A DNA stretch of 64,000 nucleotides from contig CAWHAA010000006.1 in the NCBI GenBank assembly GCA_963827275.1, forward strand, positions 8,961-72,960, given 5' to 3'. The stretch is from an uncultured Spirochaetota bacterium (GTDB lineage: Bacteria; Spirochaetota; UBA4802; UBA5550). The notes under the pieces are model-generated. The model saw only the letters and a program-made list of their open reading frames with translations, made no database searches and was not told where the DNA came from. The stretch's first letter is position 1, and each line of letters begins with the position of its first letter. The translations under genes and the position numbers were made by a program. Positions 1 through 64,000 of the stretch are shown here, piece by piece.

Positions 1-34
1 TTAATAAGATGAAAAGTGCTAATAACTTTTGCAT
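1..34 (-). CDS. 5' end of an ORF running off the left edge; N-terminus MQKLLALFILL looks signal-peptide-like
   Basis: Reverse complement of 1-50 reads AAAGGAG ATGCGTATT ATG CAA AAG TTA TTA GCA CTT TTC ATC TTA TTA. An SD-like AGGAG sits 9 nt before the ATG at 34, and there is an earlier in-frame ATG at 43. Only 11 codons are visible. Confidence 0.25.
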   Translation of the reverse strand, partial: MQKLLALFILL

Positions 35-188
35 AATACGCATCTCCTTTGAATTGAATTTATAAGATATAACGATGTACATCAAAAAGAGTGACACAAA
101 ATTTAAAAAAATTCTTAAAAAATTTGACGGTCGTTAAAAAATATAGTATTTTAGAGAATACTAAAAAACAAAAAGTGAGGATAATAAT

Positions 189-617
189 ATGAAAAAAGGA
201 TGGTTTATAGGGTCGTTAGCGGTTGTTGGAATCTTGATGATCAGCGCCCATCTGTCCGCCCAGAGAATGCACGCGGCACGGTATTATTACGATTCCGCTT
301 CTGTGGTTACCGTCACTGGAGAGGTCACGGCGGTCGAGTCTGCAACGCGCGGGTGGGCGAATTACACGGGCACCCATCTGGTTATCACGACCGGGAACGG
401 ACCGCTCACGGTATACGCGGGTCCTTCATTTTTTCTGGAAGGAAAGATGTCGTTTGCGAAAGGCGACCGTATCGAGGTGACCGGATCGCGGACTGACACC
501 GGCGGAAGGCCCGGCATTGTCGCCAGAGAGATTGCAAAGGGCAATGAAAAGGTGGTAGTGAGGAACAAGGACGGGTCGCCTCTCTGGGCCGGCCAGGGGA
601 GAAGGGGCCGGTGGTAA
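189..617 (+). CDS. Small secreted protein, family not recognised (possible small beta/OB-like domain)
   Basis: 142-aa ORF with a purine-rich SD (GTGAGGA) upstream. Signal peptide MKKGWFIGSLAVVGILMISAHLSAQ. A hairpin terminator follows. The VTVTGEV..THLVITT..GDRIEVTG pattern suggests beta strands. Confidence 0.6.
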   Translation: MKKGWFIGSLAVVGILMISAHLSAQRMHAARYYYDSASVVTVTGEVTAVESATRGWANYTGTHLVITTGNGPLTVYAGPSFFLEGKMSFAKGDRIEVTGSRTDTGGRPGIVAREIAKGNEKVVVRNKDGSPLWAGQGRRGRW

Positions 618-639
618 CGGCATGATGATCAGATATCGC

Positions 640-683
640 GGGCCGCTGCGCAATCACCCTTGTCGCAGCGGCCCTGCTTTTTT
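640..683 (+). terminator. Rho-independent terminator after 189..617
   Basis: Stem GGGCCGCTGCG (640-650) pairs with CGCAGCGGCCC (664-674) and is followed by TGCTTTTTT. Confidence 0.7.
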
Positions 684-911
684 CTGATGAATCCAGACAA
701 TACTCTCGTATCTCTCCGAAATTCAAGTTCTGGTCGCCTGTATCCGTGTTTTCCTCAATACCAGGTGAAAAACTCTTGACACCAACAGTTTTATAAGTGA
801 ATGGTCATTCATTAACTATTCAGCCCGCTGGAGAGGGGCTGTTTGTAACATGCGCTATTAATGCAGGGCTGAGAGTATAAGGCGCTATACCAATCAAATC
901 GAGGCTTAATA

Positions 912-1511
912 ATGGCTGAAAGAAAACCGCGCGCAACCCGGCAGGAATTGATCATCGCCGAGGCCAGCCGCCTGTTCTGGGAGAAGGGGTACGCGGAAAC
1001 CAGCATGAAGGACATCGCGTCCGCCTGCGGCTTCAGGCCGGCAAACATCTACAACTTCTTCGACGGGAAGGAATCCATATTGTACGAGATCCTTCTGCAG
1101 GAGATGGTGGGGATCGTGTCACCCATCGGGCACCTCAAAAATGACGAGGGCGTTGACCCGGTCACGTGCCTGCGCATGCTGGTGGAAAACCACGTGCGGC
1201 TCACGCTCGGCGAAAAGAGCAGGTCCAAGCTCCTTTTTGACGTGGGCCTGAATAATTTAAGCCCGGCGCGCAGGAAAAAGATCATCGCGCTGCGGGACGA
1301 CTATGATGCGATCGGGATCGCGATCGTCCGGCGCGGAAAAAAGGCCGGTGTATTTTCAAAGGACATCGACGAGAAGATAGCGGTCTTCAGCATCGCCTCG
1401 ATTATCGCGCGCTCGAGGATATGGTATTCGCCGAAGGGGAAATATTCTGTCGATGAGATCATAGAATTCATCGTCGCATTTTCCCTGCGCGGACTCGGCG
1501 CCGGCCGCTGA
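912..1511 (+). CDS. TetR/AcrR family transcriptional regulator
   Basis: 199 aa. The N-terminal HTH is typical of TetR (ELIIAEASRLFWEKGYAETSMKDIASACGFRPANIYNFF). It sits upstream of an acyl-CoA metabolism cluster. Confidence 0.85.
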   Translation: MAERKPRATRQELIIAEASRLFWEKGYAETSMKDIASACGFRPANIYNFFDGKESILYEILLQEMVGIVSPIGHLKNDEGVDPVTCLRMLVENHVRLTLGEKSRSKLLFDVGLNNLSPARRKKIIALRDDYDAIGIAIVRRGKKAGVFSKDIDEKIAVFSIASIIARSRIWYSPKGKYSVDEIIEFIVAFSLRGLGAGR

Positions 1512-1543
1512 CGGCCGGTGTACGTGATAAAGGAGGAGTCACG

Positions 1544-2314
1544 GTGAAGTATAGCAACATACTTGTTTCATGTGATAACGGGGTCTGCCATATCGTCCTG
1601 AACAGGCCGAAGGTGCTCAACGCGCTGAACCGCGAGACGGTGTCGGAGCTGCATGACGCGGTCCGGGGCATCGCCGGCAACCCGGCGGTGCGCGCCCTGG
1701 TGATCTCCGGGAGCGAAAAGAATTTCGCCGCGGGCGCCGACATCGCGCCCATGGCGGAGCTCGCGCCGGAACAGGCGCGGGAATTCTGCTTCAACGACGC
1801 ATTCAACGCGGTGGAGGACCTCCCGGTGCCGGTGATCGCGGCGATATCCGGCTTTGCCCTCGGGGGCGGCCTCGAACTCGCCCTTGCCTGTGATTTCAGG
1901 ATCTGCTCCGAGGACGCGAAGCTGGGATCGCCCGAGATCAGGCTCGGGATATTCCCGGGCGCCGGCGGCACGCAGCGCCTGCCGAAGCTCATCGGGATAA
2001 GCCGCGCGAAGGAGATGATCTTCCTGGGGAAAAACATCGACGCCCGGACGGCGCTGTCGTACGGGCTGTGCGACAGGATCGCGCAGGGCGATCCGGTCCC
2101 GGACGCGCTGGCGCTGGCGGCGCAGCTGGCCGCCATGGCGCCCGTGGCCCTGTCGAACGCGAAGCGGGTGATCAACCATGGCATCGGCAGGGACGTGAAG
2201 GAGGGCGTGAAATATGAGGAAGACGCATGGGTTGAGCTGTTTACAACCGAAGACCAGAAGGAGGGCATGAGGGCCTTCCTTGAAAAAAGAAAACCGGTAT
2301 TCAGGGGGAAATAG
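1544..2314 (+). CDS. Enoyl-CoA hydratase/isomerase (crotonase fold)
   Basis: 256 aa with a GTG start shortly after AAGGAGG. Crotonase motifs are present: FAAGADI, AAISGFALGGGLELALACDFRI and PEIRLGIFPGAGGTQRL. Confidence 0.9.
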   Translation: MKYSNILVSCDNGVCHIVLNRPKVLNALNRETVSELHDAVRGIAGNPAVRALVISGSEKNFAAGADIAPMAELAPEQAREFCFNDAFNAVEDLPVPVIAAISGFALGGGLELALACDFRICSEDAKLGSPEIRLGIFPGAGGTQRLPKLIGISRAKEMIFLGKNIDARTALSYGLCDRIAQGDPVPDALALAAQLAAMAPVALSNAKRVINHGIGRDVKEGVKYEEDAWVELFTTEDQKEGMRAFLEKRKPVFRGK

Positions 2315-2316
2315 AT

Positions 2317-4185
2317 ATGGCGTCAAATCCGTTGATCGATTCGCGCGACATGAGGTTCGTGCTGTTCGAGGCGCTGAAGGTGGACGGCCTCGCAGCGCAT
2401 GAAAAATTCTCGATGTTCGACAGGGACATGTTCGAATCGACCCTCGACCTCGCGGAAAAAATTGCGGTCGAGCGGGTCTATCCCGCGAACAGGGCCGCGG
2501 ACAGGACAGGGGCGCGCTATGACCCGGCGACAAAGAACGTGGCGGTGCCGGAAGAGTTCAGGCCGGCAATGGCGTTTTTCAACGAGGCGGGCTTCACCGG
2601 CCTTGCGAATGACCCGGCATGGGGCGGCACGGGGATGCCGGAGACGGTATACCGCGCCGTGATGGAATACTTTTTCGCGGCGAGCATCTCCTTTACCATG
2701 AACGTGTCGCTGCTCGTGGGGGCGACCAACCTGGTGAAGAATTTCGCGCCCGAAGACCAGAAAAAGCTTTATCTGGAAAAGATGGTCTCGGGCGAGTGGG
2801 GCGGGACCATGTGCCTCACGGAGCCGGACGCGGGAAGCGACGTGGGCGCGCTGAAGACCAGGGCCGTGAAGCAGGCGGACGGCACCTACCGGATCACCGG
2901 GCAGAAGATATTCATATCCGCGGGCGAGAACGACCTGTACGAAAACATCATCCACCCGGTGCTGGCCAGGATCGAGGGCGATCCGCCCGGGACGAAGGGC
3001 ATATCGATCTTCCTGGTGCCGAAGTATTTCGCGAACCCTGACGGTACCCTCGGGAAGCGCAACGACGTGGTCTGTTCCGGCATCGAGCACAAGATGGGGA
3101 TCAAGGGATCGCCCACCTGCACCCTGAGCTTCGGCGATAACGGGGCATGCGTGGGCTTCCTGATGGGGAACGAGCGCGAAGGTATGAAGATCATGTTCCA
3201 GATGATGAACGAGGCGCGGCTCGATGTTGCCCTTCAGGGGCTGGCCGTATCGAGCTCCGCGTATTCGCATGCCGTCACGTACGCGAAAAACAGGGTGCAG
3301 GGTGTCCCGCCGGCGAAGAAGGGGGAACGGCCGGGCGCGGGCACGATCGTGAACCACCCCGACGTGAAGCGGATGCTCCTCTGGATGAAGTCGCACGTGG
3401 AGGCGATGCGCATGCTCACCCTGCTTGCCGCCCATTCGACCGATGTCATGCACGCGGCCGCGGGGGAGGAGGCCCGGGAGGCGCAGGCGCTGCTCGAATT
3501 TCTCATCCCGATATGCAAGGCGGGGAACACCGACCTTGCCTGGCTTGTCACCGCTGAAGCGATACAGGTGTATGGCGGGTACGGCTACTGCGGCGATTAC
3601 CCGGTGGAGCAGCTCGCGCGGGACTCGAAGATACTTTCCCTCTACGAGGGGACGAACGGCATACAGTCCATGGACCTGGCGATGCGCAAGCTCCTGATGA
3701 ACCCGGGCATGTACAATTACGGCATATTCAAGAAAAGGATATCAGAGACGATAGAGCGGGCCCGGGGCGCTGTCGATACCGGCTATAGTTCCGCTCTGAG
3801 CAGGGCGGTAGCGAGGATGGATGAGGCGATCGCGCTCCTGGCGAAGTACCGGGATTCCGGCGACATGACGGAAATTTTCGCCCGCGCGACCCCGCTCCAG
3901 CACTGCTTCAGGATGCTCGCCCACGCCTGGATGCACCTCTGGACGCTTTCCCTGTGCGTGCCGAAGCTGCGGGAGATCGCGGGGGACGCGTCAGGGGCGA
4001 AACCCGCGGCCGCGGCGAAGGAGAACCCGGAGGCGGCGTTTTATTACGGGAAAACGCTCTCCTCGCGGTTCTACCTCGGCACGGAGTTCATGAAGTTTTT
4101 CGGCCTGCTCGATTCCGTCATCTCGGGCGAAAGCGCGGTGGAGGAATCGTTCGGTGAGATTTTTACGGGGGCCCTGGAGGCGTAA
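2317..4185 (+). CDS. Long acyl-CoA dehydrogenase (about 620 aa, with C-terminal extension)
   Basis: 622 aa, starting 2 nt after the crotonase stop. ACAD motifs are present: WGGTMCLTEPDAGSD, GQKIFISAGE and LSLYEGTNGIQSMDL. Confidence 0.9.
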   Translation: MASNPLIDSRDMRFVLFEALKVDGLAAHEKFSMFDRDMFESTLDLAEKIAVERVYPANRAADRTGARYDPATKNVAVPEEFRPAMAFFNEAGFTGLANDPAWGGTGMPETVYRAVMEYFFAASISFTMNVSLLVGATNLVKNFAPEDQKKLYLEKMVSGEWGGTMCLTEPDAGSDVGALKTRAVKQADGTYRITGQKIFISAGENDLYENIIHPVLARIEGDPPGTKGISIFLVPKYFANPDGTLGKRNDVVCSGIEHKMGIKGSPTCTLSFGDNGACVGFLMGNEREGMKIMFQMMNEARLDVALQGLAVSSSAYSHAVTYAKNRVQGVPPAKKGERPGAGTIVNHPDVKRMLLWMKSHVEAMRMLTLLAAHSTDVMHAAAGEEAREAQALLEFLIPICKAGNTDLAWLVTAEAIQVYGGYGYCGDYPVEQLARDSKILSLYEGTNGIQSMDLAMRKLLMNPGMYNYGIFKKRISETIERARGAVDTGYSSALSRAVARMDEAIALLAKYRDSGDMTEIFARATPLQHCFRMLAHAWMHLWTLSLCVPKLREIAGDASGAKPAAAAKENPEAAFYYGKTLSSRFYLGTEFMKFFGLLDSVISGESAVEESFGEIFTGALEA

Positions 4186-4360
4186 AGGCGGGGCTATAAC
4201 TATCTCTCCGTCTGAACGCCCCCCAAACCCCCCGGAGGGGGGCTTTGGCATTCTCCCGGTTATGGAAGTCCCCCACCGGGGGATTTAGGGGGGATGCTGG
4301 AATAGGTTCGGTATCTGGTGAAGAATACATCATGCTAAACAATATAATAGGGGGATCGCG

Positions 4361-5805
4361 ATGAAAACACCGCAGGAATACGTCGAGAGCCTGAGGAAGC
4401 TGGACCTGGTCGTGTACATGTTCGGCAAAAAGCTGGACAATGTCGTGGACGACCCGATCATCCGGCCGTCGCTGAACGCGGTCGCCATGACATACTCCCT
4501 GGCCATGGACCCGCGACTACCAGGAGCTCATGACCGCCACCTCGCACCTCACCGGGAATACAGATCAACCGCTTCACCCACATCCACCGGAGCGCGGAGG
4601 ACCTGGTGAAAAAGAGCAAGATGGGCAGGCTCGTGGGCTCCCTCACCGGCTGCTGCTTCCAGCGGTGCGTGGGCATGGACGCGCTCAACGCGCTGTCGAT
4701 GACCACCTATGATATTGACGCGAAATACGGCACCGGCTACAACAAGCGGTTCCTGAAATACCTGGAGTACGTGCAGGAGAACGACCTTGTCTGCGACGGC
4801 GCCATGACCGACCCGAAGGGCGACCGCTCGCTGCCCCCGCACCGGCAGCATGACCCCGACATGTTCCTCCGCGTGGTGGAGGAGCGGAAGGACGGGATCG
4901 TGGTGCGCGGCGCCAAGGCGCACCAGACCGGGGCGGTCAATTCGCACGAGGTGATCGTCATGCCCACCATCACCATGAAGGAGGAGGACCGGGACTACGC
5001 GGTCTCCTTCGCGGTGCCGAGCGACACGAAGGGGATCACCTACATCATGGGGCGCCAGTCGTGCGACACCAGGAAGCTCGAGAACGGGACGATCGACCGG
5101 GGGAACTTCGTGTTCGGCGGCCACGAGGCGCTGATCGTCTTCGACGACGTGTTCGTGCCGTGGGAGCGGGTCTTCATGTTCAGGGAATACGACTTTTCGG
5201 GCCAGCTGGTCGAGCAGTTCGCCTCCTACCACCGCCAGAGCTACGCGTGCAAGGTGGGGGTCGGCGACGTCCTGATCGGCGCGGTCCAGACCGTGGCCGA
5301 GTACAACGGCGCGGAAAAGGCGTCGCACGTGAAGGACAAGATCATCGAGATGAACCAGCTGAACGAGACCCTCTACTGCGGCTGCATCGCCTGCGCGTCG
5401 GAGGGGCACCGCGAGCCGAGCGGCACCTATTACGTCAACACGCTCCTTGCCAACGTGCACAAGCAGAACATCACGCGCTTCCCCTACGAGATCGCGCGCC
5501 TGGCGCAGGACATCGCCGGGGGCATCATGGTGACCTGTCCCTCGGAGGCCGACCTGAAATCGCCGGAGGTGGGCAGGTGGATCAACAAGTACTTCCAGGC
5601 GGTAAAGGCCGTGCCGGCCGAGCACAGAATACGGATACTACGGCTGATCGAAAACCTGACCATGGGCTCCGCGGCGGTCGGGTACCTGACCGAATCGATG
5701 CACGGCGCCGGGTCGCCGCAGGCGCAGCGGATCATGATCGCGCGCCTGGTGGACATGAAGGAGAAGCAGAGGGTCGCGAAAAAGATCGCCGGCATCATCG
5801 AGTGA
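4361..5805 (+). pseudogene. abfD: 4-hydroxybutyryl-CoA dehydratase / vinylacetyl-CoA isomerase (AbfD family), reading frame broken twice near the 5' end
   Basis: Three frames each carry consecutive AbfD-like sequence. 4361-4510 gives MKTPQEYVESLRKLDLVVYMFGKK..MTYSLAMDP. About 4517-4555 gives DYQELMTATSHLTG. From about 4560 on comes INRFTHIHRSAEDLVKK..CFQRCVGMDA..MTDPKGDR..GSPQAQRIMIAR. The pattern implies two single-nt insertions. Confidence 0.85.
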
Positions 5806-6003
5806 GGATAGGCCTGCTTATACGGCAGTTTATATCGGATGGAACCCGGATATGAAATTATGTTTATATTATTTAGCATAATTAAAAATAAAAATTGTTT
5901 ACTTCCATGAGGGGGTAGAGTACTATTAATTAGCTGATTAACATTCATGTACCCGCGTTTGAAAATGGGAGTGCAAAGGTGAACATTCGCTTTTTTAACC
6001 CAG

Positions 6004-7843
6004 GTGGAAAGCTTGAAACTCTCTGATGCGAAGGGAATTCATCCGGGCACGTCAAAATACGATCAGAACCCCGAACGGTCCGGGAGCGATCTATTGATTG
6101 AGCGCTCGCAGATACTTGAGCACATGATCGACGGCGTTATTGTCTTCGATGCATCCGGCACGGTCATAGATGTCAACCCAAGCTATGAAAGGATGAGCCG
6201 CCTGACCAGGCGGCAGGTGATAGGAGAACATGGGCTCGATATCGCAAAAATGACAGTGGACCCGGCGGATTATGACAGGGTGGCGGAAGCATTCAATGCC
6301 GCCGTAAGCGGGTCGCAGATTCCCTCCCTCTCCATACGCTTTTTATACGGAGACGGCCCGTCTGTCCCGGTCATATACTCCACTTCTTTCATAAAGGACG
6401 CTTCCGGCGCCACCAGTGCGATCATCTGCGTGTTAAAAGACGTCAGCGATATCAGGCGTATGGAGGAGGCGTTCAGGGAGAGCGAGGTCCGCTTCCAGTA
6501 CTTTGCTGAATCGATGACTGAGATGCTCTGGATTGTCGATGAGAAAGGCAGATTGATTTACCGGAACCCCCGGTTCGTCGAGTATCTTGGTCCTGAAGAG
6601 CGCATGAACGAGGCGTACATGGAATTCGTCCATCCCGAGGACAGGGGACGCGCCCGGGAAAAATTGACGGCCGTGATCGCCGCCGGCGCCCGGGTTGCCG
6701 ACGACATCTTCCGCATTCGCCGGCATGACGGCCTGTACCGCTGGTTCCTTGCGCGGGCCGTATTGATACGCGGCGCGGACAACCTGATACAACGCATATA
6801 CGGCACGGCAACGGACATCGACGACCTCAAGAATGCGGAGGCGGCCCTCAAGGAGAACCTGGATGTCCTTGCCATGGCCGAGCGCATCGGAAAAATCGGC
6901 AGCTGGAAGCAGAAGCTCCCCGGGAACGAAATGACCATATCTGACGGCGTCCGCGGGATCATGGGGATGCCTCCCGGTGAACCGCTTTCATTTGAAACAG
7001 TGCTGAAGTGCATACACCCGGATGATTTTCCCGGCCTGGAGGGGAAGGTCAGGGACATACTCGAAAAGGGGACCAGGTTTTCAGCGGAATATCGCCTCAA
7101 TCTCCCCGACGGTTCAACCAAGCACATCCTGGGAAATGCGGAAGCGACGCTTGACGAGAGGGGCGCGCCGGTGCTCATACACGGCTCCCTTCAGGATATC
7201 ACCGAGCGCAAGCTGGCGGAGGAGAAGATACGGGCGCTCCTGGCCGAGAAGGAGGTCATCCTCAGGGAGGTGCACCACCGCATCAAGAACAACATGAGCA
7301 CCATGACAAGCCTGCTGGCCCTGCAGGCGAACGTAACGAAGGAGCCTGCCGCAGTCGAGGCGCTGGAAGACGCCGGCAACCGCATGAAGAGCATGGGCGT
7401 GCTGTATGACAAGCTCTATCGCACCGATAACATGCGGGACCTGTCAATCGGGACATATCTCCCGGCCCTCGTTGACGAGATCGTCGCGAACTTCCCGAAC
7501 AGGCACGACGTGCGGGTGGAAAATCGGATCGAGGATTTCACTCTCTCCATCGGCAAACTGTCCCCCGTCGGGATCATCGTGAACGAGCTCGTCACCAACG
7601 CGATGAAGCATGCCTTTGCCGGGAGGAAGGACGGGCTTATCACCGTCGTCGCCGCACTCAGGGACGGCCGGGCGACCATCTCGATCGGGGACAACGGAAG
7701 CGGCATGCGGGATGCGGCCGATATGACCGGCCGCGCCCGGGTTCGGGCTGCAGCTCGTGGGCCTGCTGACAAAGCAGCTGCAGGGCACGCTGCGGATCGA
7801 GCGTGAGAATGGCACGAGGTTCGTGCTTGAATTCGGGATATGA
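6004..7843 (+). pseudogene. Multi-PAS sensor histidine kinase (HisKA_2/HWE-type H-box HHRIKNNM), with a 3' frameshift
   Basis: The 600-aa ORF has PAS-like segments, H-box EVHHRIKNNMSTMTSLLALQ and N-box ELVTNAMKHAF. The G-box/C-terminus (PGFGLQLVGLLTKQLQGTLRIERENGTRFVLEFGI*) continues in another frame from about 7735 to stop 7841-7843. The shift lies in the GCCCGGG run. The GTG start at 6004 is uncertain. Confidence 0.8.
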
Positions 7844-8055
7844 TGCCTGGCAGCGATGCCGCTCTCTCTGCGATTCAGCTCGCCGCGCGTGTTCTCCGCC
7901 GGCCGTTATACCGTTTACTGCCATTGCGTGCGGATAAATATCTTGATTTTATTAGAAATATGTAATATGTTGCACTGTTTTATAAAACAGCGTTAGACCT
8001 GTTTCCGCAATAAGGTCATGCTTTCACGGGTTTGTGATTGTTTATGGAGGGCGTA

Positions 8056-10284
8056 ATGAAAAACATACAGAACGCTTATATACCTGATCGCCGGTCTTTT
8101 CTTTGTCGCGTCCGGACCGGGACCGCTCCTGTCCGCTTCCATGGACATTCAAAAGGTCCTGAAAGATGTAAAACTGTGCCCGCACGCACAGTACCTTGAA
8201 GACAAAACCGGACTGCTTACCATAGACGAGATCTGGGGGGAAGAGCAGGCAGGGAAGTGGATGAAGACGGACAAGAAGTCGCTCGGCTTCGGATTTACCG
8301 CGTCCGTCTATTGGGTCAGGCTCGACCTTGCCAACACGGGCAGGAAGGACGTCGAAATCCTTATCCAGCAGGAATACCCGCTGATCGACTCCCTGGAGAT
8401 GTGGGTTTATTCTGACAGCAGGCCGGCAGAGCATTACGGCACGGGAGACCTGCAGCCATTCGACAGCCGGCCGTATAAAAACCGCACCTTCGTGTTCCCC
8501 GTGCGCATGAAGGCGGGTTCCGATACCCTGATATACCTCAGGTACAAGAGCCAGAGCTCCATGAACATCGTCCTCAGCGCCTGGCGGCCTGCCGATTTCT
8601 CCGAGGTCAGCAGGGTTGATGAGCTTGTCCTGATGCTCTATTACGGCATCATGCTCGCGATGGTGATCTATAACCTGTTCGTGCTGGTTTTTCTCAGGAA
8701 GGCCGAGTACCTCTATTATACCCTTTTCATCTTCGGCTTCCTGATCTTCACCATGACGCAGAACGGCACCGCATTTCAATTTCTCTGGCCATCGTTCCCC
8801 TGGTTCGCCAATTTCTGCATACCGCCGGTGCTGTGCTCTGATGCTCCTGGCCGCCATCCTGTTTTCCATCGGCTATCTCGACATAAAAATGTTCGACCGT
8901 GTCTTTTACCGGATACTCCTTGTCTTGGCGGGAGCTCTCGGTGCTGTTTTTCATCGCCTCGATGTTCCTGCCATACCGGTATTCCATGACCGGCTCGGCG
9001 GCCATGGCGCTCGTTGTCGTGGTGACCACCATCACCGCGGGCGTACGGGTGGCCCTCAGGGGGAACCGGAACGCGCGGCTGTATCTCCTTGCCTTCGGCC
9101 TTTTTCTGCTGGGCAGCTTTGTCTATCTCCTGATGACCTTCGGCGTGCTGCCCACGAGCGTCGTAACCAAATGGTCGCTGCAGGCCGGTTCTGCGGCCAT
9201 GGTCTCCTGCTCCTCTCGATCGCCCTGGCCGAGCGGATACGGAGCACCACCTCGGAGCTCGAAGCCACCAGGGTGCGGCTCGAGCGGCGCACCAGGTCAC
9301 TGGAGGAGATGATGGCATCCGCGAGGAAGCATTTCGTCCGAGCTTTCGCGCATCGGGCTTGACCAGGAGCGTATCAGCCGGTCGTTCTCGGACATGTCCC
9401 AGGAAGAGGCGACCATGAGCGAGCAGATGGCCGCGGCCTTCGAGGAACTGACGGCCGCCATCGATACGATATCAGGACGTCGGGCGACAGCCAGGTCGCC
9501 GAACGGGAACGGGTGAGCGGCGATGGTGCGTGAGCTGCGGGCGACGCAGCAGACGGTCATCTCATTGAGCGGCGATGCGCTCAAGAGCGTGAACGACATA
9601 TCGCGCTCGGCGGACGAGACCGGCGGCAACATGGAGCGGATGGCCAACGTCATCCGCGTCATCGCCGAGGGCGGCCGGACGGTGCGCAACTTCATGTCGG
9701 TCATCGACGATATCACCGACAGGATCAACCTGCTGTCCCTGAACGCTTCCATCGAGGCGGCCCGGGCGGGCGAGGCGGGCAGGGGCTTCGCGGTGGTGGC
9801 CGATGAGATCGGCAAGCTCGCGACCGCCACGGCGGACAATTCCAAGGAGATATCCGGGAAATATCGGGAGCATCATAAGCGACATCGAGAGCAGCCTGAA
9901 GATCATGGAGGACACCCGCAGCTCGATCGAGAAGATATTCGGCGGCGTCAGCCTCATCAGCGGCAGGGTGGAAGCAGTCGCCCGGGAAATGGAAAGCCTC
10001 GGGAAGGTCATCACCGGTATTGTCGACCAGTCGGAGAAGCTCGACGAGCTGACGAAAATCGATCGCTCTCGTCCACCGCGGAGCACAAAACATCGATGGA
10101 AGAGAGCGGCCTGATGGTCATGCGCATAGCCGAGATGGCGTCCACCATGCCAGATTCGACCGGCGAGATCGTGCGGTTTGCCGGCCTCATGCTGGGCAGG
10201 GCCAGGGAGCTGGACGATATGATCCGGGAGAATACGGAAGAGGGGGACCGGGCGGAAGGGCCTGCCGGACCGGCGCTGGCGTGA
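8056..10284 (+). pseudogene. 7TMR-DISM (extracellular DISMED2 + 7TM) fused to a methyl-accepting chemotaxis signalling domain; at least 7 frameshifts
   Basis: ATG 8056 follows GGAGG and encodes a signal-like MKNIQNAYI. The frame then changes about 9 times (near 8080, 8840, 8900-8950, 9190, 9325, 9475, 9515, 9860 and 10065). Pieces seen are DISMED2-like (YWVRLDL..IYLRYKS), 7TM segments, and the MCP hairpin core ([39 protein letters not shown]). Confidence 0.75.
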
Positions 10285-10312
10285 CGTTCCGGCCGCGCGG
10301 CCCGGCGTTATG

Positions 10313-10975
10313 TTAACGTGAACAGATCCAGAGCTCTTCGGGGACGCCGGGCCAGCCGTGTATGCGCATCCTTTCTGTCACGGTCAGGCTGCCCAACAGC
10401 TCATAGAAGGCGGCGTCCCCCATGGAGAGCGGCTTCATGTGGCCGATGACTATCACCGTCTTGCCCCCCGCCTTTACATACGCCTCGAGCGCGCGAAAGG
10501 CGACCGGGCTTTCGGGCGGCGGCCAGCATATAAAAAGGCTCCGGCCGGGATGTTCGGCCGCGATCGTTTCGTCGCCCTTGAGCACGCGGTGATAGGTTGT
10601 GCGGAAGAGCCAGTTGCGCTCGGATATGTTGCTGATGTCCGCTTCGCCGGGGGGGTACCGGTCGTAAGCGATGATATCGGCCCCGCACGCCGCCAGGCAC
10701 CTGGCCCAGTAGCCGCTCCCCGCTGCGATCTCGATGAGCGGTGAATGGCGGGCGATCCGTTCAAGCGTTTCCGCAGTCGGGATAGCGAACGCGTACCGGC
10801 TCTTAAGGGAATCCCGCTCGAAGGAAAGCATCATCCTCGCCTTTTCAGGGCCGCCGCCTGAAAACCGGTCCATTATTTCCCGCACTTCCGCAAGCATCGG
10901 GTTGTCAATCGAGCGGTCAAGCGGAGTCGGCTCGTACGTGGTTATATCGATTGGCGAGACATTGTCCTGGGGCAT
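10313..10975 (-). CDS. Hypothetical protein with a class I SAM-methyltransferase-like glycine motif
   Basis: 220-aa ORF. LIEIAAGSGYWARCLAACGADIIAYD resembles SAM-MTase motifs I/II. No further family assignment is possible by eye. Confidence 0.5.
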   Translation of the reverse strand: MPQDNVSPIDITTYEPTPLDRSIDNPMLAEVREIMDRFSGGGPEKARMMLSFERDSLKSRYAFAIPTAETLERIARHSPLIEIAAGSGYWARCLAACGADIIAYDRYPPGEADISNISERNWLFRTTYHRVLKGDETIAAEHPGRSLFICWPPPESPVAFRALEAYVKAGGKTVIVIGHMKPLSMGDAAFYELLGSLTVTERMRIHGWPGVPEELWICSR

Positions 10976-11103
10976 GGGATGCTATCCATTGGAAATAGTG
11001 TAAAGGCGCCTGACAAGATACACGTCGTCGCTGAAGGCCTGTCAACCAATTTCTCTCGTCGCGGGGCTGGGTGTGAGGCGCGCCGGGCGGGACCGGGGTG
11101 AGA

Positions 11104-11132
11104 ATGCAAAAGGCGGACCCGGGTCCGCCTTG
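11104..11132 (-). terminator. Hairpin terminator downstream of 11146..11340(-)
   Basis: AGGCGGACCC/GGGTCCGCCT (11111-11130) is a perfect 10+10 palindrome. On the minus strand it is followed by TTTTGC. Confidence 0.55.
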
Positions 11133-11145
11133 GTTCCGCGTATGA

Positions 11146-11340
11146 CTATACCACCTTCTTGATGGGGCCAGGACCGGTGGATAATTTTTGCAGCTGTGCC
11201 TTGAGGTTGGAGATATCATTCAGGTACACGCTATACGTGGTGTGCATCCCCTTGCTCTTGGCATCGCGGGCAAGACGCTCTTTCCTGACGATCTCCTGTT
11301 CAATTTTGCTTGCCTGGTCTACTACCTTTGTTTTGTTCAT
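11146..11340 (-). CDS. Small hypothetical protein (64 aa, Lys/Glu-rich, likely helical)
   Basis: ORF with ATG start and a terminator hairpin 15 nt after the stop. No recognisable family. Confidence 0.4.
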   Translation of the reverse strand: MNKTKVVDQASKIEQEIVRKERLARDAKSKGMHTTYSVYLNDISNLKAQLQKLSTGPGPIKKVV

Positions 11341-11653
11341 TTATCAGCCTCCATATTCTAATAAACTTTCAGGGCATCCGGATTATTCTAATAATCATTA
11401 CCGCGATGGGCCTGCCGCGTTGAGTAACAGTCTCGTACCGTGCCTCCATGCACCTGTTCGGCATCAGACCAATCGCATCTTAAACCTTACTAATTTATAC
11501 AAGAAATCAGGTATCGTCAAATAAAATGTTAATTTTTTGTAAAAAAAGTCACTTCCAATGTTTTGTCAAGATTATTTTTTTTTAAAAGAATTGACTGCCT
11601 GGACAACCCCGTGCAATTCATGGGCTGAATATCATTCAGGAGAGAGACCGGCA

Positions 11654-12043
11654 ATGAAAAACGTTATGCTCTACGCTGCCGCGGCATTGTTCATGATGAC
11701 CGCCTGCGCAACGTTCTCCGGCAAGATGGTCGCGTCGAAAATCGATTCCCTGTCGGTGCGCTGTCTCGCGGAAAATGATGCGCTCAAGCCTTCTACGGAT
11801 AAATGGCACAACCTCAGCACCCAGGAGCGCACCAAGAAAAAAAAGGAATTGAGTGACTATAAAAAGAAGAGGATTGAGCTTTACCAGGACCTCGACAGCT
11901 TCAAGAGCCTTTACCTGGCCCACGCCGAAAAGGACGGGAAATGCGTGAAGAGCGAATGCGCGCCCCTGGTCAAGCTGCGCAAGTCGATCATGGAAGGCTG
12001 TCCCACAACGGGTGAGTACTTCCCGGATACCTCGTCAGAATAG
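11654..12043 (+). CDS. Lipoprotein, unknown function
   Basis: An internal ATG at 11654 is preceded by AGGAGAGAG. The signal peptide plus lipobox is MKNVMLYAAAALFMMTAC. The longer ORF-track start at 11558 lacks an SD. Confidence 0.6.
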   Translation: MKNVMLYAAAALFMMTACATFSGKMVASKIDSLSVRCLAENDALKPSTDKWHNLSTQERTKKKKELSDYKKKRIELYQDLDSFKSLYLAHAEKDGKCVKSECAPLVKLRKSIMEGCPTTGEYFPDTSSE

Positions 12044-12045
12044 GC

Positions 12046-12405
12046 ATGATCATCATCTACAGCACGCGCATGCTCCGTGTCCTCTCGCTCTGGTTTGCCG
12101 GGATCAGCGGGATAACCCTGTTTCCCCTGATCATTTTGCGAAAGGAGATGCGGGGGACGGCGGAGGCGGCGGTCACCATCAACCACGAGCGGATCCACGT
12201 CCGCCAGCAGCTGGAGCTCCTGCTCGTGGTTTTTGCGCTCTGGTATCTCGGATCGTATCTGTACGGCCGGATCCGGGGCCTTTCCCGGTATGACGCGTAC
12301 CGCAATATAATCTTCGAACGCGAGGCCTTCGCCTGCATGCATGATCCCGATTACCTGAAGAAAAGGAGGATGTTCGCTTTCCTCCGCTACCGGAACAGCC
12401 GGTAA
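12046..12405 (+). CDS. Small membrane protein with an HExxH motif (HERIH)
   Basis: 119 aa, starting 2 nt after the previous stop. Two hydrophobic segments flank TINHERIHVRQQLE and a later FEREA motif. It is a possible minimal zincin-like protein. Confidence 0.5.
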   Translation: MIIIYSTRMLRVLSLWFAGISGITLFPLIILRKEMRGTAEAAVTINHERIHVRQQLELLLVVFALWYLGSYLYGRIRGLSRYDAYRNIIFEREAFACMHDPDYLKKRRMFAFLRYRNSR

Positions 12406-12440
12406 CACTGCAACCATGCGACACGGAACGGTCCATACGA

Positions 12441-14624
12441 ATGCCTGCTGACATCAATAATTATTTCGCATCGTGCGCCCGCGGGGTCGAGCCGATCCTG
12501 GATGAGGAGCTGCGCTTGCTCGGCGCGACCGGCGCCGGCGTGACCGCCGGCGGCGTCCGGTTCTCCGGGACGCTCGCGGCCGCGCTCCGGGCATGCCTCT
12601 GGTCGCGTACCGCCGGACGGATCTACCATGTCCTCGGCTCGTACGCCGTCTCGGATACGAAGGAACTCTATGACGCGGTCCGCCAGGTCCCCTGGGAGGA
12701 GCACGTGTCGGCGAAAGGGACGATCGCCGTCGATTTCAGCGGCTCCGGCGCGGGCGTATCAAATACAATGTTCGGCGCGCAGCTCGTGAAGGACGCAGTC
12801 GTCGACAGGCTGCGCGAGCGGAGGGGAGAGCGGCCGTCGGTGGACCCGGCGCGGCCGGACACGCTGATCAACTGCAGGCTCATGAAGAGCGGCATGGAGC
12901 TGCGGATCGACCTCTCCGGGGCAAGCCTGCACCTGCGCGGGTACCGTACCGAGGCGGGGTCCGCGCCCCTCAGGGAGACGCTCGCCGCCGCACTTCTCAT
13001 CAAGGCCGGCTGGCCTGCAATAGCGGGGGAGGGAGGGCCGTTCCTTGACCCGCTCTGCGGATCGGGCACGCTCGTCATCGAGGCGGCCCTGATGGCGGCC
13101 GACACGGCCCCGGGGCTCCTCAGGGAGCGGTGGGGATTCACGGCATGGCCGGGGTTTGACCGCGGGACATGGGACGCGCTTATCGCCGAAGCGCGCGAGC
13201 GCCGGGAGTCGGGGATGCTGAAAGCGTCCCCCTGCTTCGGCTTCGATATTGACCGGGAGGTCGTCAGGATCGCCCGGCACAACGCGAAGCGCGCACAGCT
13301 GGAAACGCTGGCCAGGTTCGAGACACGTCCCCTGGAGCGCGCCGCGCCGCCGGACGGGGCGGCACGGGGCCTGGTGCTGACCAACCCCCCGTACGGGGTA
13401 CGGCTGGGCGGCACGGACGAGCTGGGCGCGCTCTACGCGCAGCTCGGCGATGTCCTCAAGGCGTCATTTCCCGGCTGGCAGGCCGCGGTCTTTACCGGCG
13501 AGCCGGACCTCGGGAAGCGGATGGGCCTGCGCGCCCATCGCTCAAACGTGTTCCACAACGGACCGATTGAATGCCGCCTTCTCCAGTTCAGCGTGGAGCC
13601 GGACCGCTTCGTGGACCGTGACGCGCTCGATTCGCGCGCAGAGCGGATCGCCCTTGACCGGGCGCTCTCGCGGGGCGCCGACGCCTTCATGAACAGGATC
13701 AGGAAAAATTTGCGGACCGTCGGCGCGTGGGCCAGGCGCGAGGGGATCTCCTGCTACCGCCTCTATGACGCCGACCTCCCGGAATACGCGGTCGCGGTCG
13801 ATATCTACGGCGACCGGGTACACGTGCAGGAGTACGCGGCGCCTTCCTCGATCGACGCGGAGAAGGCCGCGGCGAGGCTGGCAGACGCGGTCACGGTGCT
13901 GCCCGCAGCCCTCGGGGTCCCGCCCGGCCATATCGTCCTGAAAATACGGCGGCGCCAGAGAGGGAAGGAACAGTACGGCAGGCAGGACGCGCGTGGCGAA
14001 TTCATCGAGGTGAGCGAGGGCCCGTGCAAATTTCTCGTCAATCTTACGGACTACCTGGACACCGGCCTGTTCCTCGACCACCGCCTTACCCGCGACATGA
14101 TACGGCGCCTTGCCCGCGGGAAGCGTTTCCTGAACCTGTTCTGCTATACCGGGACCGCGACCGTGCACGCCGCGGCCGGCGGCGCGGCGTCAACAATGTC
14201 CGTTGACATGTCGCCGGTGTACCTCGAATGGGCGCAGAGGAACCTTGACCTCAACGGGGTGAGGGGCAGTGCCCATGGTCTTGTCAGGGCGGACTGCCTT
14301 GAGTGGATCGCCGACTGCCGGATGCGGTTCGACCTCATCTTCCTCGATCCGCCCACCTTTTCAAATTCCAAGAGGATGCGGGACACCTTTGACGTGCAGC
14401 GCGACCACGCGTGGCTCATCAGGGAGACGGCGCGCCTGCTCGCGCCCGGCGGGACCATCATTTTCAGCAACAACCGCTTAAAATTCAAGATTGACACGGC
14501 GGCGCTCGGCGATTGCACTATCACCGATATAAGCGCGGAGACCATTCCAAAGGACTTCGAGCGCAATCCGAAGATACACCGCTGCTGGACAATCACGCCG
14601 GGCGAAAAACGCCGCGGAGAATAA
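12441..14624 (+). CDS. rlmL: Bifunctional 23S rRNA methyltransferase RlmKL (m2G2445 / m7G2069)
   Basis: 727 aa. It has a THUMP-like N-terminus, a first MTase domain (DPLCGSGTLVIEAA, LTNPPYG) and a second SAM-MTase domain (FLNLFCYTGTATVHAA, IFLDPPTFSNSK). Length and order match RlmKL. Confidence 0.9.
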   Translation: MPADINNYFASCARGVEPILDEELRLLGATGAGVTAGGVRFSGTLAAALRACLWSRTAGRIYHVLGSYAVSDTKELYDAVRQVPWEEHVSAKGTIAVDFSGSGAGVSNTMFGAQLVKDAVVDRLRERRGERPSVDPARPDTLINCRLMKSGMELRIDLSGASLHLRGYRTEAGSAPLRETLAAALLIKAGWPAIAGEGGPFLDPLCGSGTLVIEAALMAADTAPGLLRERWGFTAWPGFDRGTWDALIAEARERRESGMLKASPCFGFDIDREVVRIARHNAKRAQLETLARFETRPLERAAPPDGAARGLVLTNPPYGVRLGGTDELGALYAQLGDVLKASFPGWQAAVFTGEPDLGKRMGLRAHRSNVFHNGPIECRLLQFSVEPDRFVDRDALDSRAERIALDRALSRGADAFMNRIRKNLRTVGAWARREGISCYRLYDADLPEYAVAVDIYGDRVHVQEYAAPSSIDAEKAAARLADAVTVLPAALGVPPGHIVLKIRRRQRGKEQYGRQDARGEFIEVSEGPCKFLVNLTDYLDTGLFLDHRLTRDMIRRLARGKRFLNLFCYTGTATVHAAAGGAASTMSVDMSPVYLEWAQRNLDLNGVRGSAHGLVRADCLEWIADCRMRFDLIFLDPPTFSNSKRMRDTFDVQRDHAWLIRETARLLAPGGTIIFSNNRLKFKIDTAALGDCTITDISAETIPKDFERNPKIHRCWTITPGEKRRGE

Positions 14625-14758
14625 ATTTCTTGATTTTTCACTGTTTGTCCGATTAATGTTTCAGGCAGCGGCCAATGCTGTCCCCCGGACGCTCCCGCGT
14701 CGTTTTATTCCAGCGCGGGTTTTGTGAAGATGCGATTCTTAACTGTAAGGATATAAAC

Positions 14759-16636
14759 ATGATAATGGAATCGATTTCCCGTGTTATCAAGACTGTCGAA
14801 GATTATTCGTCCTATTTATTCCTCCTGCTGCTTGCCATCATTCCCACCTCCGAGGCGGTGGTGCGGATATTCTTTAAAACGGGGATCCCGGACTCGAGCA
14901 TATATTTGCAGCACATGGTCCTCTGGATCACCTTCATCGGCGCGATGATCACCTCCCGCGAGCGGAAGCACCTTGCGCTCGCCGCCGGGGTCAACCTCAT
15001 GAGGGATTCCGTGAAGAAATGGGTGAGGACCGTGAGCGCCTTTCTCTCCGCGACGATATGCGTGGCCTTTGCCTGGAACGCGCTCTCGCTGGTGCTCATC
15101 GGCTTTGACCCCTCCAGGAGCGTCGGCTTCTTTCCCATACAGGCCGCGACGGCCATCATCCCCATCGGGTATGTCATCATGACCGTGCGTTTTATCACGA
15201 CCCTGCCGGCCGGGTGGCCGCAGAAACTGCTCGCTTCGGCCGGCGTGCTCCTTGGCACCTTCCTTTCGCTGTCGCAGATCGGCACTGTAATCGGCACGTT
15301 TTCCGGTGCGCTGCTGGAAGCGTACCAGCCGGCGGTCGCCGCAACCGCGGGAGCGGTCGGCTCGCTGACGTATCCGCTCATCATCGCGCTCCTGGTGTTC
15401 GCATTTCTGGACACGCCCATCTTCATAGTCATGGGCGGGCTGGCGTACCTGTTTTTCGTGCGGTCGGGCGGTTCGCTGGAAATCATCCCGAGCGAGGCCT
15501 ATACCATGCTCACCGACCAGGCCATCCCCACCATCCCGCTGTTCGCGCTTGCCGGTTTCATACTTTCCGAAAGCAAGGCGGGAGAGCGCCTGATACGCTT
15601 TTTCAGGGCCTTCTTCGGATGGCTCCCGGGCGGCATGGTCATCGCGGTGGTGCTGGTGTGCGCCTTCTTCACCACGTTTACCGGCGCATCCGGGGTGACG
15701 ATCCTCGCGCTGGGCGGGATCCTTTCCTATCTTCTTATCAACAGCGGGAAATACTCTGAAAATTTCACCTACGGGCTCCTGATCGTTTCCGGGAGCATCG
15801 GGCTCCTGTTCCCGCCGAGCCTCCCGCTCATCCTCTACGGGGTGGTGTCGCAGGTGAGCATCAAGAAGCTGTTCCTGGCGGGGATCATCCCCGGGACCTT
15901 CATGGTCATCGCGCTCACGGCCATGGGCGTCATCGCCGCGGTGCGCGGCAAGCTGGAGCGGCACCCCTTCGTGCTGAAGGAGGCCCTCTCCTCGGCCCGC
16001 GAGGCGGTATGGGAGCTCATGCTCCCCGTGCTGGTGGTAGGCTGTTTTTTCAGCGGCCTGGCGACCCACGTGGAGACCGCGGCCCTGACGGTGCTCTATT
16101 CTCTTATCATAACCATCGTCGTGCACCGGGACTACAAGCTCAGGGAGCTGGGGAGGGTCGTGATCAACTGCGTGCCGATCATCGGGGGGATACTCATCAT
16201 CCTCGCCCACGCGCGGGGCCTTTCCTATTACATCGTTGACGCCGAGTTTCCCATGCAGCTCACTTCGTGGTTCAGCGCCCATATCCATTCCAAGTATTTT
16301 TTCCTGCTGATGCTGAACGTGGGACTGCTGATCGTGGGGTTTTTCATGGACATCTTTTCCGCGATCATGGTGGTGGTGCCCCTCATCCTGCCGCTGGGGG
16401 CGCTCTTCGGCATTGACCCGGTCCACATGGGGATCATATTCCTCGCGAACATGGAGCTCGGGTTCAGCCACCCGCCCATCGGGCTGAACCTGTTCATGGC
16501 GTCCTACAGCTTCAAGGAGCCGCTGACGAGGATATACTGGCAGGTGCTCCCGTTCCTGTTCGTCCTGCTCTTCACGGTCCTCGTCATCACCTACGTGCCG
16601 CAGATGTCAACGCTGCTGATCAACCTGGTGGAATAA
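14759..16636 (+). CDS. TRAP transporter fused small/large permease (DctQ-DctM fusion)
   Basis: About 625 aa from ATG 14759 (the ORF track begins at 14675). The protein is polytopic: a DctQ-like N-terminal 4-TM part is followed by a DctM-like region (IPTIPLFALAGFILSES, GGMVIAVVLVCAFFTTFTGASGVTILALG). Confidence 0.85.
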   Translation: MIMESISRVIKTVEDYSSYLFLLLLAIIPTSEAVVRIFFKTGIPDSSIYLQHMVLWITFIGAMITSRERKHLALAAGVNLMRDSVKKWVRTVSAFLSATICVAFAWNALSLVLIGFDPSRSVGFFPIQAATAIIPIGYVIMTVRFITTLPAGWPQKLLASAGVLLGTFLSLSQIGTVIGTFSGALLEAYQPAVAATAGAVGSLTYPLIIALLVFAFLDTPIFIVMGGLAYLFFVRSGGSLEIIPSEAYTMLTDQAIPTIPLFALAGFILSESKAGERLIRFFRAFFGWLPGGMVIAVVLVCAFFTTFTGASGVTILALGGILSYLLINSGKYSENFTYGLLIVSGSIGLLFPPSLPLILYGVVSQVSIKKLFLAGIIPGTFMVIALTAMGVIAAVRGKLERHPFVLKEALSSAREAVWELMLPVLVVGCFFSGLATHVETAALTVLYSLIITIVVHRDYKLRELGRVVINCVPIIGGILIILAHARGLSYYIVDAEFPMQLTSWFSAHIHSKYFFLLMLNVGLLIVGFFMDIFSAIMVVVPLILPLGALFGIDPVHMGIIFLANMELGFSHPPIGLNLFMASYSFKEPLTRIYWQVLPFLFVLLFTVLVITYVPQMSTLLINLVE

Positions 16637-16656
16637 CAGGCCCGGGGCCCGCGCCA

Positions 16657-17655
16657 TTATTTTTTTTCGCGGAATTCCTTCAGGTAGCCCTGCAGCCGGT
16701 TGTAGAATTCGCGCGAGAAGGTCTTGCCCACGTATGCGTTGTGCCCCTTGACCGCTTCCTGGCGCCACAGCTCTTCTCCCCCGGCGGGGACCCGGTGTAT
16801 CTGCAGGCCGTTCTTGACCATGGTGTCCATCGCGCTTTTTTCCAGGGCGCTCGTTTCCACGTACAATGTTTCTATAACCTGCTGCGCGGATTTCTTCAGC
16901 CTGGGCCTCATGCCGGCCGGGATCTCGTCCCATGTCTTCTTGGTCAGGACGATGCCGCCCATCAGCGGCGCGATCTGGATCGTGCACATGTGCTTCGCGA
17001 TGCCAAACCACTGGAAGGACGCCGCGACCAGGGGCGGGGCGTAGAGCGCCTCGATCATGCCGTTCTGGAGCCCGGTCATGATATCATTGGTCGCCAGCGG
17101 TATCGCGTTGAAGTTCATGACGCGCCACGCCTGCAGCAGCTCGGCATCGCCCTCGGCGACCGAAAGCTTGAGCGGCTTCAGGTCTTTCGGGAGCATTACC
17201 GGTTTGGTGGAAAAGAAATTGATCCAGCCCGCCTTCGCCCATACAAGCACGCTGAACCCCTTGTTTGAAATAAGCTTTTCCAGGTACGGCGCCGATTTAG
17301 TTATGAGGTAGTCGAGCTCTTTGTCGTTGCGGACCATGAAGGGGAGGCTCAGCGCGAAGACGTCCGGCGTGATGTAGCTCATCCCCATGCCGGTGAAAAT
17401 GGCCGCCTGCAGCTGCCCGATGCGCATCTTTCGTATCATGTCGGGTTCGTTGCCGACAATGCCGCCCGGGTAGATCTTCATGTCGATGGTCCCGCCGGAT
17501 ATCGTCTTCCATTCGGCCGCGATCTTTTTCAGGGCCTTGTCCCACGGTGAACCGGTCGGGGCGATGCTCCCCACCTTGATGGTGAGCGGGTAGGCCGGCA
17601 GTACAGCCGCCGCGGCGATCATTAACGCTGCGAGGTATCGTGCGAGATGTTTCAT
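16657..17655 (-). CDS. TRAP transporter periplasmic solute-binding protein (DctP family; TatP-like partner of TatT)
   Basis: 332 aa with a signal peptide (MKHLARYLAALMIAAAAVLPA). DctP-like features are present (IKVGSIAPTGSPWDKALKK, the NFNAIPL region). It overlaps the upstream tatT stop by 4 nt. Confidence 0.85.
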   Translation of the reverse strand: MKHLARYLAALMIAAAAVLPAYPLTIKVGSIAPTGSPWDKALKKIAAEWKTISGGTIDMKIYPGGIVGNEPDMIRKMRIGQLQAAIFTGMGMSYITPDVFALSLPFMVRNDKELDYLITKSAPYLEKLISNKGFSVLVWAKAGWINFFSTKPVMLPKDLKPLKLSVAEGDAELLQAWRVMNFNAIPLATNDIMTGLQNGMIEALYAPPLVAASFQWFGIAKHMCTIQIAPLMGGIVLTKKTWDEIPAGMRPRLKKSAQQVIETLYVETSALEKSAMDTMVKNGLQIHRVPAGGEELWRQEAVKGHNAYVGKTFSREFYNRLQGYLKEFREKK

Positions 17656-18590
17656 TTTTTTGCTCCTTCTTTCGTGTCTGATAAAATCCGGTCCTCCCGG
17701 TGCTCCAGGAGCCAGCGCGCCTTGCGCTGGGCGATAATATTAGCGAGCCGGTTACCGCTCTTCTGCGAAACATCGACCGCGAGGGCCCTGTTGAGCAGTT
17801 CGGTGAATTCGGCGGCGTCCTGGTTGCTTACCGATACGGTTGAGGCGAGGGCGACATAGGGTGACGCGGTGCGGCCTTTCGAAATTTCAACGGCGCGCTC
17901 GAAATGGTGCCGCGCCTTATCGACGCTTCCGCCCATGGATTGCGGCAGCGAGCCGTAGTAAAGTATGAAGAATTCGTGGATCGCGCCGTCGTTGAAGGCT
18001 TCATCGAGCCGGAGGGCGTTTTCCATCATTGCCGCTGCCTTTTTCACGCCCATGCCGAGGTCAACGTTGAACGGGTCGGTCGCGTAGGCCGCCATCCAGC
18101 CCGCGCCGCACCAGTAGAGGAAGGGAACGTCCTCCTTCTGCATCGTGCCGAGGAAGTCATGGAGGGCGGCGCCACGCAGGGCGGCGGAGAAGCCGGGGTG
18201 TCTGACCTCGATCCCGTTGATGACATAGTCCCTGCCCCGGATGTACAGCTTGCGCGCCCGATCGGTCATGCCCGCCTTTTTCTCGAATTCCGCGTCAGGC
18301 AGCATGTCGGCCGGCGTCTGTACGTAGGCGTTGGCGTACATGATGAAGGCGCTCCCCGTGGACAGGTAGAGCCCCGGATTGTCCTTCACTTCATCAAGGA
18401 GGCTCTCGTACAGCTTGAGCGCGAAGGGAAGGGCGTCACCGACCAGCTCCGGGTCGTCATCGCCGGTGAAGACCGTGCCCGAGGTCGTGGAGGAAAGCGC
18501 GTTGGCGACCATGTTGGCGCCCGTCGATCCGCACGACATTGATACGGGGAGGAGAATAATAAGTATCCCGGCAAAGGTTCGTCTGTTCAT
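17652..18590 (-). CDS. tatT: TRAP transporter TatT (T-component) TPR-like lipoprotein
   Basis: 312 aa with lipobox LLPVSMSC. Strings typical of the TatT family are present: DDDPELVGDALPFALKLYESLL, EDVPFLYWCGAGWMAAYA, RLDEAFNDGAIHEFFILYYGS and RLANIIAQRKARWLLEH. Confidence 0.85.
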   Translation of the reverse strand: MNRRTFAGILIILLPVSMSCGSTGANMVANALSSTTSGTVFTGDDDPELVGDALPFALKLYESLLDEVKDNPGLYLSTGSAFIMYANAYVQTPADMLPDAEFEKKAGMTDRARKLYIRGRDYVINGIEVRHPGFSAALRGAALHDFLGTMQKEDVPFLYWCGAGWMAAYATDPFNVDLGMGVKKAAAMMENALRLDEAFNDGAIHEFFILYYGSLPQSMGGSVDKARHHFERAVEISKGRTASPYVALASTVSVSNQDAAEFTELLNRALAVDVSQKSGNRLANIIAQRKARWLLEHREDRILSDTKEGAKK

Positions 18591-18819
18591 ACGGTGCGCT
18601 ACCCCTCTTTTTTATGGATACAAGATACCTATTTTTACAATAAAGTCAATAACATTATCTATTCAATTATTTGGGAAATATTTTTACAAGGTTTGTTAAA
18701 TTTTATGTAGCCATTTGGAACAATCGTGGGCATATTCAGTATAAGTAAAGAGCGGATGGTCCGGGTTGGCCCCGATGTCCATGCGGGTATCACAAATTTA
18801 TTTTGGGGGATATTTAAAA

Positions 18820-19233
18820 ATGAGAACATTATTCATGGCCGCCTTCTTTTTTGTTGTTACGGCGTTCCTCTCCGGCTGCAGTATTTACGAGGGATATGCC
18901 GGACCCGACGGGGAGATGCTGAAGCAGTACATCGAGCCGGCAAAATTAAAAGAGCTTGTTGACAAGCCCCGGAAGGACATCTGGATCGTTGATGTGCGCC
19001 CGGCGTCGGCTTTTAAAAAAGCCCATATCCCGACGGCGAAGAATTTTCCCTCCAGCGAGATCATGAACAGGCTCGCAGAGCTGCCGAAGACCCAGTATCT
19101 TATCATGACATGCGAAACCGGCGGGCGGGCGCAGATAGTCATTAAGAAGCTCGAAAAGGCCGGGTATACCAGGTTCATGAACTGGGGGGCAAATTCCAGG
19201 TATTTCAAGGTGTACGGCTCCGTTTCAGAGTAG
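18820..19233 (+). CDS. Rhodanese-domain lipoprotein
   Basis: Starts at ATG 18820 with MRTLFMAAFFFVVTAFLSGC (lipobox). The rhodanese active-site loop is CETGGRAQ. Confidence 0.75.
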   Translation: MRTLFMAAFFFVVTAFLSGCSIYEGYAGPDGEMLKQYIEPAKLKELVDKPRKDIWIVDVRPASAFKKAHIPTAKNFPSSEIMNRLAELPKTQYLIMTCETGGRAQIVIKKLEKAGYTRFMNWGANSRYFKVYGSVSE

Positions 19234-19275
19234 CCGGGTTCGGGAAATTATTATAATCGGGAGAGGATAACGTCT

Positions 19276-19785
19276 ATGAAGCGTGCCATGGCAGCAGCGG
19301 GTATACTTGTGCTTTCAGCTATTTTTTTGGCCGGATGCGGGAAGGGCGTCCGCGTGACAGAGTACGGCCCCGCCAATGCGGGGAGTTCGATAATGATCGC
19401 TTCGTATCCCAGCGAGTACAAAGACAGGATAACGCAGGGGCTGGTTGAACGGTATAAGGGCAGGTCGAAGATCGCGCTCGTGCCGCTCGGGAAGCTCAAT
19501 TCCATCGATCACCGCAGATACGACGTGCTGGTCATACTGGACGCGCTGCACGCGTGGCAGCTGTTCAATCCGACAACGAGATGGTTCGTCGGAAAAATAA
19601 AAGACCCGGCGGATATTGAAAAGGTGGTGCTCTTCTTTACGGCGGGGAAACCCTCGGAGCGGTACACCTTCATGGGGATCGACGCCATCACCGCAGCGTC
19701 CGAGGTCCAGGACGACGCCGGCAGCGTCGCGAAAATTGCGGCAAAGATAGACGAGGTGCTGAAAAGGGGCGGTAAGAAGCCCTGA
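19276..19785 (+). CDS. Lipoprotein, unknown function
   Basis: 169 aa. MKRAMAAAGILVLSAIFLAGC carries a lipobox. No recognised domain. Confidence 0.6.
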   Translation: MKRAMAAAGILVLSAIFLAGCGKGVRVTEYGPANAGSSIMIASYPSEYKDRITQGLVERYKGRSKIALVPLGKLNSIDHRRYDVLVILDALHAWQLFNPTTRWFVGKIKDPADIEKVVLFFTAGKPSERYTFMGIDAITAASEVQDDAGSVAKIAAKIDEVLKRGGKKP

Positions 19786-19806
19786 AACTCCCGCGCGTGC
19801 GCCGGC

Positions 19807-20076
19807 TCACCTGTTCTCCTGCGCCTTCCTGATAAGATCGATCAGCGATGAGATCTTTTCGGCGGGCGGGGCGAATATCCGCTCCTGTTCTTCGGCGGTA
19901 TAATTTTCGTTGATGAACGTTTCTATGTCCATCGCTTCGAACCAGCAGTCCCTGATCTTCCTGCAGGGTATGCCGCCGTTGCCGGTGCGGCAGTACTTGA
20001 AGGGAACGTGATGGCCCAGCGAGCGGCAGTACGCGCTGGTATCGTCAAATTGTTCTTTCATGATGCTCCGTTTCAC
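19807..20076 (-). CDS. Small Cys-containing hypothetical protein (4 Cys in the N-terminal half)
   Basis: 89 aa. The start overlaps the stop of the upstream CMD-family gene by 4 nt. Cys pattern: C-x11-C-x8-C-x5-C. Confidence 0.5.
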   Translation of the reverse strand: MKRSIMKEQFDDTSAYCRSLGHHVPFKYCRTGNGGIPCRKIRDCWFEAMDIETFINENYTAEEQERIFAPPAEKISSLIDLIRKAQENR

Positions 20077-20636
20077 CGCTTCTTCATTAAAAACATGAGC
20101 GGGAAGAGGACCGGGAAATTGAGTATGAAGAAAAACAGCTCAAAAACCGCGCTGCTCTTTTCCGCTTTCATGCCGCGCATCCTCGAGAGAAAGGCGTCAA
20201 AGGTGTTGCCCGAAAGGTTCCCGAAGAAGATCGCGCGGATGTAGAGGATGATGTCGCCGGCGGTCCTGTCGCCGTAACATTCAAACAGCCTGTCTGATAC
20301 GGCCCGGTCCGGCCTTCTCCCGGTTTCTGCATAGTTCTGCGCGTAGAGCAGCGCCGGGACTTCTCTGTCGGCCGCGGCCGCATGGAACTGCAGGTCGAGC
20401 ATCTCCCTGATCTCTTCCGCGCTCATCCCGGAGGAGAGCGCCTGCTTCGCGTGGAACCAGGCGCAGTACCGGCACCCGTTGACCGCGGTCACCACCAGCA
20501 TGATCTTTTCCGCGAAGGGACGGGAAATCTCCCTGTTCCTGAACGCCCGCCGGTACCCGCCGATGTTTTTCAGTATGAAGCAGACATCCTCGCGGTACTG
20601 GCGGAAGGTGTAGATGGTTTTCGGGTAATGTGTCAT
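20073..20636 (-). CDS. Carboxymuconolactone decarboxylase (AhpD-like) family protein with a C-terminal hydrophobic tail
   Basis: The CxxC motif sits in AhpD-like context (VTAVNGCRYCAWFHAK). I chose ATG 20636 as start. The ORF track extends to a TTG at 20735, so the start is uncertain. Confidence 0.65.
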   Translation of the reverse strand: MTHYPKTIYTFRQYREDVCFILKNIGGYRRAFRNREISRPFAEKIMLVVTAVNGCRYCAWFHAKQALSSGMSAEEIREMLDLQFHAAAADREVPALLYAQNYAETGRRPDRAVSDRLFECYGDRTAGDIILYIRAIFFGNLSGNTFDAFLSRMRGMKAEKSSAVFELFFFILNFPVLFPLMFLMKKR

Positions 20637-20772
20637 ATCGTATCGATGTCCAGGACACGTACCGGTATCAATCCATGAAGATGAGAGCGGGCCCCGGGCA
20701 GGGGTAACGTGCGCATGGCGGGGGTCATATGTCAAGGGGGATTTGCCGGCTTGGTGCGGCGGGCGTACGTGG

Positions 20773-22527
20773 CTACAGCCTGATCTTGGAATCCGATTCG
20801 AGCAGGCGGTTATACGCCTTGAGGATCTCGTGGCGGGTGATCATGCCGATTATTTTCCTCGACTCGCCCGAGTCCACCACGGGAATGTTTTCAATGTCGT
20901 AATTCTCGAGCTGCATGATGGCGGCCGATACGGTATCTTCAGCGGTCACGTAGGGCGCCGGAGACGATACGTCCATTGCCAGCATGAGATCGGCCATTTC
21001 ACTGTCGATCAGGGCCTGCTTCATGTCGCGCATGGAAATCAGCCCCTCCAGCCTGTTCTGCGAATCAACGACAAAGATATCATTGTAGTTCGAATCGATC
21101 AGGCGGGGGATGAGCTCCCTGAACGGCATGGTATTCGGTACCGCGTCGAAATCATTCATCTTTAAATCCGCCACCTTTATCCGGGACAGGAGGTAGTGTT
21201 CGGCGTACTTTGAAACATTGATCCCTTCTTCCTTCAATTCCATCATGTATACCGATGACCTGTTCACGTACATGACCGACAGGTATGATATGACCGATAC
21301 GAGCATCAGCGGCGGGACGATGCGGTAGTCATTCGTGAGCTCCATCACGAGCATTATCGAGGTCAGCGGGATCGAATTCATGCCCGCAAGCACGCCCCCC
21401 ATGCTCGCCAGCGCGAAGACGACCGGATCGGTTTCGAGGTTGAATATCTGGTTCGCCGCGGCAGAGAACAACAGGCCGGTGAACGCGCCGATACTGAGGG
21501 CGGGGGCGAATATGCCGCCGTAGGCCCCCGCCCGCAGAAAGAGCGCCACGAAAAGGACCTTGAGCGCCAGAAGGACGGCGAGTGTCGCCGCGGTAAACTG
21601 GCCGTTGATGGCCCTGTTTATCGTGTTGTATCCGAGCCCGAAGAGTTCACTGAAGTAAAGAAGAACTATGCCGAACACGACGCAGAGCGGCAGCAGCTTC
21701 AGAAACGGGTTCCGCACTTTGAGCTTTTTTTCAATGAGGTAGCGGCCGGCCCGCGAGAGGGAGAAATAGACCAGGGAAACAAGGCCGCATGCGATCCCCA
21801 GCACGATGAACAGCGGGTAGTCGGCGAGGACCGGTTGTACATATTTCGGGATGGTGAAGATGCCGGCGCCGCCGAGGATCGCCCGGGAAACAAGGTTGGC
21901 GACGACGGACGCGATGATGAAGGCGCCGAGCAGCCTGTTCCGCATGTCATTGAGCAGAATCACTTCGATGCCGAAAAAAACCCCCGCGATGGGCGCGTTG
22001 AACGTCGCGGCAATGGCCGCGCCGGCGCCTGCGGCGGTGTACATCTTCATGTCGTTCGGGGAGAGCCTGAAGGCCTGGCTCATAAGCGACCCGATGCCGC
22101 TGCCGATCTTAGCCGCCGGGCCTTCCGGCCCCAGGGGAATGCCGGTGCCGATGGAGAGTATCGGCGCGGCCAGGTGGAACAGCGTCTCCTTCAGGGGGAT
22201 AAAGCCGTTCTTGATGAGGATTGATTTTATGACGCTGGTAACGCCTTTTTTTGAGGCGATGCCGGGAAAGGCCATGGTCAGGGACGCGGTCACGATGCCG
22301 CCGGCCACCGGCACGAGCACGATGAAGCGTCCGTCAATGGGAAGCAGCCGTGATATGGTGCCCGGCTCGAACAGCATTCTCATTTCATCGAGCATGACAT
22401 GGAACAGGACGGAGCCGAGGCCCGAGAAAATGCCGACGATCATGGAAAGGAGCACGTACGTCGCATACCGGTATATCTCGGACCGGTATCGCAGTGCATT
22501 GAAGGCCTTCAGGATTTTATTGTTCAT
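20773..22527 (-). CDS. ClC-type voltage-gated chloride channel with C-terminal CBS pair
   Basis: About 584 aa from ATG 22527. ClC motifs GIPLGPEGP, GAGAAIAATFNAPIAGVFFGIEV and GIFAPAL are present. The C-terminal CBS-like region has IFVVDSQNRLEGLISMRD and IPVVDSG..IIGMITRHE. Confidence 0.9.
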   Translation of the reverse strand: MNNKILKAFNALRYRSEIYRYATYVLLSMIVGIFSGLGSVLFHVMLDEMRMLFEPGTISRLLPIDGRFIVLVPVAGGIVTASLTMAFPGIASKKGVTSVIKSILIKNGFIPLKETLFHLAAPILSIGTGIPLGPEGPAAKIGSGIGSLMSQAFRLSPNDMKMYTAAGAGAAIAATFNAPIAGVFFGIEVILLNDMRNRLLGAFIIASVVANLVSRAILGGAGIFTIPKYVQPVLADYPLFIVLGIACGLVSLVYFSLSRAGRYLIEKKLKVRNPFLKLLPLCVVFGIVLLYFSELFGLGYNTINRAINGQFTAATLAVLLALKVLFVALFLRAGAYGGIFAPALSIGAFTGLLFSAAANQIFNLETDPVVFALASMGGVLAGMNSIPLTSIMLVMELTNDYRIVPPLMLVSVISYLSVMYVNRSSVYMMELKEEGINVSKYAEHYLLSRIKVADLKMNDFDAVPNTMPFRELIPRLIDSNYNDIFVVDSQNRLEGLISMRDMKQALIDSEMADLMLAMDVSSPAPYVTAEDTVSAAIMQLENYDIENIPVVDSGESRKIIGMITRHEILKAYNRLLESDSKIRL

Positions 22528-22613
22528 GGGGCATTTTCCAAAAGAAGACCAGCGATGATGACGGAAATCAGATATAAAAATCAAGGAAAATTTTGGCGAT
22601 GTCCGGCGAATTA

Positions 22614-24263
22614 TTATTCCTGTTCGGTCAGCTGGAATATGTAATACCCGTAAGCGTTCGGAGTGAGCAGATAGGGCAGTTCGCCTATGGCGGGAAATAT
22701 CGTTCCCCCGATGATGTCGACCGGAATACAGTTATGCAGAAACCGCAGGTCGATCTCCACCGGCTGTGCCGAGGAGGCAAGGTTGAAGACGCAGAGGACC
22801 TTCATGTCATCACGCCTGATCAGATAGACCAGTATTTTCTTGTTGTCCGGATAGATAAATTCGATGGTACCGGTGCCGAAAACCGAAAAGGTTTTACGGA
22901 TATGGATGAAATTCTTGAGCCAGTTGAATAATGAATTCTTGTTGTTTATTTCCTCCTCTACGTTCACCGAGTTGTAATTGTACACCGGGTCGGTGATGAC
23001 CGGGGCGTAAAGGCGGGACGGCTGCGCGTCCGAGAACCCGGCGTTCTTGTTGTCGTTCCACTGCATCGGCGTCCTGACGCCGTTCCGGTCGCCGAGATAG
23101 ATGTTGTCGCCCATGCCGATTTCGTCGCCGTAGTAGATGACCGGCGTGCCGGGCAGGGTCAGGAGGACCGCGTACAGCATCTCCACCTTCCTCCGGTCGT
23201 TGTCCAGGAGCGGGGCGAGGCGCCTCCGTATACCCTTGTTGATCCGCATCTGCCTGTCTTCGGCGTAGGCGCTGAACATGTAGTCACGCTCCTCGTCGGT
23301 GACCATTTCCAGCGTCATCTCATCGTGGTTCCTGAGGAACATCGCCCACTGGCATGTCCCCGGTATTTCCGGGAGCCGCTTCATGATGTCGACGATCGGG
23401 CCGTGGTGCTCCTGCCTGAGGGCCATGAAGAGCCGGGGCATGAGCGGGAAATTGAACGCCACGTGGAATTCGTCGCCGCTGCCGAAATATTCCACAAGGT
23501 CTTCCGGCCACTGGTTTGCCTCCGCGAGGAGGATGGCGTCCGGATAGTCCCTGTCTATCATGCTTCGTATCTCCCGGATGAACGCGTGCGTCTCGGGCAG
23601 GTTTTCGCATCTCGTGTTTTCGCGTTCGTAAAGGTACGGCACGGCGTCGACGCGGAACCCGTCCAGCCCCATGTCGAGCCAGAACCGGATAACCCGCGTC
23701 ATCTCATCGCGCACGGCCGGGTTCTCGTAATTGAGGTCCGGCTGATGATGGAAAAAACGGTGCCAGAAATAAAGACCGTTTTCCCTGCAGTATGACCAGT
23801 TGGAGGTTTCGAGATCGGAAAATATCACCGGCGCATCCCCGTATTTGTCCGGGGTCTCGGACCAGACGTAATAATCAAAATAGGGTGAGCCGGGCCCCCG
23901 CATGGCGCTCTGAAACCACTGGTGCTGGTCGGAGGTATGGTTGAGCACCAGTTCGCCGATCACTTTCAGGTTTCTGTCATGCGCCTCGCGCAGGAAAATG
24001 CGGAAATCGTCAAGTGTGCCGAAATCGGGGTTGATCCCGTAATAGTCCATGATGTCATAGCCGTCGTCCTTTCCCGGCGAGGGATACATCGGCATCAGCC
24101 AGATGCAGTCAATTCCCAGGTCCACCAGGTGGTCGAGGCGCGCTATCAGGCCGCGGAAATCGCCCTTTCCGTCCCTGTTGGAATCCTGAAAGCCCCGGAC
24201 GTACAGCTCGTATATGACGGCGTTCTTGTACCAGGGCGTAACGTTCGGAGGGGACTGTCCCAT
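22614..24263 (-). CDS. treS: Trehalose synthase / maltose alpha-D-glucosyltransferase (GH13, TreS type, no maltokinase domain)
   Basis: 549 aa. WYKNAVIYELYVRGFQDSNRDGKGDFRGL..IWLMPMYPSPGKDDGYDI, GFRVDAV and FLRNHDE are GH13/TreS signatures. Confidence 0.85.
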   Translation of the reverse strand: MGQSPPNVTPWYKNAVIYELYVRGFQDSNRDGKGDFRGLIARLDHLVDLGIDCIWLMPMYPSPGKDDGYDIMDYYGINPDFGTLDDFRIFLREAHDRNLKVIGELVLNHTSDQHQWFQSAMRGPGSPYFDYYVWSETPDKYGDAPVIFSDLETSNWSYCRENGLYFWHRFFHHQPDLNYENPAVRDEMTRVIRFWLDMGLDGFRVDAVPYLYERENTRCENLPETHAFIREIRSMIDRDYPDAILLAEANQWPEDLVEYFGSGDEFHVAFNFPLMPRLFMALRQEHHGPIVDIMKRLPEIPGTCQWAMFLRNHDEMTLEMVTDEERDYMFSAYAEDRQMRINKGIRRRLAPLLDNDRRKVEMLYAVLLTLPGTPVIYYGDEIGMGDNIYLGDRNGVRTPMQWNDNKNAGFSDAQPSRLYAPVITDPVYNYNSVNVEEEINNKNSLFNWLKNFIHIRKTFSVFGTGTIEFIYPDNKKILVYLIRRDDMKVLCVFNLASSAQPVEIDLRFLHNCIPVDIIGGTIFPAIGELPYLLTPNAYGYYIFQLTEQE

Positions 24264-24266
24264 GGC

Positions 24267-26456
24267 TCAAGCCCCTCCGAACTGCCTGAGCAGCTGACGC
24301 ACCGCGCGTATGCCGCTCACCTCGTATTGCGCTTTTGACGGGCCGTAGCCGACCTTGATGGAGTATGCCGTTTCGGGGACCGCCGCGAAAAGGTCTTCAT
24401 CCGTGACATCGTCGCCGACGGTGAGAACGAAATCATACTGCTTTGCCGACAGGAGAAAAGAGGCTATTTTACCCTTGTTGATCTCGAGGCTTTTTATCTC
24501 AAGGACCTTGTTCCCTTCCATGATGCCCAGGTTGTGGTTGGCGATCATGTGCAGAAGATTTCCCTTTAATTCCATGGCGCGCATGGATGCGAAGTCGCTG
24601 TCGGAGCGCCGGTAATGCCAGGCCAGTGAGAATTCCTTTTCCTCTATGAATGTGCCCGGCGTCCGGTCGCAGTAGGTCTCGAGGAGCGGCCGGATTTCGC
24701 TTTTCCAGCCGGTGTCGAGACTGCTGACTGCTTTCCATTCGCCTCCCCGGAGCCTGATCCAGGCCCCGTGCTCCGCGACGAGCGTCAGGGGCAGGGCGGA
24801 AAAATGTTTTTCCAGGAACTCGAGGTTGCGGCCGCTGATCAGGGCGATATCATTTTTCCCGTCAAGTGCCAGGTCCGAAAGAAGCCTGGTCAGCTCTGTG
24901 TCCGGAACGGCCATGTCCGGCCTGTCGACGAACGGCACGAGGGTGCCGTCGTAATCGATGAGCATCAGCCGTGACGTCCCGGTGCGGTAGCGTTCCAACA
25001 ATGTGGCCGCAGACTCGCCCGTCAGGCTCTTGGCCGCATAGACCTCGTCAATCCTGCTGGCGCTTGAAAGCTTTTCTATGAATGAGGCCGACCAGTGGAG
25101 CACGTCGTTTCGTTGCACCCTCCGCTGCATGATCGAAATGCGCCGGCGCTGCTCCTCGCCGGGCATGGAGAGGGCCGCAGCGATGGCATCGGCCACCTCT
25201 TCGCGATTGTTCGGATTGACGATCAGCGCCTCGCCCAGCTCTTCGGAGACGCCGGCCATCTCGCTCAGGACCAGGACGCCGTCGTTGTTTACGCGGGCGG
25301 CGACATACTCCTTGGCGACGAGGTTCATGCCGTCGCGCAGGGGGGTCACCAGGCATACGTCGGCGCAGTGATACAGCGTCATGATCATCTCGAAGGGCAG
25401 GGAGCGGTAGAGGTACTGGATCGGCGACCAGCTGAGGGTGTTATATTTGCCGTTGATCCTGCCGACCTGCTCGTTGATGCGTTTCCTCAGCTTGATGTAG
25501 GTTTCAACCTGGGTCCTGGAGGGAACGGTTACGAGGACCATCTGGACTTTGCCGTGGAATTCGGGGTATTTTTTCAGAAAGCGCTCGAAGGAGTTGAGCC
25601 GCTCGATAATCCCCTTGGTGAAATCGAGGCGGTCCATGGAGAGGATCAGCTTCATGCCTGCACTGTTTTTCCTGAAGCTGTCAATCTCCCTGGCGATTTT
25701 TTTGTTCCCCATGTACACCGAGTATCGCTGATAGTCGATCCCCATAGGAAAGGTCTCGCATTTCACCGCCCGGTTTTCTATGGTCATCTGGCCCATCGTG
25801 TGCTCGATGCCGATGATCCTCTGGACGCTGCTTAAAAAGTGCCTGGCGTAGCCGAAGGTGTGAAACCCTATCAGATCGCTTCCCATGAGGCCGGTCAGGA
25901 CCTCTTTGCGCCACGGCAGCAGCCTGAACATCTCGTATGAGGGGAAGGGAATATGGAGAAAGAACCCGATCTTCGCGTCAGGCATGTTCTGGCGGATCAA
26001 TCCGGGAAGCAGCATGAGGTGGTAATCGTGAACCCATATCAGGTCGCCCGGGCGGTATATTTCAGCCAGGGTGTCGTAAAACTTCTGATTGACCGCCGCA
26101 TACGACTGCCAGGTTTCTTCGTTGAAGCTGGTAAAAAAAGGGAAATAGTGAAACAGGGGCCAGATTGTATTGTTTGAAAAGCCATTGTAGTACAGCTCAT
26201 AGTCCCGGTCAGTAATGATAACGGGATATGCATTATGCTTTTTAATGAGCGTATTGTTGATGTTCTGGAATTCTTCCGGTTCGATGCCTTCAGGGGTGAT
26301 CCCGCTGAAACCGATCCATATGCAGTCGTAGGTGGCGGATACTGACGTCATGCCGGTGGCAAGGCCGCCGACGCTCGGGGTGATGGACACGCCGCCGCTT
26401 TTTTTCTTTTCAACCGTTACCGGAAGACGGTTGGCTACTAATATGAGCTTTGGCAT
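24267..26456 (-). CDS. Fused trehalose-6-phosphate synthase / trehalose-6-phosphate phosphatase (OtsA-OtsB)
   Basis: 729 aa. The N-terminal GT20 domain has LILVANRLP, IWVHDYHLMLLP and LRDGMNLVAKEY. The C-terminal HAD phosphatase domain has LMLIDYDGTLVP and VGDDVTDEDLF. Confidence 0.9.
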   Translation of the reverse strand: MPKLILVANRLPVTVEKKKSGGVSITPSVGGLATGMTSVSATYDCIWIGFSGITPEGIEPEEFQNINNTLIKKHNAYPVIITDRDYELYYNGFSNNTIWPLFHYFPFFTSFNEETWQSYAAVNQKFYDTLAEIYRPGDLIWVHDYHLMLLPGLIRQNMPDAKIGFFLHIPFPSYEMFRLLPWRKEVLTGLMGSDLIGFHTFGYARHFLSSVQRIIGIEHTMGQMTIENRAVKCETFPMGIDYQRYSVYMGNKKIAREIDSFRKNSAGMKLILSMDRLDFTKGIIERLNSFERFLKKYPEFHGKVQMVLVTVPSRTQVETYIKLRKRINEQVGRINGKYNTLSWSPIQYLYRSLPFEMIMTLYHCADVCLVTPLRDGMNLVAKEYVAARVNNDGVLVLSEMAGVSEELGEALIVNPNNREEVADAIAAALSMPGEEQRRRISIMQRRVQRNDVLHWSASFIEKLSSASRIDEVYAAKSLTGESAATLLERYRTGTSRLMLIDYDGTLVPFVDRPDMAVPDTELTRLLSDLALDGKNDIALISGRNLEFLEKHFSALPLTLVAEHGAWIRLRGGEWKAVSSLDTGWKSEIRPLLETYCDRTPGTFIEEKEFSLAWHYRRSDSDFASMRAMELKGNLLHMIANHNLGIMEGNKVLEIKSLEINKGKIASFLLSAKQYDFVLTVGDDVTDEDLFAAVPETAYSIKVGYGPSKAQYEVSGIRAVRQLLRQFGGA

Positions 26457-26514
26457 AATGTATTATACTCGTTTAATGATCTATATTTATAGATAATGAA
26501 ATCTATTATCTTTT

Positions 26515-27942
26515 TCAAAAAAATAATATCGTCAGAACGTAAAACACGGGGATCAGTATGGGAATGGTATATTTTAACAGGAAGCCGAAAAAGCTCGGCA
26601 TGGGCACCCCCTGTTCTTCCGCGACCGACTTTACCATGAAATTAGGGGCGTTGCCGATGTAGGTGTTCGCCCCCATGAACACGGCGCCGCAGCTGATCGC
26701 CACCAGCGTGTCGGAGTACCTGGTCATGAGGTCCGCGGCGTTTCCACCGGCCGTTTCAAAGAAGATGACGTAGGTAGGGGCATTGTCCAGGAAGCTGGAA
26801 AGAAGACCGGTGGCCCAGAAAAAATGGGAGTTGATGAAGTTGCCGTTTCCGTCAGCCACGGATCGTATGACCGCGCCCAGCGGGCCGTCGGCGCCGGCTT
26901 TCAGCATGGCGATCGGCGCCACGATGGTGATGAAGATTGCGGCGAAGAGCTTTGCCACCTCCCGGATCGGCTCCCAGGTGAACTCATTGCCGTCGCGCAC
27001 TTCCTTGCCGGTGATTTTCATGGAGAGAAGGGTTATGGCCAGGAGCAATGCGACCTGGAGGAGCGACGCCAGCGGCATCGTGACATGGTGCAGGGTAAAC
27101 GCGGCGCCCAGGCCCGCGCTTGAAAGGAGGACGGCGCCGACAACCCCGGCCAGGAGGATGAAATTGGCCTTGCCTTCAATGGTTATCTTCGCACCGCCCT
27201 TTTCCACGGCCGGCTTTACGGGCTCCCGCCTGTAATAGATGCTGTCCATGATAAAAAATATCCCGATCAGCAGGGCGACGGCGACGAGCATCTCCCTGAT
27301 GAGAAATTTCGTTGTCCAGAAGAAGCTCACTCCCCTGAGGAAGCCCAGGAAGAGGGGAGGGTCGCCCAGCGGGGTCAGCGCGCCCCCGATATTCGCGACC
27401 AGGAAGATAAAAAAGACGACCACGTGCGTTTTACGGGACCGCCAGGCGTTCGCCCGGATGAGGGGCCGTATGAGGAGCATGGCCGCGCCCGTGGTCCCCA
27501 TCCAGCTCGCGAGGGCGGTCCCGGTCAGCAGGATCGCGGTGTTTACGCCGGGGGTCCCAACCAGCGAACCCCTGACGTGTATGCCGCCCGAAACGGTGTA
27601 GAGGGCGAGCAGCAGCGTGATAAAGGGCAGATATTCAAGCAGGGACACTTCAAGAAGATAATACGCGCTCACGCCGAAGCCATGGCGCACGGTAAGGAGC
27701 GTGATGAAGAGCAGGCCCCAGAACAGCGCAACCTTGCCGTAGTGATGGTGCCAGAAGCGCGGCGCGACAAGCGGGAAAATGGCAATGGATAAAAGGATGC
27801 CGGCGAACGGGAGCGCCCACGTGAATGACAGCTCCGTGCCGTCGATATGCGGCGCGCCTGACGCTCCGTGGCCCATGGCCGGGAGCATGACGGCCGCGGC
27901 CGCGAGAATGATCATGAACGCCGTGCGGCGATACCGTCTCAT
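26515..27942 (-). CDS. ArsB/NhaD-superfamily permease (usually annotated as sodium:proton antiporter)
   Basis: 475 aa, polytopic. The N-terminal region LPFAGILLSIAIFPLVAPRFWHHHYGKVALFW is remembered from this transporter family. Substrate unknown. Confidence 0.6.
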   Translation of the reverse strand: MRRYRRTAFMIILAAAAVMLPAMGHGASGAPHIDGTELSFTWALPFAGILLSIAIFPLVAPRFWHHHYGKVALFWGLLFITLLTVRHGFGVSAYYLLEVSLLEYLPFITLLLALYTVSGGIHVRGSLVGTPGVNTAILLTGTALASWMGTTGAAMLLIRPLIRANAWRSRKTHVVVFFIFLVANIGGALTPLGDPPLFLGFLRGVSFFWTTKFLIREMLVAVALLIGIFFIMDSIYYRREPVKPAVEKGGAKITIEGKANFILLAGVVGAVLLSSAGLGAAFTLHHVTMPLASLLQVALLLAITLLSMKITGKEVRDGNEFTWEPIREVAKLFAAIFITIVAPIAMLKAGADGPLGAVIRSVADGNGNFINSHFFWATGLLSSFLDNAPTYVIFFETAGGNAADLMTRYSDTLVAISCGAVFMGANTYIGNAPNFMVKSVAEEQGVPMPSFFGFLLKYTIPILIPVFYVLTILFF

Positions 27943-28578
27943 TTAATGTATCTTCCCCGTGGTGCGCAGTATCTCCGAAGCGGTGACCGTGTCCTCGGCC
28001 TGGCTTATTTTTCTGCGCAGCACCACTTCTATGTCCTTCATGTCGTGAATTTTTTCGAGATCTGGCAGTGCCGTGCCGTCCTGTCCCGCCATGAAGGCCA
28101 TCTCGGACAGGGCGCCGAGGGCCTCGGCGATCTTCCTGCTGGACGTCTCCACCGCTTTCGGCGGCTGCCGGTTCTTCATCTTCGTGTCGGCGATCCACCT
28201 CTGTATTTCCGAGTTGTGCGCCGTGATATGCTGTCCCAGTATTCCCGTAATTTTTTGAAGCGTCTCGAGCATGACCCTCTGTTTTTCGTGACGGAGATCG
28301 TTTTCCCGGGCCATGATAAGGGCCTGTTTCATTTTTTGCCACAGGTTGAATGTTATCAGTGTAAAAATAAAGTAGGCGATGATGATCGGGATCATGGGAT
28401 ATGAAAAGGCCGAACCGACAAAGTTATTTTCCAGGTTGAGATACAGGGGCTTCTTTATCAGGAAATAATCTATCAGCATGACAGATAAATGGACCCCGAT
28501 CCCGATGAAAACAATTACCACGATTGACTTCCCGAATTTTGTAAGGACATGGATTATTTCGCTGGAGCGTTCTTTCAT
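27943..28578 (-). CDS. Membrane protein (2 TM + helical C-terminal domain), unknown function
   Basis: 211 aa. The stop abuts the permease start. Two hydrophobic segments are followed by a charged helical region. Confidence 0.5.
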   Translation of the reverse strand: MKERSSEIIHVLTKFGKSIVVIVFIGIGVHLSVMLIDYFLIKKPLYLNLENNFVGSAFSYPMIPIIIAYFIFTLITFNLWQKMKQALIMARENDLRHEKQRVMLETLQKITGILGQHITAHNSEIQRWIADTKMKNRQPPKAVETSSRKIAEALGALSEMAFMAGQDGTALPDLEKIHDMKDIEVVLRRKISQAEDTVTASEILRTTGKIH

Positions 28579-28626
28579 GATGGGCGTCCTTTCAAATGTA
28601 ATAGTGACGTACCGGGCGGCGCTGGG

Positions 28627-29184
28627 CTACAGCACCAGCGGGGGCATGCCCGATACCAGTATTGAAGCTTCTTGACGCAAAGGATTAGTGATTTTACACG
28701 TGACATACGACTTGAAGTTGATGGAATCGCCTGTTTCGAGGATGAATGTCTCGTCATCGAGGACTGTTTCAACACGGCCCGACATGCCAAGGATGATCCT
28801 CTCGCTATTGGCCTCGTCATCAAGCCGGACCAGCTCGAGAATGGCACCGTGCCTGAGAACGACTATGAACGACTCGAGGGCATTGTTTTGCAATTTCGAC
28901 GCAAGCAGGGTGAACGTGATGCCATGATCGGCATTTTCAATGGTTTCGGCTTCCGACTTCCTGACAAAGATATACTTCTTCTGCTCCACCTGTTTGAAAA
29001 AATCTGAAAAATTGACTGCGTAAAACCGGAGCAGCTCCTCAAGGGACTGGAGGGAAGGGGTAATCTTGCCGTTTTCAATCTGGGAAAGAAGGCTGCTGGA
29101 GACATCGATGCGGTGTGCGACTTCTGTTATTGTGTAATTTCTGTCCAGCCTGATTTTTTTTAGAGATTTCCCTATATCCATCAT
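28627..29184 (-). CDS. XRE-family HTH + cupin-domain transcriptional regulator
   Basis: 185 aa. The HTH_3 region is LKKIRLDRNYTITEVAHRIDVSSSLLSQIENGKITPSLQSLEELL. The C-terminal part is a beta-rich cupin-like domain. Confidence 0.8.
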   Translation of the reverse strand: MMDIGKSLKKIRLDRNYTITEVAHRIDVSSSLLSQIENGKITPSLQSLEELLRFYAVNFSDFFKQVEQKKYIFVRKSEAETIENADHGITFTLLASKLQNNALESFIVVLRHGAILELVRLDDEANSERIILGMSGRVETVLDDETFILETGDSINFKSYVTCKITNPLRQEASILVSGMPPLVL

Positions 29185-29210
29185 CCTATTCCAGGTAGCG
29201 CAGAATTATG

Positions 29211-29369
29211 TTATACCACATCGGCCAGAGAAAACATGAACAGCATTAACAATACCACCACGATAACTAATAGTATGGCCGTTGCTATTTTGCCCCTGTC
29301 AATTACCAATTCATAATTTTTAAAGCTTTTCCTGAATTCGTACTTTGCCTTCTTTTCTTTTTCAGTCAT
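29211..29369 (-). CDS. Candidate 52-aa single-TM micro-protein (below the ORF-track cutoff)
   Basis: The minus strand reads MTEKEKKAKYEFRKSFKNYELVIDRGKIATAILLVIVVVLLMLFMFSLADVV*. A GGAG lies 6 nt upstream, and the ORF ends 26 nt upstream of the XRE-cupin start. Confidence 0.35.
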   Translation of the reverse strand: MTEKEKKAKYEFRKSFKNYELVIDRGKIATAILLVIVVVLLMLFMFSLADVV

Positions 29370-29774
29370 CGATCACTCCATTATTGCACATCGTTATAAT
29401 CAGATTAATACCAGCCATCGCGAGAATGATAAAGAAGATCCATTCATGGCGTAGCTTTTTGATATTATTGACAAAGTTTCGAAACGTCAATTAAAAATTC
29501 ATTTATAATGAAAAATAATTGACAAAAATTCATTTAAAATAAATTATAATCTATTGATATTTGAGCGAAGATTCAATAACCGAACAGCAGCCACCCGGCA
29601 ATATAAAAGCAAAATACTCCTTAAATATACATGCCCCTACTATATAAATTTAAATAGAAGGGGTTTATTTTTTTTTAGGCGCATCTGAACGTACAGGTAG
29701 TGGTGATTCCGGCGGGATAACGCACGCGTGTCTGGAAAGAAAAAAAGACAGGCCGCGTGCCTGTCTTTTTAATG

Positions 29775-29847
29775 GGTGGCTGACGGGGCTCGAACCCGCA
29801 ACGACTGGATCCACAATCCAGGGCTCTACCATTGAACTACAGCCACC
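29775..29847 (-). tRNA. tRNA-His(GTG): tRNA-His (anticodon GTG), with the His-specific extra 5' G(-1); CCA not fully encoded
   Basis: The reverse complement is GGTGGCTGTAGTTCAATGGTAGAGCCCTGGATTGTGGATCCAGTCGTTGCGGGTTCGAGCCCCGTCAGCCACC. It folds as a cloverleaf: acceptor GTGGCTG/CAGCCAC, anticodon stem CTGGA/TCCAG, loop TTGTGGA, T-arm GCGGG TTCGAGC CCCGT. Confidence 0.93.
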
Positions 29848-29963
29848 ATATCGAAAGGCCATTATTGTAACGCGGATTTCATTGTCAAGAGCAAATTATG
29901 ATATCAAACAGGCCATAAAACAGCGTTTTTTAGGTGTTTTGTACTAAATAGGGCAAATAACAC

Positions 29964-29992
29964 TTGACAGGAGCGGCCCGGGGAATTATATT
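29964..29992 (+). promoter_or_regulatory. Sigma70-type promoter of the first cold-shock gene (TTGACA-17-TATATT)
   Basis: TTGACA is at 29964-29969 and TATATT at 29987-29992, with 17-nt spacing. This implies a 5' leader of about 125 nt before ATG 30124. Confidence 0.55.
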
Positions 29993-30123
29993 CCAGCCAA
30001 CTGAATAGTTTCACAAATCCTCAATTGTCTTACCTCGAATTTATTCCTGGCTTAAGTAATTGTCGTTTTGATGAGTCTTATTCTTCGGGTATAACCCGCA
30101 TCATTTTTAACAGGAGTTTTTTC

Positions 30124-30327
30124 ATGCCTAAAGGAACAGTAAAATGGTTTAACGAGAAAAAAGGTTTTGGATTTCTTTCTCAAGATGACGGCACCGACCT
30201 CTTTGTCCACCATACCGGGATTGTCGGTAACGGCTTCAAGACCCTCTACGAAGGCGACAGAGTGGAATTCGAGGTGGAGAAGGGCGAAAAAGGGCCCCGC
30301 GCTATTTCAGTGAAAACTATCGCGTAA
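30124..30327 (+). CDS. Cold-shock protein (CspA family, CSD)
   Basis: 67 aa from ATG 30124 after AGGAG. RNP1/RNP2 motifs are present in [33 protein letters not shown]. Confidence 0.93.
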
Positions 30328-30351
30328 ATATTTTCAATAGCGGAAAAATCC

Positions 30352-30385
30352 AAAAGCCCTGCCGGCAACGGCAGGGCTTTTTTTT
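30352..30385. terminator. Hairpin terminator between csp (+) and the acyl-CoA dehydrogenase (-)
   Basis: AAAAGCCCTGCCG-GCAA-CGGCAGGGCTTTTTTTT. The stem is flanked by A and T runs, so it could work on either strand. Confidence 0.75.
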
Positions 30386-30410
30386 GTCCGGCGATATCGT
30401 CAGGGGGCCG

Positions 30411-32117
30411 CTACTCGTTCATCCGGTAGGTGTCCACCAGCGCGTGCACGCGGTCCCGGTAGATGCGTTCGTACCGCACGGTGTTTACGACCGGCCGCCG
30501 GAGCATCTTGAGGCACAGCTCCTGCTGCTTGTCCGAGGTGATCGGCTTGCCGTATATGGTCAGGGCGAACTTCGACATGTCACGTACCATGAAGTCGAAG
30601 ATCTGGTCGATCAGCTCATCATCGACCTCGTAGATCTTCTGGTTTTCCAGTATCAGCTGGCCGTAGGCCACCAGCGTGAAAAGCTCGCCGAGGTTGAGCA
30701 GAAAGTCGATGTCTTTGCCCTGCTCCTTCATCGTCCCCATCGAGGCCATCATGAAGTCCCTGAACACGGCGATCTGCTCCTTGAACACGTTCACGTTCGG
30801 TATATCGACGCTGTTGTAGGCGATAGTGTAGTCGTGGAACTGGAGCTTGCCGAGGCCCCTGGTCGGTCCCTGATTGAAGAGGAACGCGTCGTTCGCGGCG
30901 TCGCGGCGCTGCGGCAGCGCCGGGTACGGGGCCGGGTTGAAGAAATAGTTCGGCATGAACTTGATGATGAGGGCCATGTTGACGTGCACCGTTCCCTCGA
31001 GCTTCGGCAGCGCCCGGATATCGCTCACCGCGTTCTCGAAATAGGTGTCCTTCTCGAAGCCCTTGGCCGCTATCACGTCCCAGAGGAGGTTGATGACCTC
31101 TTCTCCCTGGGTGGAGACCTTCATCTTCACCATGGGATTATACAGGAGATAGCGCCTGTCCGTCTCGCTCGCCGACCGCATGTAGTCCGTGGCGCGCAGG
31201 GCGAAGAGCTTCATGGCGACGAGCCGGCAGTAGGCGTCGGTCAGGAGCTGCTTGATGTGCGGGAAGTCGGTCACGTAGCTGTCGAAGAGCCTGCGGTGCG
31301 CCGCGTGGTTGATGGCCTCGTAGAATGCGTGCTCGCAGATCCCGATGGAGGCCCATCCAAGGTTGAACTTGCATATGTTGATGGTGTTCAGCATGTCGTC
31401 CCAGGCCTTCTGGCCCCGCTCCAGGATGTCGGCGTCCGTGATGGGGTAGTCGTGCAGGGCGTATTCCGCCACGTAGTCCTGGTTGTTGATGATGTTTTTC
31501 ACGCACTCGTATTTCGGGTGTTTGGAGTCCACCGCGAAGAAGACGTAATCGCCGCTGTCGGCCATCTTGCCGAAGGTGGATACCATGGCCGCCTCGTTGC
31601 CGTTGCCGATATAGTACTTGTCGCCGTTGGCGCGGTAGGTGCCGTCCGGGTTGGGGTAGAGCATCATGTCGCTGGAGTAGATGTCGGCGCCGTGCTCCTT
31701 CTCGGAAAGCCCGAAGGCGAAGATGGCGCCCTCTTTCAGCAGCTTCGCCGCCCGGTGCTTGGCCTCCGCGTTGGAGCCCAGGAAGATGGGGCCCAGGCCG
31801 AGGGCGCTCACCTGGAAGGTGTACCAGTAGGTAAGGCCGTAGAAGCCGAGTATCTCGGCAAAGTCGGTGATGCGCGAAGTGTCCCACCGGGAGGCGGCGG
31901 TGCCGAACCCGGCGGGGGTGAGGAGCTTCGCCATGATCTGGTTTTCTTTCATGAAATCGAGGAACTCGGCGTACCACGTGCACGCGTGGAAGTCGTCCTT
32001 CATCTTCTTGAGGCCCCGTCCCTCGAAGAAGTCGATGGTCTTGAGCATGATCTGGCGGGTCTCCTCGTCTGCGTAGTGTGCCAGTATGTTTTTGGGGTTG
32101 AGCAGTATATTTTCCAT
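30411..32117 (-). CDS. Acyl-CoA dehydrogenase family protein (568 aa), intact copy of a tandem pair
   Basis: Uninterrupted ORF with ACAD-like strings: FAFGLSEKEHGADIYSSDM, DKYYIGNGNEA and KFNLGWASIGICEHAFYEAINHAAHRRLF. Confidence 0.75.
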   Translation of the reverse strand: MENILLNPKNILAHYADEETRQIMLKTIDFFEGRGLKKMKDDFHACTWYAEFLDFMKENQIMAKLLTPAGFGTAASRWDTSRITDFAEILGFYGLTYWYTFQVSALGLGPIFLGSNAEAKHRAAKLLKEGAIFAFGLSEKEHGADIYSSDMMLYPNPDGTYRANGDKYYIGNGNEAAMVSTFGKMADSGDYVFFAVDSKHPKYECVKNIINNQDYVAEYALHDYPITDADILERGQKAWDDMLNTINICKFNLGWASIGICEHAFYEAINHAAHRRLFDSYVTDFPHIKQLLTDAYCRLVAMKLFALRATDYMRSASETDRRYLLYNPMVKMKVSTQGEEVINLLWDVIAAKGFEKDTYFENAVSDIRALPKLEGTVHVNMALIIKFMPNYFFNPAPYPALPQRRDAANDAFLFNQGPTRGLGKLQFHDYTIAYNSVDIPNVNVFKEQIAVFRDFMMASMGTMKEQGKDIDFLLNLGELFTLVAYGQLILENQKIYEVDDELIDQIFDFMVRDMSKFALTIYGKPITSDKQQELCLKMLRRPVVNTVRYERIYRDRVHALVDTYRMNE

Positions 32118-32174
32118 TGCGGTCTCCTTTTTCAGATCCCCCCTCCTTCCGGGAGAGGGGAAAGTGGGCGAGGT

Positions 32175-33883
32175 TTAATTCTGGTCCCTCATCCTGTACG
32201 CGCCCTTCAGCGCATACACGTTCTCCCTGAATATCTTCTCGAAGCGCCCGGGGTTCGGCAATCGGTGTCCTGATGATCTTGAGCGCGAGCTCCTTCTGCG
32301 TATCGCTGTTCGAGGGCTTCATGTGGACGGTGAGCGCGTATTTCGAGAAATCGCGCACCATGAAGTCGAAGATCTCCTCCAGGAGGTCGTCTTCCACCTC
32401 GATAAAGCTAGCGGCTTTCTATGATGAGCTGGCCGTACGCGACCAGGGTCAGGATCTCGCCCAGGGCCAGGAGATAATCGATGTCCTCCGACTGTTTCTT
32501 GTCCGGGCCCGCCTTCATGAGGAAGTCCTTGAACAGGGTTGATCTGCTCCTTGAAGATATTCACGTTGGGCAGGTCGACGCTGTTGTAGGCGATGTTATA
32601 GTCGTGGAACTGGATCTTGCCCAGTCCCTTGGTCGGCCCCTGGCGGAACAGGAACTCGTCGTTGGCGAGGTCGTCCCGGCGCGGGACCTCGCGGGTACGC
32701 CTTCGGGTTGAAGAAATAGTTGGCCATGAACTTCACGATCAGGGCCATGTTCACGTGCACCGTGCCCTCGAGCTTCGGGAGCATGGGCAGCTCGTGCTTG
32801 GCGATCTCGAAGAAGGGCTCGTTTTCGAACCCCTTTGCCGCGATGACGTCGTGCAGCAGGTTCATCACCTCTTCTCCCTCGCGGGTGACCTTCATCTTCA
32901 CCATCGGGTTGTAGAGGAGGTAGCGCCGGTCGTCCGGGCCGGCCGAGCGCATGTAGTCGCTGGCGCGCTCGGCGAAGAGCTTCATCGCCACGAGCTTGCA
33001 GTAGGCGTCCGTGAACAGGCGCTTCACGTGCGGGAAGTCCGTCACGAACTTGCCGTACACGTTGCGGTTCGCCGCGTGGTCGATCGATTCGTACAGGGCG
33101 TGGGTGCAGAGGCCGATGGCGCCCCACCCCAGGTTGAACTTGCACACGTTGATGGTGTTGAGCATGTCGTCCCAGGCCTTCTGGCCCTTCTCGGTGATAT
33201 CCGCGTCGGTGATCGGGTAGTCGTGCAGCGCGTATTCGGCCACGTAGTTCTGCTCGTTGACCACGTTCCGGACGCACTCGTACTTGTCGTGCTTGGAGTT
33301 GACGGCGAAAAAGACATAGTCGCCGGTGTCGGCCATCTTCGCGAAGGTGGACACCAGCGCGGCCTCGTTGCCGTTGCCGATATAGTACTTGTCGCCGTTG
33401 GCGCGGTAGGTGCCGTCGCCGTTGGGATAGAGCATCATGTCGCTGGAGTAGATGTCGGCGCCGTGCTCCTTCTCGGAGAGGCCGAAGGCGAACACGCCGC
33501 CCTCCTGCAGGAGCTTCGCGGTCCTGTGCTTCACTTCCTCGTTGCGACCCGTTCCAGATCGGGCAGAGCCCCAGCATGGACACCTGCCAGGTGTACCAGT
33601 AGGTGATGCCGTAAAAGGCGGTGATCTCCGAGAACTCGCAGTTGCGGTAGGTGTCCCAGCGGGAGTCGGGCGCGCCGTAGCCGGACGGCGTCATCAGGGT
33701 GGCGAACACCTGGTTTTCCTTCAGGAACTCGACGAAGTCGTAGTTCCATTTCTTTTCGTGCCAGTCCTTCTTGATCTGCTTCAGCCCTTTCTTCTCGAAG
33801 AACTCGATGGTCTTGAGCATGATCTGGCGGGATTTTTCGTCCCGGTACTTTCTTTCATGCTTGTGGGGATTGAGTAATATCAT
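32175..33883 (-). pseudogene. Tandem paralog of the 30411..32117 acyl-CoA dehydrogenase, broken by at least 5 frameshifts
   Basis: Sequence colinear with the intact paralog appears in alternating frames (MILLNPHKHE.., MKHRTAKLLQEGGVFAFGLSEKEHGAD.., VPRRDDLANDEFLFRQGPTKGLGKIQFHDY.., LFKDFLMKAGPDKKQ.., FIEVEDDLLEEIFDFMVRDFSKYAL.., GRFEKIFRENVYALKGAYRMRDQN*). Shifts lie near 33540, 32690, 32525, 32400 and 32245. Confidence 0.8.
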
Positions 33884-34183
33884 GCCGTCTCTCCTTGTAT
33901 TTTTTTAGTCACTGAACATTGGTTCTATGATGCCGCGATACCTTGCGTTGATTCTTGTGCGGCGTGTATGATGCATCCCTTTTGTCGATATAGATAAACT
34001 ATAGCCGGGAATCCTCGGAGGCAAAGATTCCTTACAAGAGTGGAAGAAATTCCGCCAGGGGTACTTCATAGTTACTGAAAGAGATGAAATCATTGGATTT
34101 CCCCTGTTTTCTTGTATTATATATGAACTACTATCAATATGCCGAACAACGTTCGGAAAGTCAAACGTAAATCGAAATAATTG

Positions 34184-34211
34184 TTGAAATTTTCTAAATA
34201 TATGGTATACT
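34184..34211 (+). promoter_or_regulatory. Sigma70-type promoter for the TetR-AAA-VWA-repeat operon (TTGAAA-16-TATACT)
   Basis: TTGAAA is at 34184-34189 and TATACT at 34206-34211, about 35 nt upstream of ATG 34245. Confidence 0.4.
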
Positions 34212-34244
34212 GACTATAGATGAACAAAAAAAGCAGGGCTACTC

Positions 34245-34874
34245 ATGAAAATTAAAAATACCATGTCACAGCTGAAAACCAGGGAGCGTGAAGAGAGGAA
34301 AAATCTCATTATTGACGCTGCTGAACAGGTCTTTTCAAACAAACCTTTTAATAAAGTAAGTATGAGAGAGATCGCGGTAGAGGCGGGTATCGCGCCATCA
34401 TCGATTTATACATATTTTCCTAACCAGGAACTATTATTTGTAGAGGCAACGGTCCGCGACAGCAACCGCCTGATCGACGAGATGGAGCGCATGCTGGAGA
34501 GCGCGGAACGGCCGGAACTGGTGCTCGACCGCGTGATAGAGGCCTTTATCGTATTCATATCGTCCCACGATTCCTATTTCAGGATGATGGTGATCTTCAT
34601 GACCGTGGGGAGCCTCAACCCTGAATCCCTTGAAAAACTGAATGAGGTGGTCAGGCGCGGGTTTGCCGTGTTCGAGACGGTATTCAAAAAGATGGGCTAT
34701 GCCGGCAACACGCGGATCCTGGCGCACTATTTTTTCGCGATGCTGAACGGCATCCTGGTGACCTTCCGCAAGCTCGAGGGACGGAGCGATGAGGACATCA
34801 TCGCCCACATGAAGCGGGTGGCAAGCGTGTTCAGCGAGCTGCTGGTGCACAGCATCAGGAGGGGGGAGCCATGA
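34245..34874 (+). CDS. TetR/AcrR family transcriptional regulator
   Basis: 209 aa with the HTH region LIIDAAEQVFSNKPFNKVSMREIAVEAGIAPSSIYTYF. Its stop overlaps the next ATG (ATGA). Confidence 0.85.
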   Translation: MKIKNTMSQLKTREREERKNLIIDAAEQVFSNKPFNKVSMREIAVEAGIAPSSIYTYFPNQELLFVEATVRDSNRLIDEMERMLESAERPELVLDRVIEAFIVFISSHDSYFRMMVIFMTVGSLNPESLEKLNEVVRRGFAVFETVFKKMGYAGNTRILAHYFFAMLNGILVTFRKLEGRSDEDIIAHMKRVASVFSELLVHSIRRGEP

Positions 34875-36052
34875 GAAAGAAGCCGGTCGTCGTCACCGCA
34901 ACGGAGCTCGGCGAGATACTCGACAGGTATTTCGACGGCGGGCCGTCCCTGAATTACGCGCTCAAGGTCGTGGGGCACCCGGGCATAGGAAAATCGGCCA
35001 TCGTGAAGCAGGCGGCCGTGAGGAAGGGGCTGTATTTCATCGATACCAGGCTCGCCTTCAAGGAGAACGTCGACCTCGGCGGGTACCCGGTGCCCGACCC
35101 GGCGGAGCGGCGCATGGTCTACTACCGGCCGAAGTTCATCCCCCCCGAGACGGTGCCGGCCGGGTACAACGGCATCGCCTGGTTCCTCGACGAGTCGAAC
35201 CGCGCGCACCCCACGGTGATCCAGACGCTGTTCCAGATCATCACCGAGAAGACGTGCGGGGAGCATGCGCTGCCGGAACAGACCTCGATCGTGCTTGCCG
35301 GGAACCTCGGCGAGGACGACGATACCACGATAACGGAATTCGACGACTCCGCCCTTGACGGGCGGCTGGCCGTGTTCCAGCTCAAGCCGGACGCGCGCGA
35401 ATGGCTCGCCTGGGCGGAGCGGGAAGCGATACACCCCTCGATCACCCGGTACATCGCGCTCTTCCCGGAGCGCCTCTGGGACGAGGCGAACATCAACCCG
35501 AACCCGCGGGGGTGGCACCAGGTGTCGCGGGCGATCGAGGGGTCCTACGGGATCGCCACCGAGCAGGAGCTGCACGCCTGCCTGTCGGCGAACCCCGGCG
35601 GGACCCTGCAGAGCGTCATCCATTCACTCGTCGGCGCGGTGGCGGGGGCCGACTTCATCGCGCAGATCACGGCCCCGCGCAGGCTCAGCACCGGCGAGGT
35701 GCTCGCGGGCGACGAGGCGAAGCTGGCCGAGATGGCCGGCGGAACGATCCCCGCGGAGGACGTGCTCTGGGCGCTCTCCGGCGCGGTGCGCGCGCTGCGC
35801 GACCTCAGGCTGGCCAGGGGGGGCGGGGCGCTGCAAGGGGAGGACCTGTCGGAGCTGGCGCACGTGCTCCTCTTCATCGGCGCGGCGCGGGCGGACGCGC
35901 GCCTCTCGTTCTTTTACCTGCTCCTCCGGGACTGCGGCATCTTCTCGCAGGTGCCGGCCGCGCTCGGCCTCGTTGCGGGAGAAGGACGCCGGAAGGCGCT
36001 CCTTGAAAAATTCAGCGCGATCGTCGGGGCGGGCGATGAACGGCAGGCTTGA
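34871..36052 (+). CDS. MoxR-like AAA+ ATPase (AAA_5 type)
   Basis: 393 aa. Walker A is GHPGIGKSAIV, Walker B is IAWFLDESNRA, followed by LAGNLGEDD. The C-terminal helical region is unassigned. Confidence 0.8.
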   Translation: MRKKPVVVTATELGEILDRYFDGGPSLNYALKVVGHPGIGKSAIVKQAAVRKGLYFIDTRLAFKENVDLGGYPVPDPAERRMVYYRPKFIPPETVPAGYNGIAWFLDESNRAHPTVIQTLFQIITEKTCGEHALPEQTSIVLAGNLGEDDDTTITEFDDSALDGRLAVFQLKPDAREWLAWAEREAIHPSITRYIALFPERLWDEANINPNPRGWHQVSRAIEGSYGIATEQELHACLSANPGGTLQSVIHSLVGAVAGADFIAQITAPRRLSTGEVLAGDEAKLAEMAGGTIPAEDVLWALSGAVRALRDLRLARGGGALQGEDLSELAHVLLFIGAARADARLSFFYLLLRDCGIFSQVPAALGLVAGEGRRKALLEKFSAIVGAGDERQA

Positions 36053-37442
36053 ACAGGTCCTCGAGGCCCTGTGGCGGCGGAGCAGGTTCGTATCGTACTT
36101 TTACCAGGCCGTGCAGTTTTCCGCGGAGCCGGGCATCCCGACCATCGCCCTGTCGGTGCGCGATGCGCGCCTCGTGATGTATTACAACCCCGCCTTTACG
36201 GAACAGATGACCGATGACGAGATGACCGGGCTCCTCGTGCACGAGATGCTCCACGTGGTGCTGAACCATGACCACCGGGCCTTCAGCGCCGAAGAGCGCT
36301 ACCTCCAGAACCTCGCCCAGGACATGGTGGTGAACAGCTTCATCGCCGGGGCGCGGGACAATTTCTTTTCCCGTAAGGACCGGCAGGACGGGGCCGCCCC
36401 GCTGCTGCTGCCGCGGGGGCTCCCCCTCGTCCCGCGCGCGTTCGTGAAAGAGACCGGCGTCGCCGATCCCTCGTGGGAGGAGGTGTTCCGCTGGCTGAAA
36501 GGCCGGCCGAAGCGGAGCCTCGGGGAGCTGGCGGCCGGCGATACCTGCACGCCCGGGCCGGCGCCGGGCGCGGCCGCTTCCGGCGATGACGGTGCGCCCC
36601 CTGACTTCAACACGTTACTTGCCGGCGAGCCCGGCATCAGCGCGATATCCTTCGACGGCATGGAGGGCATGGCTTTTGTCGACGGCCTCGACCGGATCGT
36701 GCCGACCGGCATGCATGTCTGCCTTGACCGCGCGGGGCTCGCGGACCTGGATGCGCGGAAGTCCGCGCTCCTCGGCATGGCGGGCAGGGACCGCGAGTTT
36801 GCGCAGGAGCGGGCCTTCCAGGAGATCCGGGGGATCATCGAGCGGACGCGCGGGCAGGACACCTCGTCATGGCGGCGGCTCCTCAGGAGCATTGTCGATT
36901 ATTCCGCCCAGTCGCATGAATGGGCGTATACGTACGGAAGGTTCAGCCGGCGCCACTTCGCGAACGGCGTCTATTCCCCGGGCAGGGTGTTCAGGCACCG
37001 GGAGGCCATCACGGTGGCGGTCGATGTGTCCGGCTCCATGGTGATGACGCCCTCCGATATCGAGGAGGCCTTCGGCGCGATCGAGGAGCTGATGGGCAAG
37101 TACCGCGTCCACCTGGTCTGCCTCGACGAGGACCTCTTCATCCCCGAGAAGCGCGGCGACGCGCTCGCCGCGTCGCGGGCGGCAGACCGGCCGTTCGTGT
37201 ACCGCCGGGGCGACTGGAAACTCATACGCACGGGGAGCGGCGGCACCACCTTTTTCTCGCCGCTCTTCAACCGCTACATGAAGGGGCACCGGGAGACGCT
37301 CGTGGTCATCACGGACGGCCACATCTACGACCTTGAACGCCTGAAGCGGTACCATCCCACGGTGTGGGTCATCACGCGGGGGCGGCAGGAGCCCTTTCAC
37401 CCGCCTTTCGGACGGTCGGTGAAGATGGCGGCCGCGTCATGA
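36036..37442 (+). CDS. Zincin-like metallopeptidase domain + VWA domain protein (DUF2201_N/DUF2201-type partner of MoxR ATPases)
   Basis: 468 aa from ATG 36036, overlapping the AAA stop by 17 nt. It has HExxH (LLVHEMLHVVLNH) and a MIDAS-type VWA motif (VAVDVSGSM). The Arg/Ser-rich N-terminal extension in the ORF track (from 35355) is a frame artefact. Confidence 0.75.
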   Translation: MNGRLEQVLEALWRRSRFVSYFYQAVQFSAEPGIPTIALSVRDARLVMYYNPAFTEQMTDDEMTGLLVHEMLHVVLNHDHRAFSAEERYLQNLAQDMVVNSFIAGARDNFFSRKDRQDGAAPLLLPRGLPLVPRAFVKETGVADPSWEEVFRWLKGRPKRSLGELAAGDTCTPGPAPGAAASGDDGAPPDFNTLLAGEPGISAISFDGMEGMAFVDGLDRIVPTGMHVCLDRAGLADLDARKSALLGMAGRDREFAQERAFQEIRGIIERTRGQDTSSWRRLLRSIVDYSAQSHEWAYTYGRFSRRHFANGVYSPGRVFRHREAITVAVDVSGSMVMTPSDIEEAFGAIEELMGKYRVHLVCLDEDLFIPEKRGDALAASRAADRPFVYRRGDWKLIRTGSGGTTFFSPLFNRYMKGHRETLVVITDGHIYDLERLKRYHPTVWVITRGRQEPFHPPFGRSVKMAAAS

Positions 37443-37466
37443 TCCGGGCGCGCCGGGAAGGATAGG

Positions 37467-38180
37467 ATGAAAGAACGCACAGACAACACGACAGCGGAAC
37501 GGCTCTGGCGGGAGGGCGCCGCCGGCGGCGGCTTCGATTATTCCGCCGGTGCCGCCGCCCTTATCGCGACCGGGGATGCTGAATATATTTTCCGGGCGGG
37601 AAGGGACTGGCAGCGCTTCGATTACCGCGCCGGCCTTGCGCGCCTGGTCGGGCTCCGGGACCCGGAATCGATCCACCGGGCGGGCATATTCTGGAAAGAG
37701 TTCGATTTCGAGGCGGGCATGACCGCGCTTTTCAGCATCGCTGACCCGGAATACGTGTACCGCGCCGGAAGGTTCTGGAAAAATTTCGACTATGAGCGCG
37801 GCCTCGATTCGCTGGCGGGCACGGGCCGGGCGCGCTACGTGTATTACGCCGGCCAGGAGTGGAAGGTATTCAATTACCGGAGGGGGTTTGACGCACTCAT
37901 GGAGCTGGGTGACCCGGAATCTATCTTTTACGCGGGCGCTCACTGGAAGGAGTTTGATTACCGCAGGGGGTTCGCGCGGCTCGTGAAGACCGGGAACGCG
38001 GAATTCATTTTTAAATCCGGGACGCTGTGGCGTGAATTCGATTACAGAACGGCCTGGGCCCTGCTTGAATCTGACATCATCGGCGGAGCCGAATGGAGGG
38101 GCAGGGCGTTCACGCACCCGGCATGGAAGCGGGCGCTCATGGAAATCTGGGACGAGGCCGTTTTAAAAGTGGACATTTAG
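37467..38180 (+). CDS. Tandem-repeat protein: about 6.5 copies of a 28-aa unit (consensus Y-I/V-x-R-A-G-x-x-W-K-x-F-D-Y-x-x-G-x-x-x-L-x-x-x-G-D-P-E), family not recognised
   Basis: 237 aa. An SD-like GGAAGGATAGG precedes ATG 37467. The repeats are visible directly, e.g. YIFRAGRDWQRFDYRAGLARLVGLRDPE, SIHRAGIFWKEFDFEAGMTALFSIADPE and YVYRAGRFWKNFDYERGLDSLAGTGRAR. Confidence 0.7.
   Translation: MKERTDNTTAERLWREGAAGGGFDYSAGAAALIATGDAEYIFRAGRDWQRFDYRAGLARLVGLRDPESIHRAGIFWKEFDFEAGMTALFSIADPEYVYRAGRFWKNFDYERGLDSLAGTGRARYVYYAGQEWKVFNYRRGFDALMELGDPESIFYAGAHWKEFDYRRGFARLVKTGNAEFIFKSGTLWREFDYRTAWALLESDIIGGAEWRGRAFTHPAWKRALMEIWDEAVLKVDI
37497..38087 (+). repeat. 84-bp (28-codon) tandem coding repeats inside 37467..38180
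   Basis: Six full units plus one partial unit, diverged at nucleotide level but in register. The Trp, the Phe-Asp-Tyr and the Gly are conserved in each unit. Confidence 0.8.
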
Positions 38181-38386
38181 CGGAAACTATATAAAAAAAA
38201 TTAAAAAATTATAATTAATAATTGACAATAAAAATTATCAGGCCGAAATAACATTAAGTTGAACAGCTTCGCATTTGTCTTCAATTTTATTACCGCCTGT
38301 TTTACAGCAGCCTAAAAAAATTGCAGCAGTTGAGGGGCGTTCATCGGGGTAACCCGCATTACTTAATATTTACAGGAGTTTTTCTT

Positions 38387-38590
38387 ATGCCTACAGGCAC
38401 AGTTAAATGGTTCAATGAGAAAAAGGGTTTCGGGTTTCTTTCTCAGGACGGTGGCGCGGATCTCTTTGTCCATCATACGGGGATCGTTGGCAACGGCTTC
38501 AAGACTTTAAATGAAGGCGACAGGGTTGAGTTCGAAATTGAAAAGAGTGAAAAAGGACCGAGGGCCGTTCAGGTCCGGACCGTCAGCTAA
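38387..38590 (+). CDS. Cold-shock protein (CspA family), second copy
   Basis: 67 aa from ATG 38387 after AGGAG. It reads [33 protein letters not shown] and is very similar to 30124..30327. Confidence 0.93.
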
Positions 38591-38612
38591 TCATTCGTAA
38601 ATGACCATTCAT

Positions 38613-38643
38613 AAAAACCCGGCTGCCATGGCCGGGTTTTTTT
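38613..38643 (+). terminator. Rho-independent terminator after the second csp
   Basis: AAAAACCCGGC-TGCCATG-GCCGGGTTTTTTT. Confidence 0.8.
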
Positions 38644-38722
38644 ATTAATAAAAAATCCGGATTAATGGAGCCATTCCATCCAAACCGGGGTCGTATCATA
38701 AAAAATAAAAATCAGAATATAC

Positions 38723-38751
38723 TTGACAAAGACAATAATTGTTATTATAAT
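38723..38751 (+). promoter_or_regulatory. Consensus sigma70 promoter (TTGACA-17-TATAAT) of the MarR-efflux operon, overlapping short ACAAT/ATTGT palindromes
   Basis: TTGACA is at 38723-38728 and TATAAT at 38746-38751. ACAATAATTGT lies within the spacer and ATTGT..ACAAT just downstream. These are plausible MarR operator half-sites. Confidence 0.6.
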
Positions 38752-38782
38752 GATTGTATTATCAACAATAAACAGGCAACAG

Positions 38783-39310
38783 ATGAAAAAACAGGCCAGG
38801 CAACCGCGGCAGTCAGCCGCCTTCAGCAAGAAGCTCGAACAGGAGCTTGCCATGCTCGAAAGCGAGCGGCGGGTAAAAACCGCTGTCATTGACAGCTCGC
38901 CCGGCTACCTGCTCCACCAGGCATCCGTGCGGATCAAGATCGATCTGCTGAGGAGATTCAGGGAAATCGGGCATGACATCACGCCCGAACAGGGGATGGT
39001 CCTGAACTCGCTGTGGGAGCAGGAGGGGGTATCGCAGCGCGAGCTGGCCGACCGCACGCTGAAGGACGGGCCCACCATCACGCGCATCCTCGACCTGCTC
39101 GAAAGGAAGGGTCTGGTGGCGCGCAGGCCGGACAGCTCCGACCGGCGTGTCTTCAAGGTGTTTCTGACTCCCGAAGGGGAGAGCAAAGTGGAAACGTTCA
39201 TGTCGATCGTAGCGGCGGTCGACGACAGGGCCTTCGCCGGTATCTCCGCCGCCGAGCTTGACCGGTTCAGGAAAATGTTGCGGGAGATAACAAACAATCT
39301 CGGCGCATAG
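38783..39310 (+). CDS. MarR family transcriptional regulator
   Basis: About 175 aa from ATG 38783. The winged-HTH region is ITPEQGMVLNSLWEQEGVSQRELADRTLKDGPTITRILDLLERKGLVARRPDSSDRRV. Confidence 0.85.
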   Translation: MKKQARQPRQSAAFSKKLEQELAMLESERRVKTAVIDSSPGYLLHQASVRIKIDLLRRFREIGHDITPEQGMVLNSLWEQEGVSQRELADRTLKDGPTITRILDLLERKGLVARRPDSSDRRVFKVFLTPEGESKVETFMSIVAAVDDRAFAGISAAELDRFRKMLREITNNLGA

Positions 39311-39359
39311 CGGTGCGCGCCGGTACGAGGTCATACACTTGATGAACGATGGTCGAATC

Positions 39360-40739
39360 ATGAAAATACTCATTGTTGCCCTCACGGTCCTCATGGCCTG
39401 GGCCCTCGCCGCGGTCCCGGCGCGCGCCGAAGAGACGATGACATGGGAGGAGTGCGTCGCGTATGCGATCGCGAACAATCCCGAACTGCGGTCATCGCAG
39501 GAGCTGATACGGCAGAGCAAAGATAACGTCGGCATCGCCAGGAGCGCCTACCTCCCGCAGATCAGCGCGTCGCTGGGGCTGAACGCCGCGCGGCAGGAGA
39601 GCGAGAGCGACCTCGAAAGGCTGAAAATCAGCAGAATGAAATCAACCGCGGAAATAACGTCGGCTTACACGAACGACCTGCTCGGCAGGAAAACGACATC
39701 CAGGACCGATTCGGTCTCGTACGGCATCCAGGGGAGCCAGCTCGTCTTCGACAGCATGAAAACCGTGTATAACATCAAGTCGGCCTCGAGCCAGGTCGAC
39801 AGTGTGCGCTACGGCCACGCGGTGACCTCGTCGCAGATACGGCTGAACCTGCGGGTCGCGTTTGTCGACCTCTTGAAAGCGCAGGAAAACGTGCAGATAT
39901 CAAAGGAGATCGCGGCCCGGTGGAAGAAAAACCTCGACCTTGTGACGATGCGCTACCGGGCGGGGCGGGAGCACCGGGGCTCACTGCTGAACGCGGAAGC
40001 GAACCTGGCGAGCGCGCGGTCCAGCCTGGAGCAGGCCGAGCGCGCTATTACCGTTGCGCGGCGGGGCCTGCTGAAGCAGATGGGCATCCCGTCATTGCGG
40101 GCGATACGGGCCGACGGGAAGCTGTCATTCAAAAAGGATGACGGAATAAAACCGGATTTCGACGCGATCGCGGCGGCGCACCCGGCCGTACTGCAGATGA
40201 AAAGCCAGGGCGTGTCGGCCCGCTACAGCGAGAACGCGAAGATCGCGGCCTTTTTCCCGGTGATCAGCGTGAATGCGGGCGCCGACAGCGCGAGATCGTA
40301 TGTTGACGGCATGACCAGCGTGAATAAAACGAACGGCCTGAACCTGTCCGCGGGGATTGCGTTCACCATGCCGCTCTTCACCGGCGGGAACACGTATTAC
40401 AATTACGATAAGGCGAAATCCCAGACCAGGAAGCTGAAGGCCGACGAGATCAGCGCGCGGGAACAGGTCATACTGGCGCTGGAGCAGTACTGGGCGAACT
40501 GGCGGAACGCCACCGACAACGTGGCGGTCCAGCGCAAGTTCCTGGAAGCGGCGGAGGAGCGGGCGAAGATATCGGAGGCGCAATACTCCCTGGGGCTGAT
40601 GACGTTCGACAGCTGGATCATTATCGAGGACTCGCTTTCACAGCAGAAAAAAAGCTACCTGAACGCCCTGGCCAACCAGTCGATCACGGAAGCGCAATGG
40701 ATACAGGCAAAAGGGGAAACACTGTCATATGATAAATAG
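39360..40739 (+). CDS. TolC-family outer-membrane efflux protein
   Basis: About 459 aa from ATG 39360. Signal peptide MKILIVALTVLMAWALAAVPARA. It shows the two-repeat OEP pattern (AIANNPELRSSQ, YLPQISA.., YRAGREHRGSLLNAEANLASAR). Confidence 0.85.
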   Translation: MKILIVALTVLMAWALAAVPARAEETMTWEECVAYAIANNPELRSSQELIRQSKDNVGIARSAYLPQISASLGLNAARQESESDLERLKISRMKSTAEITSAYTNDLLGRKTTSRTDSVSYGIQGSQLVFDSMKTVYNIKSASSQVDSVRYGHAVTSSQIRLNLRVAFVDLLKAQENVQISKEIAARWKKNLDLVTMRYRAGREHRGSLLNAEANLASARSSLEQAERAITVARRGLLKQMGIPSLRAIRADGKLSFKKDDGIKPDFDAIAAAHPAVLQMKSQGVSARYSENAKIAAFFPVISVNAGADSARSYVDGMTSVNKTNGLNLSAGIAFTMPLFTGGNTYYNYDKAKSQTRKLKADEISAREQVILALEQYWANWRNATDNVAVQRKFLEAAEERAKISEAQYSLGLMTFDSWIIIEDSLSQQKKSYLNALANQSITEAQWIQAKGETLSYDK

Positions 40740-41709
40740 GAAAAAGATACTAATCGCGCTCGCTGTCATCGCCGTGGCCGCCGTGGCGGCAATTATCGCG
40801 ATGCGTGCGCAAAAAGCGGACAACGGGCAGACCGTTTCGAGGATCGTGGCGCCTTCCCGGGGGCCCATCCGCATCGCCATATCGGCGACCGGGACGGTGC
40901 TCCCCTACAACCGGCTCGAGATCAAGCCGCAGATAAACGGGCGGATGGAGCGCGTCCTCGTGCAGGAGGGCCAGTTGGTCAGGACCGGCCAGATCATGGG
41001 GTGGATGAGCTCGACCGAGCGGGCCGCCCTGATTGACGCGGCGCGGTCGCAGGGCGCCGGCTCCGTGAAGTACTGGGAGGGCGTGATCAGGGAGATCCCG
41101 ATCGTCGCGCCGATCAACGGCACGGTCATCGTCCGCGACATAGAGCCGGGCCAGGCGGTGTCGACCGCGACCGCCATCCTGGTGCTCTCCGACCGGCTGA
41201 TCGTCAAGGCGGAAGTTGACGAGACCGACATCGGCAGGGTGAAGAAGGGCCAGCGCGTCATCATCGTCCTCGACGCCTACCCGGACGTGACGGTGGGGGG
41301 CAGGGTGGACCTCATCGAGTTTGAATCAAAGACCGTGAACAACGTGACCATGTACGAGGTGAACATCGTCCCCGACAGCGTGCCGGACGTGTACCGGTCG
41401 GGCATGACCGCGGACGTGAGCATCGTTGAGAAGGCAAAGGAAGACGCGCTCCTCCTCCCCCTGGACGCGGTGGTCTCGGACGGGGACAGGAACTACGCCT
41501 GGGTCCTTTCCGGGAAATCGACCAAGCCGGTGAAGAAAGAGATCCGGGCGGGGATGACGGACGAGCAGAACATCGAAATCATATCGGGCGTGACCGCCGG
41601 TGACCGGGTCGCGGTCATGTCAAACGGCGTGTCGCTGGAAGCGAAGAGCAGCACCAACCCCTTCATGCCGAAGCGGCCGACGGAAAAGAAGAGCGGCAAA
41701 ACACAATGA
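40729..41709 (+). CDS. macA: Periplasmic adaptor (membrane-fusion protein, MacA/HlyD-like)
   Basis: 326 aa with an N-terminal TM anchor. Lipoyl/beta-barrel-type MFP motifs are present (VLPYNRLEIKPQINGRMERVLVQEGQLV, APINGTVIVRDIEPGQAV). The start overlaps the TolC stop and the stop overlaps the MacB start. Confidence 0.8.
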   Translation: MINRKKILIALAVIAVAAVAAIIAMRAQKADNGQTVSRIVAPSRGPIRIAISATGTVLPYNRLEIKPQINGRMERVLVQEGQLVRTGQIMGWMSSTERAALIDAARSQGAGSVKYWEGVIREIPIVAPINGTVIVRDIEPGQAVSTATAILVLSDRLIVKAEVDETDIGRVKKGQRVIIVLDAYPDVTVGGRVDLIEFESKTVNNVTMYEVNIVPDSVPDVYRSGMTADVSIVEKAKEDALLLPLDAVVSDGDRNYAWVLSGKSTKPVKKEIRAGMTDEQNIEIISGVTAGDRVAVMSNGVSLEAKSSTNPFMPKRPTEKKSGKTQ

Positions 41710-43664
41710 TTGAGCTGCAGAACGTCTCCAAGATATACGATACCGGCAAGGTCCAGGTCCGCGCGCTGGACGGCGTGTCTATTACCATCGATGAGGGCGA
41801 GTTCGTCGCGATCATGGGGCATTCCGGCTCCGGGAAATCGACGATGCTCAATATCCTCGGGTTCCTTGACAAGCCTGATTCGGGCACCTACCGCCTCATG
41901 GGCGATGACATAACAGAGCTGGACGATGACGAGCTTTCCCTGCTGAGAAACAGGATCGCCGGGTTCGTGTTCCAGCAGTTCAACCTGCTCCCGCGCATGA
42001 ATTCCATGGAAAACGTGGGGCTCCCGATGGTGTACGCCGGCAAACGGGACTACCGCTCCGAGGCAACGGAGCGGCTCCGCCAGGTGCTGCTGTCGCACCG
42101 CGAGACCCACTACCCGAACGAGCTTTCCGGCGGCGAGCAGCAGCGCGTCGCGATCGCCCGGGCGCTGGTGAACCGGCCCATGATTCTCTTCGCGGACGAG
42201 CCGACCGGCAACCTCGACACGAAGAGCGAGGCGGAGATCATGGCGCTCCTCGAGGAGCTGAACGCGGCGGGCATCACCATCGTCATGGTCACCCACGAGA
42301 ACGAGATCGCCGAGCGCGCGAAGCGGATAATAACGATGCGGGACGGCACGGTGATCTCCGATACCGTGTCAGCCAGGAAGAAGAAGGCGGCGCCCCGGCG
42401 CGGGCATGTCTCGATACGGGAGATACTCGGGGGGGCGAAATCCTCGTTCGGCACCGGTGAATTCGTCGATTTTCTCCGCCAGGCGGTCTCCTCGATCGTC
42501 ACCCACAAGCTCAGGTCGATGCTCTCGATACTGGGCATCCTGATCGGGGTGGCGGCGGTCATATCGATGGTCGCCATAGGCGAGGGGGCGAAGGATTCGA
42601 TCACGCAGAGCCTGAGCTCCCTCGGCTCGAACACCCTGTCGGTGCGTCCCGGCTCGTTCCGCCGGGGCCCCGTTGCCATGGAATCGGGCGCCGTGACGCG
42701 CATCACCTTGGAGGACGCGGACGCGATCGCGCGCCTCGACGGGGTCAGGAGCGTGTCTCCCGCGGTCAGCGGACGGGCGCAGGCGGTGTACGGGAGCAAT
42801 AACTGGAACACCCAGGTGTACGGGGCCGGGGTCGATTATGCCAGGATCAAGAACGCCGTTCCCATCAGCGGGCGCTTCTTCACCGCGGAGGAGCTCCGCT
42901 CCCGCCGGAAGGTGGCGGTGATCGGCGCCACGGTCGTGAAAAACCTTTTCGGGAGCAGGAACCCCGTGGGCCAGACTATCAAAATCAACAGGATAAATTT
43001 CAAAGTCATCGGCATCCTCCCGGTCAAGGGGGTCTCCTTCCAGGACCAGGATGACGTGGTCGTGATACCGGTCACCACCGCGATGTTCCGGGTGCTCGGC
43101 AAGGAGTATGTCGATGCGATCGACGTGGAGATACGGGACCCGAAGATGATCGACGGCACGATCGATTCGATCAGGGAACTCATCATACGGCGGCACCGTC
43201 TGGCCCCCGGCGATGAGGAATCCTTCAACGTGCGGGACATGGCCGAAATCCGCGAGATGATGTCGCAGACCACCGGGACCATGAGCACGCTCCTGGGCAT
43301 CGTGGCGGCCATCTCCCTCATCGTCGGCGGCATCGGGATCATGAACATCATGCTGGTGTCGGTCAAGGAGCGGATCAAGGAGATCGGCCTGCGCAAGGCC
43401 ATCGGCGCGCGGCGCAGGGACATACTGGTCCAGTTCCTGATAGAGTCGTCGCTCCTGACCCTGGCCGGCGGCCTGTTCGGCATCATCCTCGGGTCCAGCA
43501 TATCAATACTCATATCGATGCTGGCCCACTGGTCGGTGAAGATATCCATTTCCGCAATCATGCTTTCCACGATAGTCTCAGTCTTCATCGGGATCGGCTT
43601 CGGGCTCTGGCCCGCGGTGCAGGCGTCGCGGCTGAACCCGATTGAGGCGCTGCGCTGGGAATGA
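41706..43664 (+). CDS. macB: MacB-type ABC transporter (fused ATPase + FtsX-like permease)
   Basis: 652 aa. Walker A GHSGSGKST, signature LSGGEQQRVAIARAL and Walker B ILFADEPTGNLD are present. The C-terminal 4-TM FtsX-type domain has a large periplasmic loop. Confidence 0.9.
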   Translation: MIELQNVSKIYDTGKVQVRALDGVSITIDEGEFVAIMGHSGSGKSTMLNILGFLDKPDSGTYRLMGDDITELDDDELSLLRNRIAGFVFQQFNLLPRMNSMENVGLPMVYAGKRDYRSEATERLRQVLLSHRETHYPNELSGGEQQRVAIARALVNRPMILFADEPTGNLDTKSEAEIMALLEELNAAGITIVMVTHENEIAERAKRIITMRDGTVISDTVSARKKKAAPRRGHVSIREILGGAKSSFGTGEFVDFLRQAVSSIVTHKLRSMLSILGILIGVAAVISMVAIGEGAKDSITQSLSSLGSNTLSVRPGSFRRGPVAMESGAVTRITLEDADAIARLDGVRSVSPAVSGRAQAVYGSNNWNTQVYGAGVDYARIKNAVPISGRFFTAEELRSRRKVAVIGATVVKNLFGSRNPVGQTIKINRINFKVIGILPVKGVSFQDQDDVVVIPVTTAMFRVLGKEYVDAIDVEIRDPKMIDGTIDSIRELIIRRHRLAPGDEESFNVRDMAEIREMMSQTTGTMSTLLGIVAAISLIVGGIGIMNIMLVSVKERIKEIGLRKAIGARRRDILVQFLIESSLLTLAGGLFGIILGSSISILISMLAHWSVKISISAIMLSTIVSVFIGIGFGLWPAVQASRLNPIEALRWE

Positions 43665-43718
43665 CGGCCTCCGGCGGCGCATTCTCCGTCGACCCTGCGT
43701 GCCGCGGCGGTTTTGTAA

Positions 43719-43746
43719 TTGACAGGTGGGTCGATGCAGGTATAAT
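43719..43746 (+). promoter_or_regulatory. Sigma70-type promoter (TTGACA-16-TATAAT) upstream of the CPBP gene
   Basis: TTGACA is at 43719-43724 and TATAAT at 43741-43746. The first ATG (43759) is only about 6 nt from the expected transcription start. Confidence 0.5.
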
Positions 43747-43824
43747 CTATTTATTTAAATGAATCGCGTGCAGCGGCGGCGAGGTGAACTTCCCCCTCGG
43801 AATATTATCGGAAATTTAAAAATA

Positions 43825-44535
43825 ATGGTAAATAAGATATCAACTGCCAGGGCACTCTCGATAGTTTCAATTGCAACGATATATTTTTATACCCTCCTGT
43901 TTACGCTGCTGCCGTTCCTGAAAACTAATTTTGATATTAATCCGGCCCTTTACTGGTTTATTACCGGATATTTCCTGTTTGTACCGCTGTTCCTCTACGC
44001 AATAATTATGGTAAGATCAGAAGGGAATAACAGCATTAAGCAGATTATGCAATCGTTGAATATTCTGCCTTTTTCAAGGAAAGACCTGGCATATGCAATA
44101 ACCGGTCTTCTGGCCCTCTATATCTTGACCGGCAGTATATTTTTTATCTCCTCGTTGCTTGATAAATATTTTGGAATTGCCCCTCTGAGTACAACGCCCT
44201 GGTTTATGGAAATACGGCCCTTTCAGGGGACGGACAAATTATTAATATTGATATGGCTGCCGATGTTCTTTTTTAATATAATCGGGGAAGAACTACTGTG
44301 GAGAGGCTATGTCCAGAAAAGGCTCCAGGTGAAATATTCATGGCCCTTCTGTTCGCTGCTGTGGCTCATGTTTCACGTTCCCTTCGGCCTTGATCTGTTG
44401 ATAATCCTTCTTCCCGCGATATTAATCATTCCATATTCATACCATAAAACTCAAAACACATCGGTCGGAATTTTCATCCACGGGATGTATAATGGGCCTG
44501 TATTTGCCGCAATTGCCCTGGGCGGCATTGCATGA
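43825..44535 (+). CDS. CPBP-family intramembrane glutamic endopeptidase (CAAX protease / Abi-like)
   Basis: A polytopic ORF with CPBP motifs: GEELLWRGY, FHVPFG and HGMYN. The start is either ATG 43825 or ATG 43759. G+C is visibly lower than in the neighbours. Confidence 0.75.
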   Translation: MVNKISTARALSIVSIATIYFYTLLFTLLPFLKTNFDINPALYWFITGYFLFVPLFLYAIIMVRSEGNNSIKQIMQSLNILPFSRKDLAYAITGLLALYILTGSIFFISSLLDKYFGIAPLSTTPWFMEIRPFQGTDKLLILIWLPMFFFNIIGEELLWRGYVQKRLQVKYSWPFCSLLWLMFHVPFGLDLLIILLPAILIIPYSYHKTQNTSVGIFIHGMYNGPVFAAIALGGIA

Positions 44536-44651
44536 TGACCGGGGCACTTCACCTGACACGGCAGGCCTGTTTCGCCGGGCACGGGGATAGTGAATGACCC
44601 CGCGCCTCGCCCGGCACGCAGCCAACCTTTACATGAATTAAGGGGGACGCC

Positions 44652-45890
44652 ATGAAAAAACTATTCGCCGCGCTGAAATCGAAGCTGGTAAAGATCAAAA
44701 ACAACCTCTCCCGGGTCAATGACAGGGAGACGCTGAGCGTGTTCTCCATCGTGGTGCTGGTGTTCCTCGATATATTCATCCTCATTGCCATATTCCGCGG
44801 CCTGGACGAGCACACGCGGCAGCTGACGACGCCGGAGGAGTATGTGCCCGCCGTTTGCAGGGAGATCATACTCGATGATGAATGGGGCGAATCAGGAAAG
44901 CTTGACCGCCTCTCCGGCCTGCTGCTTCCCGGTAGCGATTACTATGAGCGGGAAGAAGAGGAGAAGGCCGGTTCCCTGCACCCCGTGTGCGCAACATGCG
45001 TCGGCAGCATCAAAAAAATGAGGAAGGACAGGGAGCTTGTCTCCCTGTTCAAAACCAGGAACAGGGTGCGTGATGAATATTCCGACCTGAAAGGCTCGAT
45101 CGAGGACCTGAAGGGCTCGTACGACACGTATCTCCTTCAAGTCATAGCCGGGCAGTCGAAATCGGACGCGGCGGACGTCAACAGGATACGGCAGGAGCTG
45201 CAGGTCAAAACCGCGCGTTTCAACGCGGTGGTGGCGCAGCTGGGGCAGGCCGAATCGCGCATCAATGAAAGCGCCGGGGTCGCCGGCTTCTGGAAAGAGA
45301 CGGCCGCCCTGCGGGCGGCGCACCGTGAGAGCCTGAAATCCGAGCTGAAGCGGCTCGAGTTCTGGTTCCCGGTCAAACAGCTGCTGATGCAGCTGGCGTT
45401 CCTTCTCCCGATACTGGTCCTTTTTTACCTCTGGAATTCACGGAGCATCAAAAAGTCGAATGGCCTGCAGACCCTCATTTCGTCGCACCTGCTCATCATC
45501 GCCTTTGTGCCGGTGTTCGTGAAGATCATTGAAACCGTGTACGATATCATCCCCAAGAAATTCATCAAGAAGCTGCTCGATTTTCTCGTCTCCCTGAACC
45601 TGATCGCGGTGTGGCATTACGTGATAATTTTCTTCGCGGTGATCCTCTTCATGCTCCTGATATATATCATACAGAAAAAGATATTCAGCAGGGAAAAGCT
45701 CATACAGAAGAGGATCTCGAAGGGCCAGTGCCTCGAATGCGGGAAAAAGCTCCCCGCGGGCGGCAGGGCATGCCCCTTCTGCGGCTTCGTGCAGACCGCG
45801 CCGTGCCCCTCGTGCGGGGGGCAGACCTTCGTGTACGGGAGCTACTGCAGGGAGTGCGGGGCGGCGGTTGCCAGGGACGCTTCAGTTTAA
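44652..45890 (+). CDS. Membrane protein with coiled-coil loop and C-terminal double zinc-ribbon
   Basis: 412 aa with SD AAGGGGGA. It has 1 + 3 hydrophobic segments. The C-terminus CLECGKKLPAGGRACPFCG..CPSCGGQTFVYGSYCRECG contains four CxxC pairs. Confidence 0.65.
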   Translation: MKKLFAALKSKLVKIKNNLSRVNDRETLSVFSIVVLVFLDIFILIAIFRGLDEHTRQLTTPEEYVPAVCREIILDDEWGESGKLDRLSGLLLPGSDYYEREEEEKAGSLHPVCATCVGSIKKMRKDRELVSLFKTRNRVRDEYSDLKGSIEDLKGSYDTYLLQVIAGQSKSDAADVNRIRQELQVKTARFNAVVAQLGQAESRINESAGVAGFWKETAALRAAHRESLKSELKRLEFWFPVKQLLMQLAFLLPILVLFYLWNSRSIKKSNGLQTLISSHLLIIAFVPVFVKIIETVYDIIPKKFIKKLLDFLVSLNLIAVWHYVIIFFAVILFMLLIYIIQKKIFSREKLIQKRISKGQCLECGKKLPAGGRACPFCGFVQTAPCPSCGGQTFVYGSYCRECGAAVARDASV

Positions 45891-45990
45891 TTAAGATAAC
45901 GATGTATGACCGGAACAATAATTTGAGCTGTTAACGAAAAAATTTGCGGTCATTAAAGACTTATGCGAAATATCCCAGGGTGAATGATAA

Positions 45991-46024
45991 CGGCAGGGCT
46001 GGCAGGCCCTGCCGTTTGCTTTTC
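45991..46024 (+). terminator. Hairpin terminator at the left edge of the low-G+C island
   Basis: CGGCAGGGC-TGGCAG-GCCCTGCCG is followed by TTTGCTTTTC. Confidence 0.6.
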
Positions 46025-46802
46025 TAGATAGGGGGAATGGCTTTTAGAACACTCCTCCTTCCTGCACAGCACCGACGGATTAAGCAATCTTGTAATTGCT
46101 CTATATTATCACTTGTGTGCATTTTTAATGAGTTTATGAAATAAAAGTATTTTAAGAGTAAAATTAGGTACTTTTGACTTTTGTATTGGAAGGCCAATAC
46201 TTGGCTATCCGGATCATTGCAGCGCGTCGTGCCCGCTATAATGTATTTAGCTATTTCAAGTTATATTATAACCATATTTTCAAATAAATATTGTTGTGTG
46301 TTATTGGAAATATTTTCCATCAACCACATTCCTGCGTCATGTTAATAAAAATTCCTATATCCTGGTCCGTGTTCCTTGTCTATTGACTCTTTCTGCAAAT
46401 GCTATAAAGTTTAAAAAATAATAAAAGATTAAAAAAATTTTGTCATTTTTATTGGGAAAATCCTACTAATTATTCAGTAGGGATTATTCAATATTTTATT
46501 GGGTACCCTTCAGTTTGTATTTAAAAAAAATGTTTTGAAAAATCATTTAAACGTTTAATGAAAATCACTGTAGTTTTGTGATCAAATTAAAAAGAAGATT
46601 GCTTGTCGCTATCGGCAATTCGTCATGAAAAAATCAGGTATTGTGTGTCCCTGCGCTGTAGATTGTTTGTTAATTCAGCTTTGCAATAATCATTATGTTT
46701 TTGAATAAGAAATAAAAGATATTTTATAATTTTCAATAATACTAACTCTGATGTTGTTATAAAAAATATTTATATTAAGAGATATTCTTGAGGAATAATA
46801 GT

Positions 46803-49800
46803 ATGAAGTGTCTATATTTTAGTATACAAATAGTCATTTTATTTGTTCTCATAATTATTAAGTCTCAACTATTTTTGTTTGCTGACATTAATCCCGATGG
46901 TTCATTTTCTACTACTGTTAAAATAAAACTCCCGCCTGGTAGAAACGGCGTTCAACCCACTATCTCTTTGAATTACAATTCTAATACAGGTAATGGAATT
47001 ATTGGACAAGGTTGGTCTTTATCAGGTTTATCTTCAATTGTTAGAGACAGTTCTTATCCTGTAAATTATGATGATAATGACCATTATAGTGGGCCGAACG
47101 GTCATTTATTTAAAAATAATAAATATTATCATCACTTAGAAGAAAATTATTCACGTTTCGAAGCAATTGAAAAACAGGGCGGAGGCCCAAGATCGTGGAT
47201 AGAACATCAGCCTGATGGGACTAAATGTCATTATGGCACTACAGATGATTCTCAAGTATATTCACTAAATCATCCAGATTCTATTCGTGTTTGGGCTCTG
47301 CAATCTGTTGAGGATATTAATGGTAACTCATATAAAATAGAATATATGCAGGACCAGGGACAGTATTATCCGGTAAAAATTATTTATACTATGGGAGATG
47401 GAATATCGAAGTATAATGTTGTTGAGTTTGACTATGAAGATAATCGTTCCGATGTTGAAATTTCATATCTTCAAAGTTCGAAAGTCGTTACAGGTAAACG
47501 TTTAAAAGATATAACCGTGAAATATAATGTTGCCTCGATACTTGGTTATAAGATTTTTGGCGATATAGTCAGGAAATACCAGCTTGATTATATTGAAGAT
47601 GGATTGGTTTCTCAAAGTAAGTTGGTCAAAATTCACGAATTTGGTTCAAATGGTGGAGAGTTGCCTGGAACGGAATATGAATATGATTCTTCTAATGACC
47701 CGGTAACGTTTAGTAATTCATCTTCCGTCCCTTGGTCTGGCTATGATACAAGTTTGGGAACATGGCTGGATGGCGATATTGATGGTGATGGCCGCTTGGA
47801 TTTATTTCATGTTTGTTATTTTTGGTTTTGGGAAAAGTATATAAACATATTATTCTCTAACGGAGATGGGACTTATACAATCCCAAAACTTGGTTATATA
47901 CCATTTTCTGGTTATGATACGGGTTTCGGTCAGTGGGTCAATGGCGATTATAACGGAGACGGAAAAACCGACTTATTTCATGCGATACCAGTTATGTGGG
48001 GCCAACAATATATTAATACCTGGCTGTCAAATGGCGATGGAACTTTTAATGTTTTAACATTCAACCCCGGTGGTAATTATCCAACATCAGGAAGATGGAT
48101 TAGTGCGGATGTTAATGGAGATGGTAGAACTGACATGGTGCATTTACGGGGTGCGACTCCCATATATTATTTTAACAGCTGGATTTCAAAGGGAGATGGA
48201 AATTATGAAATGAAATATTTTCAACTTCAAAATCACCTTAATCGATATGCTGGTGCTATTTTGTTTTATTATGGTGGAGCAGTTGTTCCTGTTGCTGCAG
48301 GTGATTTCAATGGTGATGGTAAAGATGATTTTACTATTGTATGGTTTGGTGAATCTCCGGATTTCCCGCAAGTTGATATAGCAACATTACTTTCCCGGGG
48401 GGATGGCAGTTATCATGTCGTACATTATTACCCTTCTAATAATTTTAGAATTACTAGAATCGCAGCAGATGATATTGGAAGACCAGGCATACAGTTTCTT
48501 GTTGGCGATTTTAATGGAGATGGAAAATCAGATATATTACTGGGTTCATTAAATAAAAATATATCGGCTCTTCTTTTATCCAAGGGGGATGGTACTTACG
48601 ATCCCCGTATGGGTTCTACTGATGGAATTGGTTATGACCTGGGTAATTGGGGGATTGCGGATATCAATAAAGATGGCAAGAGTGATGTAGTTCATTACAT
48701 CGGTACTACGGTAAATGTGTGGTTATCCAATGGCAATGGCAATTTTATTTTTCACACAAATTCCATACTCAACGGTGATAATTTAAATGAAGGATTTCGT
48801 TTTCCGGGTGATGATAATGGAGATATGAAAGATGATATTGTAAATATTCAAAATTCATTATTTAAGAAATCTATCAGCATGTTATCGAATGATCTGCATA
48901 ATTCTAATTTAATGGTAAAAATTAAAGATGGATCAGGTGGGAATATTAGCATAGAATATAAATCAATATTTGATGGACCCGATGCAATAAAGGCAGAAGA
49001 TTCAAAATATCCATATATTTCAAATAAATCATCACGTTATTTAGCTACAAAAATGACTGTTACGGATGGCAGAGAATCCTCCTATTCAACAAATTATTAT
49101 TATTACAACGCCAAGTTGTTTTCTGGAATAAAACCGGAAAAGAAAGACCTTCTTTTTGAAAAAGTTATTACAATAAATCAATCTGGCGAGAAGACTATAA
49201 CCGAGTTTATTCAGGATAAGTATCATCTTCATGGGTGTCCAAAAAGGGTTGAGCAATACGCGGATAATGGAACATTCATTAAAACTGTTGATTACCAATA
49301 TTATGATAATACGATTACATTATTTGGCACATATATATCCCACATTAAATCTGTTGTTCAAAATAACTATGATGCGAGTAGCACAACACCTGTGAGTACA
49401 GGAATAAAGTCATATGTTTATGATGGATATGGTAATACATTGCGTGTCGATGACTCAATAACAAATGCCGAAACAATAACAACAATAAATAAATATGATA
49501 TTGATGAATCTTCATGGTTGTTGCGCCGATTATCTGAAACATCAATACTTTCGAATAATATTGAAATCAAGAGAGAAAAATATAATTATTCTGGGAATAA
49601 CCTTGAATCGAATGAAATATTTCATGCGGATAATAATAATTGGATCAAGCAATCATATGTTTACGATTCTAATGGTAATATTATAAAAATATTCGATCCG
49701 CTCGGTCATGTTTCAACAGTGGAATATGATTCAGATTATCGTTCATATCCAATTATAAAAACAAATGCTATTAATCAGTCAGTTTATACGACATATGATT

Positions 49801-57150: not shown

Positions 57151-58319
57151 TGTAAAACTCTGAACTTCATCTGACACTCACCAATCACTTCCAAACTGCC
57201 TGTCAGTTAAAGTTTAGCAGTTTTTCTTTTGCAAGCACTAACGAATCCTTGAACGTATCTATCGGTGTTTTGCCATAACAATATTTTCCACTATGCGGTC
57301 TCTCATTATTATATTGAACAATCCATATGTCAAGATCCTTCTGAAGTTCATCAAGAGTGTTGTAAATTTTCTTTCTAAATGCTATGCGATAAAATTCATC
57401 TTGAATGGTTCGATGAAATCTTTCGCATATTCCATTTGTTTGAGGATGCCGCGTCTTTGTCTTTGTGTGCTCAATATCCTCAATCGAAAGAAACAGTTCA
57501 TAGTCATGACTTTCCATTTTCCCGCAATATTCGGTACCACGATCCGTCAATACTCGGATCAGCTTAATGCTGCTGTTTTCATAAAACGGTATAACCCTGT
57601 CGTTCAATATGTTGGCAGAGGTAATTGGTGTTTTCATATTGTATAACTTTGCAAAAGCCACCTTACAATACGTGTCTATAAAAGTCTGCTGGTATATCCG
57701 GCCAACACCTTTGACCGTTCCTACATACATTGTGTCCTGCGAACCCAGATAACCAGGATGTTCAGATACAATCTCACCATGAGCTTCCTTTTCCTCTTTG
57801 GCTTTCTCTAATGCGGCAAGCTGTGATTCCGTGAGAATGATTCCATCTTGAGCGACCTTGGCCTCAAGTGCCTTGAGCCGCTTCTTCATGGTTTCAAGAT
57901 CATTACGGAGCCATATGCTTCTTACTCCGGTAGGTGAGACAAATATCCCCTGTTTTCTCAGTTCATTAGAAGCCCGAACCTGTCCAAATGCGGGATACTC
58001 AATTGCAATGCTGTTAACTGCAGTTTCAACACTTGGATCAACACGATTCTTTATATTAGCTTTTTTTCTGCTGATTTCTTTTAACGCTTCTTCACCACCA
58101 GTATCATAAAGTTCCTTTAGCCGGTAGTAACTGTCTCGGGAATATCCCATAATGTGACATGCTTTTTTGACATTCCCAATCTGCTCTGCGAGGTTTAATA
58201 ACCCCATTTTGTTCCTGATGACTTTCTGTTCTGTTGTCATGTACTCCTCCGTATAATTATTCAGAGCATTTTCTGCTCCATTTATCGGAAGAGTGTCAGA
58301 TTAAATCGAGTCTATTACA
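57151..58319 (-). mobile_element. IS481-family insertion sequence (1169 bp) with imperfect 29-bp terminal inverted repeats and a 7-bp target-site duplication
   Basis: IRL 57151-57179 is TGTAAAACTCTGAACTTCATCTGACACTC. The reverse complement of IRR 58291-58319 is TGTAATAGACTCGATTTAATCTGACACTC (22/29 identical). The direct repeat CTTTATC lies at 57144-57150 and 58320-58326. Confidence 0.85.
57203..58240 (-). CDS. IS481-family DDE transposase (HTH + rve integrase core)
   Basis: 345 aa. The integrase core includes ..LTDRGTEYCG..HTKTKTRHPQTNGICERFHRTIQDEFY..YNNERPHSG. Confidence 0.9.
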   Translation of the reverse strand: MTTEQKVIRNKMGLLNLAEQIGNVKKACHIMGYSRDSYYRLKELYDTGGEEALKEISRKKANIKNRVDPSVETAVNSIAIEYPAFGQVRASNELRKQGIFVSPTGVRSIWLRNDLETMKKRLKALEAKVAQDGIILTESQLAALEKAKEEKEAHGEIVSEHPGYLGSQDTMYVGTVKGVGRIYQQTFIDTYCKVAFAKLYNMKTPITSANILNDRVIPFYENSSIKLIRVLTDRGTEYCGKMESHDYELFLSIEDIEHTKTKTRHPQTNGICERFHRTIQDEFYRIAFRKKIYNTLDELQKDLDIWIVQYNNERPHSGKYCYGKTPIDTFKDSLVLAKEKLLNFN

Positions 58320-58572
58320 CTTTATCAATATGCAACCTATTTAATAAAGAACGGCGCTGATCTTAATGCCCAAAACAAGAAAAAGGAAACCCCACTACAT
58401 TGTGCTGTATCCAGCAGCAAAATCAAAATGATCGAACTGTTATTGAAAAACGGCGCAGACGTCCATATAAAAGACGAAAAAGGCCTGTCGCCGCTTGATT
58501 ACGCAAATAAAGAGAACAACCCCCGGGTGCTGGCATTATTGAAACGATACGGCACCTGATACTGCCGTCCTT

Positions 58573-59640
58573 TCACCGCCCCAGCTTATATCGCGCCATT
58601 TTGTCCATCGTCAGGCTCCCGAAATACAGGAACCCGCCATGCTCACGCGCGGTGGTGATATCGGAGAGCTTCGCGCCGCCGGGGTCTTGCAGAGAGCCGG
58701 TGATTCGTCCCCGCTCGTCGAGCGACACGACAAGGCCGTACCTGGCGGAATGCGCCCAGAGGGACTCAGGGAGCCTGCCGAGGACCGACTTGATGAACGG
58801 GTGGCCCTGGACCATGTCCAGGGCGTCGTTGCGCACGGTGAAGAGCGCGAGCCAGAAGGTCCCCGCATCGTTGGAGGTGATGTTGTCCGGCATGCCGGGC
58901 AGGTTGTCGATGAAGATGTGGGCCGTGCCGGCCTTCGGTCCCTTCAGCCAGTAACGCCATACCCGGTAGCGGTACGTCTCGTTCACCAGAACGAAGTCCT
59001 CGCCGCGCGACAGCGCCACGCCGTTGGCGAAGCAGAGCCCCCTGAGCAGCACCGTGACCTTCTTCGTCGCGGGGTCGTAGCGCATGAACCTGCCGTGGGG
59101 CCGCGCCTCTATCATGTCCAGCTTGAATTGCTCGAGAGGGAAGGTGTCCGACGCGTCGGTGAAATAGACGGAGCCGTCGCGGGCGATGTCGAGCGCGTCG
59201 GTGGCGCGGAACTTCACCCCTTCGGCCGAGTCGGCGAGGAGGGTGGCCGCGCCGTGTTTGTCGATTGAGACGAGGCCGCGCGAGGCGTCGCAGGCGATGA
59301 GGGCGCCGCTCCGGTCAAACATGAGGCCGAGCACCCTGCCGCCGGTCCGCGCGTAGGTCTCCGGCGCGCCGCCGGGTGCGGTCCGCATGACCGCGCCGTC
59401 AGCGGTCCCGGTGTAGAGGCGGCCCGCAGCGTCAAAGGCGATGTCCTCCGGGCCGTCGAGCCTGCCCGCCGCGATCAGTTCCGCCCTCGCCAGCAGGTCG
59501 TTCGGCGTGAGCGCGCCTGTCATAGCCGGTTTTTTCGGGGGGTGGTAGGCCACCGGGTCCACCGGTGACGTGACCGCGAGCAGTATGATGAGCAGGATAA
59601 CGACGGCTGCTAAAATGGGTGCGAATATCTTTATGCGCAT
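58573..59640 (-). CDS. Strictosidine-synthase-like / SMP-30-gluconolactonase-type beta-propeller protein with N-terminal membrane anchor
   Basis: 355 aa, high G+C. TM anchor MRIKIFAPILAAVVILLIILLAV. Strings typical of the Str_synth family are present (GPEDIAFDAAGRLYTG, YFTDAS, RPHGRFMRYDP, ANGVALS, LPGMPDNI). Confidence 0.75.
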   Translation of the reverse strand: MRIKIFAPILAAVVILLIILLAVTSPVDPVAYHPPKKPAMTGALTPNDLLARAELIAAGRLDGPEDIAFDAAGRLYTGTADGAVMRTAPGGAPETYARTGGRVLGLMFDRSGALIACDASRGLVSIDKHGAATLLADSAEGVKFRATDALDIARDGSVYFTDASDTFPLEQFKLDMIEARPHGRFMRYDPATKKVTVLLRGLCFANGVALSRGEDFVLVNETYRYRVWRYWLKGPKAGTAHIFIDNLPGMPDNITSNDAGTFWLALFTVRNDALDMVQGHPFIKSVLGRLPESLWAHSARYGLVVSLDERGRITGSLQDPGGAKLSDITTAREHGGFLYFGSLTMDKMARYKLGR

Positions 59641-59803
59641 GTCCGGGCCCCTCCTGGTTAACGTTCGGTACGCGCCTGCCGCGGTCGTACATGAGGATGC
59701 CCGCGGGACAGAATATTGTCAATCATCATTTTAGGTGCCCGGCAGCGGGCGGTGACGGTAAAATATTTATTGCAATTTTAAAACATGTGCACATAATGAT
59801 GCC

Positions 59804-62179
59804 ATGTCATTCAACTTCAGGGAACAGATGCGGTCTCTTGCCGGCCTTCTCGTGCCTCCCGCGTACGACAGCATCGGGGACAGGGGACGAAAAAGACTGT
59901 TTGTGCTTTTTCTCATCCTGATCTGCATCCCGATGATTATTTTTGGCGTTAACCATCTTCTAAATGGAATATATCTGTACGGGATCATAGATATTGCCGC
60001 GGCCCTTGTATTATTCGGCGTTATAATCTCCCTCAGGTTCCTGAAAAACGGCCTCGTTATCTATCGACTGGTTATCATGATGATGATAGGGCTCTTTTTC
60101 TACTGGATCAAAACAGGAGCCGTCCAGGGGCATGCAAGCCTGTGGGTGCTTGCCTTTCCCCTCTTCAGCTATTTCCTGACCGGGCGGCGCGAGGGGTCCT
60201 TATGGACCTTCATAATGTTCGCTGCGACCGGCTTTATCTTCTTCAACCCGTTTTCCATGATTCACGCGTGGCAGTACCCCTTCGACTACGTGTTCCGGCA
60301 CCTCATCGCCTTTGTTGTCATAATATTTTTCACCTACATATATGAGTCCATCAGCGAGAAGTATAACGATGAGATAGAAAATGAACGCCGTCTACTCCTC
60401 AGGGAAAAGGAACAGCTCGCTGACTTGATGAAAGAGGTCGAATCCGTGAACGCGCACCTTCGGGATGAAATGGAGGTCCGCCGCCTTGCGGAGGAGGAGC
60501 TCCGCAAGCACCGCGACAACCTCGAGGGCCTGGCCGAGGAGCGGACCGGGGAGCTCCACCGCAAGAACATCGAGCTCGAGAAGAGCGAAAAGCGGTACCG
60601 CCTCCTTGCGGAGAATATCAATGACATGATCTGGTCGGTGGACCTGGACCTGAACGTGCAGTACGTCAGCCCCTCCGTCCAGGCCATGTACGGGTACACG
60701 GTCGAGGAGGCGCTCTCCCTTTCCATGAAGGACATCCACACGCCTGAATCCCTGAAGAAAATAAAGAAGACGTATGCCGGGTTCGCGGCGATGGGCAGGC
60801 GGGAAGGGGCCGATGCGGCGAGGAACCTGGTGCTGCAGCTCGAGCACCGCCGCAAGGACGGGTCGTTGTTCGACGCGGAGACCAGGATCTCTGTCATCCG
60901 GGACGAATCGGGCATGCCGGCGGGCTTCATCGGTGTGACGCGCGACATCAGCGAGCGCGTCAGGGCCCAGCGTGAAAAGGAGAAGATCCAGCAGCAGCTT
61001 GCCCAGGCGCAGAAAATGGAAGCGATCGGGACGCTCGCCGGCGGCCTCGCCCATGACTTCAACAACATACTGAGCGGGATACTGGGGGCCCTCGACCTTG
61101 TCCGTCTCATGCTGAAGAAGGAACAGCTCGCGGAGCGCGGGAAAATCGAGAGCTACCTTGAAATGGGGATCGAGGCCTCGCGGCGCTCGGTCGACATCAT
61201 CAAGGACCTGCTCGCCCTGTCCATGAAGCAGGAGCCGCGGCTCGCGCCGGTCGATGTCAACGAGACGGTCAGCCGCACCTGCGACATCTGCAAAAACAGC
61301 TTCCCCAAGTCGGTCATCCTTGACTGCGTGCTCTCCCCCGACGAGCCGGTGATCATGGGCGACAAGGCGCAGGTCGGGCAGGTGCTCCTGAACCTCTGCA
61401 TTAACGCCTCGCACGCCATGACCATCATGAGGCCCCCGGATGAGCCGCAGGGAGGCGTGATTTCCCTGCGCGTCGAGCTCGCGGGCCCGGGCCATCCGGA
61501 CGGGGGGCCGGGGGAGGCGGGTGATGGCCGTGCCTGGGTAAAGATCTCCATCAGCGACACCGGCGTCGGCATGGACCGGGAGACCATGGACCGCATCTTC
61601 GAGCCGTTCTTCACCAGGAAGGACAGGGAGAAGGGTTCGGGCCTCGGGCTCGCGATCTCCTACAATATAATCCAGAACCATCACGGTTCCATCCGCGTTT
61701 ACTCGGAGCATGGCCGGGGGGCGCGCTTCACGCTGTATTTCCCCCTGTCGGGTGAACTCCCGGAACGGAAGGACGCGCACGCGAACGGGAACGAACTGGC
61801 GCGGGGATCGGGAACGGTCCTGGTCATAGACGACGAGCGCATGGTGCTCAACGTCACGAAGGGTTTTCTCGAGCAGTGCGGGTATTCCGTCATCACCGCC
61901 GGGGTGCCGGAGGAGGGCATCGCGCTGTTCAGGGAGCGCCATGCGGAGATCTCCGCCGTCATCATCGACCTGTCGATGCAGGGCATGAACGGACTCGATG
62001 TGTTCCGCGAGATGAAGAGGACCGATCCCGGCGTGCGGGCGATACTGGCGTCCGGTATGCTTGACGACGACTCGAAGGAGCGCGCGCGCGCGATGGGCAT
62101 CCGGGGGTTCGCGCACAAGCCCTTCCGCGCCAGGGAGCTGTCGATCATCGTGCGCGGGGTCCTGGACGAAGGGCGGTGA
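59804..62179 (+). CDS. Hybrid sensor histidine kinase / response regulator (multi-TM N-terminus, coiled coil, PAS, HisKA, HATPase, REC)
   Basis: 791 aa. H-box LAHDFNNILSGILG, N-box LLNLCINASHAM, G1 DTGVGM and G2 GSGLGLAISYNI are present. The receiver domain has VLVIDDE..IIDLSMQGMNG..KPF. Confidence 0.9.
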   Translation: MSFNFREQMRSLAGLLVPPAYDSIGDRGRKRLFVLFLILICIPMIIFGVNHLLNGIYLYGIIDIAAALVLFGVIISLRFLKNGLVIYRLVIMMMIGLFFYWIKTGAVQGHASLWVLAFPLFSYFLTGRREGSLWTFIMFAATGFIFFNPFSMIHAWQYPFDYVFRHLIAFVVIIFFTYIYESISEKYNDEIENERRLLLREKEQLADLMKEVESVNAHLRDEMEVRRLAEEELRKHRDNLEGLAEERTGELHRKNIELEKSEKRYRLLAENINDMIWSVDLDLNVQYVSPSVQAMYGYTVEEALSLSMKDIHTPESLKKIKKTYAGFAAMGRREGADAARNLVLQLEHRRKDGSLFDAETRISVIRDESGMPAGFIGVTRDISERVRAQREKEKIQQQLAQAQKMEAIGTLAGGLAHDFNNILSGILGALDLVRLMLKKEQLAERGKIESYLEMGIEASRRSVDIIKDLLALSMKQEPRLAPVDVNETVSRTCDICKNSFPKSVILDCVLSPDEPVIMGDKAQVGQVLLNLCINASHAMTIMRPPDEPQGGVISLRVELAGPGHPDGGPGEAGDGRAWVKISISDTGVGMDRETMDRIFEPFFTRKDREKGSGLGLAISYNIIQNHHGSIRVYSEHGRGARFTLYFPLSGELPERKDAHANGNELARGSGTVLVIDDERMVLNVTKGFLEQCGYSVITAGVPEEGIALFRERHAEISAVIIDLSMQGMNGLDVFREMKRTDPGVRAILASGMLDDDSKERARAMGIRGFAHKPFRARELSIIVRGVLDEGR

Positions 62180-62185
62180 CCGCGC

Positions 62186-63478
62186 CTATAGCTGCGCGTC
62201 GAGGTGCTTCGCCAGCCTCTTGCCGAGGGAGACCACGGTCCATACCACCGGCGCGCCGAGGGAGGAGGGGAGGACGCTGGCGTCGCAGCAGTACAGCCCG
62301 CTGATCTGCGTCGCGAGGTCCGTGTCCACCACGTGCCCGATTCGGCAGGTCGCCGACGGGTGCGCGCCCGCCTGCTTCATCGGGTAGATGCTGCTCTCCT
62401 TCGCCCCGGCCTTCCTGAATATCTTCGTGATTACCTCGATCCCCTTGTCAAGCTTCCTGCGGTCCGAGGGGGTGACCGGCTTGCTGAACGCCCTGCCGTT
62501 CCCGATCTCCCCGGTGATATCGTCGCGCACTTTTACCATGATGCTGCTGTACCGCCGCATGTTGGCCAGCTTGAGCAGGTGCCGCGGACCGGAGAGAATT
62601 GCCACCCCGAGGAAGAGCGCCCAGTTGGGCGACACGGGCATGAGCACGAAATCGTCGGTTTCATAGTGCTCCAGTGTGCCCACGCTCATGGGGGTCGCGC
62701 CGCGGGCGTTGGTGCCCGGCACCACCGCCTGCACGAAGGTAAGCCAGTCGCAGCAGAGGCCCTTGCCCGCCTCTCCGATCCCGGCGGCCCGCAGCAGGTG
62801 CACGTTGCTCATGCCCCCGGCGGAGAGGACCACGGACCTGCCGTAAAAGCGCTCCCCGTTCTTCAGCTCCACCCCGCACGCCCTGCCGTTCTGTACGATC
62901 ACCCTTTTTACGTCCGCGTGGAGCGCCAGGTCGGCGCCGCCGGCGACCGCCTCGTCCCCGAAGACCCGGGCGGTCCACTTGGCCCCGGTTCTGCAGCCCA
63001 GCATGCAGTTTCCCGATCCCGTGCATTTGCTCGCGTCAATGAACTTGTCCATCTTCTGCCAGTGGTAGCCCAGGCTGTTGGCCGCCTCCATGAGCCGCAG
63101 GTTGTTTTCCCCTATCAGCTCGTCCGGGAGGGGATTGATCCACAGGTCCTTCCTCGCCTCTTCCGCTTCCTTCGAGAGGTCTATGCCGACCGGGTCGAAC
63201 ACCTTTTTGGGGGGAGGGAGCGCCGAGCCGGCCGCGATGTTGGAGGCGCCGCCGTAATTGGTGACGAACAGGACGATGTCCCTGGGGTTCCGCAGCAGGG
63301 TGGGGATATCGAACATGGTGGCCACGGTCACGGTATTCCCCAGCCACTCCATGCGCCCTCCCTTCTCAAGCATCAGGACCTTCTTCCCTTTCCTGGTCAT
63401 TTCCCTGGCCACGGTGCACCCCGCGGCGCCGGTCCCGACGACGATGACATCATATTCTTTTTTATGCTCTCTGTTCAT
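62186..63478 (-). CDS. FAD-dependent oxidoreductase, GMC-like
   Basis: 430 aa. The dinucleotide-binding motif is YDVIVVGTGAAGCTVAREM. The C-terminal part is GMC-like (HPSATCRIG..DASVLPS). Confidence 0.75.
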   Translation of the reverse strand: MNREHKKEYDVIVVGTGAAGCTVAREMTRKGKKVLMLEKGGRMEWLGNTVTVATMFDIPTLLRNPRDIVLFVTNYGGASNIAAGSALPPPKKVFDPVGIDLSKEAEEARKDLWINPLPDELIGENNLRLMEAANSLGYHWQKMDKFIDASKCTGSGNCMLGCRTGAKWTARVFGDEAVAGGADLALHADVKRVIVQNGRACGVELKNGERFYGRSVVLSAGGMSNVHLLRAAGIGEAGKGLCCDWLTFVQAVVPGTNARGATPMSVGTLEHYETDDFVLMPVSPNWALFLGVAILSGPRHLLKLANMRRYSSIMVKVRDDITGEIGNGRAFSKPVTPSDRRKLDKGIEVITKIFRKAGAKESSIYPMKQAGAHPSATCRIGHVVDTDLATQISGLYCCDASVLPSSLGAPVVWTVVSLGKRLAKHLDAQL

Positions 63479-63499
63479 TTTACCTGTCCTGTGTAAGAT

Positions 63500-64000
63500 T
63501 TATTTACCCGCGTTCACGTATTCTTTTTTCACTATATCAATGTCCAGCGGCACGTTTTTGCCCGGGTCCCTCCGCAACGAGAGGGCCTTTTCCGGGCAGT
63601 GCTCGGTGCAGAGCCCGCATCCCAGGCAGGCGTTCCTGTCGTAAATGAATCTCTTTTTCCGGGTATCGACCTGGATCGCCCCGACGGGACATGCCTTCGC
63701 GCACGTTCCGTGGTACCTGCACTTCGTCCCGCTGAAGGCCACGGAGTAACCGGAGTTCGCGTTCATGGTGAAGGTATCGCTGAACTTCTTCGCGAATCGC
63801 GTGGCCTGGAGGCTCACGCAGGTGTCCGGGTGGCAGTTGCAGATGACGCCGGTGCTTCCGCCGGTGGCCACCTTGAAGAAGGCCTGCGTCACGTACCCCA
63901 TCTTCCTGAACCTGCGGATCAATGCGAGGGCGTCCTTCTGCGAGATCCTGCGCGCGTGGTATTTCGCGCCGCCGTGCTCGAGCCAGAAGGACGAGAGCCC
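63500..64000 (-). CDS. 4Fe-4S ferredoxin-domain protein (5' end beyond the window edge)
   Basis: The frame stays open to position 64000. Two ferredoxin-type clusters are present: CAKACPVGAI and CLGCGLCTEHCP. Confidence 0.7.
   Translation of the reverse strand, partial: GLSSFWLEHGGAKYHARRISQKDALALIRRFRKMGYVTQAFFKVATGGSTGVICNCHPDTCVSLQATRFAKKFSDTFTMNANSGYSVAFSGTKCRYHGTCAKACPVGAIQVDTRKKRFIYDRNACLGCGLCTEHCPEKALSLRRDPGKNVPLDIDIVKKEYVNAGK

Follow-up and report, generated by a model that had tools for sequence, protein, structure and literature searches.

A low-G+C island with a candidate RHS-type polymorphic toxin gene in an uncultured Spirochaetota bacterium

The window, i.e. the whole stretch of 64,000 nucleotides that was analysed, contains a low-G+C island whose features are listed in Table 1. 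Windowed G+C content is 0.23-0.40 from about 46.0 to 58.5 kb, down from 0.48-0.66; the island has an overall G+C of 0.345 and the remaining window of 0.581, and GC3 is 0.14-0.28 for the island genes (transposase, 0.38) versus 0.79-0.87 for the flanking host genes. These G+C and codon-usage data agree with the abrupt change of composition at both ends that was reported in a preliminary description of this DNA.

Table 1. Features predicted in and next to the low-G+C island (positions in the window)
Feature	Position	Strand	Basis
Low-G+C island	46044..58559	.	left border, comparison; right border, composition and gene ends
Intrinsic terminator of host gene 44652-45890	45989..46016	+	12-bp stem, 8 G-C pairs, T-run
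AT-rich non-coding leader	46044..46802	+	promoter-like hexamers 46701-46730; GAGG Shine-Dalgarno ahead of ATG 46803
Fused TcB/TcC-like RHS cocoon protein, 2156 aa	46803..53273	+	Pfam SpvB, FG-GAP, FG-GAP_3, RHS_repeat; Rhs_assc_core
Predicted Sec (SPase I-type) signal peptide, MKCLYFSIQIVILFVLIIIKSQLFLFA/D	46803..46883	+	hydrophobic N-terminus; sequence prediction only
SpvB/TcB N-terminal domain	46887..47108	+	Pfam SpvB; alignment to known chains
FG-GAP (integrin-like) β-propeller repeats, DxNGDG motifs	47772..48839	+	Pfam FG-GAP, FG-GAP_3; repeat families D3, D6
Transmembrane hairpin within the RHS shell	51732..51905	+	hydropathy
RHS repeat-associated core	52086..52325	+	TIGR03696 match
C-terminal (candidate toxin) domain, 314 aa, rare unannotated family	52329..53270	+	alignment A1, AF2, homology searches
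I1, 193-aa lipoprotein, candidate cognate immunity protein	53279..53860	+	lipobox IFQSC
Spacer, slightly higher G+C	53861..54827	+	ORFs 54066-54356 and 54422-54820; hairpin
Ankyrin-repeat exported protein or lipoprotein, paralog 1, 249 aa	54828..55577	+	Pfam Ank families
Ankyrin-repeat lipoprotein, paralog 2, 249 aa	55672..56421	+	Pfam Ank; lipobox FTCGC
Ankyrin paralog 3, IS-interrupted	56634..58559	+	pieces 56634-57150 and 58327-58559
IS481-family insertion sequence	57151..58319	-	Pfam rve_3, HTH_29; inverted repeats; target duplication

The terminator is the final host feature ahead of the island and is common to the sister-strain contigs. The left flank matches three sister-strain assemblies (L023, L024, L025) at 97.5-98.7%, and the true left border is placed at 46043/46044 because all three stop matching the window precisely after 46043; the edge had been described correctly as following the terminator, and its proposed start at 46030 was 14 nt off. 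At the right edge the third ankyrin gene ends 13 nt from the stop of the convergent host gene at 58573, as described. Also borne out was the lack of an integrase, a tRNA or a flanking direct repeat: no integrase was found, no tRNA lies at its borders (the sole tRNA of the window is a His-tRNA, 29774-29846), and no direct or inverted repeats of at least 8 nt are common to both borders. The hexamers in the leader were found in a promoter scan and represent a consensus match only; an Rfam search of the leader gave no match.

Beyond the junction, sister strain L023 carries a 1536-aa lipoprotein gene and then a gene for a 2536-aa SpvB-RHS protein, i.e. a different SpvB-RHS locus; the site, which is bounded by the terminator of gene 44652 on one side and by the convergent gene 58573 on the other, is therefore, as judged from this comparison, a strain-variable RHS slot. 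The same finding rules out a simple insertion into an empty site. Another GC-rich genome (~0.57 G+C) has an island of this kind as well: at an unrelated site, one of its contigs (228 kb) harbors low-G+C DNA with a 75%-identical RHS gene, two I1 paralogs and an ankyrin lipoprotein gene. The right junction of this second island is crossed by a Logan contig, possibly built from the same reads. An assembly artefact, in which low-G+C sequence of another organism was fused to a high-G+C contig, is very unlikely; it would account for the extreme composition contrast and for three other assemblies diverging precisely at 46043, but requires two chimeric joins, both exactly intergenic (past the terminator, and 13 nt past the convergent stop), in a 313-kb contig with the same host-like GC3 on both flanks. 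The recurrence of this island type and the other RHS locus at the sister-strain junction, as expected for a natural hotspot, also speak against an artefact, and the data support the view that region 46044-58559 is an island that was acquired horizontally and carries a polymorphic toxin gene of the RHS type.

The ~2156-aa SpvB/FG-GAP/RHS protein of the preliminary description is present, with its ATG at 46803 and the respective Pfam domains. Among the 120 proteins listed, 95 have a predicted signal peptide. Residues 29-102 align to residues 31-103 of the TcdB2, YenB and SpvB chains, and the RHS core scores 69 bits against NCBIfam Rhs_assc_core (cut-off, 32.5). An RHS shell fold is shown by the predicted (AF2) model, which matched T6SS Rhs cores in Foldseek (E 1e-36 to 1e-29) and TcdB2-TccC3 with a TM of 0.52 over about 1100 columns. 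The core has the motif ...GNPIALND-ATGN, with conserved Asp codons at 52233-52235 and 52314-52316; D817, D844 and G847 are invariant in alignment A3, and we infer that the conserved Asp residues constitute an aspartyl autoprotease. The motif of the homologs is DPxG[NHT] (DPxG in most relatives), whereas the window protein reads DATGN, which counts against the explanation favored below.

The predicted hairpin in the shell comprises a first transmembrane helix, a K/R-rich loop, and a second helix with a lipobox-like L-F-G-C at its end (Cys codon, 51903-51905). A disordered linker comes next; the AF2 model likewise has a helix-helix hairpin with disorder after it. Hairpin and lipobox Cys occur in the window protein and, among the matches listed, in each of the 11 homologs closest to it and in 33 of 120 overall, where about 0.01 would be expected per 22-aa window. 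Processing at this internal lipobox is a prediction from sequence; no precedent for an internal lipobox in RHS proteins was found in the searched literature. A hairpin ending in a lipobox cysteine was not among the observations of the preliminary description.

The C-terminal domain has seven relatives among 1.84e9 representative proteins and one locus in a JGI metagenome scan. Pfam and PDB gave no match for its 314 residues; of the profile searches that had been proposed for the island ORFs, those for the RHS, ankyrin and IS domains were successful, and those for the toxin domain and I1 returned no Pfam match. The predicted structure comprises N-terminal helices and then an amphipathic, porin-like β-meander of 8-9 strands (AF2 pLDDT 69; strand amphipathicity as dyad hydrophobicity, z = 3.9); its Foldseek neighbors are outer-membrane porins alone, at non-significant scores (best E 0.02, TM about 0.2). 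The motifs GWG, HWQxRGPNxG, SYNxN, PTS, R, E and HPxAVLHD and an aromatic C-terminus are conserved in alignment A1. An enzyme and a pore-former would be equally compatible with the conserved R, E and H-x5-HD residues.

An envelope-acting enzyme (e.g. a lipid- or cell-wall-modifying hydrolase) within the same module, with the β-meander as scaffold and an Arg/Glu/His...His-Asp active site, is a tentative and rather unlikely reading. R215, E252, H272 and D273 are near-invariant and H266 is present in most members, the porin matches are statistically weak, and the dyad hydrophobicity is compatible with a two-layer β-sandwich too. Pfam, NCBIfam and PDB, however, yielded no enzyme-family match by sequence or fold, and the domain resembles membrane β-proteins in being rich in Gly/Ser/Tyr/Trp and in the conserved aromatic residues at its C-terminus.

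The lipoprotein-like ORF described as tightly linked is I1 (53279-53860), which follows the RHS gene after a gap of 5 nt; its Shine-Dalgarno sequence (GGAGGG) is still within the last part of the RHS ORF. I1 has a weak match, below cut-off, to the NCBIfam LIC12231 lipoprotein family (E 5.6e-11), and neither I1 nor I2, the second downstream partner family, matches Pfam. I2 has a signal peptide and transmembrane helices; both partner families are exported by prediction. The I1 family occurs downstream of related C-terminal domains in L011 (two copies), L016 and L017, and as a fragment in L014. L016 and L014 are 98% identical until about 25 residues into the C-terminal domain, unalignable through the rest of the domain and the first downstream gene, and then 68% identical again; in this alignment, the breakpoint where the toxin domain begins, along with the swapped neighbor gene, is the signature of toxin/immunity diversification. 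I1 is a credible candidate for the cognate immunity protein, and its earlier nomination as such is upheld by the family trailing related domains in four other loci and by this breakpoint. Related C-terminal domains without any downstream small gene are found in L012/L013 with P0003 (58% identical domain) and in L015 with P0008; therefore, either the immunity gene need not be a neighbor or the domain is harmless to its producer.

These loci without a partner, the porin-like β-meander with its conserved terminal Phe/Tyr, and the internal membrane hairpin would also suit a non-toxin function, i.e. a shell that is anchored in the membrane and serves, in a teneurin-like way, at the surface or in adhesion, with the C-terminal β-domain as outer-membrane barrel anchor and the lipoproteins as assembly partners. 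We consider this improbable, given the conserved Asp motif, which in RHS proteins cleaves and encloses the C-terminus, the recombination breakpoint where the domain begins, together with the exchange of its neighbor gene, and about 120 residues beyond the predicted barrel, unlike autotransporter barrels.

The spacer between I1 and the ankyrin genes contains a hairpin (54384-54447; 30-bp stem, -48.8 kcal/mol, z = -8.9) and two ORFs that had been described as degraded cassette remnants. This was not upheld: neither ORF is similar to the RHS cores, toxin domain or immunity families found here, to Pfam or PDB entries, or to plasmid/viral collections, and a derivation from toxin/immunity cassettes is not demonstrable.

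The three ankyrin-repeat paralogs are present as described (Pfam Ank); they align colinearly over 249 aa each with 60-66% identity, with the start of paralog 1 re-assigned to MLRKIIF... and paralog 3 restored to an intact 249-aa ORF by rejoining its two pieces. The 3' end and downstream spacer of paralog 2 are 93% identical to those of paralog 1 (repeat D2), and NCBIfam matches to Legionella Ank effectors are at the level of the repeats only. The genes exist, but the immunity role proposed for them was overstated: it is only an analogy, from a resemblance to Imm-Ank and polyimmunity loci (PMC3482391), and one other island has an ankyrin lipoprotein gene on which this reading rests.

The single IS481 element reported earlier is likewise present, in one copy in the window. 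Its transposase (57203-58240) is 69% identical to annotated IS481 transposases, and the DDE (rve) domain with N-terminal HTH, the 29-nt terminal inverted repeats and the short target duplication (7 bp, CTTTATC, at 57144-57150 and 58320-58326) are as in the known family, from which nothing notable sets it apart; it is a passenger disrupting ankyrin paralog 3.

The locus is probably a horizontally acquired toxin-immunity module of the TcdB/TcaC class (SpvB-propeller-RHS), from a low-G+C donor, in the strain-variable RHS slot. The 2156-aa protein would be exported by Sec; the RHS shell would enclose the 314-aa C-terminal domain and release it by autoproteolysis, and the internal hairpin, with its lipoprotein-signal-like second helix (invariant Cys), would tether the cocoon to a membrane and may even divide it into two associated pieces. 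At the envelope of a competitor the freed domain would act from the periplasmic side, most likely by inserting into and permeabilizing a membrane via its amphipathic β-meander and helices; an envelope target is suggested by the export of both downstream families, the long amphipathic strands and the weak porin fold neighbors, and has precedents in YD-shell CTDs, some of them predicted to be OMP-like and one toxic solely upon targeting to the periplasm (PMC13018210). The translationally coupled periplasmic lipoprotein I1 would protect producer and kin, the three ankyrin paralogs may most simply be a polyimmunity array or accessory binders, and the IS481 insertion would be recent.

The protein resembles the Tc BC subcomplex (TcdB2-TccC3, YenB-YenC; PDB 4O9X, 4IGL) in its SpvB-like N-domain at the same position, β-propeller, RHS cocoon, and Asp motif ahead of a roughly 300-aa hypervariable region. 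Unlike that subcomplex, it is one fused polypeptide that has a Sec signal and a membrane hairpin/lipobox in the shell; no TcA is encoded nearby, exported immunity-like genes lie downstream, and the host is not a pathogen. A Tc (ABC) toxin BC-type subunit against eukaryotes, whose propeller docks on a TcA encoded elsewhere and whose ankyrins are eukaryote-directed, is distinctly improbable, despite the TcB-TcC layout and the TM to TcdB2-TccC3, the related loci lacking immunity genes, and the frequency of ankyrin repeats in effectors. Characterized Tc BC subunits are cytoplasmic and lysis-released (cf. PMC10847048), and here the Sec signal and hairpin speak against such a subunit, as do the exported immunity-like genes that co-vary with the C-terminal domain. 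One flanking host protein has its closest relatives (48-62% identity) in MAG-only anaerobes of the Smithella/Syntrophaceae type, which likewise counts against this reading. No TcA-size ORF was found in loci L011-L017, L021 and L022, and an ORF-length survey found no other ORF long enough for TcA in the 64-kb window. Nine of ten window ORFs of 474-791 aa that were scanned are housekeeping-type and the tenth (35355-37442) contains the putative metallopeptidase domain DUF2201_N alone; no T6SS-type gene is among these ten, and within this coverage the reported absence of TcA and T6SS genes holds.

In 2012, Zhang, de Souza, Anantharaman, Iyer and Aravind defined the TcdB/TcaC class among the polymorphic toxins (PMC3482391). 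This class shares with the favored module the signal peptide, SpvB, integrin-like β-propeller, RHS repeats, variable C-terminus and downstream immunity gene, and its catalogue includes ankyrin-repeat immunity proteins and polyimmunity loci; in contrast, the C-terminal domain and I1/I2 have no Pfam model, and the internal transmembrane hairpin is unmentioned there ('lipobox' refers to the N-terminus of other toxins only). The system is hence not undescribed, as had been suggested: its architecture is that of this class, and Sec-exported YD-shell toxins have also been described (PMC13018210). On this already known weapon architecture, the toxin domain and the I1 family are essentially unannotated.

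The latter YD-shell proteins, the bacterial teneurin-like proteins (TLPs; Raoelijaona et al. 2026, PMC13018210; PDB 9IFO), enclose polymorphic CTDs, some predicted OMP-like and one permeabilizing cells from the periplasm only; they are rare and patchy, including Thermodesulfobacteriota and Myxococcota. Sec/SPII export, lipid- or wall-anchored shells and an immunity gene directly downstream are similar, whereas TLPs have an FN-plug, NHL propeller, YD shell and N-terminal TIP, and the window protein has SpvB and FG-GAP domains and a predicted lipid anchor that is internal rather than N-terminal. The T6SS Rhs effectors (RhsA, Tse15, Tre23-Rhs, RhsP) are the best structural matches of the shell and share C-terminal autoproteolysis, an encapsulated toxin, downstream immunity and, in some classes, transmembrane helices; the window protein differs by its Sec signal and SpvB/propeller N-terminus in place of a PAAR or VgrG fusion, and by a transmembrane segment that is located toward the C-terminus of the shell rather than N-terminally.

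The island (46030-58559) has a G+C content of 0.345, compared with 0.581 in the remainder of the window, and in 500-nt windows the G+C content falls from 0.48-0.66 to 0.23-0.40 across approximately 46.0-58.5 kb. At third codon positions, the island genes have a G+C content of 0.14-0.28, the transposase gene one of 0.38 and the flanking genes one of 0.79-0.87; the island is foreign in origin. No integrase was found at the island and no tRNA gene at its borders (tRNA scan), Rfam and tRNA scans over the island gave no match, and no direct or inverted repeats of at least 8 nt are common to both borders. The preliminary description is borne out in the abrupt composition change at both ends and in the lack of a tRNA gene, integrase or flanking repeat, and its main interpretation, an RHS-type polymorphic toxin island, holds. 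The coordinates of the features are collected in the table, which also includes a separate low-G+C stretch around the tRNA-His gene, a possible older integration site.

Features of the island and its surroundings (window positions)
Feature	Position	Strand	Properties
Low-G+C stretch	28250-30250		G+C down to 0.33; around tRNA-His gene
tRNA-His gene	29774-29846	minus	sole tRNA gene in the window
Second, smaller low-G+C patch	43500-44535		G+C 0.40-0.42
CAAX/Rce1-like (CPBP) intramembrane protease ORF	43759-44535		within the smaller patch
Left-flank gene	44652-45890		412 aa
Strong terminator	45989-46016		12-bp stem
RHS gene	46803-53273	plus	ATG start; 2156 aa
Shell interruption	51732-51905		hydrophobic helix, Lys/Arg-rich loop, second hydrophobic helix ending L-F-G-C, Gly/Pro/Thr/Asp-rich linker
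C-terminal domain	52329-53270		residues 1848-2161; 314 aa
I1 gene	53279-53860		193 aa; starts 5 nt past the RHS stop; Shine-Dalgarno within the RHS ORF
Spacer	53861-54827		two ORFs, 96 and 132 aa, without detectable relatives
Spacer hairpin	54384-54447		near-perfect 30-bp stem; between the two orphan ORFs
First ankyrin gene, start	54828		start moved to this position
Tails of ankyrin paralogs 1 and 2	55487-55660 and 56331-56504		3' ends and ~85 nt of spacer
IS481-family element	57151-58319		29-nt inverted repeats; splits third ankyrin paralog
Last island gene, end	58559		13 nt short of stop of convergent gene
Convergent right-flank gene	58573-59640		

The product of the left-flank gene is a membrane protein that has a double zinc ribbon at its C-terminus and no family assignment. 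Its sequence recurs unchanged on four other public contigs, despite a regional nucleotide divergence of 1.3-2.5%; the gene always adjoins the variable RHS slot described here. Three of these four contigs, from sister strains (L023, L024 and L025), were used for a comparison of the left junction. They share 97.5-98.7% nucleotide identity with the left flank of the window, and in all three the similarity ends exactly after position 46043 (...GATAGGGGG[A/G]ATGGCTT|), beyond which they agree among themselves and differ from the window. In the 23-kb contig L023 (Logan SRR30024182 contig 7292), the junction is followed (L023:3026-12575) by genes for a 1536-aa lipoprotein without Pfam match and for a 2536-aa SpvB/FG-GAP/RHS protein, which carries an N-terminal lipobox (MKKLILIMLACVALLAIGC) and shows just 25-29% identity to homologs of the window protein; the G+C content of this RHS region is approximately 0.5. 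In place of the empty site for which a search in relatives had been proposed earlier, a sister strain has another SpvB-RHS locus at the left junction. Since the SpvB-RHS locus behind this junction differs between close strains, the site is an RHS hotspot, and the window island is one of its alternative occupants. RHS loci are exchangeable cassettes at this chromosomal junction, and one occupant, the window island, was imported from a donor with approximately 25% lower G+C content. Exchange through conserved flanks would be the simplest route for such turnover, and would explain why integrase, tRNA gene and repeats are missing. The protease ORF of the smaller low-G+C patch is conserved in L023 and therefore predates the island; the CAAX/Rce1-like (CPBP) family is often tied to bacteriocin self-immunity.

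No identical record was obtained in exact-protein look-ups for the window RHS protein or for the right-flank genes at 58573 and 62186, and a scan of genome collections with the right-flank protein returned relatives of only 48-62% identity and without synteny, mostly in Smithella/Syntrophaceae-type MAGs, the sole and weak hint at the affiliation of the host. P0002, at 75% identity the nearest homolog of the RHS protein, is encoded on a 228-kb contig of GCA_041753395.1, within an 8.5-kb stretch of 0.29-0.38 G+C that is flanked by DNA of 0.5-0.6 G+C and lies at an unrelated site beside rpsF-ssb-rpsR; downstream of it are genes for two lipoproteins of I1 type (I1 being the lipoprotein family encoded downstream of the RHS gene) and for a 140-aa ankyrin lipoprotein. 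A rival but improbable explanation for the abrupt borders is an assembly chimera, with a low-G+C fragment of another organism falsely joined in; the left breakpoint common to three sister contigs would agree with it, whereas the other RHS locus at this junction speaks against it, as does a Logan contig, possibly from the same reads, that crosses the right junction of the P0002 island with 100% identity. More distant homologs (P0003, P0006 of a Spirochaetes MAG, and P0008) lie in DNA that matches the composition of their own genomes, which indicates that the RHS family is at home in other genomes and reached the two GC-rich hosts from a low-G+C donor.

The RHS protein starts with a predicted hydrophobic signal with a cleavage-like site (LFA|D), followed by an SpvB/TcB N-domain (residues 29-102; Pfam SpvB) that aligns to the same positions in TcdB2, YenB and SpvB, by FG-GAP propeller repeats (Pfam; repeat analysis), by RHS repeats (Pfam RHS_repeat, 130 bits) and by an RHS-associated core (NCBIfam TIGR03696, 69.2 bits; cut-off 32.5). 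An AlphaFold2 model of residues 1000-2161 (20-sequence alignment A3; mean pLDDT 73.6) predicts a closed RHS/YD β-shell of high confidence, for which Foldseek returned T6SS Rhs cores (E 1e-36 to 1e-33) and TcdB2-TccC3 (TM 0.52 over approximately 1100 columns). A3 shows no variation at Asp1816, Asp1843 and Gly1846 (numbering from TTG 46788; D817, D844 and G847 in the numbering of A3), and the core ends with DPxG[N/H/T] in relatives and with DATGN in the window protein (ND-ATGN) and P0002. The conserved Asp pair in front of a variable C-terminus points, at the level of motifs, to an aspartyl autoprotease.

The locus had been put forward as an undescribed toxin/immunity system; it belongs, however, to a described class, the polymorphic toxins of TcdB/TcaC architecture as defined by Zhang et al. 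2012 (PMC3482391), with which it shares the layout of signal peptide, SpvB domain, integrin-like propeller, RHS repeats and C-terminal toxin. Unlike T6SS Rhs effectors, the protein has no PAAR or VgrG domain (Pfam), and unlike the bacterial teneurin-like proteins, which combine FN-plug, NHL propeller and YD shell, it has SpvB and FG-GAP domains and no NHL repeat (Pfam); its fold resembles a teneurin-like structure (9IFO; TM 0.29) less closely than it does TcdB2-TccC3. The order of SpvB/TcB N-domain and β-propeller is also that of the BC subunit of Tc (ABC) toxins, and an alternative but improbable reading of the protein is a TcA-dependent, anti-eukaryotic BC subunit. A TcA translocator (>2000 aa) is absent from the window, where no ORF except the RHS ORF exceeds 791 aa, no TcA, PAAR, VgrG or T6SS domain was found in the ten scanned ORFs of 474-791 aa, and no gene of TcA size or TcA annotation was found in the related loci examined; the earlier statement that the window is free of TcA, VgrG and T6SS genes stands to this extent, i.e. 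for TcA size and for these ten ORFs. In Leptospira, two SpvB-RHS loci have a conserved, divergently transcribed trio of genes upstream (L021:1733-4727 and L022:1522-4699), which may be an accessory set for that branch; its products are a Kelch β-propeller protein of ~490 aa and, on either side of it, proteins of ~292 and ~203 aa.

A hydrophobic hairpin that the preliminary description had not flagged breaks the shell approximately 95 residues upstream of the ARYYD core motif; the RHS strands resume after the linker, and the AlphaFold2 model has helix-helix-disorder-strand at this site. The second helix, together with the charges upstream and the Cys at its end, has the form of a lipoprotein signal peptide. 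With a positively charged n-region, a hydrophobic h-region and a lipobox [LIVMFWSTAG]2-[LIVMFYSTAGCQ]-[AGS]-C taken as the pattern, the site (KSRIK-ILPVWAIKTVPVLCFTVFASYGLFG-C) is a predicted lipoprotein signal. The window protein and all of its 11 closest homologs (12/12; 31-75% identity) have a PROSITE-type lipobox where an internal TM segment ends, and a scan of TM ends found one in 33 of the 120 listed proteins overall (e.g. FLSAC and MLGAC in Polyangiaceae-type proteins, VSSC in Leptospira), compared with a background expectation of 0.00044 per residue, or approximately 0.01 per 22-residue window; in further homologs the hairpin is present without the Cys. The invariance of the Cys in A3 is partly a matter of selection, since A3 was drawn from hairpin-flagged sequences, and the unbiased figures are 12/12 and 33/120. 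In the open-access literature searched, no RHS or Tc protein was found to be described with a lipobox or signal peptide at an internal site.

Tentatively, and with doubt prevailing, the hairpin might be a genuine embedded lipoprotein signal that is lipidated and cut, yielding a two-piece cocoon and a TcA- and T6SS-independent delivery of a β-barrel-like domain. Sec would then export the first ~1650 residues, the second helix would restart translocation, Lgt and LspA would lipidate and cut at the conserved Cys, and the toxin-bearing C-terminal piece of the cocoon would be a lipoprotein. If true, SpvB-RHS toxins would have a route independent of TcA and T6SS (surface display, vesicles or membrane exchange), common to a broad clade including Leptospira, Polyangiaceae and Spirochaetes- and Chrysiogenales-type MAGs, and delivering in the present case a β-barrel-like, membrane-inserting domain. 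For SpvB-propeller-RHS toxins with neither TcA nor T6SS, the conserved lipoprotein-type signal inside the shell of this locus and its clade is a testable handle on delivery.

The C-terminal domain gave no sequence match in Pfam or PDB, neither as a single sequence nor as an alignment (A1). Searched exhaustively with HMMER, a set of 1.84 billion representative proteins yielded seven relatives (clusters) at E <= 1e-3, and those with enough sequence all have the domain at the C-terminus of an RHS core; a pattern scan of JGI metagenomes (4-sequence alignment) returned one locus. The domain is rare. A word-indexed protein search with the domain alone gave no match, which is a false negative, as the database holds the window protein and a 67%-identical domain (75% over the full length); negatives of this search are therefore not trustworthy for Gly/Ser/Tyr-rich queries. 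Conserved in A1 are GWG, HWQxRGPNxG, SYNxN, PTS, an Arg, a Glu, LDxxxxHPxAVLHD and an aromatic last residue. The AlphaFold2 model of the domain (pLDDT 69) has three N-terminal helices, 8-9 antiparallel strands of 10-12 residues and C-terminal helices; its Foldseek neighbours are weak (best E 0.02, TM ~0.2) and are all outer-membrane β-barrels. Within the predicted strands, aromatic or aliphatic residues alternate with Ser/Gly/Thr/Asn more regularly than in all of 2000 within-strand shuffles (z = 3.9). The predicted structure fits, and does not prove, membrane insertion; the conserved polar residues would also suit an enzyme, and the domain may, less probably, be an envelope enzyme rather than a pore-former. 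As a precedent, C-terminal domains of YD shells were predicted to be OMP-like in a 2026 account of teneurin-like proteins, in which one such domain showed toxicity to E. coli that depended on its export to the periplasm (PMC13018210).

The I1 protein encoded directly downstream is a predicted lipoprotein (lipobox IFQSC; IIIFQS-C). I1 genes are also found downstream of P0002 (two paralogs, 77% and 34% identity), of P0121 (locus L016, 35% identity) and of P0004 (L017). Proteins of a second family, I2, have a signal peptide and hydrophobic helices; their genes lie downstream of P0006 (L014) and in second place in L017. Altogether, I1 or I2 lies downstream in five of seven loci and swaps with the variant of the domain; no small downstream gene is present at P0003 (L012/L013; 58% identical domain) or P0008 (L015), which counts against a strict toxin-immunity pairing. 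The P0006 and P0121 proteins are identical until approximately 25 aa past DPTG and then approximately 55% identical. The DNA of L016 and L014 is 98% identical to approximately 25 residues into the C-terminal domain, cannot be aligned over the rest of the domain or over the gene directly downstream (I1 in L016, I2 in L014), and is 68% identical again in the next gene; a pattern of this kind is the usual mark left when toxin/immunity cassettes are exchanged. In the Spirochaetes-MAG locus, a 91-residue I1-type fragment (L014:14788-15060; HMM E 8.5e-18) with the I2 gene on one side and the next lipoprotein gene on the other is a fossil of an earlier toxin/immunity cassette. I1 is linked to the C-terminal domain, and is a candidate immunity protein of this rare toxin domain. 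The rival but improbable reading of the RHS protein as a non-toxic anchored shell would agree with the internal hairpin and with the two loci that have no small downstream gene; the conserved Asp motif and the cassette breakpoint, with its exchange of the adjacent gene, count against it.

Taken as a toxin, the RHS protein would be exported by Sec, and its shell would enclose the C-terminal domain and release it by autoproteolysis; the internal lipoprotein-type signal may tether the cocoon to the membrane and possibly split it. The released domain would act on the envelope of the target cell, most likely by membrane insertion, and periplasmic I1 would neutralise it. The domain and the exported lipoprotein I1 offer a new pair for a direct test of membrane-targeting activity. 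What is new about the locus is at the level of parts, i.e. the very rare toxin domain, the shell-embedded hairpin with lipobox as a clade-wide feature, and the lipoprotein partner family I1; beyond the delivery handle, the toxin-immunity pair and the cassette slot, it is an ordinary polymorphic toxin island. The score of I1 against the LIC12231 family lipoproteins (NCBIfam NF047816) is 42.8 bits (E 5.6e-11) with a cut-off of 180 bits, which makes I1 a distant relative at most, and a link to these Leptospira lipoproteins was rejected, as neither of two RHS loci from Leptospira has an I1- or I2-like ORF.

The two ORFs of the spacer downstream of I1 had been taken for degraded cassette remnants. 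No match was found for them in blastx against the collected RHS, toxin and immunity proteins, with the I1 and I2 HMMs, or in Pfam, NCBIfam, PDB, plasmid (protein and DNA) and viral searches, and the interpretation as remnants is unsupported. For the spacer hairpin (-48.8 kcal/mol; z = -8.9 compared with shuffles), a terminator, a REP/MITE-like element and a recombination scar are all conceivable; the G+C content is locally raised at the hairpin, and the GC skew is strongly positive (0.3-0.4) across 54.2-55.2 kb.

The remaining genes are, as described before, three ankyrin-repeat paralogs and one IS481 element. The ankyrin proteins (Pfam) are colinear, each of 249 aa, and 60-66% identical; each starts with a hydrophobic segment and a Cys, with a clean lipobox in the second only. 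An ankyrin lipoprotein gene also ends the P0002 island (L011), and none was found at the other loci; no toxin cassette is paired with the ankyrins. Immunity proteins with ankyrin repeats have been described, as have polyimmunity arrays (PMC3482391), and for the present paralogs a role as immunity proteins is only an analogy. The IS481 transposase (rve-type DDE with HTH) is 69% identical to annotated IS481 transposases, and excision of the element with one copy of its CTTTATC target-site duplication restores an intact third ankyrin ORF, which indicates that the insertion is recent. The tails of ankyrin paralogs 1 and 2 are 93% identical, compared with approximately 61% protein identity overall, which suggests recent gene conversion or tail duplication.
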